Shown here: positions 1-64,000 of the stretch, piece after piece | Numbering within the stretch: the first letter of the stretch is position 1 | How the letters are laid out: the number at the start of each line of letters is the position of its first letter | Assembly (NCBI GenBank): GCA_030141605.1 | Contig: JAQGDQ010000108.1 | Location: 551,739-615,738, forward strand | Length of the DNA stretch: 64,000 nucleotides | Reading direction: 5' to 3' | DNA from: Tubiluchus corallicola | Lineage: Eukaryota; Animalia; Priapulida | Translations under genes and position numbers: made by a program | Notes under the pieces: generated by a model | Databases searched by the model: none | The model's input: only the letters and a program-made list of their open reading frames with translations | What the model was told of the DNA's origin: nothing

Positions 1-192
1 CGTTGATTTTTATTACATTATACGTTAATTTTATGTTATTACATTATCGGGCGCTTATTACATTATCAATTGTAACTGGCCTACAGCAGTCTTACTTCGG
101 AACAACAGCCTTATATCAACTAAATCACCATCGCTACAAGCGATTTTGGTATATATAGTGTTGCTCTATTACTGCTTCGCAAAGTTGTTTAC

Positions 193-2721
<2,529 letters not shown>

Positions 2722-3904
2722 CACGAGTTATTTAGTTTTTTTCGATTTCAAACTTGCTGCTTACCTTCCTTCACAAAGTATTCACTCGTATCCTCTTTAC
2801 AGAGGTCTGTCTTTACATATGCCTTGTTTTCAGAAGTTTGCACACTCTTGCACATGTGATTGTCAACAACTGTGCTAATTTATATCCAAACCAGATTAAC
2901 AAAGGAACTCTCTACAAAACCCAAAATCATTTTGAACGGGAAATGCTGTGTGTTTAGTGATAACGCATTAAAAGTCACCCTTCCAGTATCTGTCTGCACA
3001 GTAATGTATGTATGTCACGAAGTCAATTATGGTCATTTAGTAACAGAATTTCTGCAGGGCATTATGACCACTGTCCACCACTCTTAAATCTTAATAAAAG
3101 TTTAGGTCATTGGTCTTAATTATTTAATTAGCTTGTCATTTTCCGGCTTGTATGTAATGTTTATCGGTCCCCGTAGTACAAGGTTTCAACCATCTGTAAA
3201 TGAGTGAAAATATGTATAGTAGTGATGGTGATGATGGTGGTAATGACAGCAATAGTCATGGTAATAGCCAAGGTCGTTGTCGTCGTAGTTGCTGTTGTTG
3301 CTGTTGCTGTTGCTGTTGCAAACAAACGTTTGCCATCGTTGCATCATGTCATCATTGCATCGTAGGTGTTGCTTGTTGTTGCTTACGCGAGTGAAATGTA
3401 GTAAACTCTTTATAATCAAGGCTTTGATAATCTAAACTTTGGATAAGATTAGATTAATTGTTTTTCATAATTATGTTTATTTACTTGTATTAACTTGTTA
3501 TTAAAAGTTAGTGGTAGTGGATCGTTTTTTCTATGTTTTAATGTTATCCAACGTTGATCAGTCACTTGTTCAATTTTGACTATAAATCATACCTCTGTAC
3601 TTGTTTTGACGCACCTACGATACGAAACATTTAAAATTTACTTTCAAAAACAAGTTTAAAAATGAAACGTGTATTCTATGATCATAAAATCGTAATAGTC
3701 ATCAATGGATTGCTGCTCAATTGGGAAATAGTAGTCATTTTTTCGGCAATTTATTTTTGTATGTTAATGCGATTTAAAATGGCAGATATTTAGTTAAATA
3801 GTTTTTTTGGGGTTTACGGCTGCCTGGTTGCTTGGTTTGTTGGCTGGCTGGCTGTTTGTTCGTTTAATTAGTTAACTGCGTGTTTAGTTTGATGATTACT
3901 TCCT

Positions 3905-4150
3905 TGGTTGACTGATTGGCTTGGTTGGTTGGTTGGTTGGTTTGTTGGTTGGTTAGTTGGTTTGTTTGTTTGTTTGTTGGTTGGTTGGTTGGTTGGTTGG
4001 TTGGTTGGTTTGTTGGTTGGTTGGTTGGTTGGTTGGTTGGTTGGTTGGTTGGTTGGTTGGTTGGTTGGTTGGTTGGTTGGTTACTTGATTGGTTAATTAA
4101 GTGGTATGCACGCTTGCTGGCTAGCTGGCTGGTTGGTTGGTTGGCTTGTT
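3905..4150. repeat. (GGTT)n microsatellite
   Basis: GGTT tetranucleotide array; source of the LVGW ORFs. Confidence 0.95.
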
Positions 4151-6565
4151 GGTTGTTGCTTGTTTGCTTGTTACTTGATTACTTAGTTAAAGTAGTTTGC
4201 TCGACTGTACATTTATTCAATTGTTCGTTTGTTTATTTGTTTATTTGTTAGTTAAACATGTCGCAATTTATAACTTTATGGTACAACAACTTAATAAACT
4301 AATAAGCTCACGTTCTGGACGCTACCTTGCATTAAGTCATATCACTTAGCTGCAGAACTATACAAAACCGGATTTTATTGTGAAAATTATGTTTGATATC
4401 AAAACCTGTTTAAGAATTTATGCACTCACCTCCAGGGTTAAGGAATTTAATAAATTACGCTTCAGTTAATCTTACCCGTGCATGATCATACAAATAATAC
4501 GCAACAATTTATAGCTAACTCGTGTATGTAGTTTAAAACGCGCAAAGCTGTGATTGTAAAAATATGGGCTAATTCAAGTGAGACTTTAGTGTACAACTCA
4601 CTAGCATACTTGTTATAAAAAAGATACAGAAAATTATCTATGCCGGTTTTGAATTTATATACTTCTGCATTTTGCAATAATTTGGTCGTTTGCGAGCTGT
4701 TGCCGGCGATAAATTTCACAGATGCCTTAATCTCTCCTAGTGATAATTAGCTTGAACTGAAGTAAGTTTTGTGATATATAGTTTATTAACAAATAACACA
4801 TTCGAAAACATACAACGTTAACTACACTAATACAGTTATGTAACACGCTACACAAAAAACAACCAGAAAATAGGCAAAATCGCCATATTGAACTTGTTTT
4901 TTCTTGAACTTGTTTTTTCTTTTCTCAACACAGACTGAATTGATATTGTGACATTGATATAGGCATCAAAATACAAAGTTTTTCCTAGGCTTCAAAAATT
5001 CCAAAATATGGGTATATTTATTTTATGTTCAAGTTCTTTTTTTGCAAGAGTTACTGTGTTCAGAGATTGAGTTTTCCACAATCGATCTTTTTAGTCGTTA
5101 CAAAAAAGAAGCAATGACCTTTTTCTTTAAAGTGGTTTATGAGGACCGAATAGCAACTGTGTAAAATTTGATCTTTAGACGATTTTACGAGAAAGAAATA
5201 TCTTTTTTTCTATGAAGTCGTTCGTAATTCGCTTTCACTAATTTTTTCATCGCTTTTTCTGCCTAAATTTTTCTTTCACTACTAACTTAGCCATCGTCTA
5301 AATGACATTATACTCGCATAAAAAATCATGGCTGTAGGCTATATATTAGTAGCCAAGAAAAATAACCGTGGCTTGGGTCACGTCCTGCATAATGATAGTC
5401 GTTGCCGTTGGTTAAACGGCAAAATGGCATTGAATAAGTGACTCGGTCAAAATGCAATAAATCGGAATTTTCACCTGATCATTTACACGTATACGCGTGC
5501 AGGAGGACCAAATCTGAAATATTTTCAATACGAAATATTTAAACGCATTCGAAAAGAACTATATATTTGACGTCCGTTTAGACGTATAACAATAGTCAAG
5601 TGAAAATAGACCGCAGGGTTGAAAAGATGGTTAAAATGACACCCGTCTAGTGAACAAATTATTTTATGCTTGCAATTGTAGTATTTTTATTGCTTTTAAT
5701 CTTTGTAGTTTTAGATGTTCTTTGTAACTATTATTATAAATATTTTTGTAATTCTGTGTGTATTTTTTGCGTAATTTATTACTTAGCTGTCGAAGTAAGG
5801 AATCTAATATAATAATCTGATCAAATTGCTGACAACTGTGTGTTGGATGCATTTGCAAGAATTTACCTTTTGTTATTGCTGCTATTCTTTCTCTTTGTTT
5901 CCCACCTTTTCTGTGACCGCGATCAGTGATTTTATACTTCTGTGTTTGTCCGTTATGCTTTTTATTTGCTGTACTTCTCTGTTTTTAACGCGATTGTATC
6001 CCTTTTAGTGCGATATCTTTATGTGTTAATAATATAAACAAATAATTCCACCCAAAAATTAGTATTAATAATTCCATGTGTTTTAGTCCTTTTTCTTTCA
6101 CCTGAATACAAACTACAAGAGTACTTTCAAAACGTGGTGTTCTTCTTGCTTTCTCCCTTGTTTTTTTTTATTTCTGGCACTTTTTTACTTCATTGCTGTT
6201 ATTGTTAATGTTATTTTACGAGCAATTGCCATTTTACAACAAATTTCAAAAATTCTGCATACATATTAACAGCACAAATCATTCATTGGCAGCTCATAAT
6301 TCATTCCTAATAATTTGTTAGTTCACGTTGTTTAATTTGGGTTGCGGCAACTGGGTATTCAGAGCTTTACGATCAATATGGGTAAACTACGAGGTGCCAG
6401 CTAGTGACATCTAACTATACATTTTTAAGTCAACAACGGTTACGGTCAGAAAGAAACTGTAACAACAAAAATGATTGGAATAACAGCTTCCTTTTGCGCT
6501 TTGCCTAGAGAATGGACTCCTGAAAATATAAAACTTTACTAGATTAATAATATAAGTTAAACGAC

Positions 6566-8293
6566 ATGCTATCAATACCACCGCCACTAGAAAGTAATCA
6601 CAGATGTGTCAACGAACTAATGCATCATGTAAACAATTTCAGGTATAATTCTGAGGGACCTGCAATGACTCTCACAATGGCTTCCGATCAAGAGATAGCA
6701 ATAGCTACTGTTAAAATCGACATGCTGCTGAATCAGATTAGAAAATTTGGGTACATTGTTGCTGGTACGGGCTTCGTCGTCGCTCTCTTACACGTGATTG
6801 TAATCGTAGCCATTGTCATTGCACTTGGTCATTTCCGACCATCAAGTCCAGTACTAAGCGTCATCGGACTGATCATACTCATATCTGGATTGCAAGACAT
6901 GAAAACAGCTACGTTCTTTAAAAACAGTGATAAATATGCTATAAATATTACCCTATTCTTGTCGCTTGTTAGCGTGGTGGTGTCACTTAGTGCTCTCATT
7001 TACCTTGCTGTTACAATAGGCCTGCAGAATGTAAACAAATTCCAAATTTTAGCACTGGATGTATTTATTCTCATCGTTCAGATAGTGTGTTTTCTGACAA
7101 GTACAGCTGTTGCTCTTTTGGTCGCCCATAAAGCCATTCTTGTAAAAGAAATATCAAACAAGTTATCTCTTAATGCAAAAGTCTGTGATAAATCTCACAG
7201 TGTCACTAATAGTAGCAAACTAAACGAAACGTATGATAACCTGGCGTTCACCGTTGATGAGAACTCGCAGGAGGTGAAAAAAGTCTGCTGCAATACGGAA
7301 CAAAATGAAACTTCATCAGCACCTGTTAAGAAGTGTAATTTTGCAATGACAAATGGTGTGGAAAATTTAAGTCACACAAGTCTACAAAGGTCTTCCTTGC
7401 CGTTTGATGACGTAGGTGGATTCGCTTTGGTAGATTTAGACGACGGGGATGATTCAGTGTTTCCCAGAAGTGTATCCCTTGTGGAAGTGGACGTTGTTTT
7501 TCCAGAATGCGTAGAGACTGCTCTCACAGAATTAGAAAAAAATAGAAGGGATGACAACGACGAAGAAGAGGTACCAGATTGTGGCAATGAAAGTTGCTTC
7601 GTTCCCACTGGAGATGAGATGGACATGTACCGGATGAGCCTTTCACAGCTGATGCAGATCTTCAACAAGTCCAAACTGAGTGCACAGACTTTGAGTTCCA
7701 TAAATGTGTTTCTTCGGCGAATGAGCAAAAACCACATTCAGTCTCTGATGCAAAGAATGAGAAAACGAAAGTTATTGAACGGAGTGGGGTTATACTCATG
7801 CCATTGCAAAGAAGCCAACAGTGACACAAGCTTGCTAAATGTGACGCCAACATCCCCATCAAAAGTTTCTCCTGGCTGGATAGATAGGACGGAGACGAAA
7901 AATCCCTTTCCGGGTTCTTCATTCAGTTCTTCTCTTTCGTCTTCATCCTCAAAAAAGGCTCATCCATTTGAACAAGAAACACTAAGCTCAAACTTGGACG
8001 AATCAGACATAACTATCCCACATGAAACACAACAATATCAACAAAATGGTTTTACGAAATTTGCTAACGAGAAACACTCTTTCCAAACACCCGGTCAAAT
8101 TCTGCAGTTAACACCCGTCAACTCATCCTCTCACGAAACTAGCGTACAAGAGCAATCAAAATTAAATAGCAGACAGGACACTGTGGGTTTTACACCTCTT
8201 TCGGATAAAAACTCTACGCCAACAATAGAAGATAGTACCCCTGTGCCACCAGCGCGACGACATGCAAAACATCCGAATTTGGTCCTCATCTAG
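6566..8293 (+). CDS. Single-exon four-transmembrane protein (MS4A/CD20-like topology) with a long acidic/Ser-rich cytoplasmic tail, 575 aa
   Basis: 1.7-kb non-repetitive ORF in AT-rich DNA. Four hydrophobic segments: FGYIVAGTGFVVALLHVIVIVAIVIALG; PVLSVIGLIILISGL; AINITLFLSLVSVVVSLSALIYLAVTIGL; FQILALDVFILIVQIVCFLTSTAVALLVA. The family assignment is inference only. Confidence 0.8.
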   Translation: MLSIPPPLESNHRCVNELMHHVNNFRYNSEGPAMTLTMASDQEIAIATVKIDMLLNQIRKFGYIVAGTGFVVALLHVIVIVAIVIALGHFRPSSPVLSVIGLIILISGLQDMKTATFFKNSDKYAINITLFLSLVSVVVSLSALIYLAVTIGLQNVNKFQILALDVFILIVQIVCFLTSTAVALLVAHKAILVKEISNKLSLNAKVCDKSHSVTNSSKLNETYDNLAFTVDENSQEVKKVCCNTEQNETSSAPVKKCNFAMTNGVENLSHTSLQRSSLPFDDVGGFALVDLDDGDDSVFPRSVSLVEVDVVFPECVETALTELEKNRRDDNDEEEVPDCGNESCFVPTGDEMDMYRMSLSQLMQIFNKSKLSAQTLSSINVFLRRMSKNHIQSLMQRMRKRKLLNGVGLYSCHCKEANSDTSLLNVTPTSPSKVSPGWIDRTETKNPFPGSSFSSSLSSSSSKKAHPFEQETLSSNLDESDITIPHETQQYQQNGFTKFANEKHSFQTPGQILQLTPVNSSSHETSVQEQSKLNSRQDTVGFTPLSDKNSTPTIEDSTPVPPARRHAKHPNLVLI

Positions 8294-9574
8294 TAATGAT
8301 GCTAAACAAACGTATATGAATGTAAATGCTGATATCTTTTAGCATGTCAAGCTCTTAATTCTCTTAATTCTGAATATAACAAAAAGTGAAATTTACAATC
8401 AATAGCTAGTAATTAGCCTAAGTGTTGAAAAGTTGTTATTTATGGATATTAGCTAAAAGCTTTAGCAACATAGCAAATGCTGAAGTAGTTGTCATTTATT
8501 GTCATTGCTTATTGTCATTCAGGATTATGTATTAGTGACACTTCCAAAGCCAGAAAAAAACAGAGGTCTGATGTAAAATTTTAGACTACTCAGTTTAGTA
8601 GGCCTCAGGATTATTTGTTCCAACCAAAATTGTCAACCAGTATATCTGTCTACCAAAAACACAACGTACCTAAAATCTCGTGTAGTACTGTGCAAAGCTG
8701 AAAATACTAACTACAGCAGATATCTTGTCCAATTGTACATGTACTTCAATGAAAAGCTTTGACTCTCTAAAAAACCAGATTGTTAAATTTCACGAAAGAA
8801 ATCGGACCCTTAATTTACGAATGAGAATTATTGTTTGTGTTTTAATCTTCCAAATAGCAATGCAGACACAATAACAGTGCAAGATGTAAGACTTATTATT
8901 GCAACCACTGCAAGACAAATACTAGAAAATGTTTTACATGACACGTTGAAATCACTTTAGGCACTATATGAATGTTACATTTAAAATTTTTCCATTCCGG
9001 AAACACTGTTAAACTGTGAAACCGGTTTACTGTTCTGGTTGTCAGTGTATAGCTGCCAGATTTTATATAACACTGATTTTAATTAGTATTCCGCACAACT
9101 GCTGACATAAGCTATATTTTGGTAGCACTTGGCTGAAGTTACTCTTGCCAAGTGGCAATAACTTTTGCATTATGTTCTGCTTTACATGTGCATGTTTGGT
9201 GAGGTCTTGCAGACTTGGAGAAATTTTACTGAGACTTAATAGCGTAATACAAAATAATTACAGTGTAACTCGTTGTGGAAATGTTCACAATAAATGCACC
9301 AATAAAGAACCATATATACGTAGTAAAGAAACGCCAAAGTTTTAAACGTCGTTAGTTCTATAGGATAAGCTGTATCTGCAGTGAGCATTTTGCATAGTTA
9401 AAAAAGGTGGTGTGATTCCCAAATATATACTATGTCAATGAAAAGGAGAGAGAACGATATAGTGAGAGAAGAAGCGAGATAGCAAACAAGATGAGAGAGA
9501 AAGAGAGACAGAGAGAAAAAGAAAGAAAGTGGGAGGGAAAGAGAATAAAAGGACAAATTGGCTGTTACAGTCCT

Positions 9575-9725
9575 TTTTGAACCATTTGAAGAAATATTTA
9601 ACAGGAAGACCCAAGAGTAAAAAACTCCAAACAGCTATCTCTCGTCAAATATTGCCCAGAAATAAGACCCTACTCCAATAAAGCTGTCAGGGTTTATAAA
9701 CCAGAGAGATCTTGGCAGTATCCTT
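9575..9725 (+). mobile_element. Degenerate CR1/L2-type LINE reverse-transcriptase fragment
   Basis: Frameshifted traces LNHLKKYLTGR(TQRV) and QRDLG resemble the CR1/L2 RT motifs W..SYLTGR.QRV and E.DLG. Confidence 0.35.
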
Positions 9726-10291
9726 TATAGTAGTAACAATAAACACAGCAAAAAACAATAAATACAGCAAATTGTTTTCAGTTAACAAGGGATTGCGTAG
9801 CTCGTCTCGGCCAGATATGTCTTTGCAATCAGTTCTTTTTTCTATGCGTTTTAGTCACTTCTGTTACTTGTGAAATGATCCTTTTATCCAAAACGCAAGC
9901 GTGAAACGAACATAATATCCAGACAAAACACATTTATCACTGATCAAGTGTGCATCTGTTAATAGACTCAACATAATCGGTATACGACTTTTTCATACAC
10001 ACTTTGAAGTACATAATTCTATACAAGAGTATATAAACACGTATAACGTGTTAGTGTTTAATGTGGTAAAAAAATCTTTAAAGAGAACTTGTTTCAAAAG
10101 AAAATTACGTTTGCCTCTGGGCTGTTTGTGGTCAAGGTTGTGCAATTTACGCGCTGTTACTCACGTAGTGAACGAGAATCTTATTGTAATTAACACAAAA
10201 AAAGTTTAAAAAACGTTAAAAAACCAATCACGCAAAATTGGTTTTAAACATGTGATTAGAACTTAATAGTCTGTTATATATATAAACTTAC

Positions 10292-10352
10292 AAACTTACA
10301 TGGGTGAAATATATTAGAATTCACCATCTCTCACCGCTCACACACACGCACG

Positions 10353-10431
<79 letters not shown>

Positions 10432-10484
10432 TATATGACCTGTGAGAGATGTGAATTCAAATACATTTTACGCATGTAAATTTT
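10292..10484. repeat. About 43-bp imperfect inverted repeat enclosing a (CA)n microsatellite (MITE-like)
   Basis: Left arm AAACTTACATGGGTGAAATATATTAGAATTCACCATCTCTCAC; reverse complement of right arm AAATTTACATGCGTAAAATGTATTTGAATTCACATCTCTCAC. Confidence 0.8.
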
Positions 10485-11005
10485 GAACTGAAGCAGCGGA
10501 TGGCTTGGCAGGACCCAGGATTTATAAATCAGAATCTTGCAGTTTGTTTCACATTGAAGAGGGTTTCCTAGAATTTGGCGAAAAGCAATTTTATGCTTTT
10601 AATTTTTTTATTTGTTATGAGTCCAGTTTCATTGATAAATTCAAAGTGTACGTGCTCCGCGCACGCATACATTGTAGGACGTAACACTTAGAAACAAATG
10701 CCATACAGAATCGATAAAATACCCCCTTCAGGACCGCACCATTCAAGATAGGTCTTATAAGACCTATATGACCTATGACCAACAAAACGTTTAATGGTTT
10801 CTAATCAATTACTAACAAAGAAGTCATTAAAAGTGGTACTTGCTGTTGCCCTAACGCATGGTATTTAAGTTAAAAGCGGAGTAAAATAATACTCTTTGTA
10901 ATGTACTTGTAGAATTGTTCCTTACGGCCGGCAAAAGCTCTTTGAGCTTATGTTAATTGTTTACCTAAAAGCCGACTTTAAAAAAAGATTATTCTTATTA
11001 TGTAA

Positions 11006-11203
<198 letters not shown>

Positions 11204-11819
11204 ACAAATACTTTTCGCAAAGAAACATCAAGGCTGTACCAGAAATTTCAATGTGCATAAATTTCGCGTTTATGGTTTTTAATTCATCCCTTTCGTTCTT
11301 CTTTTTCAAAATAAAGCAGCTTCTACTTTCATCTTAGCCATTTCATTGTGTTTCATAAATAAACTCGCGCGTGCATCTTTGAACGGATACACAAATGGGC
11401 AGACTTTTATAATGATTAAACCTGTTTGATGATTGAAGATGAGATAAAAAGGACTCGTGCTTTCCACAAAGTTTCAGCTATTTCATTCGATATCATCATA
11501 GCAATCTTACAACTTTCATCGACGTCATTCCTATTCATTGTTAATTTTGCTAATAACTGATTACTTTCTATTTCTTTTCTTTTCTTATGATGTACTAATG
11601 TAAAATTTTCGTCTGTTGTTGCATAATGTTTATGGATATTTATTAATACGTTTTATTAACTTATTACTATAGATCATTTCTGGTGGCCTTAACAAGCTAA
11701 ATGCTTCTTGGTGCTAAAAATTGTTAAATATTAATTTAATATTAAAGTTAATTATTTGAACTGTGAATTTGCTATAAATCCCTGGTTTTGACCATGTGTT
11801 CATTTGCTTTGCTAATTTA

Positions 11820-11948
11820 AATTGATTGATTGAATGATTGAGTGATTGAATGATCGATCGCTCGATTGATTGACTGATTGATTGATTGACTGACTGACTG
11901 ACTTACTGATTGATTGATTGATTGATTAATTGTTTGATTGACTGATTA
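11820..11948. repeat. (GATT/GACT)n microsatellite
   Basis: Direct reading. Confidence 0.9.
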
Positions 11949-13545
11949 ATCTTTCTTAATAGCTGCTTTATCATCCTTTTTAAAGAGGAAAAAGGAAATT
12001 TTAAAATATGTCCTTAGCATTACGGGTACCTGTTTGAAGAACTAATATACTTGGAAAAAATCTTAATAATTTAAAATGTAACAGTTAAAACGTCACAGTA
12101 TCACCATCCCAGTGTGCACCACTAGCCCACCATTGATCTTAATGACAATATAAAGTATTTATACTTTTGCTTAATTAGGGAAGAAAGCGGCACGAATGCT
12201 CTGATCGTTGTTTTTACTTTACGCAATGTTATTTAAGCTCATTTAACCCAAGCTCCTTAGCCCAATGGAAAATGGTTGCACCTAATGGTCATCGCGGGAG
12301 TGTAAGTTACAACATTTATGCAGCGTTACTGATACCGCGAGCTCTGTGTGAAGTAAGACAGCATGTAAATGAAACGAAATTTCAAGACGAATTTTTAAAT
12401 TTAATTTGTGGGTTTTTTCTCCTTTAACTTCTAGAAATCTCCAGATTATAGGGCAGAGAATAGACAATGTGCAGTGTAAGAGCGACATGTAAAAACATCT
12501 CTCGCTCAGCTCTTTATTCCTTCAAGACCTGCAAAAAATGATTTTAGCATACTTGTTAAGCTGTAACGCTATAATAACAACTCCACAAAACAAAACCCTA
12601 TAACCATCTGTAAAGTAATACAGTAGCAATATAAATGTAATAAGTGCTGTAACAGAATGGTCTGATAAAACTAATTAATGGAGCTGTACATCGAGTGATT
12701 ACTGGAGTTGGCAGCCACGACACAAGACGCAAAAAGCACGTAAATGCAACAATTTCAATTAAGTGTTGTTGTTGATGTTGTTGTTGCCGTCGTCGTCGCC
12801 GTCGCCGTCGCCGTCGTTGTCGTTGTTGTCATTACCGCTGTCGTTGCTGTTATTGCTGCTATTAATTGTTTGTTTTTTGATTCTTTTGTTTGTTGGGATG
12901 TTTGTTTATTTGCTTGTTTGTCTTTCTGTTTGTTTGTTTATTTGTTTTTTCCTAGACACAGGCCCAAGGTAACTAAAATACTATGTCAATACCAACATAT
13001 ATACAAAATCAAGAAGCCGCCTATTGCAGCAGTCACTTATGCATGTGAGCATTTCACCCAGAATGTGCCGTTATATTTGTACGCATGCGCTGCAATTAAG
13101 ATAAGTTCGCATACACCTGCCAAAAAGTAGAAAATTTTGATAATTTCTTGCGAGATGATCACTTCAAAACTCGCATTATGCTTCTTACTGTTGCCATTAT
13201 CACCGTCGACACTAAAATGCGCATTAGGACAACATTTTTATTTATTGCAAGAAGAAACTCATAACCACTGACCGTCACTACGCCTCTCCATCAACTAACG
13301 CTTCTTCCTCCGCTAGATAGTAGCCAGTAAAATTTTTAAGTTCGACTTGGGAGTCGTGCATTTGACGCATCAGAACACCAGTTGCTTTACGAGCACTTTT
13401 TGCGTTAGTCAGAGGCATCAGAAGACACGCTGAAGACGAGCTTTGCACCTTGCAATTAAAAAAACGACTGTCACCTCATGTGTATCTTCTGAAGATGACC
13501 ACCTGTACTTTTCACCGAGGCAGTATGAAGTCATGAGTAGATAGT

Positions 13546-16500
13546 ATGGTTTCGCAGAAATATTTTTACGTTTTCCAGTTAGTGGTATTATGTTTCTTAG
13601 TCTGCTGGTCATCAGGTCAACAAAGAAGTTCAAGGCAAAGTGACAGTCGGAATGCTTTTAGACACAGGTAGGCGTCTAACAATTTATAATTTTAATTACA
13701 AAAAAATTATTGAGTTATGCTTTGAAAGCATATTTTTTGCATTTTTAAACAAGGTAAAAATGTGAAAAAGTAAGGACTTAATCTTCATTTGATCCACGAA
13801 CCTTAGAATTACGAAGTGAATGCCATTAAACTTGACCACACCGTCCCTTGAAATCATAGCAAATGTTAATTCATTTCTACTAATTCATCAACCAATTCAA
13901 CATTTCTAGACCCTAAACGATAGACAATGTATCCAAATGTTAGTTTGCTCATGCTACTATTAATTACCATGGTATTTTGTAATTAACAAACTTAATTAGC
14001 TCGAATTTTTATTAAGCCGGTCCTGTAATGGTGTAATTAATCCGCTTGTAATTGTTTTTAATTTTAATTGCAAAAATATTATAATGGTGGAAGTCTGCTA
14101 CACGGCTCAGCATGAATAAATATATTCATTATATTTATTAGTGATTTCAAAGTTTACTAGCAAGTACAGGTCCCATTCAGTTTTAATGATCATCTACATA
14201 TTCAAAAATTTACTCCCACACAGAATAGACGAATATTTAACTTACAGTCGCACTGAAAAATTGAAATTGGACCGTTTTAGAATAAGCGCTGGTACTATTG
14301 CTCTGTTCATTCTTGCCACTACTCGTTCTTTTCTCTTATGAGCTTTAGCGGTTCACTGCTAAAACGCGCTGTGAATACATGGCATGCACATAACATGGAA
14401 ACATAACGTACAAAACATGGAAAACTTTGGTTATGGTGAGAATATAAAAATCACATAACACGTACGTTGCAGTTACACTGTCTAATTCTTCAGCTCTGGT
14501 TAGATGTCAGTCTGTTTTTGCACTGTCAAAACATTATAACTTTATTTGTCGTCGCACTGTTTTCTCAGCCTCAGCGTGTAGAATAGTAAGATCCCTTCGC
14601 AAGTACGATCAACATTAATGGATCGTCCACAATGCTATTTTGGGAATCCATCTAATAGCACCTTTGGTATTAGTAGTCAAGAACTTTGTAAGATCGCATA
14701 ACTGTTTGTAGCCGATAAGGTATGTGTTATCGTTAATATAAATGAGTAAGTAAATTAAGTGGGTGTGTCAGTAAGAAGAATTCTATTTCGGACTAATGGC
14801 GCGTACAAACATAAAGATTTCTTTCGCAACTTGTTGCAACGTGTGAACGGCTTGGCAACTTCTCTCAGAGAGAAGTTGCACAACAAGTTGCGAGAAGGTC
14901 TCTACGTCTGAACGCACCACAAAACTTCCTTAAAAACAGTCAAGGTAAAACAGTGGTACGACGGGTCAATGAATGATTGATAGTTCAGGGTAAACAAATG
15001 CTATCATACAAATAAGCTATTCCTGAACGGGCCGAAGGACTGCAGGAGCTAAAACTGATCCCTAAGATATTATTTGTCAATGGATTTGCAACGATTCGTC
15101 GGTTTTTCAAGCAATTTTCACTTACTAGAATCATATGGCCCTAAAGAGTGCAGCTTCAGATAAATCAAGCGTTGAGCTTTACGTCAGTTTCTGAAGCAAA
15201 CAATAATTGATTTTAAACAAGTCTCAAAAGAATAAAATTTAATAGTCCTGCAACTTGCTTTCCATTTATTGCTTTCAATCTTAAACACATTAAGCTACTT
15301 TACACGTGTTCCTCAATTATAAACTCTTCTCTCTTTTTCTAAAAGGAAATATCGTTATGCCATGTTATAGGTTATGGTCAATACTGTTTTTGCTTTTACT
15401 TTTACTTCGTTGCTGTTACCGTTATCATCATACATCACCAGCACCAACGCCACTATTACCACCACCTCTATCTCCATCATCATCATCACCACCATCATCA
15501 TCATTATCATCGCCATCATCATCCTTATCCGACAACCATCACACCATCTCTACCGCTTTTTTTCCAGTATCATCCGATAATTATCTATCATTCTAATCAA
15601 CATTTGTTAAGTGTAATGTATAATCACTTGTACTGCTCAACGGTAATTATAACTAAAAGAACGAAAAGAATATGCTTATCTCAAACAGCATAATAATTAG
15701 ATGATTCTCAGTAGGGAGATCATTTGCTCACATTTTCTGCGAGAGTACAACCCCAGTAACAAATGTGATAATCGACGCGGGAAATGTGACATTATACCAA
15801 CTATCCCAAAAGACCCAATGTTAACAAATGTAGTTCATCAGACTAATGTACTCGCTTTTTCTGATTCTTGTTCGCCGTGAAATCTGGTCTGCTGTGTTTA
15901 GAGACTGCACATACCGAGTAACTTAAAATATGACACAGATGATTCTTCGGGTATTTATTGCTTATTACAGATTAGTTGCCATGACGTATTCAATAATCAA
16001 AATAAATTATAAATTCAATGAGACTTTAAGTTTTTATAAATCCTCTCATTTTCATCGAAATTGTATATAAATTAGAAAACAGACGCTGCTCTCATGAGTT
16101 CAGCTATATAACCAAATATACAGCCTGAAAAGTTAATTAACATCACAAAGTGAAAATTACACCAGGTCTTTGTCTTTACAAATACCAATGGAAGTAGATT
16201 TAAATTAGAATAATTCAAATTGAAGTTGCAGAAATAATCAATGCTAAATTTATTACCGAGATTTAAACCCAGTTTGTGATACCTCGCTGTAAAATTACAA
16301 ACTTATTCGCAAATAGTAACACAATAAAAAAACTGAAAACTGAAAACTTTTTTGAAATAAGAGCAAACAAAACGTTCCAGGGCTTACATGCCTGCATGCC
16401 TCATCTTCAGTTCTCGACAAAGAACATGCAGCCTACTGCAAAATGTGTAATTTAATGAGTGAGAAAACATCGGCTGATTTTGTACATAAATCTGAGCACT

Positions 16501-19500
16501 TTAGGGCCAACGCAGCATTACAGGAAAAATTTTAACGCTGTCGAAGAGCCAGCAGTTTTCGGAATTGGTTCTTTCTCTCTGATAAGCAAAGTTTTGCAAA
16601 TCAACAGTCACCATCACGGCTTCTCGAATCCGTAAAAACCTTGTGAAATCCAACTTATTAGATGGTGACTAGCTGCAATAGCTGCAGTCCAAATTAAGCA
16701 AGTGTGATAATTAAAGCAAAAGAAAACACTCTTCACAAACAAGGTTAAACAAATTCCTCTTGAAATTTTCTATCACTTACATGCTGTCGTATTGCATTAG
16801 CAGCAACCCCGTATAAAACCTTGTAAATTTAAACTCCCGCGATGACAGTTAGGCGCAGCCATTCCAAATGTGAGCAGTTTAAAACAAGTTTAGATAACAT
16901 TGCGCAAAGTTTGAAAAAATTACCTTATCTTGACAATAAGATCAATAATGTGGTTTTTGGTGAATCACTGGTCACACTGGGATGGCGAAGCAATGCCGTT
17001 TTACCATACTTTAAAGATTTTAAATCATTAATCATTTTTTCCATAAGTTTTAAACAGGTAAGTGTAATGCTAAGTAATATTACTTTGTATAAAAAGTTTT
17101 TTGAAATATACTGCAAAATTGCCTTTCTTTCCTTTTAAGCATATAAGCATGTATATGGATTCGTGATTTTATGAATTAAACTTTTTTATTCAAATTAAGC
17201 CCACGGGTTATTTGAAGATCACAGCGAGGAAAACTAAAAAGTCGATATTTGCACCCCACTTTGTTAGTAAGGGCGCTGAACTTTATGCCATCCTTTAGTT
17301 ATTTGTAGTAGGACACATCACTCCTTCTGGCAACACAAATGGTTTGCGAGTGTAAAATATCTCATATATGTACACTGTATACGTAAAACATCAGTCATTT
17401 TCCAGGACTGCACTTGAGTGGAGAAATGCCTGGCATAGTGAGCGGCATCAACAATGTCATGGCAACATTATATCTCATGTAATGACAGCCTGCACCTACG
17501 ACATCTACCGGTTAAATCCATACCACAAGAGGAATGATATCGAATCTCGGGATAAGGTCCAACTAGCACAAATTACGTTAGACATTGACAAGAAAGGTAT
17601 TACAGGTCATATGTTTTGAATAACTGTTGTAAGCTGACGGTTTCAGTTTAAAAGAACATCACGTCCAAAAAACAGAAATAGTTTTAAATGTAGTTTCTCA
17701 AACCTATGCAGTAACTTTGAGTTTTTATTGACAAAATTTTTGTGACTTTGCTGAAGTTGCTCCCAAATTGGTAATATATGGGAACAGTGCACTTTGAAAT
17801 GTATAACGTTTTGTGGGTGGTTAAATGGCGTGCCTAAAAGTCCTATCATACACAGATTCCTGCAAAATTGTCAGCAGCATTAACGTCCAGCAATTTTTTA
17901 TTATGACCACAACAACAACAACGACGACGACGACGACAACGCGTGACGGAAATGACTACTTTCCTTGGAATGGGATGTCTTTCTCATCGGGTGGCTATTG
18001 GCACATTTAGGGGCGAGTTCAGGTGTATAACTTTAGGTATCTCCAAAAGCTCCGTCGTATTTAAAAACGACTAATCATTCGTGATATTTTTCTGCTCTAT
18101 ATAGTGGTCTGAAAGGTCCAGAAAGCTCTGAAAACAAATTATAGTTAACATCGTCGTTGTTCTTAATTCATTAGATAATTAATCACCATAATGAACAGTT
18201 TTTTGTCCCTTTAACAATTTCAAGCGTTTATCATCGTGACGTAAATTTGTCAAATTGCTCCATAACTTTCGCACACAAGAGCGTTCCTAGATTGAAACAC
18301 AACTCGTAAATAATTACGAAATTCTAACATTTAGAATTTCAGACACAGTATGGTTTGCTTTATTAGCGAAACCTATAAAAGTTTACCGTAATGCTCATTT
18401 GCTTTTCAAGCTAACCGCAAGTCTTCTGTGACGACTATTTGTCCTGCAAATTAAAATTAATTTAGAAATTTATATCGAAATTAAAATTAGCTGAATAATG
18501 GACTTTTATTAATGATGAGCCGTAATATCCGCAGCAGCCAACAATAAATTAGAACTTTAAATTCATATGAAGGTGTCAGTTTGTCAGTCCAACGCTGGCG
18601 AAGGGCTTGCTAGAGCTGGTCTCCATCAGTGTAAACAAAATGTCTCCACGAAAAGACAATGTTGCTACATTGTTGTTGCTAAAATGTTATCACAAAAATA
18701 TTTAATCAAATTAAACGACATTTCTCATCCTGTACTAACATTATCATGCATTTAAAAAGGACAAGACAAGGCACCACTCGCAACAGAGGGTAGTAGCTTT
18801 GGATTACACATAAGTTTTTCAATTATTTGTATGTGTTATACTGCCCGTGTTACACACAGGTGTGAGTACTGTATTAACAGGTTTGAAGTAATAAATATTA
18901 TTCCAGAATAAAACGCACCCACAAATTTTCTCGGGTATTGGGTCTCGCGACATCGACCTTTCATCTTGAGACCCCAAAATCGATGAAGTTCTTCCTCTAT
19001 TCAAAATTGTTAAAAATTGAAAGCTTTTTGTCAATTATTTGGGCAAAAAATGCCTCCACAAGATTATTCAAGTATTGGCTCCAGTGACGCTGACCCGAAC
19101 AGCGACAACTTGGGACACCAAACTCGATGAAATTTTCCTCTATTTTGATGGGTGACCTATATGTTAAAGGAAAAAACCTTACGTCGAAAGTTTGACTTGA
19201 AACTTGTCCACAAAACAAATAACGGAATTATGGATGACCAGACAGATGCACAAACAGAGGTGTTACTATACCTCGTTTCGTAACTTCGACGTCAGAGAAC
19301 AAAAGTTAGTGAATTAATTTTGCAGCTCGTACGCTGTACTAAACAAAAGAACAGGGACAAAGTAACCCCTTGCAAACGTTGTACCATGTAACCCTTGCAA
19401 ACATTGTACCATAACACACCTTATTTTGTACTGAAACTTTCAGTGGAAATAACCACACGTAAAGAAACCATTCCGAAAATGGACAGGCCAACCCTAAGTC

Positions 19501-19897
19501 ACGTGCCAAGTAATACGTCACAGAATATGAAGCCTGAACAGAAACAAAAGAGAAAGAGGTTGATATCTGTACCAACATGATAATAAAAACCTGCAGTTTT
19601 CATAGCGGACTTTCCACTTTCGACAAAATTATTAAAATGGTTTTCAATAATTACAGTAGCACAGAAGTAGCGAATGTTTTCTTTGCAGACATTATAGAAG
19701 AAATAGATCTGCAAAAAGCCAACAGCTTCTTCAAACCATTATCGGAATCAGTGACTAACAGATTCAAACGAGGTTTTCGGAGATCAGGTGGAAGGGCAAA
19801 CATTCTCAGCGAATGTTGTTACAAGTCTCACGGCTGTACGTGGGAGGAATATGCCGAATATTGTCCCTCTCATAAACGTGTTCGAAGTAATGGATAA
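13546..19897 (+). CDS. Ilp7: Insulin-like peptide precursor of the dILP7 / invertebrate 'relaxin' type, 3 coding exons, 173 aa
   Basis: Exon 13546-13667 carries the signal peptide MVSQKYFYVFQLVVLCFLVCWSSG (donor ag|GTAGGC, phase 2). Exon 17406-17596 carries the B chain RTALEWRNAWHSERHQQCHGNIISHVMTACTYDIYRL..KR (phase 1). Exon 19689-19897 carries RFKR..RR and the A chain NILSECCYKSHGCTWEEYAEYCPSHKR. Six canonical Cys; the W..AWH.ERH..C, AC..DIYR and GC.WEEYAEYCP signatures are typical of dILP7 orthologues. Confidence 0.93.
14798..14918. mobile_element. About 120-bp palindromic MITE (Harbinger-like termini)
   Basis: GGCGCGTACAAACATAAAGATTTCTTTCGCAACTTGTTG versus reverse complement of the right end GGTGCGTTCAGACGTAGAGACCTTCTCGCAACTTGTTG; inner hairpin GCAACTTCTCTC-A-GAGAGAAGTTGC. 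Confidence 0.75.
16718..17135 (+). mobile_element. Dispersed repeat, copy 1 (non-autonomous element)
   Basis: Colinear similarity to 30612-31070; shared blocks AAGAAAACACTCTTCA, TAAATTTAAACTC..GCGATGAC..TTAGGCGCAGCCATT and AAACAGGTAAGTGTAATGCTAAGT. Confidence 0.8.
18930..19305 (-). mobile_element. Possible DINE-1/Helentron-associated non-autonomous element
   Basis: Minus strand begins TTTGTTCTC...GAGGTATAGTAACACC followed by a degenerate (CTGT/GTCC)-like tract, as in DINE/HINE-type elements; pattern recognition only. Confidence 0.35.
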
Positions 19898-20689
19898 AAC
19901 TACGTAGACATCATTTTAATTAGAACACTTTCAAGCTTTATTAACTAAAGAATTGTCGACAAGTTGAAAAAAATGGTTTGCTCAATAATTTATTACTGGT
20001 AATGGATTAATAATTTATTTTAGCAAATATACATGAGTTGCGGCCAGGTAACATAATGAATGTGTAGCTTTATCTACTAGCTTAACCTTTTTGAAGTGTT
20101 TTTAAATTAAAAAAATATTGAAATAGTAGATCAAACCATTACACATTCGTTCAGTAATTTACGTATTTATTTACAATTTTTAAACCGGTAATACATTATT
20201 CAATTTATTTCGTTATGGCATACATACTAAAACTACTCTGATGATACGTGAAAATGATACTTTTTTGTGTAAAATGATATAAAACAGTGGCGCGTGATAA
20301 ACGACATAAAATGTTAAATAAATATTCTAATTATCCAAACTTAGCTGCTAATAATTGCTTTGTACTTCTAAAACATTACTGCTTGACAATATTCTATTGC
20401 TACACATGCTTGAAATGCATTCTGGGGCATGTGAAATGGATATTTTTGTTTACATTTCAAAGCTCCCTGACAACCAAACGAAATTTTCGTTTTTACAATG
20501 GACCCAAACAGAATTCATTCAGAAGCTTGTGAAAACAGTATTTGAATGATGAGTGTAGCCTTAATTTTGTTACCAATCTTAATCGATGTGATGTTGGGTT
20601 ACGTGCTCTGAAGCCCTTTTCCAGCCCAACCTATTTGCGTCATTCCTATTATGCTGTAGCCCTCTAATTCTTAGTATTTAAAACTTACA

Positions 20690-21120
20690 GTGACTGTTTG
20701 TGCAGTACATGGAATCAAACAAAACTTACTAAACCATACGTAGATGAAAAAAGTCAGGGCAATGGTCGAACCTCTTCACCGGATGCACGTCACTTAAGTG
20801 GCGAAAGACGAACATCTAGAATATACAAACAGAATTTACTTCAAAGAAAGCATGGCATTTCCCTTGAGGCAGAGGTGAAAATCTATACAGCTCTTATGCA
20901 ACAGTACGTTTCAAAGGCGCATGTTGACTCTTTGATTTCAGTTCATATTTGCTGTGTTAATGTGTCTTGGTGTGTATATATATCAGACACCCTTGCATCT
21001 TTGATTTTTCGGAAACGTCTTTCACGCCATCTCTCGGGTATTCGAGTAAATAGAAGTAGAAAGCTGGGATGCTGAGGAAGATGGAAATGTGGAGCCACAC
21101 CACTAATGCAGGTGACTCAC
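20690..21120 (+). mobile_element. Fossil 3' fragment of an RTE-clade LINE
   Basis: Translation LLQRKHGISLEAEVKIY...HVDSLISVHICCVNVSW..YISDT...FRKRLSRHL resembles the RTE ORF C-terminus (RHGI.L.TK.KVY...H...L..FH..CL...ISW.D.I.DT...FKD.LKR.L). Confidence 0.55.
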
Positions 21121-22828
21121 AGAGCTCGAAAATTTTCTGCAAGATTGTACATTTTCGGAATTACAACTTAATCCTATGAAATGGATGCATTCCCAAAGGG
21201 CTAACTTTATACTTTCATCAAAAGAACGCCAGTAGTCTACTGTGTATCTTAACTTAATACAAAACCTAATTTATGTTTTTCGTTTTCCAAACACAAAATG
21301 TGCGGCTATAATTTTCAGTTTAATTATTATGCAACATCTTCTTCATGTAACACTTCATTTTGTCGCCAGGGTACATACTGTCAGAGATTTTGCACCATGA
21401 GTGGTTTTACCTGACTAGTCATATGTATTTTAATAGATGGCAAATACAAATTTTGAGATAAAAAGCAAAAACCATTTTTATCTCGTTTCAATGAAAGAAA
21501 GACCTTGCCAGTTAGAACTCAATTTGGATTGAGTTAAATGTCACATCATTTTGAACAAAATGCCGGCATTGTTTTTTCCTCTGAAATAATCAGTTACTAA
21601 TCTATAAATAGCTGACGTTTCTATATAGCCCTACTTGTAGAATGAAAAAAGCTTCCTATCGTTGCTCTCAGTACTTATGTAGAACCTAAAAAATCTGCTA
21701 AAAGTCTTCGTACAAGGTGTATTTTGTTTAGGAATATTAAATTATTGGCGGCAATTTTGACCTTATTTTATCTTGATTAAATACATACTAAAATGATTTT
21801 TTAAAATACCTTCTAGTTCAAGCAGTCACCACTCAGCTCTCAAATTCAGTGCTTATGAATTTTACAGATTATAATATGTATATAATCTACATTTTCACAG
21901 CCAGATGAAGTTTCTCAAGGGGTTAAACCGCAGCTTAATGAATCATAAATGGAAAGAAAAGCAGAAGACTGAGGCACTTGGATTTACAGACCTGTACAAG
22001 TGCTTTCACTGAAATCTGCAATTTTTCTGCTTGTTGCTCAGCTTGTGGTCTCAAAGGCGACTCCAAACTTTTTCCAGAAATTTTATTTATTAATCGTGAA
22101 GCTACGCTTTGTGAACAATGTGATAATGTTTACTTATCAAAAAATGAACATTTTAATTTAACCTTCAGGTGAAAATATTTTGTAGCAGTCATTTCTTTTC
22201 AGTAAAAAAAGTATGTGGACTGACTACGGCCCTATGTCTTCCTACAGTTAAAGGCCCATAGATGTAAATGATGCACTGGCAAAAGAAAAAAAATATGAAA
22301 AGTCAAAATGCATTTTTTAATATTACAACATTTTATTTAAATCAAGTCACAACAAAAGTAGCTTAGGACACAAGATCGGCTGACGCGAGACTTCTCCACT
22401 AAATCTGTGTGCGGATGCATGCAACCACCATACTACATAGATCATATAACAAAATGAACAACAACGCATTTTTTTCTGCAGTCCTGTGATGCAAGGTATG
22501 CTTGATTTTCTCGTTCATTCATTTTGCCTTATTCGACCTAGATACTAAAGTAATTACGTCTGCTTGTATGTACCTCTGAATTAGCTTATGAAGATTCATG
22601 AGCTTTATATTCCTACGTCTTTCCTTGGTCCTTGTAGCTTTTATTATTATTATTATTATTATTCTGGTGAGTTCAATGTCTCTTCAAAACTGTTTATTGA
22701 CGAGAAATCTCTTTACCGCAGTTGCTTTCATCATTCGCATGATTAGACTGGTTGTAATCTGGTTCATCGTTGCTTTTCAAGTTGTATAACAATATCAAGG
22801 ATATTAAAAGCCTGTCACTTCGTAACGA

Positions 22829-25800
22829 TCACTTCTTGTCCTTTTGGCCGCCAGATGACGCTGCCAGACGCGCGTCTTCTGCTTCTTTTAGCTGCTGCTT
22901 CAGCTTCATAATTTCTAATTCTTTCTAAAAACAAACAAAAATAAACAAAACAACTAAAAACAAATGAACTAACACAAACAGTAGAAGCACCTTTTCATAG
23001 AAAACTTGTTTTGTCAGAACAATCTTAATTAATAATCTGTAATAATCATCAATTTCGGGTTGTACAGACCAAGTTTTATGTTCAGGATGTGTAATCGGTT
23101 CACTATCAGATCAACAATAATTGTCGGTGGAAGACTAATCATTCTTTTTAGTTTGTATGTTTATTTATACAAACTGCTTGTCACAGCATAAAAAGTCTGG
23201 TTGACAACCGAATAACTAGACTTAAAATTAAAAAGAGGCATTACAGGCCCATAAGAGAGTAAAATTTCAACATGTTTTCTTAGGGCAGGAATCGAATGCT
23301 GAAATATGTAGCAATCTTCGTGAAACTTTTAACTTCAGAAACCATCTCTTACGTCAGTCTGTACAATAAGAGCCTATAATCCCAATAAAGAGCTTTGAAT
23401 CCCAATGGAAAGAATTCACACTGAAGAGACTGCACAATACAGCCTACTGAAGATAAACTGCAGCCCACACAAGCATTAAAAGCGTTAATGCACTTCAAAA
23501 TTAGTCACAATCATTGGGACACAAAAAACATCCTTTGAGTTACACACTAATCCTATTAATCGTTGTAAAATGCTAAAAATGCAAAGTAAAAAAACGTTCT
23601 TACAGTTACTATCACTTTCTGAAGTCTAGCGAGCTGAGCTTCGTATTCAGCAGCATTTGATGGTTGATCACCCTGCGCCAAAATGGAGCCACCAGCGTAA
23701 GAAATCTGCGTATTTGGGGCTGCGGTAGAGCTGCGAATGTCCACGATGTTATGTCTCAGCTGATACATCTAAAACCATAATTCATTGCTATGCAGTTATA
23801 TTAACAGGGTTTTTACATTCTGCTTACCAGTACCGCTTCTATCATTAAAAAAAGAAATGAATATGGATAACATTTTACTGTGGCAGTCAATAAGATCAAC
23901 AAGATCAAAATATTTAGGGTCTAAAGATGCGGCTCGTTATCATAGCCACAACAGTTTGAAAAATGAAATTTTTAACAGTGATTTTATCTTCTTATCACTG
24001 GTCTGAGTACTGGATAAATCAGCCGTACACATGCATAAATTAATTTTGTATCTTTGTACACGTATTTGCGGAATTCTTTAATCCGTAAATCTTTTTGTTG
24101 TAGTAGTATTTTATGTATGTGTGACGTAGTGGTTTCTATTGTAAATATGTAGCAGTTTTTATTGTATATGTGTGTTGAAATGGGCTTTTTACCCGGAATA
24201 AAATTCGTCTTATATTATTTTGCCTTGCCTTGCCTTAGCTTAGCTTAGCTTAAAATCTATATGTTTTTAGATAATGCGTTCGTCAAAGCAATTACTCCTA
24301 CCAATATATTCGAATGAAAACTTTAAGCGAGGAAATACGAAAACACTAAAAGTTTTAGCTCCTATAACAGTTGCATGTTAGCGTAGATTCCTTTTTTGCG
24401 TAGAGTATAAGCTGAATAACCCAAGTTTCACTTTCGTTTTGGCAGGCATTTCTACATTGTTAATTATTACTCTAGTCCTTTTACTTTACTTTAATTATAA
24501 TCTAATTACTTTAATTATCAAGTAATAATCAGTATATAATCATAAAAACATAAATAAATTTAATAAAATTAAAGAAAAGACACGCTTGTGTTAAAACACT
24601 AGACTAAACTGAATATAGATGTGATGGACCGATATCATAGAACATGATTAATGTATGAAATCATTGAAATGCACAACATGAATAAGTGAATATCTTTTTT
24701 TATTCTACCAATAACAACTAACAAACTTTTCTCAAGTACAGCATTGCAGTCACTCTACTACAATTTCAGATAATCCAAAAATCATATTAGATTATTATGA
24801 GCTATAACCTAGTAGGAAATCCTCCGCCGATTGCGATAGTCTCACCAGTTATATAACTTGCATCCTTTGTGCAAAGAAAAGACGCCATTCCTGCCACTTC
24901 CTCGGGTTGTCCCAAACGTCTCATTGGACATCGATCGATGCACCTAGCTGCTACATTAACGGCTGTCTCTGGAGCATTTGCTTTACCTTGATAATCGGCC
25001 ACTGCTGGAGTTTCGATCATTCCTGGCGCAATTGCATTTACACGTATACCTTTTTCGGCACATTGAGGCGCCATGGCTTGCACCAAACCCAAGATGGCCG
25101 TCTTTGTCACCGAATATAAGCCCACTCCCGGCACTTATGTATACTGCCTATGTAATTTCGTTTTTTAGAAGATCCAATACGATTATAATAGACTCAAAAT
25201 AGCCCCACCCTATCTGATTTCTTTGATTACTTGTATTTAGCGGCGTAATTATTATACACAGCTTAAATGAATGTGGACATTGTCCATGTCAATGAAATCA
25301 GTTGTGTATGGAAAGTTCAAAATTATTTTCCAGGTCAGTCATTTATTGTAATTCTTAAAACTATATGTTTTTAGATAATGTGTTCGTCAAAGCAATTACA
25401 CCTACTAATATATTTGAATGAAAATTTTAAGCGAGGAAATACGAAAACACTACAAGTTGCATGCTTTGCGTAGAGTATAAGCAGAATAACCTAAGTTTCA
25501 CTTTCGTTTTGGCAGGCATTTCTACATTGTTAATTATTACTCTAGTCCTTTTACTTTACTTTAATTATAATCTAATTACTTTAATTATCAAGTGATAATC
25601 AGTATATAATCATAAAAATATAAATAAATTTAATAAAATTAAATAAAAGACACGCTTGTGTTAAAACACTAGACTAAACTGAATATAGATGTGATGGACC
25701 GATATCATAGAACATGATTAATGTATGAAATCATTAAAATGCACAACATGAGTAAGTGAATATCTTTTTTATTCTACCAATAACAACTAACAAACTTTTC

Positions 25801-28800
25801 TCAAGTACAGCACGGCAGCTACTCTACTACAAATTCAGATAATCCAAAAATCATATTAGATTATTATGAGCTATAACCTAGTAGGAAATCCTCCGCAGAT
25901 TGCGATAGTCTCACCAGTTATATAACTTGCATCCTTTGTGCAAAGAAAAGACGCCATTCCTGCCACTTCCTCATTGGACATCGATCGATGTACCTAGCTG
26001 CTACATTAACGCCTGTTTCTGGAGCATTTGCTTTACCTTGATAATCGGCCACTAGTGGAGTTTCGATCATTCCTGGCGCAATTGCATTTACTCGTATACC
26101 TTTTTCGGCACATTGAGGCGCCATGGCTTGCACCAAACCCAAGATGGCCGTCTTTGTCACCGAATACAAGCCCACTCCCGGCGCCATTTCGTTACCACCG
26201 CATGCATGATAACCAGCAATAGACGTAATGAAAATTATGGAACCGCCTCCCCTAGTTTCCATACTAGCAGCAGCAGCTTTTGCAATGAAAAATCCAGACT
26301 TCAAGTTAAATGTCATCATGACATCCCAACCTTCCTCTGTCACGTCCATCATTGGGCCATATCCACCTTCCAGAATAAGACCTCCAGCATTCGAAATAAA
26401 AATGTCAATTCCTCCGTATGTTGCTATCGTGTGATCGATTAGTGATTTCCTATCACTTTCATTCAAAACATCACACACAGTTCCACTCACTGTCAATCCT
26501 TCGGCTTTCAGCGTTGTTACAGCTTTATCAACATTTTCCTGAGATCTACTACAAATCACAACACTAGCCCCGTCTTGACCCAAACGCCTTGCAATGCTGT
26601 ATCCAATCCCATAGGTTGATCCGGTGACAATAGCAACTTTTCCTTCATGAGGTTTTTCACTTGAAAACGTTGCCATTTTAGTACAACACAACCTTATTCT
26701 GGATCGATCGAACTTTTACCTATCAGTAAATAACGAGCCAGATAGGACTACTGTGTGTAAACTTGATAAAAATCCTTGCAAATTAAACCGTATCTATGTC
26801 TCGGTTGCTCATAAAATGATCAATCGCAGTCCAATCTGCATTCAACTGAGCACACGCCAAGTTTGGATTTGACAAATTTGAATTGAACAATTTATGTTTA
26901 GTACTGTCTTAGCATAAAGTGCAGTGTACGTACAAAGCTAAGGCAAATTGATTCAAATAACCTTTGACAAAAAATTTTCGGATTGCAGATTCTTTCGGAT
27001 CACAAGCTGACAGGTTGTTTGGAAATTTGCTGTGTCAAGTAAAGAACTTCTAATTTAAAACAATATTTTCTGAAAGCCTTAATAGAATTCAATATGCAGA
27101 GAAACGGAGATTTTAAATAAAATGAATGAAAGGCAGAAATACAGAAAAGAAAGTCCACGTGGTTCAAAGTCTTGATCACAGTCTAGTAGGAAAACCGCCA
27201 TGAATACAAATTGTTTCACCAGTTATGTAGCTAGCATCATTTGAACAGAGAAATGACACCATTCCCGATACTTCCTCAGGCTGTCCAAAGCGTCTCATAG
27301 GGCAGCGATTCAAGTAGGCAGCTGTAGCTTCAGGCATGTTTTTAAGATAACTGACCAGTGGTGTTTCGATCAATCCAGGTGCCACTGCATTTACGCGTAT
27401 TCCTTTTTCTGCGCACTGTGGCGCCATGGCTTGAACTAAACCCAGAATGGCAGTCTTCGTCACTGAGTACAAGCCAGATCCAGGTACCAGTTCACATCCA
27501 GCACATGCTTTGTATCCCCAAATTGATGAATTGAAGATTATGTTACCACCACCTCTGCTCTCCATACTAGCAGCAGCTAATTTGGCTATGAAGAATCCCG
27601 CTTTCAAGTTAAATTTCATCATGGCATCCCAGCCTTCCTCAGTGACGTCCATCATAGGACCTACTATCCCACCAAGTTTTTCAAGAGTACGTCCACCTCC
27701 TGTGTTTGAGACAAAAATGTCCACTCCACCAAAAGTTTCTATTGTCTGATCAATTAGTGATTTCCAGTCACTTTCTTTCAAAACATCACACACAGTTCCA
27801 TTCACTATCAGTCCTTCAGCTTTCAACATTTCTACAGCTTTTTCAACATTCTCTTTTGATCTGCTACAAATCATAACACTAGCTCCATCTTGAGCTAAAC
27901 GTCTTGCGATACTGTATCCAATCCCATAAGTTGATCCAGTAACAACAGCAACTTTCCCTTTGTGGGGTTTTTTGCTTGAAAACGTCGCCATTTTAGTACT
28001 GTGCAATATCACGGAGTTGCAATATTCTTGTAAAAGAAAATAAAACGTGGCTGACCCTTTACCTATTAGCAAACAACAAGCCAGACAGGCGTACGATTTG
28101 TATGTTTGATAAAATCGTCTGTATGCTAAAGCTGACCCGAATAATTTTATATTGACATACCTAGACTTTGGCGAAAATCCTTTAACAACTTTCTATCGAC
28201 TTTGAGTAAACATTGTAATGAAATAGTAGGCAAAAACCTTATAGTGCTGCTATCGATTACCTGTCTTATATGCTTGTGAAATTAGTACTATTAGCAATAC
28301 AGACTTAAATATCATAAGTCAGCTAGAAAATACACAAAGTGCAAATGTAAAGCTACTGATGTATTATTAAAATGGGACTATGCCGTCAAATTTCATAATC
28401 GACAGTCAAAGGCACCGACCTTTCCGATCCAGTCCGCCCGTGGTTAAACATTATGAGAGAGCGCGGACATATGCAACTAAAATTGCTCAGCTTTGTCCGT
28501 TTACATCATCCGTTTTTAAATTTTCAAACTAAAACTGGCAAACAAAAATTTCAATCTAAAAACTGACGCGTGTTTCGACGACATCAATCTTTAATTCGTC
28601 AAACTCTGGCAATAACTATAGTTAATCAACAAGGGGTGTCAGTCAAATTATGGTGCCAATATGGGCCTAGCTTCGAATTGAACAAATAAAAAATGAGAAA
28701 TTGGAAAAGAAAGTGTTAAAAGTTTGAATGATAAAATAGCTGCAGCGAAGAATTGAAAGAGGAAGTTACAGCCTGATTTTCAAAGATTTACATGTTGAAG

Positions 28801-31800
28801 TGTCGCGTGACTTTTTCAATTATGTGCATATGTCACACCGCAATATTTACTATTTATTGCAAGTAATTCAGATTAACTAACCAATGCCTGCATAACACGT
28901 CTGCAGTACTGTTACAAATTGTTTAGTTGATTGGTAGAAAACAGTATAGTAAAATTGGAATTTTCTTTTTGTAAACAAAATCAAAATCTCATTTGTATTA
29001 CCACTGTTTCTACCAGATTCCAGTATCACCAACGTCCAACAATGTTGATCCTCGGATATGTATGTCACCTGCTGATTTAATAACGACAAAATTCACGGCT
29101 CCCGCGTGAAAACGAAGATATATGACATGATATATTTGACGAAAAAAACTGATCGTCTATTCGGTACTTCAAAGTTGATGAAAACAAATTAACGTTTCTT
29201 TGGGAACTAATCTTCCCAAAATTGTAGCTTTCGTTTGTAAATTTGTATTTGCATTTACCAGTAGAAACTTATATTAGAGTACATAGCTTATATATTAGAT
29301 AAAATTTGATGTGTGAATTCACGTGTATCCTTAGAATGTGAACTATCTGACATCTGTCAACATCAGTAATTATTTGCAGGCGGTTTAAATTATTGTCGCC
29401 ACAATTCACTTTAAATTTTCATATGTTTTTAAAGAATAATTACTTCAATGGATCGACTGTTATTTTAATGTACTAACTTTAATTCTTTGTTTTGGTCTTC
29501 GTACATTTTGCTAAATGTAGGTGTGTTGCTATCGTGTCTTGTTATTGTTCTGAAAATCCACAAAATCTTATTCATTATTTAAGAAAAATCTGTATCTGTC
29601 AAACTATCTTGTCGGTAACCATCGTTATTATTTTTGTGACTTTGTCCAATTCTGCGAACAGTTCTTTTTTGTTACATACACGGTTAGTACTGAGTACTGA
29701 CTGCCACAACTAAAATATCACAAAGTTTGCATAACTTTAACTAGTCATACTTACTTTAGGGAGAAATACTATAGAAACTGACACAGATGTCGCTAGTAGT
29801 ATAAAAACTGATACTAAGGCGTAAGCAAGATTTTTCTGGTCCTCCAAAAAACCAACCACAGGAGCTCCTATACCACACAGCAAAGCCACGTTGTAAATGG
29901 CAATACCAATATACTTGCTATCGTTCAGCTCAGGTATTTTTACATTCCTATATGTAAAAAATACAGAAAATAAGTCCTAGAATAAACCGATCAGTATGTG
30001 GTTAACTTGATTGGACATTTTTATTAACGGCAAACCGCATAATTTTATGGCCTTCCATAAAAGCTAAAATACCTTTTCTTAATGTTCACACAGACATTGA
30101 TACTTTGTGATTCATAGTATGCGTTAATTAACCGTATTTAGAAATTTATATATACGTTTTATTATAGTATTTTTTTACTATTGCTAGGTACATGCAACTT
30201 TTCGCCATGGTGTCTACATGTTTTACTTAATTCTAAATTCTGTACTCTCAAGAATTAACCTGAAAAGTTTACTACGAACGAAATGTCGTTTTTGGTGATG
30301 AAAAATTAAATATTATGTATAGTTGAGAAAGTGTCCGAAAAATGCAAAAATTGCACTGTGAACAAGGAATTTAATAAAGGATAGTACCACAACTCACTTT
30401 CTTTTTCAACCAATGCAACGACCTGTTACCATTTTACACCTCACGACAGTTAAAAACAATTAAATATGAAACCATACAGGTCAGCCTAGTTAGTCTGGAA
30501 ACTCTGGTCAGTGTGGTCACCGGTCAGTGTATTGGCAAATAATTACTGTTTCCATAAATCAAATTATCGTGATTCGGTAATTATCGACGTCACTTAGCTT
30601 CGTTGAAGCACAAGAAAACACTCTTCATAAATAAAGCTTTTAAAAATCGTCATGAATTTTTATATAACTTGCATGCTGTCTTATGGCACACAGAGCTTGC
30701 ATTGGCGGCAACGTTGTATAAAACTTCTAAATTTAAACTCTAGCGATGACTATTAGGCGCAGCCATTTCAACGCTAAGCCGTTTTAAACAAGTTCAGATA
30801 ACATTTTCCAAAGTTTCAAAAAATAATTAAAACATTCGTGACGCATTCTTTGCTAACTAAGCAAAAGTTTGGATTACTTTATATTGTCAGTAAGTGGCGC
30901 ACATTGGGAAAACGATGCAATGCCGTTTCACCAAGTGGCGCGAACATTTTAAATTATTAAGAATTTTTTCCAGTTACACAAATTTCAAACAGGTAAGTGT
31001 AATGCTAAGTGATATAATTATGTTTGGAAAGTTCTTTGGGGATGTACACTGTACTTTAAAATCCCCTTTTCTCCTCATTAACTATAAATCAGTTAAAATA
31101 TACCCAATACATCATAAAAACTGTAGTTCGTGCATATTCCCGGTGTGTTAATACATAGGATAGCAATAAATGACAACTCGAAGCCAATATATATATGCCA
31201 ACTAATATTATTCTATTGTTATTGACGTGGGTACATCTCTTATATTAATATTCTTGGTATCTTAATATATTTATTTATATATAAGATTCGAGGCTACAGC
31301 CCAGACGACGGCACCATTTGCGGCGATCTATATATCAAACGAAAGGTCTCGATCTAGTGTCGTCTCATTGGGGGTTTATTTTTCGAATCGGGCCCACCGC
31401 GAGGAACGGGAGGCGAAAAACCTCCAAAAATGGCCATTTTTCGGCCGTTTTTTGCAAAAGTTATACGGCTGAGATGTAGAGAACGGGAATGGGCCGAGGG
31501 GGGTACTGGGTATGGATAGATAGCCCGTTCAGCGATGGGTGTCATAGGCCTATTTAGAATTCGCGAGAGGGCTAGGGCGCCCCGCAACGGGCGTTTTCCC
31601 GGACCCAACTCGCGATTTTTTCGAAATTTCGGCCAAACAGCCTGCGGGAAAAACGTTCTAGCGGCGCCCGGTGCGACTCTGGGAAGGAGATATATAGCTC
31701 ATCAGAAAGAGGAAGAACGGGGCTACACGATGATGTGGGCTATATTTTAGGGCAGGTCCATCGAGAGGAGTATCAACGAGTTAATTGGGAGTTCTATTTT

Positions 31801-31908
31801 CGGCAATTTTCGCTTAGAAAACTGCTGACGCAAACTATTGTTGTGACGTAATCCATTATACTCTGCTTATAGCTTTATTTCAGCAAACAGCTGCTACAGG
31901 CTTTGCGT

Positions 31909-31989
<81 letters not shown>

Positions 31990-32142
31990 GAGGGGGGAGA
32001 GGGAGGGAGAGAGAAAGCGAGCAAGAGCAAGAAAGCGAGAAAGAGAGAGGGAGAGACAGAGAGAGCAAGAGAGAGAGTGAGAGAGAGAGCGAAAAAGAGG
32101 GAGAGAGAGAGAGAGAAAGAGAGCGAGGGAGAGAAAAAGAGG

Positions 32143-32182
<40 letters not shown>

Positions 32183-32189
32183 AATAGTA

Positions 32190-32238
<49 letters not shown>

Positions 32239-35200
32239 GAGAGAGAGAGAGGGGAGAGAGGGAGGGAGAGAGAAAGCGAGCAAGAGCAAGAAAGCGAGAG
32301 AGAGAAAAAGAGAGACCAAGTGAGAAAGAGAGCAAGAGAAAGAGAGCGAAAAAGAGGGAGAGAGAGCGATTACCATTAATTCACTTGCCTGGTTTCCACA
32401 GCCAAGAACGCTCCAATTAGGAGAAGCAGGCCCTTGTAAGCGTAGATGACTCCTAAAAATTTGTACTGATTTGCACTTTGACATCCTTCAATTCGAGGAT
32501 TGACGATCAAGTCCTCTTCTGGGTGATACTAAACGTGTACACAAAAGCAAAGATTACGTCCAATTTCCAATAAAACTTGCCACTGTCACATCACACGTTA
32601 TCTGATGCCAATATCAGTTGCAACTGTTTTGATAAGATCAAAACAGGATCGTGAGAAACAACGCTAAAGGGCGCAGAACTTTCTGCAATAATCAAAGCTC
32701 ACTCTAAATTACGGATTTCAGGAATCAGTGATCATCAGTACAGTATGTGTGTAGAGGTCAATCGTTTAAAACATTTCATATAAAATAGACGTGTTCATGT
32801 AAAGAAAAGTTTAAAGCAGTTATCTCAGCCAGCAGATATGTTAAAATACCTTAAATTTTCTTAAGTAAAAACACTGGGAAATGCATTTAAGTATACAGGT
32901 GTACGTGAATATCATTAAGTATGGAAATGCGATATAACTACATATAAATGTCAAACCTCATTAGCTAACTCCATCACTCTGGGCACAAGAGGATCAATAA
33001 CTTGCCAGGCAATCAAAATGATGACGTCAACAAACATGAATCCTGCCATGATTCCATATAGATGACCATCTTTAATAATCTAAAACACATTTATGTAATA
33101 CGTACGTTTTAAGAGCAGTAAATATTCTTATTGTCTATATTAAATATATAGTATGCAACCTTGTCTGTAAACTGGGGCCCACGTTGCTATTAGTACGGCA
33201 CTTCAGCAGTTTGACAATCATTAGTAAAAGAAACAACAAGTAGGCTATAATTGCTTGGTCACTATGTTACGAGCGTGTATATAAAAGACCAGAACTAATG
33301 AATATTTATTAACAGTCACTGACACTACGTATATGAAAATTCAATGGCTACAACTATTTTATTACTTTGTGTGCTGAAAAACAGTATGGTGGCGAAACAG
33401 CTCTAGCTATATACAGAGTTTATATTATTTTCAAGCAAATTTATAAAGAAGTAATATTAAAACAATTACGATTCTTTTTGTTTTGTCCTTGCTAGTAAAG
33501 ATGGCGTATACTCTCCAGGTTTTGCTGAACAGGCCTCCGAAGGAAAGTGTGAAACCAATAGAAAGTAACCACGCTCGACACTAAAATAATTCAATGTGTA
33601 GGCTATAAATAATCATTTATGCTTCTATACAGTGAACAGCTTACGCAGCAATCAAATAGGTTACGTGTAACACTAAAGAAACTCAAACTACTGTTTACAC
33701 TTTACCTAAGCATGCGATTAAACAGTACTGTATCTTAGCCGATGAAGCCAATTATTGCGATAGCAATCTAAAGTCCTGAAGATCATACGCAACCTTAATT
33801 GGGCCTCAACGTCGTAGGTAAAATTTTCGGTTAGATTTTTATTCTTATTTGCTTGGAATGTTTCATATGTTGTTTTCCGTATTAGGTTTTAGTTCAAGCT
33901 TTGTTTTATTTCATAAGACTAACGAACAAATTACATGGAAAATTCGAACAAAATACGTAAAATATTTAACTGGGCCCAGTTGTTTTGCAGAATGTTTTTA
34001 AGCATGATATGTCACTAAAATAGTGAAATAATTATAATGATTATAATGGATAATAGTGATGAACATTATCGTAATAGAACATGCACACAGCTAGGTAACA
34101 CTGTGAATGTACACACTTACATACAATAATCCATGTATTCACATACATCGATCCTTAGCCATTTATTTGAGCCTTTCTAGTGCTTTATTTACGCATAAGT
34201 GTGTTTCACACTAAATTCAGGGCGTTTCAGCTCAACTTGAATCTTTGTGGCATCGTAGTATTTAGAAGACCTATACAATGCACTAAATCGTATTAAGTGA
34301 TTGTAAGAATTTACCGCACAAACTGTTCCTAGTCTACTAGTAGAAGATACGATATTGCGATCTATTCCAAAAAATATAATCGAAACGTAGCACAAGATGC
34401 AACCAATTGCGATAATGTTGTTCACTCTAGGGCTGGACAGCTTTATCACTCTGAAATAAATTAAGCCTACAAATTTACACAATGTCAAAAATAATGTTGT
34501 TCTTTGTTATCTCTTTGGCTACCTATACAGTTCATAACTTCTGTACAGTGTTATATATTGTAATTACCATTACCGGAATTTATTAATTCAATAGTTTTTC
34601 ATTTTTTCATTCAATCATTCATACATGTATTCGCTCATTCACAAACTTACATGTTTATTCATTCATCATTCATTTATACAGTCATTTATTCGACTATTCA
34701 CCCATTTACTAAATCATTCATTCCTTTATTCACTGATTCACCAATTTGGTTATTTGATTTATTCATTTACTTTTAAACACAAATATATGAAAAGACCTTA
34801 CAAGCTGCACAAAAACACCTCTAGTTAAAAAACAAAGGCTTTCTACGAAAATCATCATAAACAAAGCGAAAAAGTAATTAGATATCATGCAAGCATGATT
34901 TCTAATCTGTATAAATTACAGAAGTGTAAGTTATTTTAATTTAACCAGCGATTAGTTTACGTAGTTTCAGTATGAAAGATGTAGCGAAAATTCTCATAGT
35001 AGCGTCATAATTTGCTGATATTCTGCGAATTTGCCGATTAGATATTATTTTGCTCCTATAGTGTTTAAAAATCATTTAGTAGCTATATCCTGCGTCGCTT
35101 TTAACTTCTTAACATTATAGTAATAATTATGTTAAAACTTAGCTGAAGGAGCTGAACACAAAACCTGGCAAAGTTTCATGACGTTTGTTTGGAAAACGAG

Positions 35201-38200
35201 ATTATTAACCAACAAGCATGTAAGACATATATGAGTATTGAATAATCCTACCTTTCTGATCTGTTTTTGATATTGAATGCTATCATAACAACAGTATAGC
35301 AGACGCCACAAGTTGCCAGGGAAACCAAAGCTACAAATAACTCATAACTGACCGACCGAAGTTCGGTCGTTTCTTTCACAGCATCGCGTGGTGGTTCACT
35401 TGGGTCCCAACCTGTGAATTTAACATTGTTAAATTTTGACCAAGTAATATGTGGAATTTGAGTCTATCATATGCGAGTAAACTAGCAAAAGCAAACGCAT
35501 CATCACGTACTAATGCAAGTAAAACGATACCTTAAAAAATACTGTAAGGAAACGCGAATTGTGTTGCTATTTCCGATATTAAACATAAAAACAATTTAAA
35601 TGTAATTTTGTAAGCAGGCATAGTGTTCACAGCAGACATAGACAAAAAATAGAGTTCTGTTATCTAACTTCGTAGTTAAAAAGGAAGCAATTTTTGATAA
35701 AAACTTTCATAAAAAAATTTTCCTGTGGTCTAAGAGAAAATATCGATTCATAAGAGAAAATCTCGTTTCTGCAACTAGGAAACGAAACTAGTTATTTATT
35801 TTATTAGTCTTTTCTTTTCGTCAAAAGTTACAACTATTGTTACCTCTAAATGTAATTCGACGAGGTGTCAGCCATATGAGTTCATTATTCAAAGTGTCGT
35901 AAGCACCAACAGTTTGGAGACTTCCATCTAAAAATATATTAAATTGCAAAGCGTTATTATTTGCACCTTGAAAAGATAAAAGAAAATGCACTAATAACAT
36001 TTAACTTCGTAAATCTAAAATATTCTCTAATTGCACATAATGTACCTTATAGGTATTGTAGTTTTGTGGCAAAAATATTGGCAACTCAGCAACGGAATTA
36101 ACCCATAATTATTAAATTTTTGAAATCAAATGTGGCCAAAAAAGTAATATGAATAAATCGGAAATAAACACCAATGTCATCTATAAGCTTTGAGGTAGAT
36201 CATACTCTTTTCCATTTAATCTCTAATTCATTACATTTAAGTTTCCATTTCAATTTAGTTTTCCAGTTCAATGCATAACAGCTCATCTATTTTAGTGAAA
36301 AGGGGTTTTTAGTAATAAATTTGTCTCTTATGGCAAATATGAATGTCGTAAGGCTGGTGAAGACTTTCACAGGCTGAGACTCCTGTTCGCTTGGGTTAAA
36401 TGATAAAAAATTGTCATAAATAAGGTAAAATCCTTATGTGGATCATTGTTCAAAAATGGCATAATTAGCCAACAATATTCAGTGAAGCCACAAATAATGT
36501 TTTTACAATTGTGTTGCTATGACACATATTTAGATCCCGGATTTTTTAGACTTGTCAAAACTTACTCAGCTGCTGTTCAATCTCCAGTTTAATCCCGTAT
36601 CTATCGCCATTAGCATTAAATGCTATTGGTCCCTGGAGGAAAAACAGAACAGAATTAGGCAGTGAAGGAAATGAAGCAACGTAAGCAACTCATTACACGC
36701 AAAACGAAGTACGTGTATTATGCGATGGACACACTTTTAAGAAAGCATCAAGGATTTGAAACGCAGTTTACTCAGATTTGGTTAGCCTCGAAGTCGAAGC
36801 ATTACGCAATGTTAAAACGTGCTAATCAAGTTTGTCCCACATCATAACCATGTCCAAATTACAAAAGCTATGCAACTTTTGCAACTTCTCAGCTTCATTA
36901 TTTCTCAATCATATAACTTAAATAACGCGCTGACAGCTGCGAGTCAGCTGCACCATTCTATTATTCTTACAAATATATTGCACAATGTTAAGGTACATAG
37001 TCTATTTATTAGGTTTATTATTATTGGTCGCAGGTGTTTGCATGTCTACAGTGTCAAAACACAGCAATGAATCAGACTGTAACTTCAACGGGATGTCTTT
37101 ATTCATTTAACGCTTTCATGTGCCGCTGCAGATTCTGATCAATTAAACTGCAATCAATAAGTTTTATTAAGCTAAGCATTTAATTAAAAACCGGTAATTA
37201 GTATGTTGCCAACCGAATTCGAGTAAAACAATTGCAGTCACCTTTGGGGCCATTTGTATCTAATTTTCATGTGATTTTAACAGAGGTTCGCGACCCCTCA
37301 CCTCACCCAAAACTCGTAAAGTTTCAAAATTGATTAAAATGTCATGAAAATTCAACTGAGATTAATGTCGTAAATGCATCAAAGTCTTAGTTTTCCACAG
37401 GACTTTGGTACTGCTTGAGAAATGTCCACAAGAATAAAAAAAAGAACAATGCCAATAGCAAAATGTGGTCGTGCACCATGTCACGGTTGTCAAAATTACA
37501 CATTTGCAAGAGACCTGAAAAGACACTTAAGTTACATCCAATTCGAGGCATGGTACAGAACCTAATTGATTTTATATAAAATATCGATTACAGACAATTA
37601 TTCATATGTACCTGTATGTGCAAATCATAATAATGGCATAATCAATAATATCCATAATAGCAGTACACGCACTTTTAAATGTAATTTTAGTAGTTATTGT
37701 ATAAGGGTGAAAATATCGAACCGTGGCACCAAATATGTCCACTGCTAGCATGAACTTAAGGATCAACTGATAAATGTAATCATCTTCGTATGAAAAATCC
37801 TGAATCAACTTTGTACTGTTGTCCGATTCTAGGTAGGTGATGGTATCATTGAGGGCCACTGCCATGGACCAAACTGTATCATAAGCAAATGGACCCGTGA
37901 TTAAAATATCTTCTGTCTCTGTTGTCGAACGGTTCTTGAAAAGATCATAAATTTGATGGGACGTCTGAAAACAAGAAAAGATAACTTTGTGCACACAAAT
38001 TATAAACCATGGAAACAATGCTTAAACACTTTATAATTATAAAATTCTTAGGGTAGAATAGAATGGAACTGAGAGAAAAGAGACAGAACAGAATACCATA
38101 AAATAGAAACAATTATAGTAATATATGTGTAGAAATATATAAAAAACATAATTGCTTCCATATTTAGTTATACGGCAAATAAAAAAAATTCGCTAATATT

Positions 38201-41200
38201 TTAGGAATACTTTAACCATGCAACGTACTGTTGCAAGCCATACAACCAGGCTCCAGCAGAACATTATAATGATCAACAGAATGAAAATAGTATGCTTCTG
38301 CATATCATACTCTTGCTTTACTCCATGCATGAGCCTTGCCAAGAGAACAACAGATGATTGACAAATACCTGTCCAGAGATAGTAGGGTCTTGATCATCAC
38401 TGAAATTGTCCCAGGTAAACCAGATGACACTCTCAAAGGCAACTTTGAGCTGACGGTTATTACACTTGCTAAATGTCTGATCATGCTGCCAAGTATCAAA
38501 TGGTCCTGATACTAACCATAGGTGCTTTTCATCATAGAGGCTTTGATGAAAGATCTGGAAAGGAAGCCAAACTTTCTATAACAAACAGATGTGCTTTAAT
38601 TAGTTTAAAAACTATTGTAATATGGGCCACATATGGTTACTAAAAATTACTATGCTGTTCCGCATGTATATGAGCATTACTGTAACAGTTACAATATGGA
38701 TGCATGCTAAATGTCCTGTATATAAAAAACTACTATACTCATGGTCTACGGTAAACCTTGACCTGTTAACCTGAACGTAAAATACACCTACTCCACAAAG
38801 AAACATCTTCCATTGTGCATCTCCAAAAAGTCCAACAGCAATTCTAGTTTCAAGTTCCTGTAGATAAAATTGTTGCATATTAAATTGTAAGCTTCTAAAC
38901 GTAATTCCACAATTAAAAACATGTCAAACCAATTCTGTCACTGTCGGGAGAAGTTTCAAGGCAAAAAGGTAATTATGCAAAATTCATTGAAGGATGTTAG
39001 TCGCACATAGCGTGTGTCAAAAATATAATTTTTAATTAATTTTTTCTTCTTAGTCTCATAACTTTTGCATAGTATCTGTCTATAATCTACATACTGCATA
39101 TACCATACATCTTCGCATGTAAGCATATTTTCCTAAACGTTTTGTTGAGACTCCAGGTTAGTGTTTTTTATAAACTATCAGGATTAAACTGTTTTAAGAA
39201 AACCAAATAATTTTCATTAACATCTTATACATAACACCTGGTTACCCGTCAACTTGCACAATTTCAATTCAAATTCGATTTCCAAATTCGAGTTCGAGTG
39301 CAAGGCCAACCCCACAGCCACTAGTCCACTGATTATAACAAAGTTCCAAAGTTCATGCCGGAGATTCCTGGTTCAAATCCAGGCCGTGTTCCAACTTTTC
39401 ACATTGCCTGACTTTCGAGTTTGGTATCAAAATTTAATTAACTGTGGATTTCTAACATCATCGCTAACAATACTTTAATCATGACGTACATTCGATGCTG
39501 CTGAACGAGCATCATGTGGCAGAATAATTAAATTACATGTAGATGGTTTGAGTGCTGAGTTGCTAACTAGACACTCTTTATTTGAACTTACTTTAATATT
39601 CCCCAGCGCATGCTCGGTTGTGTACTTAAACGGCTCTAATGTGATTATCTCTATTCCTAGAGGAGGAAACGATTCCGTCATGTTGTCTGCTGTCTAAAAC
39701 AAAAAAAAGCAAGACTTTAAAAAAACGTAAATTATTTGATGACCTGATAACTTGAATTTATTACCGTAAAGACATCCATACACATACTGTATTTACATTA
39801 GTAAAATATGAATAAAAATGAAAACCGTAAGCAATAAAAATTTTACAAAAATGGTGTGAATCTGATCAATAAACATGTGCCATCATTCAAGTAAAATACT
39901 TAAAGTTACAGTTAGCCATGAAGTCACCAGACTTATAAAACTGAGTTTACTTAAATAAATAAAACGTTCCTATAATGATAACAAAAAATATTGTACATTA
40001 AACCTCATTAAGCATTATAAAAATATGATAGTAATAACTAAGTAATTCAATTCAATTCAAATTTTTATTCCGGTAACTAAGACCATATAAAATACAAATA
40101 CAGTACTACAGTGAAATAAAAAATACAAGATTAAATCTAAATACAGGGTTGGTAAATTAAAAGCTAAATAAATTTTAGAAACAAATGATGTAATATTTCA
40201 TTCCACTTTACAAAAAAACTGTAATTTATTGATAATCGGTTGTTTTCGAGCGAATGTGGATACAGGGTTACGAAAGAAACCGGAAAAGCGTAAAAACTAA
40301 TTTAATCAATAGTAGCACTGAAAAAATTGTTGCTTTGTTTCAGAATGCAGAAGAAAAACCTGTTCTTCCTCAGCTATTTCAGAAGCAATATTGTAAAAAA
40401 GTACATCCTACAAACTTACTAATTTAAACACTTCTTCTTTGTACTGCAAAATAGACACACGAGTCCATTGATACAAGAAACACAAATCTCGAATGGCTGG
40501 TAACACTGCTGTTGTTGATGGCTGGATTCTAAACAGGCTTGGATATGACTTCCTGTCAGAAAAAGCTGGGTTTCCCGAAAGAGACGACACCTGATGGAAT
40601 GCAGAATACACGAATATTGTTAACATAGCGGCAATTTTTGCACAGAAGTAAAAATAATAGTTGTTTTTAATATACTGCCGACAAATTGAGGATAAGGATA
40701 AATTCCACTCTATATTATCTCAGACAGGTCAGACGGGTGACCTGTTACGATTAGGTCTGCGGATAACTAATTCATGACTTGGAAAAATTTAAAATATGGA
40801 CATAAAACGTATTTAAAGCATTATATCATGGCGATTATGGCGGTCTTCTTTTTGGCTAATTTCAAAAGCAATAAACTTGATTTCAGACATCAATGACTAT
40901 TATCACCGCTCATCAGGCTTTTCCCGGAAGACAGGAACTCTACAATGGTGAATGAAAAATGGCTTAGCTTTTGCCCGTGAAATAGCGTTGTTCATGAAAC
41001 CACTAGTCACTGATGAGTTAAATGCAATAACACGACATAAGTCGAGAACACAGTACTGTTAACCAATATGGCGAAACATTTTAATCAAAACGCAGACAAA
41101 AGCAAACATTTCTGCAAGGTCGTAATGGCTTTGCGGCCTTTGCCTTTTGTTTGGCTAGCTTTGATATTTTATAACACAGGCCTGAGATGCAATCAAATGG

Positions 41201-44200
41201 TACCTCAGTTAGGTTAAGCAGAAAGACAGACAGACAAGTGAACAATAACTGTAATAGAGAACTTTACTCGAATACCTGTACTGACAGGCATTTAACTAAG
41301 GAAAATATCGCAGTTTAATGAAAGCATTAGTTGAATAGCCACATATAATCACAAAAAATAAACAAAAGTCGCGGTTAGTGCAAAAACGCCTAATTCTAAC
41401 AAACAATCCTCAGTTAATTTTAAGGGCAGTTTACCCTTCTCAGCTCTAAAAATGGGAAGTAGCTTCTCTTCTCTGGACAGCATGAGACCCTAAGCTGAGG
41501 ATCTAATAGGCTCTGAGAAACAGAGCCGCTGTGTTACATGTATACGCAAACTTTCGTTCAGTTAGCATTTTAAAAAAGTCTCATAAGGTTACAGCATGGT
41601 CAAACAGTCGCATTATACGTCATCGTCATTAGTTGGATGACGTATATACTGAGTTGTAAACAAGTTACAACTCCAGCATCCAAGCTTGGAGAAATGTGAA
41701 ACAGATTGAGATAGATTGGCTAATAATTACGACGTCGTGTGAAAAGTGCTTTACACGATTCCAGGGAAGTTCGCTGTGGAAAGAAATGCGCACAAACGCT
41801 AACAGATTTTCGGACTAATGTTTGAATCACTCATCAAAAACAGGCGACTGATGGTCTTACTGAATTACTAAACAAGCCTCAACAATGTCCAAAAGCGCCA
41901 GATAAACATAACTGCTCCTGTTAATTACAACCATTAGTTTAAGCTTATTGTAACTGTTGTGGAGGATAGAACTTCATTATCAAACCAGAAATATATGCCT
42001 CAATTCTGCAGACTGGTCTTAATATAACAGTAATAATAACCCCCAAGATGATGCTGAGCTGCGTCAGACTAGAATTCAAGGCCATTTTCAATCAAAGGAA
42101 ATTTCTGTTAGCAAATTAGGTTAGACAACAAGAGCGCGTTATATACTCCAGACAATTCGATTCTGATAGCTTTCTGTTTCGCCATTTAATGGTTACATGT
42201 AAGAAGGCGAAATATCGCGCGTAATATAACTCATTACAACATTGTAGTGAGTCTTGTTTCACACGTGCATAAAAATCTTGCCAACGAATTATGATTGAAA
42301 ACAAACAGTGCATTACGCTTGACATAACGACAATTTCAGTCACTATAAATCAACCTTAATTACCAACGTAAACTTTAATGTCATGAAACGCGTAAGGAGA
42401 AAATTATTGATTATTGTAACTGCAAACAATAATCTAGTATCAAGCGAATATCTTACACGATTGTAAAAAAATTACATTGCAGAACGTCACTATGACCATT
42501 ACGCAAATTATAAGGCGCCTTTTCTCTAACTTAAAAGGAAACCTTAGGCTTAGCGTAATCAAGCACAGCAGAAGGGACAAGTGGGTCACTTAGCCCTAGC
42601 CTACGATTTGAAACGCACAAACATCCCTACTTGTGACAAATAGGTTGATAGAAATGTAGTTGTGATTTAGGACCTCTACTGTCTTATACATTTTGCAACA
42701 AATTGTTTTAAATAAATCGTTTTACTCTGTTCTATTATATACTATTATTTATAAATACATTCATTTACCCTATATTTACATGAATACATACGCCGCCCGT
42801 ACATAAACCATATGTATTTCACACTGCTTGCAAAACATAGTTAATGAGGAATATAAAATGGGCCTACTTTCATTTCCCAGGCGCCCGTGCCCAAGGCTTA
42901 ATGCCAGCTTTAGGAATATTTATTACCGTTTTAAATATCGAAATTACCGAGTTACATGCAACTTTTTCAGAACTATTAAAGATATTATTAACTGACAATT
43001 AAAATATTTCACACTCATTGTGATACAGCGACGAAATTAATTCAACAAACGCCCAATCAACAATTAACATTTGTGCAAAAAGTTCATTATAACAAGGAAG
43101 CTGCTAATTATGACATGATTACCTGTAACAAGTTGAACTCTGCAGCAGCAGGGGCGGTGGCTTTGTTCACATCGGAGCAGCCACTCTCCCACACCGCAAC
43201 TTTGGTGGGTGGATCTTGCAACAATTTAAAGAGAATTTTTGACCCTTTGCCCTGATCACACTGTAACAAACATACAGAAATTGTAATCTCGGCCCGCTGG
43301 GTATCAGATTATTTGCTTGGCCCTAATGCTTTGCTTGTTCACATGGTACGCCTATTCAGCGTGCTTCAAAGTAGCTTTTTCATCACCCAAAAAAATTCAA
43401 AAATGACAAACTTGTTACTGAGTCCGAGAGAATATTCTGAACGCTGGAGCAGTTTTAATAAACAAAGGTGTGGTAAAGTCAGATTTTAATGACAACGACC
43501 AGGTCAACCTAAAACGCTGAACAAAAAAGGTGAGTGGCTTCAACAACGGTCGACCGGGCATCTGGCGGGGCGTAGCACGTCGCCCGGAGGCAAAAGACCT
43601 TCTGGCGCCCTACCTTTTGAATGTTTTGATCATTTGTTTCTTGGGTGAGGCAACAAATTGTGGGCGTTTTTGCGTCTCTGAGCTCACTTTCTTTTTTTTT
43701 GATATGATGGGACAAAGGAATCGCCCTGATTGGCGGTATTTCACCAGATTAACTCTCTTCTGTGCATGAGTTGCGCATAACATGACAGCCCTTAAACATT
43801 CAGCTCCAACATTAAAACATGGAAAGACTATGAAAGATACAGAACACTACAAATTTTCATAATAATGTACAATCGGCATTACAGAAACCCCACTCTGTCG
43901 CGGGTTCAATTAGTAAGCAATTGATATAACTACAATTATAGTGGCCTTTATCACAACATAAATACGCTAAATGTTCTTAATGAGTCAATTAGAGTCAGCC
44001 CTAACATGCTTGTAGTTTAATATTATGAGGCTTTATAATAATAGGTAAAAAAGCATAGTACAGCTTTAATTGTCATTTACAGTTGTGTTCGTTATATGTA
44101 ATAACCATGTTGGCATAATAAATTACATTTCGATATAAGCTGCAGAGCTTTAGGAGCAGACTCACACACACACACACACACGCACGCACACACACACACA

Positions 44201-44202
44201 CA

Positions 44203-44299
<97 letters not shown>

Positions 44300-45110
44300 C
44301 CCCTCTCTCACCCTCTCTCACAACATTTATTTAACGAATATTACAAATGCGCCTTACTCACCTGTGTGTCTCCATAAATCACACGCACTTCATGGCGTGT
44401 AAGGAGACTCAAATGATTATTCATGTCACTGAGGGCTACCTGCACAGCTGGTACCATGCCAGCCGCCAAGAGACCTTTTCCTGAGATAGATAGCAAGCCA
44501 GCAATGTAGATGGGTACTTTAGTTTTATCGCACGGTTCCAATGTACTATTCTCTATAGGCGTGATGAACATGCATTCTTCACCAAGGCACATTCTCATTA
44601 GCAGGAAAACTGGAAAACAACAGTGTTGCGATCTGAATAAAATAAAATTGCTCGCTGATATGGCCACGGGAAGCCGGAAGACAAATTAGAAAAGTGTTTT
44701 TCGTTAACAGAGTTTAATAATTTTGAAAAAAGAAAAAGGTGTATAAAGAAATGTACATAACTGTTAATAATGATTCGACAGTTATCGGAATTTAAAAATA
44801 TCATCCTTACAGAGACTTTACAAAGTCTAGTGGCAAACCTTCTGGACAAGGTCGACTAGCTTAAGTAAACGCAAACATTTATCAGCTTTCACTTTTAATG
44901 TGCACACTTGTTTAGTGAACTTTTATTTCAGTCTAAAAAGACGAATCTGAATACAAACAATTAAATGCCAGCAGAATACAAATAAAAATGGATACAATCT
45001 TACGTAACATCATTAAAAACAGTATTTCATGCGCATTTATTATAGAACTAAAATATTTGCTTACCAAATGCGTGAAGTCCTAAACACACGGATGTTAATT
45101 TGGTCTCCAT
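22829..45110 (-). CDS. GABA-B receptor-like class C GPCR (gene B), 18 exons, about 824 aa: signal peptide, Venus flytrap, 7TM, coiled-coil tail
   Basis: Exons: 45110-45065, 44609-44362, 43260-43123, 40590-40420, 39693-39592, 38857-38792, 38554-38369, 37964-37722, 36632-36566, 35927-35844, 35411-35252, 34450-34315, 33580-33470, 33079-32957, 32528-32389, 29947-29755, 23768-23604, 22924-22829. All phases are compatible and the frame is open. Motifs: AYDTVW, PPRD, IKLSSPRVNNII, GFTLSFGGLFSKTWRVY, WQVIDPL, YAYKGLLLLIGAFLAVETR, LNDSKYIG.AIYNV, VFLPK. Linkage of the last two exons across the SDR cluster is less certain. Confidence 0.9.
24060..24251 (+). mobile_element. Probable LINE (L2/CR1-like) 3' end with AATAAA and a (GCCTT/AGCTT)n tail
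   Basis: ...CCCGGAATAAAA...GCCTTGCCTTGCCTTAGCTTAGCTT. Similar tailed ends occur at about 40045-40110 (-, (TTGAA)n) and about 55320-55362 (+, (ATCTA)n). Confidence 0.45.
24802..25133 (-). pseudogene. SDR copy 3: 5'-truncated DHRS4/DHRS2-like fragment (YxxxK to intact C-terminus)
   Basis: PGVGLYSVTK...RRLGQPEEVAG...GGGFPTRL*. Near-identical to copy 2, including several hundred bp of 3' flank (about 24252-25133 versus 25357-26183); no N-terminal Rossmann fold. Confidence 0.85.
25872..26676 (-). pseudogene. SDR copy 2: DHRS4/DHRS2-like with a 19-bp frameshifting deletion near the 3' end
   Basis: ATG at 26676; TGSTYGIG, SNAG and YSVTK present. Relative to copy 3 it lacks GGGTTGTCCCAAACGTCTC (CTC microhomology) at about 25970, giving a frameshift, a stop at 25918 and loss of the ...PTRL terminus. 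Confidence 0.8.
27176..27991 (-). CDS. SDR copy 1: intact classical short-chain dehydrogenase/reductase, DHRS4/DHRS2-like, intronless CDS, 271 aa
   Basis: MATFSSKKPHKGKVAVVTGSTYGIG (TGxxxGxG), basic SRS cofactor loop, catalytic YSVTK, IRVNAVAPG, DASYITGETI, C-terminal TRL (PTS1-like, as in DHRS4 SRL and DHRS2 TRL). Confidence 0.92.
   Translation of the reverse strand: MATFSSKKPHKGKVAVVTGSTYGIGYSIARRLAQDGASVMICSRSKENVEKAVEMLKAEGLIVNGTVCDVLKESDWKSLIDQTIETFGGVDIFVSNTGGGRTLEKLGGIVGPMMDVTEEGWDAMMKFNLKAGFFIAKLAAASMESRGGGNIIFNSSIWGYKACAGCELVPGSGLYSVTKTAILGLVQAMAPQCAEKGIRVNAVAPGLIETPLVSYLKNMPEATAAYLNRCPMRRFGQPEEVSGMVSFLCSNDASYITGETICIHGGFPTRL
30612..31070 (+). mobile_element. Dispersed repeat, copy 2
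   Basis: Homologous to 16718-17135; a shorter diverged piece lies on the minus strand at about 49430-49520. Confidence 0.8.
31272..32368. mobile_element. GC/CpG-rich insertion (possible non-autonomous Helitron-like element) followed by a compound (GA)n tract
   Basis: Abrupt rise in GC/CpG after TATATATAAG; contains ATATATCAAACGAAAGGTCTCG. The (GA)n tract 31910-32368 has an internal duplicated block (GGGAGAGAGAAAGCGAGCAAGAGCAAGAAAGCGAGA x2). Class is inferred. Confidence 0.5.
44163..44320. repeat. (CA)n/(CT)n compound microsatellite
   Basis: Direct reading. Confidence 0.95.
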
Positions 45111-46495
45111 GTTTCTCTGTAAGCGCTCGGGTGACACTACAATTTTCGACGCATAAAAACATGCAGACGAAAATTATTGCACGTGAAATTTAATGTTTAT
45201 TTATGTCAAAAAATTCGTTCCATTCAACGTCCATGACGGTGACGTAATAAAAAGTCTTATAGCATTGGTATGCATGCATAACGCAAGTAAATCATACACA
45301 ACAAGCTCTGCTGTGCTCACGCAGGCGTTTGGAACCTTTAACAAATGGACCAATCGTCACTTATTCTGTGTTCATCAAGTTCTGCGGTCGTTTAAACGCA
45401 ATGAAAAATACCTCAATTATAGTGATTTAGACTTTAATTTGTAGCCAATTTGTCTATGCTCGCACGTGCTTACGTTCATGTGATATTCGTTAATGCATCC
45501 ATCCAAACAATCAACTTCCTATTTCTAAAACCAAAGGGAAACAAAAGGGCGAAAAATCAGAAAAGGTGTAGGAAAGGTGGAAAAGAATGAGAAATGAGTT
45601 ATGCAATCGCAAAAATCACAATGGCGAAGGATATAATAGGTTTAGCAAGCGCCTTCAAGCTTTTCTCTTATGAGATTGAGAAATATATGCAGACAGCAGC
45701 GTATTGTGGTTGAAGCCACGCCCAGGAATGAAGCAAAGTACAAATGCACAAAACAATCTTGCATGAGAACATTTCAACATGCGGCATGCCTAACATTGAG
45801 TAAATAAACACTCTCGAATTAATCACGTGTGCGTCCGTATCCGTGCAAACGCTCAAATTTAGTTTTCCAGTTAATTAAGCAACAATAATTGAGTAGCAGA
45901 TCAAACAGTACAATTAAAATCACTATAGCTAATTAAAAGTAAATAAGTTAATGAAGCCTCTCTAATTACGAAAATATATTTGCTCTTCGATCTGTTTCTG
46001 CAACGCACAAACAATCACTAATGAGTTTTTGTACGACGTACCACAGGAACTGATTACAGGTGTGTAGAACAAGTTAATAATACACTAAATCATACGTCAG
46101 GTGTTTCCACAATAATCATAATCGTTAGAACGGGTAAAATGGTATCTTGCTCTGCAATAACAATCACTTTCCCAAAGGGCCACTTGTTCGTGTTAAATTC
46201 ACACAATGCAATACGCAGCGGTAGACATGCCCACTATTAAGGCAAATTCTAATCATGATACGTTAGGGTATATGAATTATTGTTATATAGTAGTGGATTT
46301 CCTCATCCACACTTAAACTTTGTCGGCTTCATCAAAGATGAAACATAACGTTCGCTGCGAAATGGTATTGATGACGCCAAATAATCGGTGCAGTGACGTA
46401 CGCGCGGGTTGATCAAGCCATGCGCGAATGAAATTTGATAAATCAAAAGTTTAATACAACATGCTACTGATAACATTTTTGATAATGAAGCTTTT

Positions 46496-49400
46496 TCACG
46501 AATGTGACAGAAAGTTAGATTCAAAGTTGCGTTCGAAGTTCGTCTGGAGACCTGAAATATAGAAAACCTTAGGGTTCAAATTTAGCAACCAAAATTTGCG
46601 ATATAATGTATCAGAGTTATATATGCCTACGCTGATGCAAGAAACAAAACCAACAAGACCAGCAGCTTCTCTGGAACTCATTACCATAACTGACAACAGG
46701 GTTTTAATGTCTACAGATAATATTATGTACCATGTTGTGTCGAAATCCCAGTCGCCAACGATAAAATTAGATAAATGAATATTGAAACCTAACTACCAAA
46801 GTAACAAAATGGTAGTAGTATAGTAATAATAAAACAATAATACTAAGTGTACTTCTCTTTTTATTATAATAAGGATTATAAACATGTCTAAACAGAAGCA
46901 ATTAAGGCTTTGGTCTGACAAGAACACGTGAATACAACGTAATATATGACAATGTAAGTTCTAAGGCAACTCATAACGACAAGCGTAACACAGATGACGG
47001 TATCAAAAAATCTACTTATTCTACAGGGTGTTCCGCAAGAAACAAGGCAGTAGAAATATGTTGACATGGATATATTGGAAATGTACAAAAATCAAGTTAT
47101 AAGGTAAGAAAATTTGAATTATGCAAATACACTATTTTTAGCTATATTTTTACGTCATTATTACGATATCATAACGCAGAAGTGATTTTGGGCAAAACAA
47201 CAAGTGTTGCTCAAAGCATCCAACCGAATGAACCGCGTGTTTTTCATGATACTAGCATGCAACATTGCTCCTGTATGTGTGTGCAAGTTAGTGTTGAACA
47301 CTATCTCTTACTATACAACTTAATGCACAATTACGTTTCATTGTAATTTGAACAACATATTTCTACGTACTGTTTTTTCCTAAACACTCTGTATAAAGAA
47401 ATAACGAAACGTTATTTTTTATGAAAAATGCATTAAAGCAAGCACGATATCTTTTAACAAACTACATATTTTAAAGGTTGACACGCCTATATTGATTGGT
47501 CAACGTTGTGGAAAAAGTAATCTTGCTAATGACCTTTCCTAGGGACATAAATGCGATATTAAGGCATATTTTTTCAATTATACAAAATTATACACATTTT
47601 CTCAGATTTTTTTCAGTAAGACAGCAAACAAGCAGATAGTGTTTAGCTGAGTTATTTGGGTCTTGTATGAACTACTGGAAAATAATGTCTTGCGTGATCC
47701 ATTGACCCAACTTCCGCCTCTAATTAGACTGGTTATTTTTGTTCGTCTGAGACCTTCTTATAATACTTGTGAGTTTGATGCACAACAAATAAATATTATT
47801 CATCTCCACGGTAAGTGTTGAAAACTGCAAAGAATAACAATCTATCCTGCAGGTGCGCAAACAACCTGCGATATTACGTGTTAAGTTTTCGCGCGAAACC
47901 TATGAAACACACAACATAGGATCCATTATAAACATTGATGTCTTCTTTTCTTCATTTGTTATGAACTTTATATAGGTCAATATGAGACCAAATAATTACC
48001 AGTGACTTATAATAATTTATTATATGGAAACCTCAGATAACTATTTCATCAACAATATGAGTTTTGTACTACATACTGTATAAATTAGCGTGGCATGTCA
48101 CGACCGGTTAAAAACGAAAGCGGGGATTTTTAAGGGACGCGTCCCAGTTATACACCACCAAAACCTCGCTACAAAGATAAATATCGAGTAATGGATTTTT
48201 ACAGTGAGTCCAGCTTCGAGAAATCACCATTTTTGAGATGAATCCAAAGCTTTTATTGAATACAATCCAAACAGTATACGTAAACTGGTTAATAAAGAAT
48301 AATTTAAATACCCACAAAAGTAGTTATTGAAAGGAGTAAATGAAAATGCACTACACAAAAAATTTTGCTTGCCATCAGTAACTGGCCATTTATGATATCC
48401 TACATTCTATATTCACTCACCTATAGTAACACCTACTATATGCACGGTCAAAAGTCATGCCTGTAATTCGGTTGGCAACATCAATTTTAAAACAATTTAC
48501 ATAACTTTTGAATTTTTAATTGATGTCATTCAATTTACTTAATGATAATCATTTCATGCACCTACCGTTACTCCTTGTCCACTGACGTTACTCATCGAGT
48601 CAAAAATTAGCTGCCCCATAATTTTATTTCGATACGAAAAGTTTTCTAAACGTCTAGTTGGATTCATTGTTTGAAGCTGCGCATTGGTTTTGTTCAGCGC
48701 CATAGCTAGTGCTAATATGGAATCGTATGCAAAAGGTCCAGTGACACTCGTGTCAGAGCCACGATCGAGTAAATGCAAGTCGCGGTATATTTCACCAATT
48801 TTCTGTAAGAAAATTAAACCGTGCTAAACCAAAAGAGAACAATGGTACTTGTGCTCAATTTGAGAGTAGCTTGTAATACTGTCGAGCATCAAGATGGGAC
48901 GATGCCTACTGTGAGGAACCCAATGTATTATCTAACAGTATTGTTTAAGTTTAAAGCGCGCTATGTAGGATAAATGAAGAGGTAGCACTTCTATCGTTTC
49001 CAGGACCGTGAAAAAAGTTTGTGAGCACTACCGCACCATGTAATAATGTCAGTTCCGCAATTTCAGAATAATTAAATATTTCAGACAAAGAAACGCACTT
49101 TTTGAGACAGCTATACCGAGGAGAATTTAAACATTCCATTTCAAGCTCCTAGAGGTCAGCACAATGATGGTACAACTGATTTTCCCTATTTATTCTTTGC
49201 CTAGGTTTCACTTTAAAGAACAAGAAAAGGGGTACCCGATGTAGGTTTCAGAAAAATCGCCTTAACAGTTATATTGCTTTACAGCATTTTTATGCATACA
49301 TCTTACTGACGTTAAAAGGAATTTTTGTTTGCTTTCATTTTAAATCTCCCATAATACTGTTCCGAAGTCGTCATTACATGACGTCACCTACGCAAACGTA

Positions 49401-51277
49401 AATCAGGCGAAGAAAAGGTAATGTTAAATTATGTAAAAAAAACTTTCCGTGCAAATCTATATTACTTAGCATTTGGCTAGCCTGCTGGAAAGACTTATCT
49501 AACTAAAAACAATAATTTAGATTGATCGTGCCAATTGGCAAAATGGCCCACTTTCCAGGATGCGCCACCCACTAACCAAAAACATATTTTAAATCTTATT
49601 GACAAGATGCAGTAACTCAAGGTTTTACTTAGTTAGTAACATGTGTGCTTTGCATACTCTAGTATTTTTTCAAACTTCACACAATGTTATCCAAACTTGT
49701 TTCAAACTACCTACTATTAAAATAGTAGCCCCTAACAGTCATTGCGGGAATTTAAATGTACAAGTTTTATACAGTGTTACTACCGACCCAAGCCCAGCAT
49801 GTAAAAAGGCAGTATATAAGTGGTATGAAATTTCAAGATGAATTTTTAGGCTTTATGTAAGTGAAGGGTTTAACATTTGTTAAAGGTCAGCTATTCATTC
49901 AGCTATACAGTCATTAGGCCTATTGCATTTCCTCTTTTAGTTTTGTTGAAAAAGCTGCAAGTCTTTCCTCCTAAGTTGTTTGCAGCATTGAGCTGCACAG
50001 TGAGATCGCCAAAATGAATGAGTATTTTCAGTGTAATTAGGTTACACTGATCTCTACTCTAAACGTTTTATTTTTTTACCTTTCCAGAAATTGTTTTGAC
50101 ATCATAATCCTTAGCAGTGACTTTGCTATCTGTGACATGAATGATGCTGTCAGCCACAATAGTTATCAAGTTTTGATCCATTTTATTCTTGCCATTAATC
50201 TCGTATTTGTATTGGTCCAACCAATTGCGTGAGGTTCCACTTGTCATCCATACATAACGCTGTCCATACATTCCTGCTTCGTGCATCTAAGAAAATGAAC
50301 GCTGTCACCGACTTTTTTGTGTTTAGTTTAAGCGAAAATATTTACTAATTTCTATTGTTACTTTTTGCAATTTTATTACTGCTTTTGTATACTTCGCAAT
50401 TTATAAACACAAAAAATTGATTAATAGATTATTCAATAATGCGAAAACTTATGACTACTTCTACAAACTTCTCACCGCTGATAGTAGATGGAGCCACGAG
50501 CCGTCAACAATTAGGCAAAGAAAAATCCGTACATCCAACCCCTAGAACGATGTTCAAGTTATTTTATTGTCAAATTAATTTTAACGATATAACGCTAATG
50601 AAAAGAAAAGGTTGTTCTACTAATGATACCCAAACATTTGCGTTAGAATCAGAAGTTACCGTCAATTTGATATAAGACATTAAGACTGACCGACACTACT
50701 GATGTGTTATTGCTAGCTAAGTATTTATATAAAAGAAAACCCGATAGATTCATTCACGTCTTAATAGGGTAATTACGTACGTAAAAAGCCATATAGACAT
50801 AGCATTAAAACTAGTTCTTAAGAAATGACGACGATAAAAAATACCCCTTGACAACAGAATCAGGAAGCGGCATGAAAGGCTAGCATGTTAATAAATGGGA
50901 TGTTTCAAAAGTCACTCTTTTTTCTACAAATTTGCTAAAAATCATTGGCAATTACAACGAAAACCTAAACTGATAATTTGGTCGCCGACTCTCAGAAAAT
51001 ACATTCCCAACTTGGGTTCAACAGTCTACTGTTCACATTCCGCAAATAATAATTTATCTTAATAAGAAATAAATATCGTAACATGAAATAGATTGTTATT
51101 ATTAACAAAAGAAAACCGAGGTAAATAAATTGTGCGCACATTTAGCCATGTCTTCTTTTAACCGTAATAAAAAATGTAGTTATTATATTTTTATTGACTT
51201 GGTATTGACTAACCAGGTATTGACTTGGTTAATAGAAAACGTGATCCCTTCAAATAAAGCTTTTCTTCGTCTGTTTC

Positions 51278-51332
<55 letters not shown>

Positions 51333-54300
51333 TCAAAAAATAAAAAAGTTTAATCATTCCCACCGTGCCGAAACACGAAGCAAATATACACATTAAATTA
51401 CTGTACACTCTACAACACGGCTTAGTTTTGAACGTTGAGGTTTAAAATTTATTTAGCATAACCACAATTTGTTACCCGTCCTGTTTCCTATGCAAAATTC
51501 AAGCCTATCTGTATCGAAAAAGATCGACCAAAATTGATCACGTATCGACCTTTTAGTCGTTTTTCGACCAGTCGTCTATGCTATTTATGTCTGTTGTCAA
51601 CTGCACAACCTTTCGGCTAAAAAAATTTTCAAAAAGAGCGAAACGTTAAAGAGTTACTAGAACAAAAAGTGCTTTTGGTCCTGCCGACGAAGGACGCTGA
51701 CAATGTTTTACCAATTTTTGCTTATACAAAAATGCTCAGAAAATGGCACTTCATTAAGGTTAAAGTATTTTAAACTTTTGGTAGTATAAGATACCGTCAT
51801 TGACCTTCAACTTCAGTAGTATTTCTGTTAAGTTGTTTCGAAGATGTTCCTTAGTCACCACAGTTATGTTAGTTTCATATAGCATGTTAGCTAAGAGTTG
51901 ACTTGCCTGAAATAAATATAGAAGAAAATCATGGTTCCATTGAACAGCAGTAATCACAATTGTAATTGTTAAGAATCCAAAAACGATCGCTTTCACGGTG
52001 GCATCGAGTACGAATAGGGGGAAGAAGAGGAAAATTTTACCGGTAAGGTTGATGACGACAATGACGACGTTAACAAGAAGTTGTGTAATAGTGAGCACAG
52101 CAATAATGTTCTAACTACTGAAAATAATCTGACAGTTATTTGTGATGACTGTAGCGCTAACGACGATGACGACTAGATAATGATATCAGTAACAAATAGC
52201 AGTATTAAGTTGTCAGCAAATGACCGCCTAACTAATATAACACAGTTGTGAATAACAATAAATGTGTCAAACTGGACGTGTCCCCGCGCTTAATTGTCAC
52301 TGTCTGGACAGAAACAAATGTCATTTTCACATCATATGATCTGTGAGCTTAATTACTCTCGACATTCGAAACTCGGGTATATATTATTAAACATTCTGTT
52401 AAAGCCCGTGACAATATAATACCTACGGAATTGTAAGTTTGCGTGTTGTCATGCATGACGGCGACCCTCTGCCAATTGTACGCTTTGGTTAACAGGATCA
52501 TCGATGTGATTCTTGCCTTCAAGCCAACAGAACAGCGAAATAAATATGGAAACTCGAATCTGTTTGACAGGTCTTGGCTCTGGGCTAATGACGATATCTG
52601 CAATTCATAAAAAGGGGTTCAATATTAAGAGAAGATGTACAACTGAGCGTGGATTGGACACGCCTACCGATTCAGTGTCTTATCTTAGGCATATTTCACA
52701 GTGAAGATGCAAGGAAAATAACTCATGGAATTGCAGTTAGAAAATCACAAATATTTAGAACATTTTCGATTTTTTCTCGAGATCGAATGCAGAAAGAAAG
52801 TTCATTTCACAGTGAAAACGCGCTGGTTTTTTCCGCGCGTCCAGTTAGTTGCAGCTATTTGCGAGTTTTATACTGTATAACATGTCTAAGTAATACTTGC
52901 CGTATTTCTTACACACAAATGTAACGTCAATGTAATGTCAGGCCTGTTTATTTTTTAGTAAAGTTCTACTAACCACTCCAAAATCTGAAAAGGTACATAC
53001 ATAAAATAAATACATGCGTGCGTTATTTTTCTTTTTCACAAATACAAATATCGATGTTGCATGAATAAAAACATAAAATCGTCATTCTGTTATGAGAGAC
53101 ATTGGGGTAAAATGGGCTAATGTCGCACAAAAATGGCTTTTTTAGGTTTCTATCTATATTTTTTACAATTTTCTTTGAATAATGCCTGATAAACTAAAGC
53201 TATGCTGCTAAGGAGTCGGGAAGTACAGAAAAAGCGAAAATGTAAAATGCTGTGATAATTTTAAAAATGTTTTCCTACGCCATGTCAAAAAATGGGGTAA
53301 TGTCGGACAGTTGGTAGGATAGCGTTGGCCACGTAATTAACAACTTTGTGGTTATGGCATTTAAATTATTTTAAATGGTTTGTAACATCGAGATTGATCA
53401 GTGACGACATGAGAGATGCTTTAGAATAAAGTAGGCAAGTGCTAATGCCCTCACAGACATTTTCTCCGTGTTGTTATGGCAGATTGCATTTAATCATAGC
53501 TCCACTGCAACAACCTTCCTCTCTTATTCTTTAAGTCTGTTATATGTGCAGCACTTTTGCCAACCGTTTCTATAAGGTTTTCTCCCCATGTTTCTAGAAC
53601 TATTAAACCATATTCTTTTTACATATTGGCTCAAATGGCCAAAAAATAGTGTCATTAGGCCAAAAAAAACACAAACAATTAATTCTGGCGAAAAGTCGCT
53701 CACAAAGATTCAACTGTCCGACATTCGCTTAGGCCTTCGGGTAAAGTCGGACACTGCTTCAGTGAGTTGTACAATAAACAAACAAATATGTTACTTTGTA
53801 AAGTGTGGTATGAAAGTATATGGGAAGAAATAGCTTACAAAATAAACCATTTCTGAAGAGGCTGCTGTAACTAATTAAGGCGTTAGGTCTATTTATCAGC
53901 ATATTTAAAAAAGTTAATACAATTGATGATAAACGTACTCACTGAGTGAGCTTGTAAGTTCACGATCACATGGCTGCTAAAAGATGAAGTGCTAGGCCAT
54001 GGTGAAAATGCCAGTCTAAAGACAAGATGTAGCAGTATTAACAATGAAATGAAACATCAACGTCCAGGTAATTTAATAGGTTTTAGGAAAACGTAAAGCT
54101 CATTGTCCCACATTAGCCCATTAACCCTAAAATCTTATTATTTTATGCTGAAATGCGTTAATGGTTGTTCGTTAAGTAAGAAAGAGGTAATAGGGTAGTT
54201 AAATTTAAGACTAAATCCCGCGAAGACTCACGAAAATGGAACATGTAGTATTTCTACCATGCTGCAAAATTCCTCACGAGGAGGACGCATAGCCTTAATC

Positions 54301-56967
54301 TGACGGCAAAACTCCTCACTAGGAACTGCACAAGGAATTTTGCAGCGCGTCCTTACTGTGAAATGAGCCATAGAAATAATGTGTTCCATTTTCGTGAGGA
54401 AAGCCGCAAGGAATTTCTCCTCAAGGCATTTTGCTGCGCGTCCTCACTGTGAAACGGGCCTTAAGCGACGTCTACCAGGCATTCGGAATGCATTGGTAGC
54501 TACTGCATAAAAATCACTTTATATTGTTTCCAATGAACTCGCTTATTAGCCCTGCGTTTTTGCGTCATTTTTCTGCAGTTATTCTTATGGGATTATTTAT
54601 ACGCCGCTGAATAGGCAATAACTCATAATGCATTCCGGATGTCTGGTAAACGCCGCTTTAGACGATTATCCTTAAAAATTAGCTAGGGGTGCAGGGAGTA
54701 ATCCCCTGTGTGTGAGTGTATTAGTGACCAAAGTTGAACAACATGAGGCCTGGTTAGTAAATGGATGGGGTACTGCTGGGAAATGCTCTATAAGGAGTGG
54801 AGAAAGAATGAAAGATGTAGTGTGGTAATGAACAGGCGACTGTTACCATTACTTTAAATTACGTTAAATTATAACGTTGTAATTTTGTAATATTGTTGTA
54901 AATTTTATTGGATGTCATTATGGACTAAATTTGACAGTATCGTCTTTAACAAAACACCGGTTGCATAAAATAATAGTATCATGAAGCTATGTAGATTATC
55001 ATATGACTGTAGTGACTGTATCATATGAGTGTAAATTTATCATTGCCACATTTTTCACACCTTTTTAGGAAAGCCTGTCACAGTATTAGAAAACGATAAC
55101 TAAAACTTGTAAACAACAAAGTCTAGTAGCTATTGTCAACTCTGTACGAACTGTACAATCTCGTTGTTTTAAAATGTTGGACAGTAGACTGTTTGTGAAC
55201 AATAATCGTCGAACGTCATAGCTACGAGTATTTATTAACTGTGTGTATTGTAAATAGTAGTATTTTAGTGCAGCTTTTATTTTAGTATTTTATTGCAGCG
55301 TGATGTAATGTTTTTACGTGTTTATGTGACCTTTTAAGCCGAAATAAAATAATCTAATCTAAATTCGGTTAAGACGCAATTATTGACTAATACTAATGTT
55401 ATTTTAAAAGCGATAACAAGGCGTAGGGACTTTATTGTAAAACGTACGGGTATGTTGTAAATCTACATTGTAAATCATGTAGATATATTGCGCTAAAAAA
55501 CAAACACATCTGCGCAAACAGAGTAAACTCAAAACTTACGGCTGAACCTTCATCGTTGCTGAAACCGCTTGCTACCGGTTTGGTACTACTCACCATAATT
55601 AAATTGAAATACTGTGTAGCACCTATAGCTAGGACAACACTTGAGCAACCTCCTTCCCAGATAGCAATTTTAGTAGCTGATGTATCCACGAGCAATTGAA
55701 ATAGAACTTTCATACCTCTCCCAACTTCGCACTAAAACAAAACCTGAAGCTACAGTTTTTGTTTTACTTTCATGAATGCTTCCTTTCATTATAGCTTTAA
55801 ATAAATCGTACCAAATATTACTCTGATCAGTAAACTACAAAATTGAAAATGTTCCTTTTGGCCTCATTGTGTTAAAAGAAACACAAAGTTTTAAATTGGT
55901 TTTTCCTTTGTTTTGTAGATCTGACAATTATATAAAAGATCGCTGCTACATTTTTAACATTGTTTGTTCGCTAGATGACGCAGCAATACAGAAATATGTT
56001 TTAACGAACAGTACGCTGCTGCGGTTGCATACAGACGTATATCCACAATATAAATCAATATTATTCAACTCATAATGTAAGCTAGCAGTCTCTTTAGTTT
56101 TTAGTAATGCGGGCAAAGCTTTTAGTATTCATTATACAACAAAAAGGCGGTCATGCAGGCGAATGGACCATTTATGTATCAGTATAAGAGAAGACGAAAA
56201 GTGGGCAATAACGGACGGACAATATCTGTCTTGCGTGTGCCCGTGTATAAGGATTATTGTGCCAGGAAAAAATTTTCAACTTTTAAAACCAATTATCTAA
56301 AATTCTAGAATCTACGTATACAAATACTACATAGCAAAGTACAATTACAACTTTAAGCTTCAAATATACATACAGCAGAGTTTCCGAAAACGATTTCCAA
56401 TTCATAGTCCCTCAGAAGCTGGTCGTTCATGTTGATGTCTCGTAAAGCTAAAAGAGCTCCAAAAAGAAGTCCAGAAGACACCCATAGTTCTGGCCTATTG
56501 GCTTGCTTTTCTATTGGCAGCACGGCGCCTATATATATCTTCATCTTTTTTGTTGCATTTCTCATCATGCTATTGTGGTCACAGGCATTGGTTTCTTTGA
56601 AGTAAAACTCCATTGTAGGATTATCCATGCTATGAAGACAACATGTGTATAACTCATAGTAGCGCGAATGTTGAAAGCATCGCACGTGGCCTGGCTTTGC
56701 AATGCTTTTTAAATCGAGTACACAAGCCGTTTTCATCATCACTGAAAATGAAACATGTAAAATGATAGTGATCATTAAACAGTAAACATAACGAATTTTT
56801 CTACTTTAACGAATGGTTTAAATTTATAATACATGTACAGTAAAAGCATGTGTAGTCAATTGCGTGTGTACTTTTCATAATTTTTATTACATGTTAAATA
56901 ATATAATCTAGAAAAACCTACCAGTAAATGCTAAAAAGAAACAATTTATCAACAAGTAGCACGACAT
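46496..56967 (-). CDS. GABA-B-like Venus-flytrap-only paralogue (gene A): signal peptide + VFT, no 7TM found
   Basis: Exons 56967-56922 (MSCYLLINCFFLAFT), 56741-56374, 55731-55594, 52597-52427, 51906-51805, 50541-50476, 50286-50080, 48802-48566. All are open, GT-AG, and in the same phases as gene B exons 1-8; five have identical lengths (46, 138, 171, 102, 66 nt). Motifs: IYIGAVLP, GGCSSV, LSNR..FPYLFR, GMYG.RYVW, GPFAYDSI.ALA.ALN. Terminal exons 48460-48421 and 46631-46496 are tentative. Confidence 0.8.
51282..51329. repeat. (CT)n microsatellite
   Basis: Direct reading. Confidence 0.95.
53104..54127. mobile_element. About 1-kb non-autonomous DNA transposon with imperfect TIRs (pogo/Tc-like termini)
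   Basis: Left GGGGTAAAATGGGCTAATGTCGCACAA versus reverse complement of right GGGTTAATGGGCTAATGTGGGACAA; internal related motifs GGGGTAATGTCGGACA and GGGTAAAGTCGGACA; no transposase ORF. Confidence 0.65.
54227..54460. mobile_element. Palindromic MITE-like element with nested inverted and direct repeats
   Basis: Inverted pairs CTCACGAAAATGGAACA / TGTTCCATTTTCGTGAG and GCTGCAAAATTCCT / AGGAATTTTGCAGC; direct repeat CAAGG.ATTTTGC.GCGCGTCCT.ACTGTGAAA x2. Confidence 0.7.
54462..54659. mobile_element. About 200-bp MITE with about 33-bp TIRs
   Basis: TAAGCGACGTCTACCAGGCATTCGGAATGCATT versus reverse complement of the right end AAAGCGGCGTTTACCAGACATCCGGAATGCATT. Confidence 0.8.
54727..54783 (+). pseudogene. 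5S rRNA-derived fragment (pseudogene or SINE3 head)
   Basis: ACCAAAGTTGAACAACATGAGGCCTGGTTAGTAAATGGATGGGGTACTGCTGGGAA matches the 5S internal control region (A box...GGCCTGGTTAGTACTTGGATGGG...GCCTGGGAA). Confidence 0.7.
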
Positions 56968-58123
56968 TCGACTTGTTCACTTTAACAAAGATTAATTATC
57001 AGCGTTTGTTGTGCGATCTTCAAAATTCCGACTTCCAGCATTGTGCTAAATAAAAAGTTTTTCACATAAAATTACCACACGTTTATACGCGATAATGTTA
57101 TAATGGCCGAATTTGGTTAAAATGAATGGACTAGATAACGTGGCTTCATTGTGCACGCGCACCTGCGCATTGAAAAGTTTTGAGGTTACATGCAAAATAT
57201 TATCCATAGCATCATCACAAAACATTTTTTTTAAATTTTGGTCGGCCCATGTTGATACCTTTCAGCTTGGAAACGTTGTATCTCCATAAGTGTTTAAGGC
57301 CGAGGTATTCTGTGAAAATTCTCACAGGAATGTTGACGTGCAAATGTGTGTGGGGTAGGATAAAAATAATTGGATCCCCACGGAGAAGGGATGTATTCAT
57401 CGTAAAATCTATTATATTCGTAAGTGTAATGTTACAAACCCAAAATTAATTGCATTTTGATACCAAATTTGAAAAAAGAGAAAATGTTTGAAGAAATGCA
57501 ATTTGAACCAAGGACATTGCAGACACCCTGGACCACATTTACATCTTTTTTCTTGTCTTTCAAGTTTGGGAGCAAAATTTAATTAATTTTGGGTCGGCGA
57601 CATTATTAATATAATCTTGATATTAACATTATTATAAATAATTAATCAGCTATGGAATTTCTGGCTCAAAATTAATTAAAATAAAAAATTTATTATCTAA
57701 TTAGTTAGATGTGCATACCGGAATGTGCGGTATGACCGAACGAGAGTCCAACAATGGAAGAGCCAGACTATGCAGAAACCTACGGCAGCTTTTAATTAAG
57801 CAAAAATCAATAAGTTAATTGGCAGCACGGCAATTGCTTGGTCAGTCAGAACCAGTGAGTTAGATTTTCATTATTTTAAATTATTTAAACTTGAGCATTT
57901 AACGGCCAAAGACAGCGTGCATGTTACTCGAATTCAGCACTCAGTGGCTACTTATAGTGTATGGTTGCGGCAGGACCGGAACAAAGTCATTGACAAAGCT
58001 AATCCTATAAGATGAGACGGTGAACCAGTAGAAGTATCTTAGCCAAGTACGGATTACAAAACAATCTCCCTCGCTGGAGGTATAGCTAGAACTCGTATGG
58101 CTATTGAAATTCCCAGAATTATT

Positions 58124-58182
58124 GAACACGGCAGTCATCCAAGCATTCACTGACCACGTTTCACATGCTTAACTTCGGTCGC
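58124..58182 (-). pseudogene. Second 5S rRNA-derived fragment
   Basis: Minus strand GCGACCGAAGTTAAGCATGTGAAACGTGGTCAGTGAATGCTTGGATGACTGCCGTG resembles the 5S A box/IE/C box region. Confidence 0.55.
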
Positions 58183-59561
58183 TATTCAAACCGTGATTAT
58201 TCCCAAAAAACCTTCAATATTTTGTTATTTTATATCTAATTCTTGTTTATTTTTGCTTAACACGTTAAATGTCTTTGCATCATGAAGTTGAACCTTGTTT
58301 CCTTGCCATAAGTACATCTAGTCATTTGCATTGTAAATTTCCAAGCCAAAATATTTCAATTTTTCACAGCTCGAGTTCAAGTTACCAATAATGGTAATTT
58401 GTGAATACTGTTCTATTTACATTATTTTGTACTGCAAACGTATTATCAATTGTTTAGCACCATCTTGGAAATTATTTATTAAACAAAACGTATGTATGCA
58501 TGCATGTAAATACTATTGTTTGTATTAAACTATAGCACAGTTGGTTTCTATGTTGTGTTGTTTACTACCTGTCCATATAAAAGTATGTCATTTGTTAGTC
58601 GATTGTTTATCATCACTTAGCTAATGTAAACGTTGACATCACACAATTTCGCGATGTAGAGAGTCTAAATAAATGGTAATAAACACGCAAGCTGAATAAT
58701 TGCTTTGTCTTCCCCCTGGGGGACTCTACAGTTAGGCAAATATAACTGTACTAAACTGGCCAAAAATTTCTGTAAAGAACAAAAACCACACCATTAATTT
58801 TATTTTCTCATTATAAAACACTTAAGGAGCATGCGTATGTAAGATATACAGGACTGCACGAAACAAGCTGCAAATACCTTGAAATAGTTAAATATGAACA
58901 AGAATTTCTGCAGATGTTAATCCATCTGGAATAGAATATGTTTAGAAGTATCTAGAAATTAGAAGGATTTGTCACACAAGCAAAATTAAATGTATTTGTG
59001 GTTATGAAACACGTTACTGGTTACCCTAACGAATTTCTCTTTGTAAAGGTTCTAAAGAATACAAGAATAATTACCGCCACAAATATTAAACATTTAAACA
59101 ATGAAACTACTTGACTACATAAACTAATTGCATAAGAATAGCATTTCCCCGAATTTCTCATTAAAACAGCATTCTAGCGAAACTGATCATATTCACAGAC
59201 TACGTACGTGAAATGTAACAATATTTAATTAAAAAAAACTGAAATTTATTTAATAAAGTGTGAGCTATTTTCCCAAATTCAAACATAATTTATAAAGCAA
59301 CATTTGTGATGCTGAGCATTTGCAAAATTGCAGACTACAAATTGCATAACACAATCAACAATAACATGATGTGCATAAATACCACATGTTAGACATTAAA
59401 TGGTGAATATTGAATAAATAGTGGAAAAACATTTGCTAAGTAAATATAATAACCCATGCAATGCACATGTTTAGAAGAGACAGAAAACATTGTTTTACCA
59501 GTTCAAATAACATGACGATAAATCAACAATGCAAAAAAGCGGTTAAATTACAATTAGTGTC

Positions 59562-62500
59562 CTACATAAGGTCAAATATAGAACTTTGAGACATGGTAGC
59601 TTCAGGCGGCTCTAACCGTGGCTTCTTTGTAGATGGCTGTGAGGCGGCTGGCACGCTGGCAGACCTGCGAAGCACCTAGAAATATAAAAATATTTCGCAA
59701 TATTATTTTCAAAATATAAAGGTTTGTCTGTCTTTCTGTCAAACAGTTAGCAACTGCGTACAATGACTTTATAGTTAGGAATACCAAACTGTGCACTGGG
59801 CCACTGCACAGGCAGGTACTATAAAGTGCAACTCCGGCCAGACAGGATAGGTAAAATACAGCTAGCTGTAAGTGGTGCTGCAGTCAAACATGATGTGTAG
59901 AGTACAGTGACCTGATTGTATGACTACAAACAAACATGATGTGTAGAGTACAGCGAGCTGTAAGTGCCACTGCAATCAAACATGATGTGTAGAGTACAGT
60001 GACCTGATTGTATGACTACAAACAAACATGATGTGTAGAGTACAGCAAGCAGTAAGTGCCACTGCATCCAGACAGAATAGTTAGAGCACGGTGACCTGAA
60101 TTTATGACTGCAATCAAACATGATGTGTAAAGTACAGCAAGCTGTAAGTGACAATGCAGTCAAACATGATGTGTAGAGTACAACAAGCTGGAAGTGCCAC
60201 TGCAGTCAAACAGGATGTACAGAGCACAGCTAACTATGCACAGCACCACAGCAGTAAGATAGGACATGAGGACAAGAGAGATCAATCTCTGTCACATATA
60301 ATGTCAAGTACAAAAAGTATGCAGAATGACTATGCAAGTATATGTAACATTGTTAAATATAAAATACACCAAGTGTTCACAATGCCAATATAGACAGGTT
60401 TAATGCAGCATTAGACTACACTGACTGCAGAGGATTGCAAACTATGAACAGTGGCATTGCAATAAAGGAGAATGTGCAGAGTGCATCAAACTGTATGCAC
60501 AGCATTAGCTTAAGCAGACCTTGTAGTTCCAAAACATGTAATTAGAAATTTACCTGTGCTTTGGTAACTTTAGTATCAGGAGAAACAGCAGCAAAGACGA
60601 AATTTCCAGAATTCTTTGGCCCATTTAAATTTGATTCCCCTTTTGAATACATTACAGCAAGTTTCGCCAAGGCGTCTTTTCCTCGAGATAGAAACGAGCC
60701 CTTGTATGACTAAAAATAGAATAAATAACACCTCAAAAAGAAGTGAAATCAAACACAAAGAATCAATCGGTCACAAACACAGCTCTTCTCATTTCTCCCA
60801 TTTCGTATTTCTCACAATATACCTGCATGAATACAAGTAATTCTACAAATAAGTAAGTGCTTTAGTAGCACATATCGGCAAATTGACTACTACTACGTGT
60901 CTCACCTACCAATAAATTTTGAAAGGAGCTAACTGCTTTAATTGCTTACTTTACATCTATTTCAAACTGATTGTATATTACAGTAACAAGCAAACAGCAT
61001 ACTGTCAAAGGGCTGAAGATTTTATCATAAAAGTGACTTCATGCACTATGGTATCATTAGTGTCAACTACTCACAATTTCTTCTAACAGTAAAGAAACAG
61101 CAGTAGTAATTACAACACTCCTAAGTGAACATAATTTCACGCTGCAGCAACACATTATACTAAGAAACAACATAAGCAAATAACAATTTAGTATAAAGTG
61201 TTCGGATTTGAACAATATGACCAGTGAAAGTTTAACCCTTTCACTACGGAAGGTGGCACACACTGCCACCCAAGTTCAGTACTAAGCGCAGTTACCCAGG
61301 TCTGTTTATTTCGCTGCTACGGCCATGCAAAAACATTGTAGAAAAGTTTAATAGCCGTGTGATTGGAGTTGCTTCACAAGTAACGATAACCAGCCAATTA
61401 GCGTCTGAAGCCAGGTGCATTCCATAATACTATATGTCCTCATACAAAATTTCTTGTTGATAGTTAGTGAAACGTATGTTTAGTCGCTTGTTCTGCATTC
61501 TTATAAAATAATTGCGTATTATGGATTAGTAATGACTTTTGTGAAAATTGGCTTCTAAATGTAAGTATTTGCTTATCTGTGTGGGTGTGCACATGTGTGC
61601 ATGCAGGAGTGCATGTATGTGTGCACGGATGTGTGCGCATGTGTATAAATAAAACTAATATTCAATTTTAGTGCTTAATAACAAATGGCTATTTGCTTAT
61701 GTACAAGATTCTGTTTTATAGTAACACACCACAAGAAGTTATTGTCAAATGTGCAAAAGCCAAAGAGGCCCTGTTAAAAAGTAACTACATAGTGAATGGG
61801 TTAAATAAAAAATAAAAACAACATCAGTACATACATTTAACCTAAACAATTTGCTTGGAGTAGTTGGAGTAGCTGATGTTTTTTTCTTCTCATCACTTGG
61901 TGCTTCTGCTTGTTTCTGCGACACACTTCGCTCTAAAACAACGCACGACAACAGCCATAGTAAAAAATTTTCACATGAAGTGCAAACCAAAAATATCAAT
62001 CATTTGCAGAGATTACTAAAGAAATGACACGTTTTGCATATGGCAAAACCAAATTACGGTAATTAAAATTAAATGTTTTTGCTACGGCTCTAAGGGGCAT
62101 TTGACTTGAGTTATGAATTGGTCTAACTTTGTCTACATTGATACACTTCTATATTTCGCCATTTGTAGATACCTGGTAGTAAAAAAAAGAGATTTACTGC
62201 ACAGGCACATGTGGTTGTCATAACTGTTGCAAATTGTTATTTGCTATGTGCCTTTTCAAGAAAAAGTGCACAAATTATTCCAGTACTCTTCTGGGCACAT
62301 GTACTGGCTGGTCGTTCATTACAAAGTCTTAGCACATTTTATGAAGTGAGTACAAAAACAACAACAACAACAACAATACTAGTAGATACTTGGTGCAGTA
62401 CCTATGGCCAGTACAAAAATGTCTGATACAATAACTTAGTTAAAAACTACTTTTAATGACTGTTTTACCCATCATCAACACCTGACAAGTTACAAATGCA

Positions 62501-63438
62501 GAACTTTCTAAACTGTAATTCACATATGCATGCAACTTCATAAAAATATTAAATGTGCAAATGATCATAATTCCTCAATTCATTATAAGGACAAGTTAGC
62601 AATGCTTTATTACAATGCACAAGCAGAACATGTGATAAGTAATAAATATTCACGTTTATCTAACTAACATGCAGCCACAATCACTCAAGTTAATAAAAGG
62701 TATAATTAGCAAACTTTATTTGATTCTACCAATCCATTTAAATGTACGAAGTACAAGCAAATAAATAAACAAGTTTGAGTTGTAATCCTTGGTATTGTTG
62801 GAATGCTAAATTTTAGTCAAGCGTTTACGTCTTCTGTGCATGAGCACTTTCCTTCCACCATCACTCTTTTTCTCTCTCAATTTTATCTCTTTCTCCTCTC
62901 CTCTTCTCTTTTTTCCCTATCCTTTTTAGTGTGTATATTCATTTTGCCTACATGTTACCATTTCATATATTTAACTCAAGTCTAGATTGCTTATGCACCT
63001 CCATAAATATTAATCTGGCATCAGACAGAAAGTACACAACAAAATATGATTAATCATGCAAGTCAATAGCACAGGCTGAAAATGTATGGTTTCGGAAGCA
63101 TAACGATATACGGCTTGCAATCAATAACTCGCTGCTCTTGTCCCTTCCAGTTTGAGAACTCTTGACGCATTTCTTTTCAGCAAGTTTCTTTCACAAGTAG
63201 TTTCCTTCCCACAAAACTTTCCACTCCACATCAATGGGCAGAACAGCAGTGGGATGTTAAAGGGTAAATCTTTCTAGGTCCACACTGGTCTTTATGACAA
63301 ATGAACAAAAATTTACAATTATTAATTGACCATGATAAATTTTATTATTATTCTAGTACCTTTACTTTTCAGGAGGACCTTGTTTGCCAACTTCAAAAGC
63401 TGACTATTTTCTTCTTCTGCTGCATTGTCTACTGCAAT
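59562..63438 (-). CDS. CLSPN: Claspin, last four coding exons; gene continues beyond the window end
   Basis: Exons 63438-63360 (EEENSQLLKLANKVL), 61932-61835, 60709-60554 (KGSFLSRGKDALAKLA...GPKNSGNFVFAAVSP) and 59675-59562 (...KKPRLE...SSIFDLM*); phases compatible. Matches Claspin C-terminal motifs EDSQF..LAKK, GSLL.....L.KLA, P.NS.NFVF...SP and terminal SIF. Confidence 0.85.
59839..60232. repeat. 46-bp minisatellite (about 9 units) in the last Claspin intron
   Basis: Core CAAACATGATGTGTAGAGTACAG (exact or near-exact) at 59885, 59931, 59977, 60023, 60115, 60161, 60207; diverged cores at 59839 and 60069; two alternating linker types. Confidence 0.92.
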
Positions 63439-64000
63439 CTAAAAAATTCACACGCCATAAACAATAACATAAACAAATGAAAATGTTATTTTCATTAAAA
63501 TTCAAAACCTCACAACTAATTGTCTACATCCTGCAGTGTTCAGTCATTTTGTATTAGCTTAACACAGCTGATTACACAAAACACTCACATGGTAATCCAG
63601 CATTAAAGGACAAGATATTTATTGGCTAAAACTGCAAAATTTTGCAAATGGAATAACTGAGTAAAGTAGTCACAGTGCCTGCTTAGTAACTGAAGTTGAG
63701 CAGCACAAAGCTCGCTCAGTAAATGGGTAGGTGACTGGTTCAGAAAAAGTCATTATGGCAGTTTTATCTACCTGCCCCCACTATTTACAACATTTAAGGA
63801 GAACATGTACACTTTCAAACATTGCTAAGGCTAATCTCCTCGTTCATCATCTAATCTTAGAGAAGTATTCTCGATGGTTTTAGCTATGTTTCAGTCCATG
63901 TACATTTAGTAAGCCCTGATTAAATGTTCAGCTCTCATTTGCAGAGCGCTAAGCTGCATAAAAAGCACCACAAAAACTACCATTTAAAAAAAAACAATGC

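Follow-up and report, generated by a model that had tools for sequence, protein, structure and literature searches.

Two tandem ligand-binding regions

The window, i.e. the whole stretch of 64,000 nt analyzed in this study, carries on its minus strand a GABA-B-like receptor gene (B) and, upstream of it, a region (A) that repeats the beginning of this gene. Region A comprises eight open exons whose predicted translation is stop-free and 445 aa long; its seven internal introns are all GT-AG and a GT donor directly follows exon 8. Hydropathy of the A protein indicates a likely signal peptide and no transmembrane segment.

56922..56967, minus strand: A exon 1, 46 nt coding, as B exon 1; ATG and first part of the likely signal peptide (hydropathy only)
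56374..56741, minus strand: A exon 2, 368 nt; exceeds its B counterpart by about 40 aa; N-terminal extension with a cysteine
55594..55731, minus strand: A exon 3, 138 nt; retains the cysteine pair that forms the first disulfide of the flytrap
52427..52597, minus strand: A exon 4, 171 nt; Pfam ANF_receptor, E 0.0014
51805..51906, minus strand: A exon 5, 102 nt
50476..50541, minus strand: A exon 6, 66 nt; top-scoring candidate (26 versus 3 for the next acceptor)
50080..50286, minus strand: A exon 7, 207 nt
48566..48802, minus strand: A exon 8, 237 nt; phase 0 end inside a conserved motif (G-V-T / G-x-V-x-F); strongest donor in the locus
37722..45110, minus strand: B exons 1-8, 400 aa (45110-45065, 44609-44362, 43260-43123, 40590-40420, 39693-39592, 38857-38792, 38554-38369, 37964-37722)
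35844..36632, minus strand: B exons 9 and 10, likely shared; last flytrap strands (36632-36566, 35927-35844)
29755..35411, minus strand: B exons 11-16, likely shared; linker and seven-helix domain (35411-35252, 34450-34315, 33580-33470, 33079-32957, 32528-32389, 29947-29755)
23604..23768, minus strand: likely exon 17, where the cytoplasmic tail begins; last exon mapped

Gene B keeps its own ATG (45110) and a likely signal peptide. Its exon 9 begins at 36632 in phase 0, exon 32528-32389 has a GC donor and exon 16 matches Pfam 7tm_3 (E 6e-9).

The exon-by-exon comparison confirmed the first-pass annotation, according to which A mirrors B exons 1-8 with the same phases and five equal lengths. The end phases of exons 1-8 (1,0,0,0,0,0,0,0) are identical in A and B, and exons 1, 3, 4, 5 and 6 have the same length (46, 138, 171, 102 and 66 nt), the others being unequal (368/248 nt for exon 2, 207/186 nt for exon 7 and 237/243 nt for exon 8). 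As also claimed, the two proteins are strongly diverged (118 identities in 388 aligned residues, 30%) and none of the eight exons of A shows a stop, a frameshift or a broken splice site. In intron DNA, open frames of the size of exon 2 were found at 0 of 6,071 positions and those of the size of exon 8 at 32 of 6,200.

Only 10 of 47 fourfold sites are identical between A and B (0.26 expected from composition) and pS reaches 0.78, i.e. silent sites are saturated; identity amounts to 58% at second codon positions and to 29% at third ones. In simulations, A was still intact after 2% of neutral divergence in at most 5% of 400 runs. Since all frames and splice sites are intact despite saturated silent sites, long-term selection on A is supported, and so is the earlier claim that such long-maintained frames argue for function and not decay. 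Judged from its sequence, region A is an anciently duplicated, intact eight-exon copy of the first 400 residues of the receptor.

The gap downstream of A and the end of its flytrap

The end of A exon 8 (48566) is separated from the ATG of B (45110) by 3,455 nt. The assertion that no transmembrane exon lies in this gap was upheld by searches of 45110-48566: profile HMMs built for exons 9-10 and for the 7TM domain, which recover 8 of 8 of B exons 9-16 with E 4e-4 or better, reached at best E 3.4 within the gap, and tblastn of 34 long homologs gave a best E of 0.16. Two candidates were rejected: hidden A exons 9-10, for which splice-site scans peak at 11 and 15 compared to 10 and 10 in a control intron, and a 98-codon open frame (46792-46499), which has no Pfam match and is one among many frames of such size in the window. 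On the other side of A, a flytrap HMM run over the upstream end of the window (57,000-64,000) detected no further cassette.

The 3′ exons of A could have been dropped by the assembly, an explanation that we consider very improbable. The window contains no N, and A and B have no extended DNA similarity able to collapse. Moreover, contigs of run X1, which resembles low-cover DNA from another haplotype and differs from the window by about 1% in the gap, cover 20 of 30 bins of the gap with 95-100% match and no joints; what speaks for an assembly loss is that none of them spans the entire gap and that 10 of the 30 bins are uncovered. Run X2, whose RNA origin is a guess, gave 12 records on 36500-56499 without any splice joint and is uninformative on expression. 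Alternatively, A could be a once-complete tandem paralog that lost exons 9-17 so recently that decay has not begun. This would agree with the lack of any remnant of 3′ exons in the gap, with the somewhat larger distance of A than of B from the family consensus and with a change at 48783 in exon 8, read as non-synonymous, in an X1 contig (depth 2.4). However, the loss would have to be less than about 2% of neutral divergence old, close to the difference between X1 and the window, and no joint in the X1 pieces, within the bins that they cover, hints at a longer allele; a recent loss is thus unlikely.

Region A was initially described as an intact flytrap-only gene. Its exons are indeed intact but its flytrap is not complete, because the part coded in B by exons 9-10 is missing and the gap holds no homolog of these exons from which A could build a stand-alone domain. 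In the solved ectodomain chain 4MQE_A (420 residues), the end of A exon 8 corresponds to residue 357-358, so that A is missing about 55 residues of a full flytrap, with four predicted strands. The strands were located on the model of P0076, a homolog modelled in place of spliced A and of the hybrid protein: they lie beyond the end of A, at 396-399, 409-415, 418-426 and 431-434 (pLDDT 86-89), inside the span aligned to 4MQE_A. Furthermore, the last three residues of A are the G, V and T of the family (present in 22, 21 and 19 of 22 homologs, respectively) and the next conserved residues (G, V, F, R, G) are coded in B exon 9 only.

The absence of the last 55 or so residues of the ectodomain weakens the first model of the first-pass annotation, i.e. 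a secreted flytrap. According to this model, A would be a separate gene, or one mainly expressed as a short form. Its secreted product would measure about 450-460 aa, terminate by read-through or in the exon 46543-46496, and act as a decoy or partner of B:

46496..46543, minus strand: possible terminal exon of a short 460-aa form of A, 15 codons, its stop at 46496 (start of the studied interval); polyA-like hexamer at 46455; no family homology

Several observations are in favor of such a product: the likely signal peptide and the lack of a transmembrane segment, an acceptor at 46543 that ties for the top score of the gap (9.7, real acceptors scoring 4.1-14.9), the position of the hexamer 41 nt beyond the stop, and the human truncated GABA-B1 splice forms devoid of helices (PMC2987798). 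Nevertheless, the product would lack the four strands, the conservation of the terminal G-V-T would be left without reason, and the 15-codon tail shows no homology to the family. Secretion as the main fate of A therefore appears improbable to us, although a minor short form could coexist with a role of A as a cassette.

The predicted splice to exon 9 and a complementary intronic pair

When joined to B exons 9-17, A exons 1-8 give an open frame of 838 aa, and B exon 9 completes the motif cut at the end of A. This gives support to the second model initially put forward, in which A exons 1-8 are spliced to B exon 9. By contrast, joining A exon 8 to B exon 2 leads to a stop at residue 449. The join to B exon 3 is open (1,140 aa) and would produce a single receptor in which two flytrap-like domains follow each other; a gene model reported from Nematostella also has two flytraps (26% identity; bioRxiv 10.1101/621060). 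Such a read-through is hardly credible here: the upstream domain would be deprived of its last strands, the downstream one of the first strand and helix coded by B exon 2, and B has its own start and likely signal peptide.

The second model also gains from a 17-nt intronic duplex that connects exactly the two introns that have to be joined:

48465..48481, minus strand: candidate selector in A intron 8, beginning 84 nt downstream of the exon 8 donor; its reverse complement is identical to 37219-37203
37203..37219, minus strand: candidate docking site within B intron 8; the acceptor of exon 9 follows 570 nt downstream
37531..37563, minus strand: weak candidate selector of B, -21.3 kcal/mol when paired to the docking region, indistinguishable from background

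The pairing is exact over 17 nt (-26.2 kcal/mol, or -29.1 with flanks), a length attained in 1 of 3,000 Markov-simulated pairs. With a single (GA)n run set aside, it ranks first among 276 intron pairs, the next best reaching 14 nt. Among 291 upstream windows, the selector is the best against the docking site (next, -22.7), the candidate selector of B ties for third and its similarity to that of A is not significant. No third copy of the 17-mer with fewer than four mismatches was found in the window, and the local hairpin of B intron 8 does not stand out (z 0.60). With random real segments of the window, matches of at least 17 nt were obtained in 5 of 1,500 placements, of which two are, by coordinates, this same pair and three a repeat pair, indicating that repeats can yield such matches. 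A shared-repeat origin of both arms is unsupported: their flanks are unrelated outside the core and have scores equalled by 332 and 67 of 500 random segments. One X1 contig begins at 37205 with a depth of 32.7, so that a repeat might terminate in the docking arm; this is one contig only, and the contig over the unique A exon 4 has a depth of 21.7.

The duplex also bears on the other explanations. It would be left unexplained by a secreted form of A and would have to be a coincidence after a recent loss of exons; it links intron 8 of A to intron 8 of B, which is at odds with an assembly loss; and it targets B intron 8, the best match in B intron 3, required for the two-flytrap receptor, being a 13-nt AT-rich stretch (-8.9 kcal/mol).

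Taken as a whole, A is likely an alternative 5′ cassette whose exon 8 would be spliced to the shared exon 9, yielding two GABA-B-like receptors with different ligand clefts and one seven-helix body. The layout combines tandem homologous cassettes with matching exon structure and a start of their own, a last cassette exon in frame with the first exon of a single constant set, and a candidate selector after the distal cassette complementary to a candidate docking site before the constant region. If a promoter ahead of A is active, the selector would be included in the pre-mRNA and would pair with the docking site, looping out B exons 1-8 and reducing an intron of 11.9 kb to about 650 effective nt, close to the median intron of the locus (726 nt). 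Transcripts from the promoter of B would not include the selector and would therefore join B exon 8 to exon 9 by default. Since the presence of the selector would be tied to the promoter of A, promoter choice would set the ligand-binding domain.

Some observations count against the cassette reading. Splicing from A would have to bypass seven strong B acceptors, six of them also in phase 0. The docking site lies 570 nt from the acceptor, compared to an effective distance of about 120 nt in mite genes. In one X1 contig of depth 2, the selector carries a different second base (48480), with which the helix would be shorter (-25.0). Finally, A agrees with highly conserved family columns at 41 of 90 positions (51 of 90 for B) and lacks a Phe present in 22 of 22 homologs.

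Relatives, comparable systems and significance

Pfam ANF_receptor (flytrap) matches lie in exons 4 and 8 of both A and B, and all 16 PDB matches of A exon 8 are GABA-B chains. Like GABA-B receptors (GABBR2-like; PDB 4MQE, 6WIV, 9JR0), B associates a flytrap with a 7tm_3 domain through a short linker devoid of a cysteine-rich domain (exons 11-16); A would acquire these parts only by the predicted splice. B shares 29-35% identity over most of its length with annotated GABA-B R2 or R2-like proteins. In the tree, which has no GABA-B1 row and calls for caution about long branches, A and B fall outside the canonical R2 clade and cluster with divergent R2-like proteins from invertebrate deuterostomes. 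Among the best 150 of 751 HMMER matches of B exon 16, one 82-aa fragment (P0001) reaches 81% and the others at most 56%; among the 18 of these 150 whose names were checked, none was recognized as a relative combining two flytraps with a single 7TM. Word-index ortholog searches, which are weak negatives, gave no scored match among 49 candidates (A exon 8, longer proteins), 56 candidates (B exon 16, longer proteins) and three candidates (A/B exon 8 alignment, near length), and the Atlas search returned ANF_receptor clusters only.

At the positions that we take, from a presumed numbering offset, to be those of GABA-B1 Ser153, His170 and Glu349, A has Q, S and T and B has G, Q and T. These GABA-B1 residues contact agonists (PMC6429233); a Nematostella preprint argues that His170 is dispensable (bioRxiv 10.1101/621060). 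As neither flytrap keeps them in the alignment, the ligands of both receptors are probably not GABA. The two receptors likely made from one gene are predicted to have different ligands.

UGT1A and the clustered protocadherins have a variable N-terminal part, chosen by promoter, on a constant C-terminal part. The likeness to them initially suggested for this locus holds for promoter choice, but their variable unit is one exon, for protocadherins a single large first exon (PMC4835542), and therefore has no internal acceptors to bypass. The closer analogy is the chelicerate sDscam-beta, which has tandem multi-exon 5′ cassettes with their own starts before shared exons and, as in the candidate layout found here, a selector just after the last donor of the cassette, whose docking site lies in the intron preceding the constant exons (PMC4835542, PMC9258826). 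In mite sDscam-beta, the pairing was proven by compensatory mutation (PMC9258826). According to these papers, sDscam-beta is an adhesion molecule with many cassettes of 2-4 exons coding for Ig domains and a selector 43 ± 10 nt from the donor, compared to two eight-exon cassettes of 400-445 aa, a class C GPCR and 84 nt for the splicing predicted here. Other systems are more remote: human GABA-B1e and truncated isoforms, which resemble a secreted A in being ectodomains without helices, are splice products of one gene with the same flytrap, whereas A is a diverged duplicate (PMC2987798); C. elegans unc-49 also makes several GABA-receptor subunits from one locus with a common part and alternative blocks, but is a mirror image, an ion channel with a common N-terminus and alternative C-termini (PMC11296113). 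A swappable GPCR flytrap was not found in the literature searched, whose coverage stops at subscription papers; the Nematostella two-flytrap gene model may bear on this novelty.

Annotation would likely split a locus of this kind into one truncated and one complete gene, and the layout of A and B is therefore a caution in this respect. Class C GPCRs usually broaden their ligand range through whole-gene duplication. Somewhat more likely than not, this locus encodes a class C GPCR in which the choice of promoter would exchange nearly the whole flytrap, the rival eight-exon cassette being looped out by an 11 kb RNA duplex, so that two 30%-identical clefts would share the same last strands and one seven-helix body. 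If so, selector/docking-site splicing of 5′ cassettes would extend from a chelicerate adhesion molecule to a priapulid GPCR, on a cassette with twice the exon count of sDscam-beta and in a family in which our searches found no such design. One signalling body would accept either of two deeply diverged flytraps and, as the split lies inside the flytrap fold, both sequences would have to pack onto the same last strands, which would constitute a natural domain-swap experiment.

Gene structure and age of the upstream copy

The upstream region A comprises eight exons on the minus strand, from 56967 to 48566, which are separated by GT-AG introns and join into 445 open codons. The downstream GABA-B-like receptor gene B, also on the minus strand, begins with an ATG at 45110, has at least 17 exons reaching down to 23604 and keeps 793 open codons with a GC donor at exon 15. 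The first-pass annotation rightly described A as a copy of B exons 1-8: the exon phases agree throughout, five exon lengths are equal and 118 of 388 residues are identical. A gap of 3,455 nt lies between A exon 8 and the ATG of B. At 56741-56560 (minus strand), A exon 2 has an extension of about 40 aa relative to B, ahead of the flytrap; this extension has four cysteines and no Pfam match.

Other features of the window
32389-32388, minus strand: apparent GC donor of B exon 15, which keeps the reading frame open into exon 16
28192-27179, 26715-25921 and 25134-24805, minus strand: three intronless short-chain dehydrogenase copies, inside the 6 kb intron 16 of B and on the same strand as B
49869-49595, 30603-31038, 16711-17103 and 12004-12399, mixed orientation: four diverged copies (about 70%) of a dispersed repeat
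19538-19894, plus strand: open frame with a terminal dibasic site, then a CC-x4-C-x8-C pattern
6551-8290, plus strand: open frame of 580 codons with several hydrophobic segments near its start and a long low-complexity tail

Pfam assigns the dehydrogenase copies to adh_short_C2 (E 3e-56) and adh_short (E 1e-46). Of the three copies, the first seems intact, the second has a frameshift close to its end, and the third is a 3′ fragment that stems from a local duplication of 880 nt (91% identity). The pattern at 19538-19894 presumably resembles an insulin/relaxin-like A chain; Pfam gave no match for this frame at E 0.01, nor any for 6551-8290. Coverage of the repeat region inside A intron 7 is very high in X1, a sequencing run that looks like low-cover DNA of another haplotype.

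Silent-site divergence between A and B has reached saturation (pS 0.78; fourfold sites agree at 10 of 47, versus 0.26 expected), dN is about 0.87, second codon positions are conserved twice as much as third positions, and no extended similarity was found between the introns of A and B. A is nearest to B (30%), the fetched homologs reaching at most 26% over its full length, and the tree makes A and B sisters (support 100/97, with a long-branch warning). In 400 simulation runs, A was still intact after 2% of neutral divergence in at most 5%. Saturation, the contrast between codon positions and the simulated decay together indicate that A is functional at present, or was until very recently; the earlier view, drawn from long-maintained frames, was of function rather than decay.

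The two cysteines of the second disulfide of the flytrap, a bond named in bioRxiv 10.1101/621060, are seemingly lost together in A exons 6-7 (50541-50080, minus strand; the second position is taken from a pairwise alignment), and B retains both. As aligned, this paired loss fits selection better than decay.

The incomplete flytrap of A

The end of A exon 8 corresponds to residue 357-358 of 4MQE_A, a solved GABA-B ectodomain chain of 420 residues, and to residue 394 in the AlphaFold model of the homolog P0076, whose alignment with 4MQE_A spans 428 columns. Four confident strands lie between this residue and the linker in the model; they probably comprise a crossing of the hinge and some of the second lobe. 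Moreover, the exon 8/9 border splits a strongly conserved motif: the last residues of A, G, V and T, are conserved in 22, 21 and 19 of 22 homologs, and the next ones, G, V, F, R and G (20-21 of 22), are encoded in B exon 9. Such a first half of a hairpin is not expected to stay in a long-lived truncated protein. However, a Phe kept in 22/22 homologs two places earlier is missing in A (Ile in B), and of 90 highly conserved columns A matches 41 and B 51. Judged from the alignments and the model, A is no whole flytrap, which weakens the earlier proposal of a secreted ligand-binding protein; a short secreted form through 46543-46496, perhaps a minor product, is conceivable but unlikely to account for A.

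HMMs made from B and 24 homologs recovered all of B exons 9-16, whereas within the gap their matches to these exons were no better than E 3.4 and tblastn with 34 long homologs gave at best E 0.16, in agreement with the earlier claim that no TM exons lie between A and B. It is very improbable that 3′ exons of A were lost in assembly, since X1 covers 20 of 30 bins across the gap region with no joint.

At the positions aligned to GABA-B1 Ser153, His170 and Glu349, under a numbering offset that we assume, A has Q, S and T and B has G, Q and T. Since the clefts differ at these agonist positions, A and B likely bind different ligands, probably not GABA.

A complementary pair of intronic sites

Because the cassette model requires B exons 1-8 to be skipped, the gap was compared with B intron 8. 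This revealed two arms that are exact 17-nt reverse complements.

48481-48465, minus strand: candidate selector, starting 84 nt after the last donor of A
37219-37203, minus strand: candidate docking site, 570 nt ahead of exon 9

The pair has a blastn E of 1.9e-4 and a pairing energy of -26.2 kcal/mol (-29.1 with flanks), and the flanks of the two arms are unrelated. The locus (34.6 kb) has 34 exact inverted matches of at least 13 nt, among which this pair is the joint longest and the sole long-range match above 15 nt. Markov-simulated pairs attained 17 nt in 1 of 3,000 cases; real segment pairs did so in 5 of 1,500, of which, by coordinates, two contain the 17-nt pair described here and three contain a repeat pair. 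When the first 200 nt of an intron were compared with a downstream intron (n = 276 pairs), a single (GA)n run exceeded the 17-nt pair and the next match was 14 nt. The selector is the best partner of the docking site among 291 windows (-29.1 vs -22.7 for the next), and conversely the docking site is the best partner of the selector in the reverse scan (-30.5 vs -27.4). However, an X1 contig of depth 2 has a change at the second base of the selector, another (depth 32.7) begins at 37205, possibly the edge of a repeat, although X1 is uneven (depth 21.7 on the unique A exon 4), and the candidate selector of B itself is at background level. That A had a 3′ half of its own and lost it very recently is improbable: this requires tight timing, and the duplex must then be due to chance.

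Predicted splicing and comparison with known systems

The feature A itself is real, and it is most probably an alternative 5′ flytrap cassette chosen by promoter and long-range RNA pairing. In a transcript from the promoter of A, the selector and docking site would pair, with the B cassette looped out between them. An intron of 11,933 nt would then have an effective length of about 654 nt (the median in the locus is 726), and A exon 8 would be spliced to exon 9, giving an 838-aa receptor. A transcript from the promoter of B would have no selector and would join B exon 8 to exon 9. The earlier suggestion that A exon 8 joins B exon 9 and shares its 7TM is the favoured, still predicted, reading, given the open 838-aa frame, the split motif and the 17-nt pair. 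If A exon 8 were spliced to exon 2, the closest acceptor of B, the frame would run into a stop at residue 449; with exon 3 the frame is open, yet both domains are broken. A tandem double flytrap receptor has a precedent in a reported Nematostella gene model; here, we regard it as highly unlikely.

The 5′ cassettes of chelicerate sDscam genes consist of two or four exons and have promoters of their own (PMC4835542), and in a mite a selector 43 +/- 10 nt after each cassette pairs with a docking site upstream of the constant part, as demonstrated by compensatory mutation (PMC9258826). The A/B locus is predicted to operate in the same way but is unrelated in sequence and has only two cassettes, of eight exons each. 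Truncated GABA-B1 forms (PMC2987798) and unc-49 (PMC11296113) are looser parallels.

In Pomacea canaliculata, isoforms X5 and X6 of the receptor homolog P0082, annotated as GABA-B R2-like (378-379 aa), begin near the first helix, without the flytrap; its longer sister isoforms might carry alternative ectodomains.

No paper on a swappable flytrap cassette in a GPCR was found in the open-licence literature. The A/B locus would be a novel version of an established splicing design, in a receptor family for which that literature yielded no description of it.
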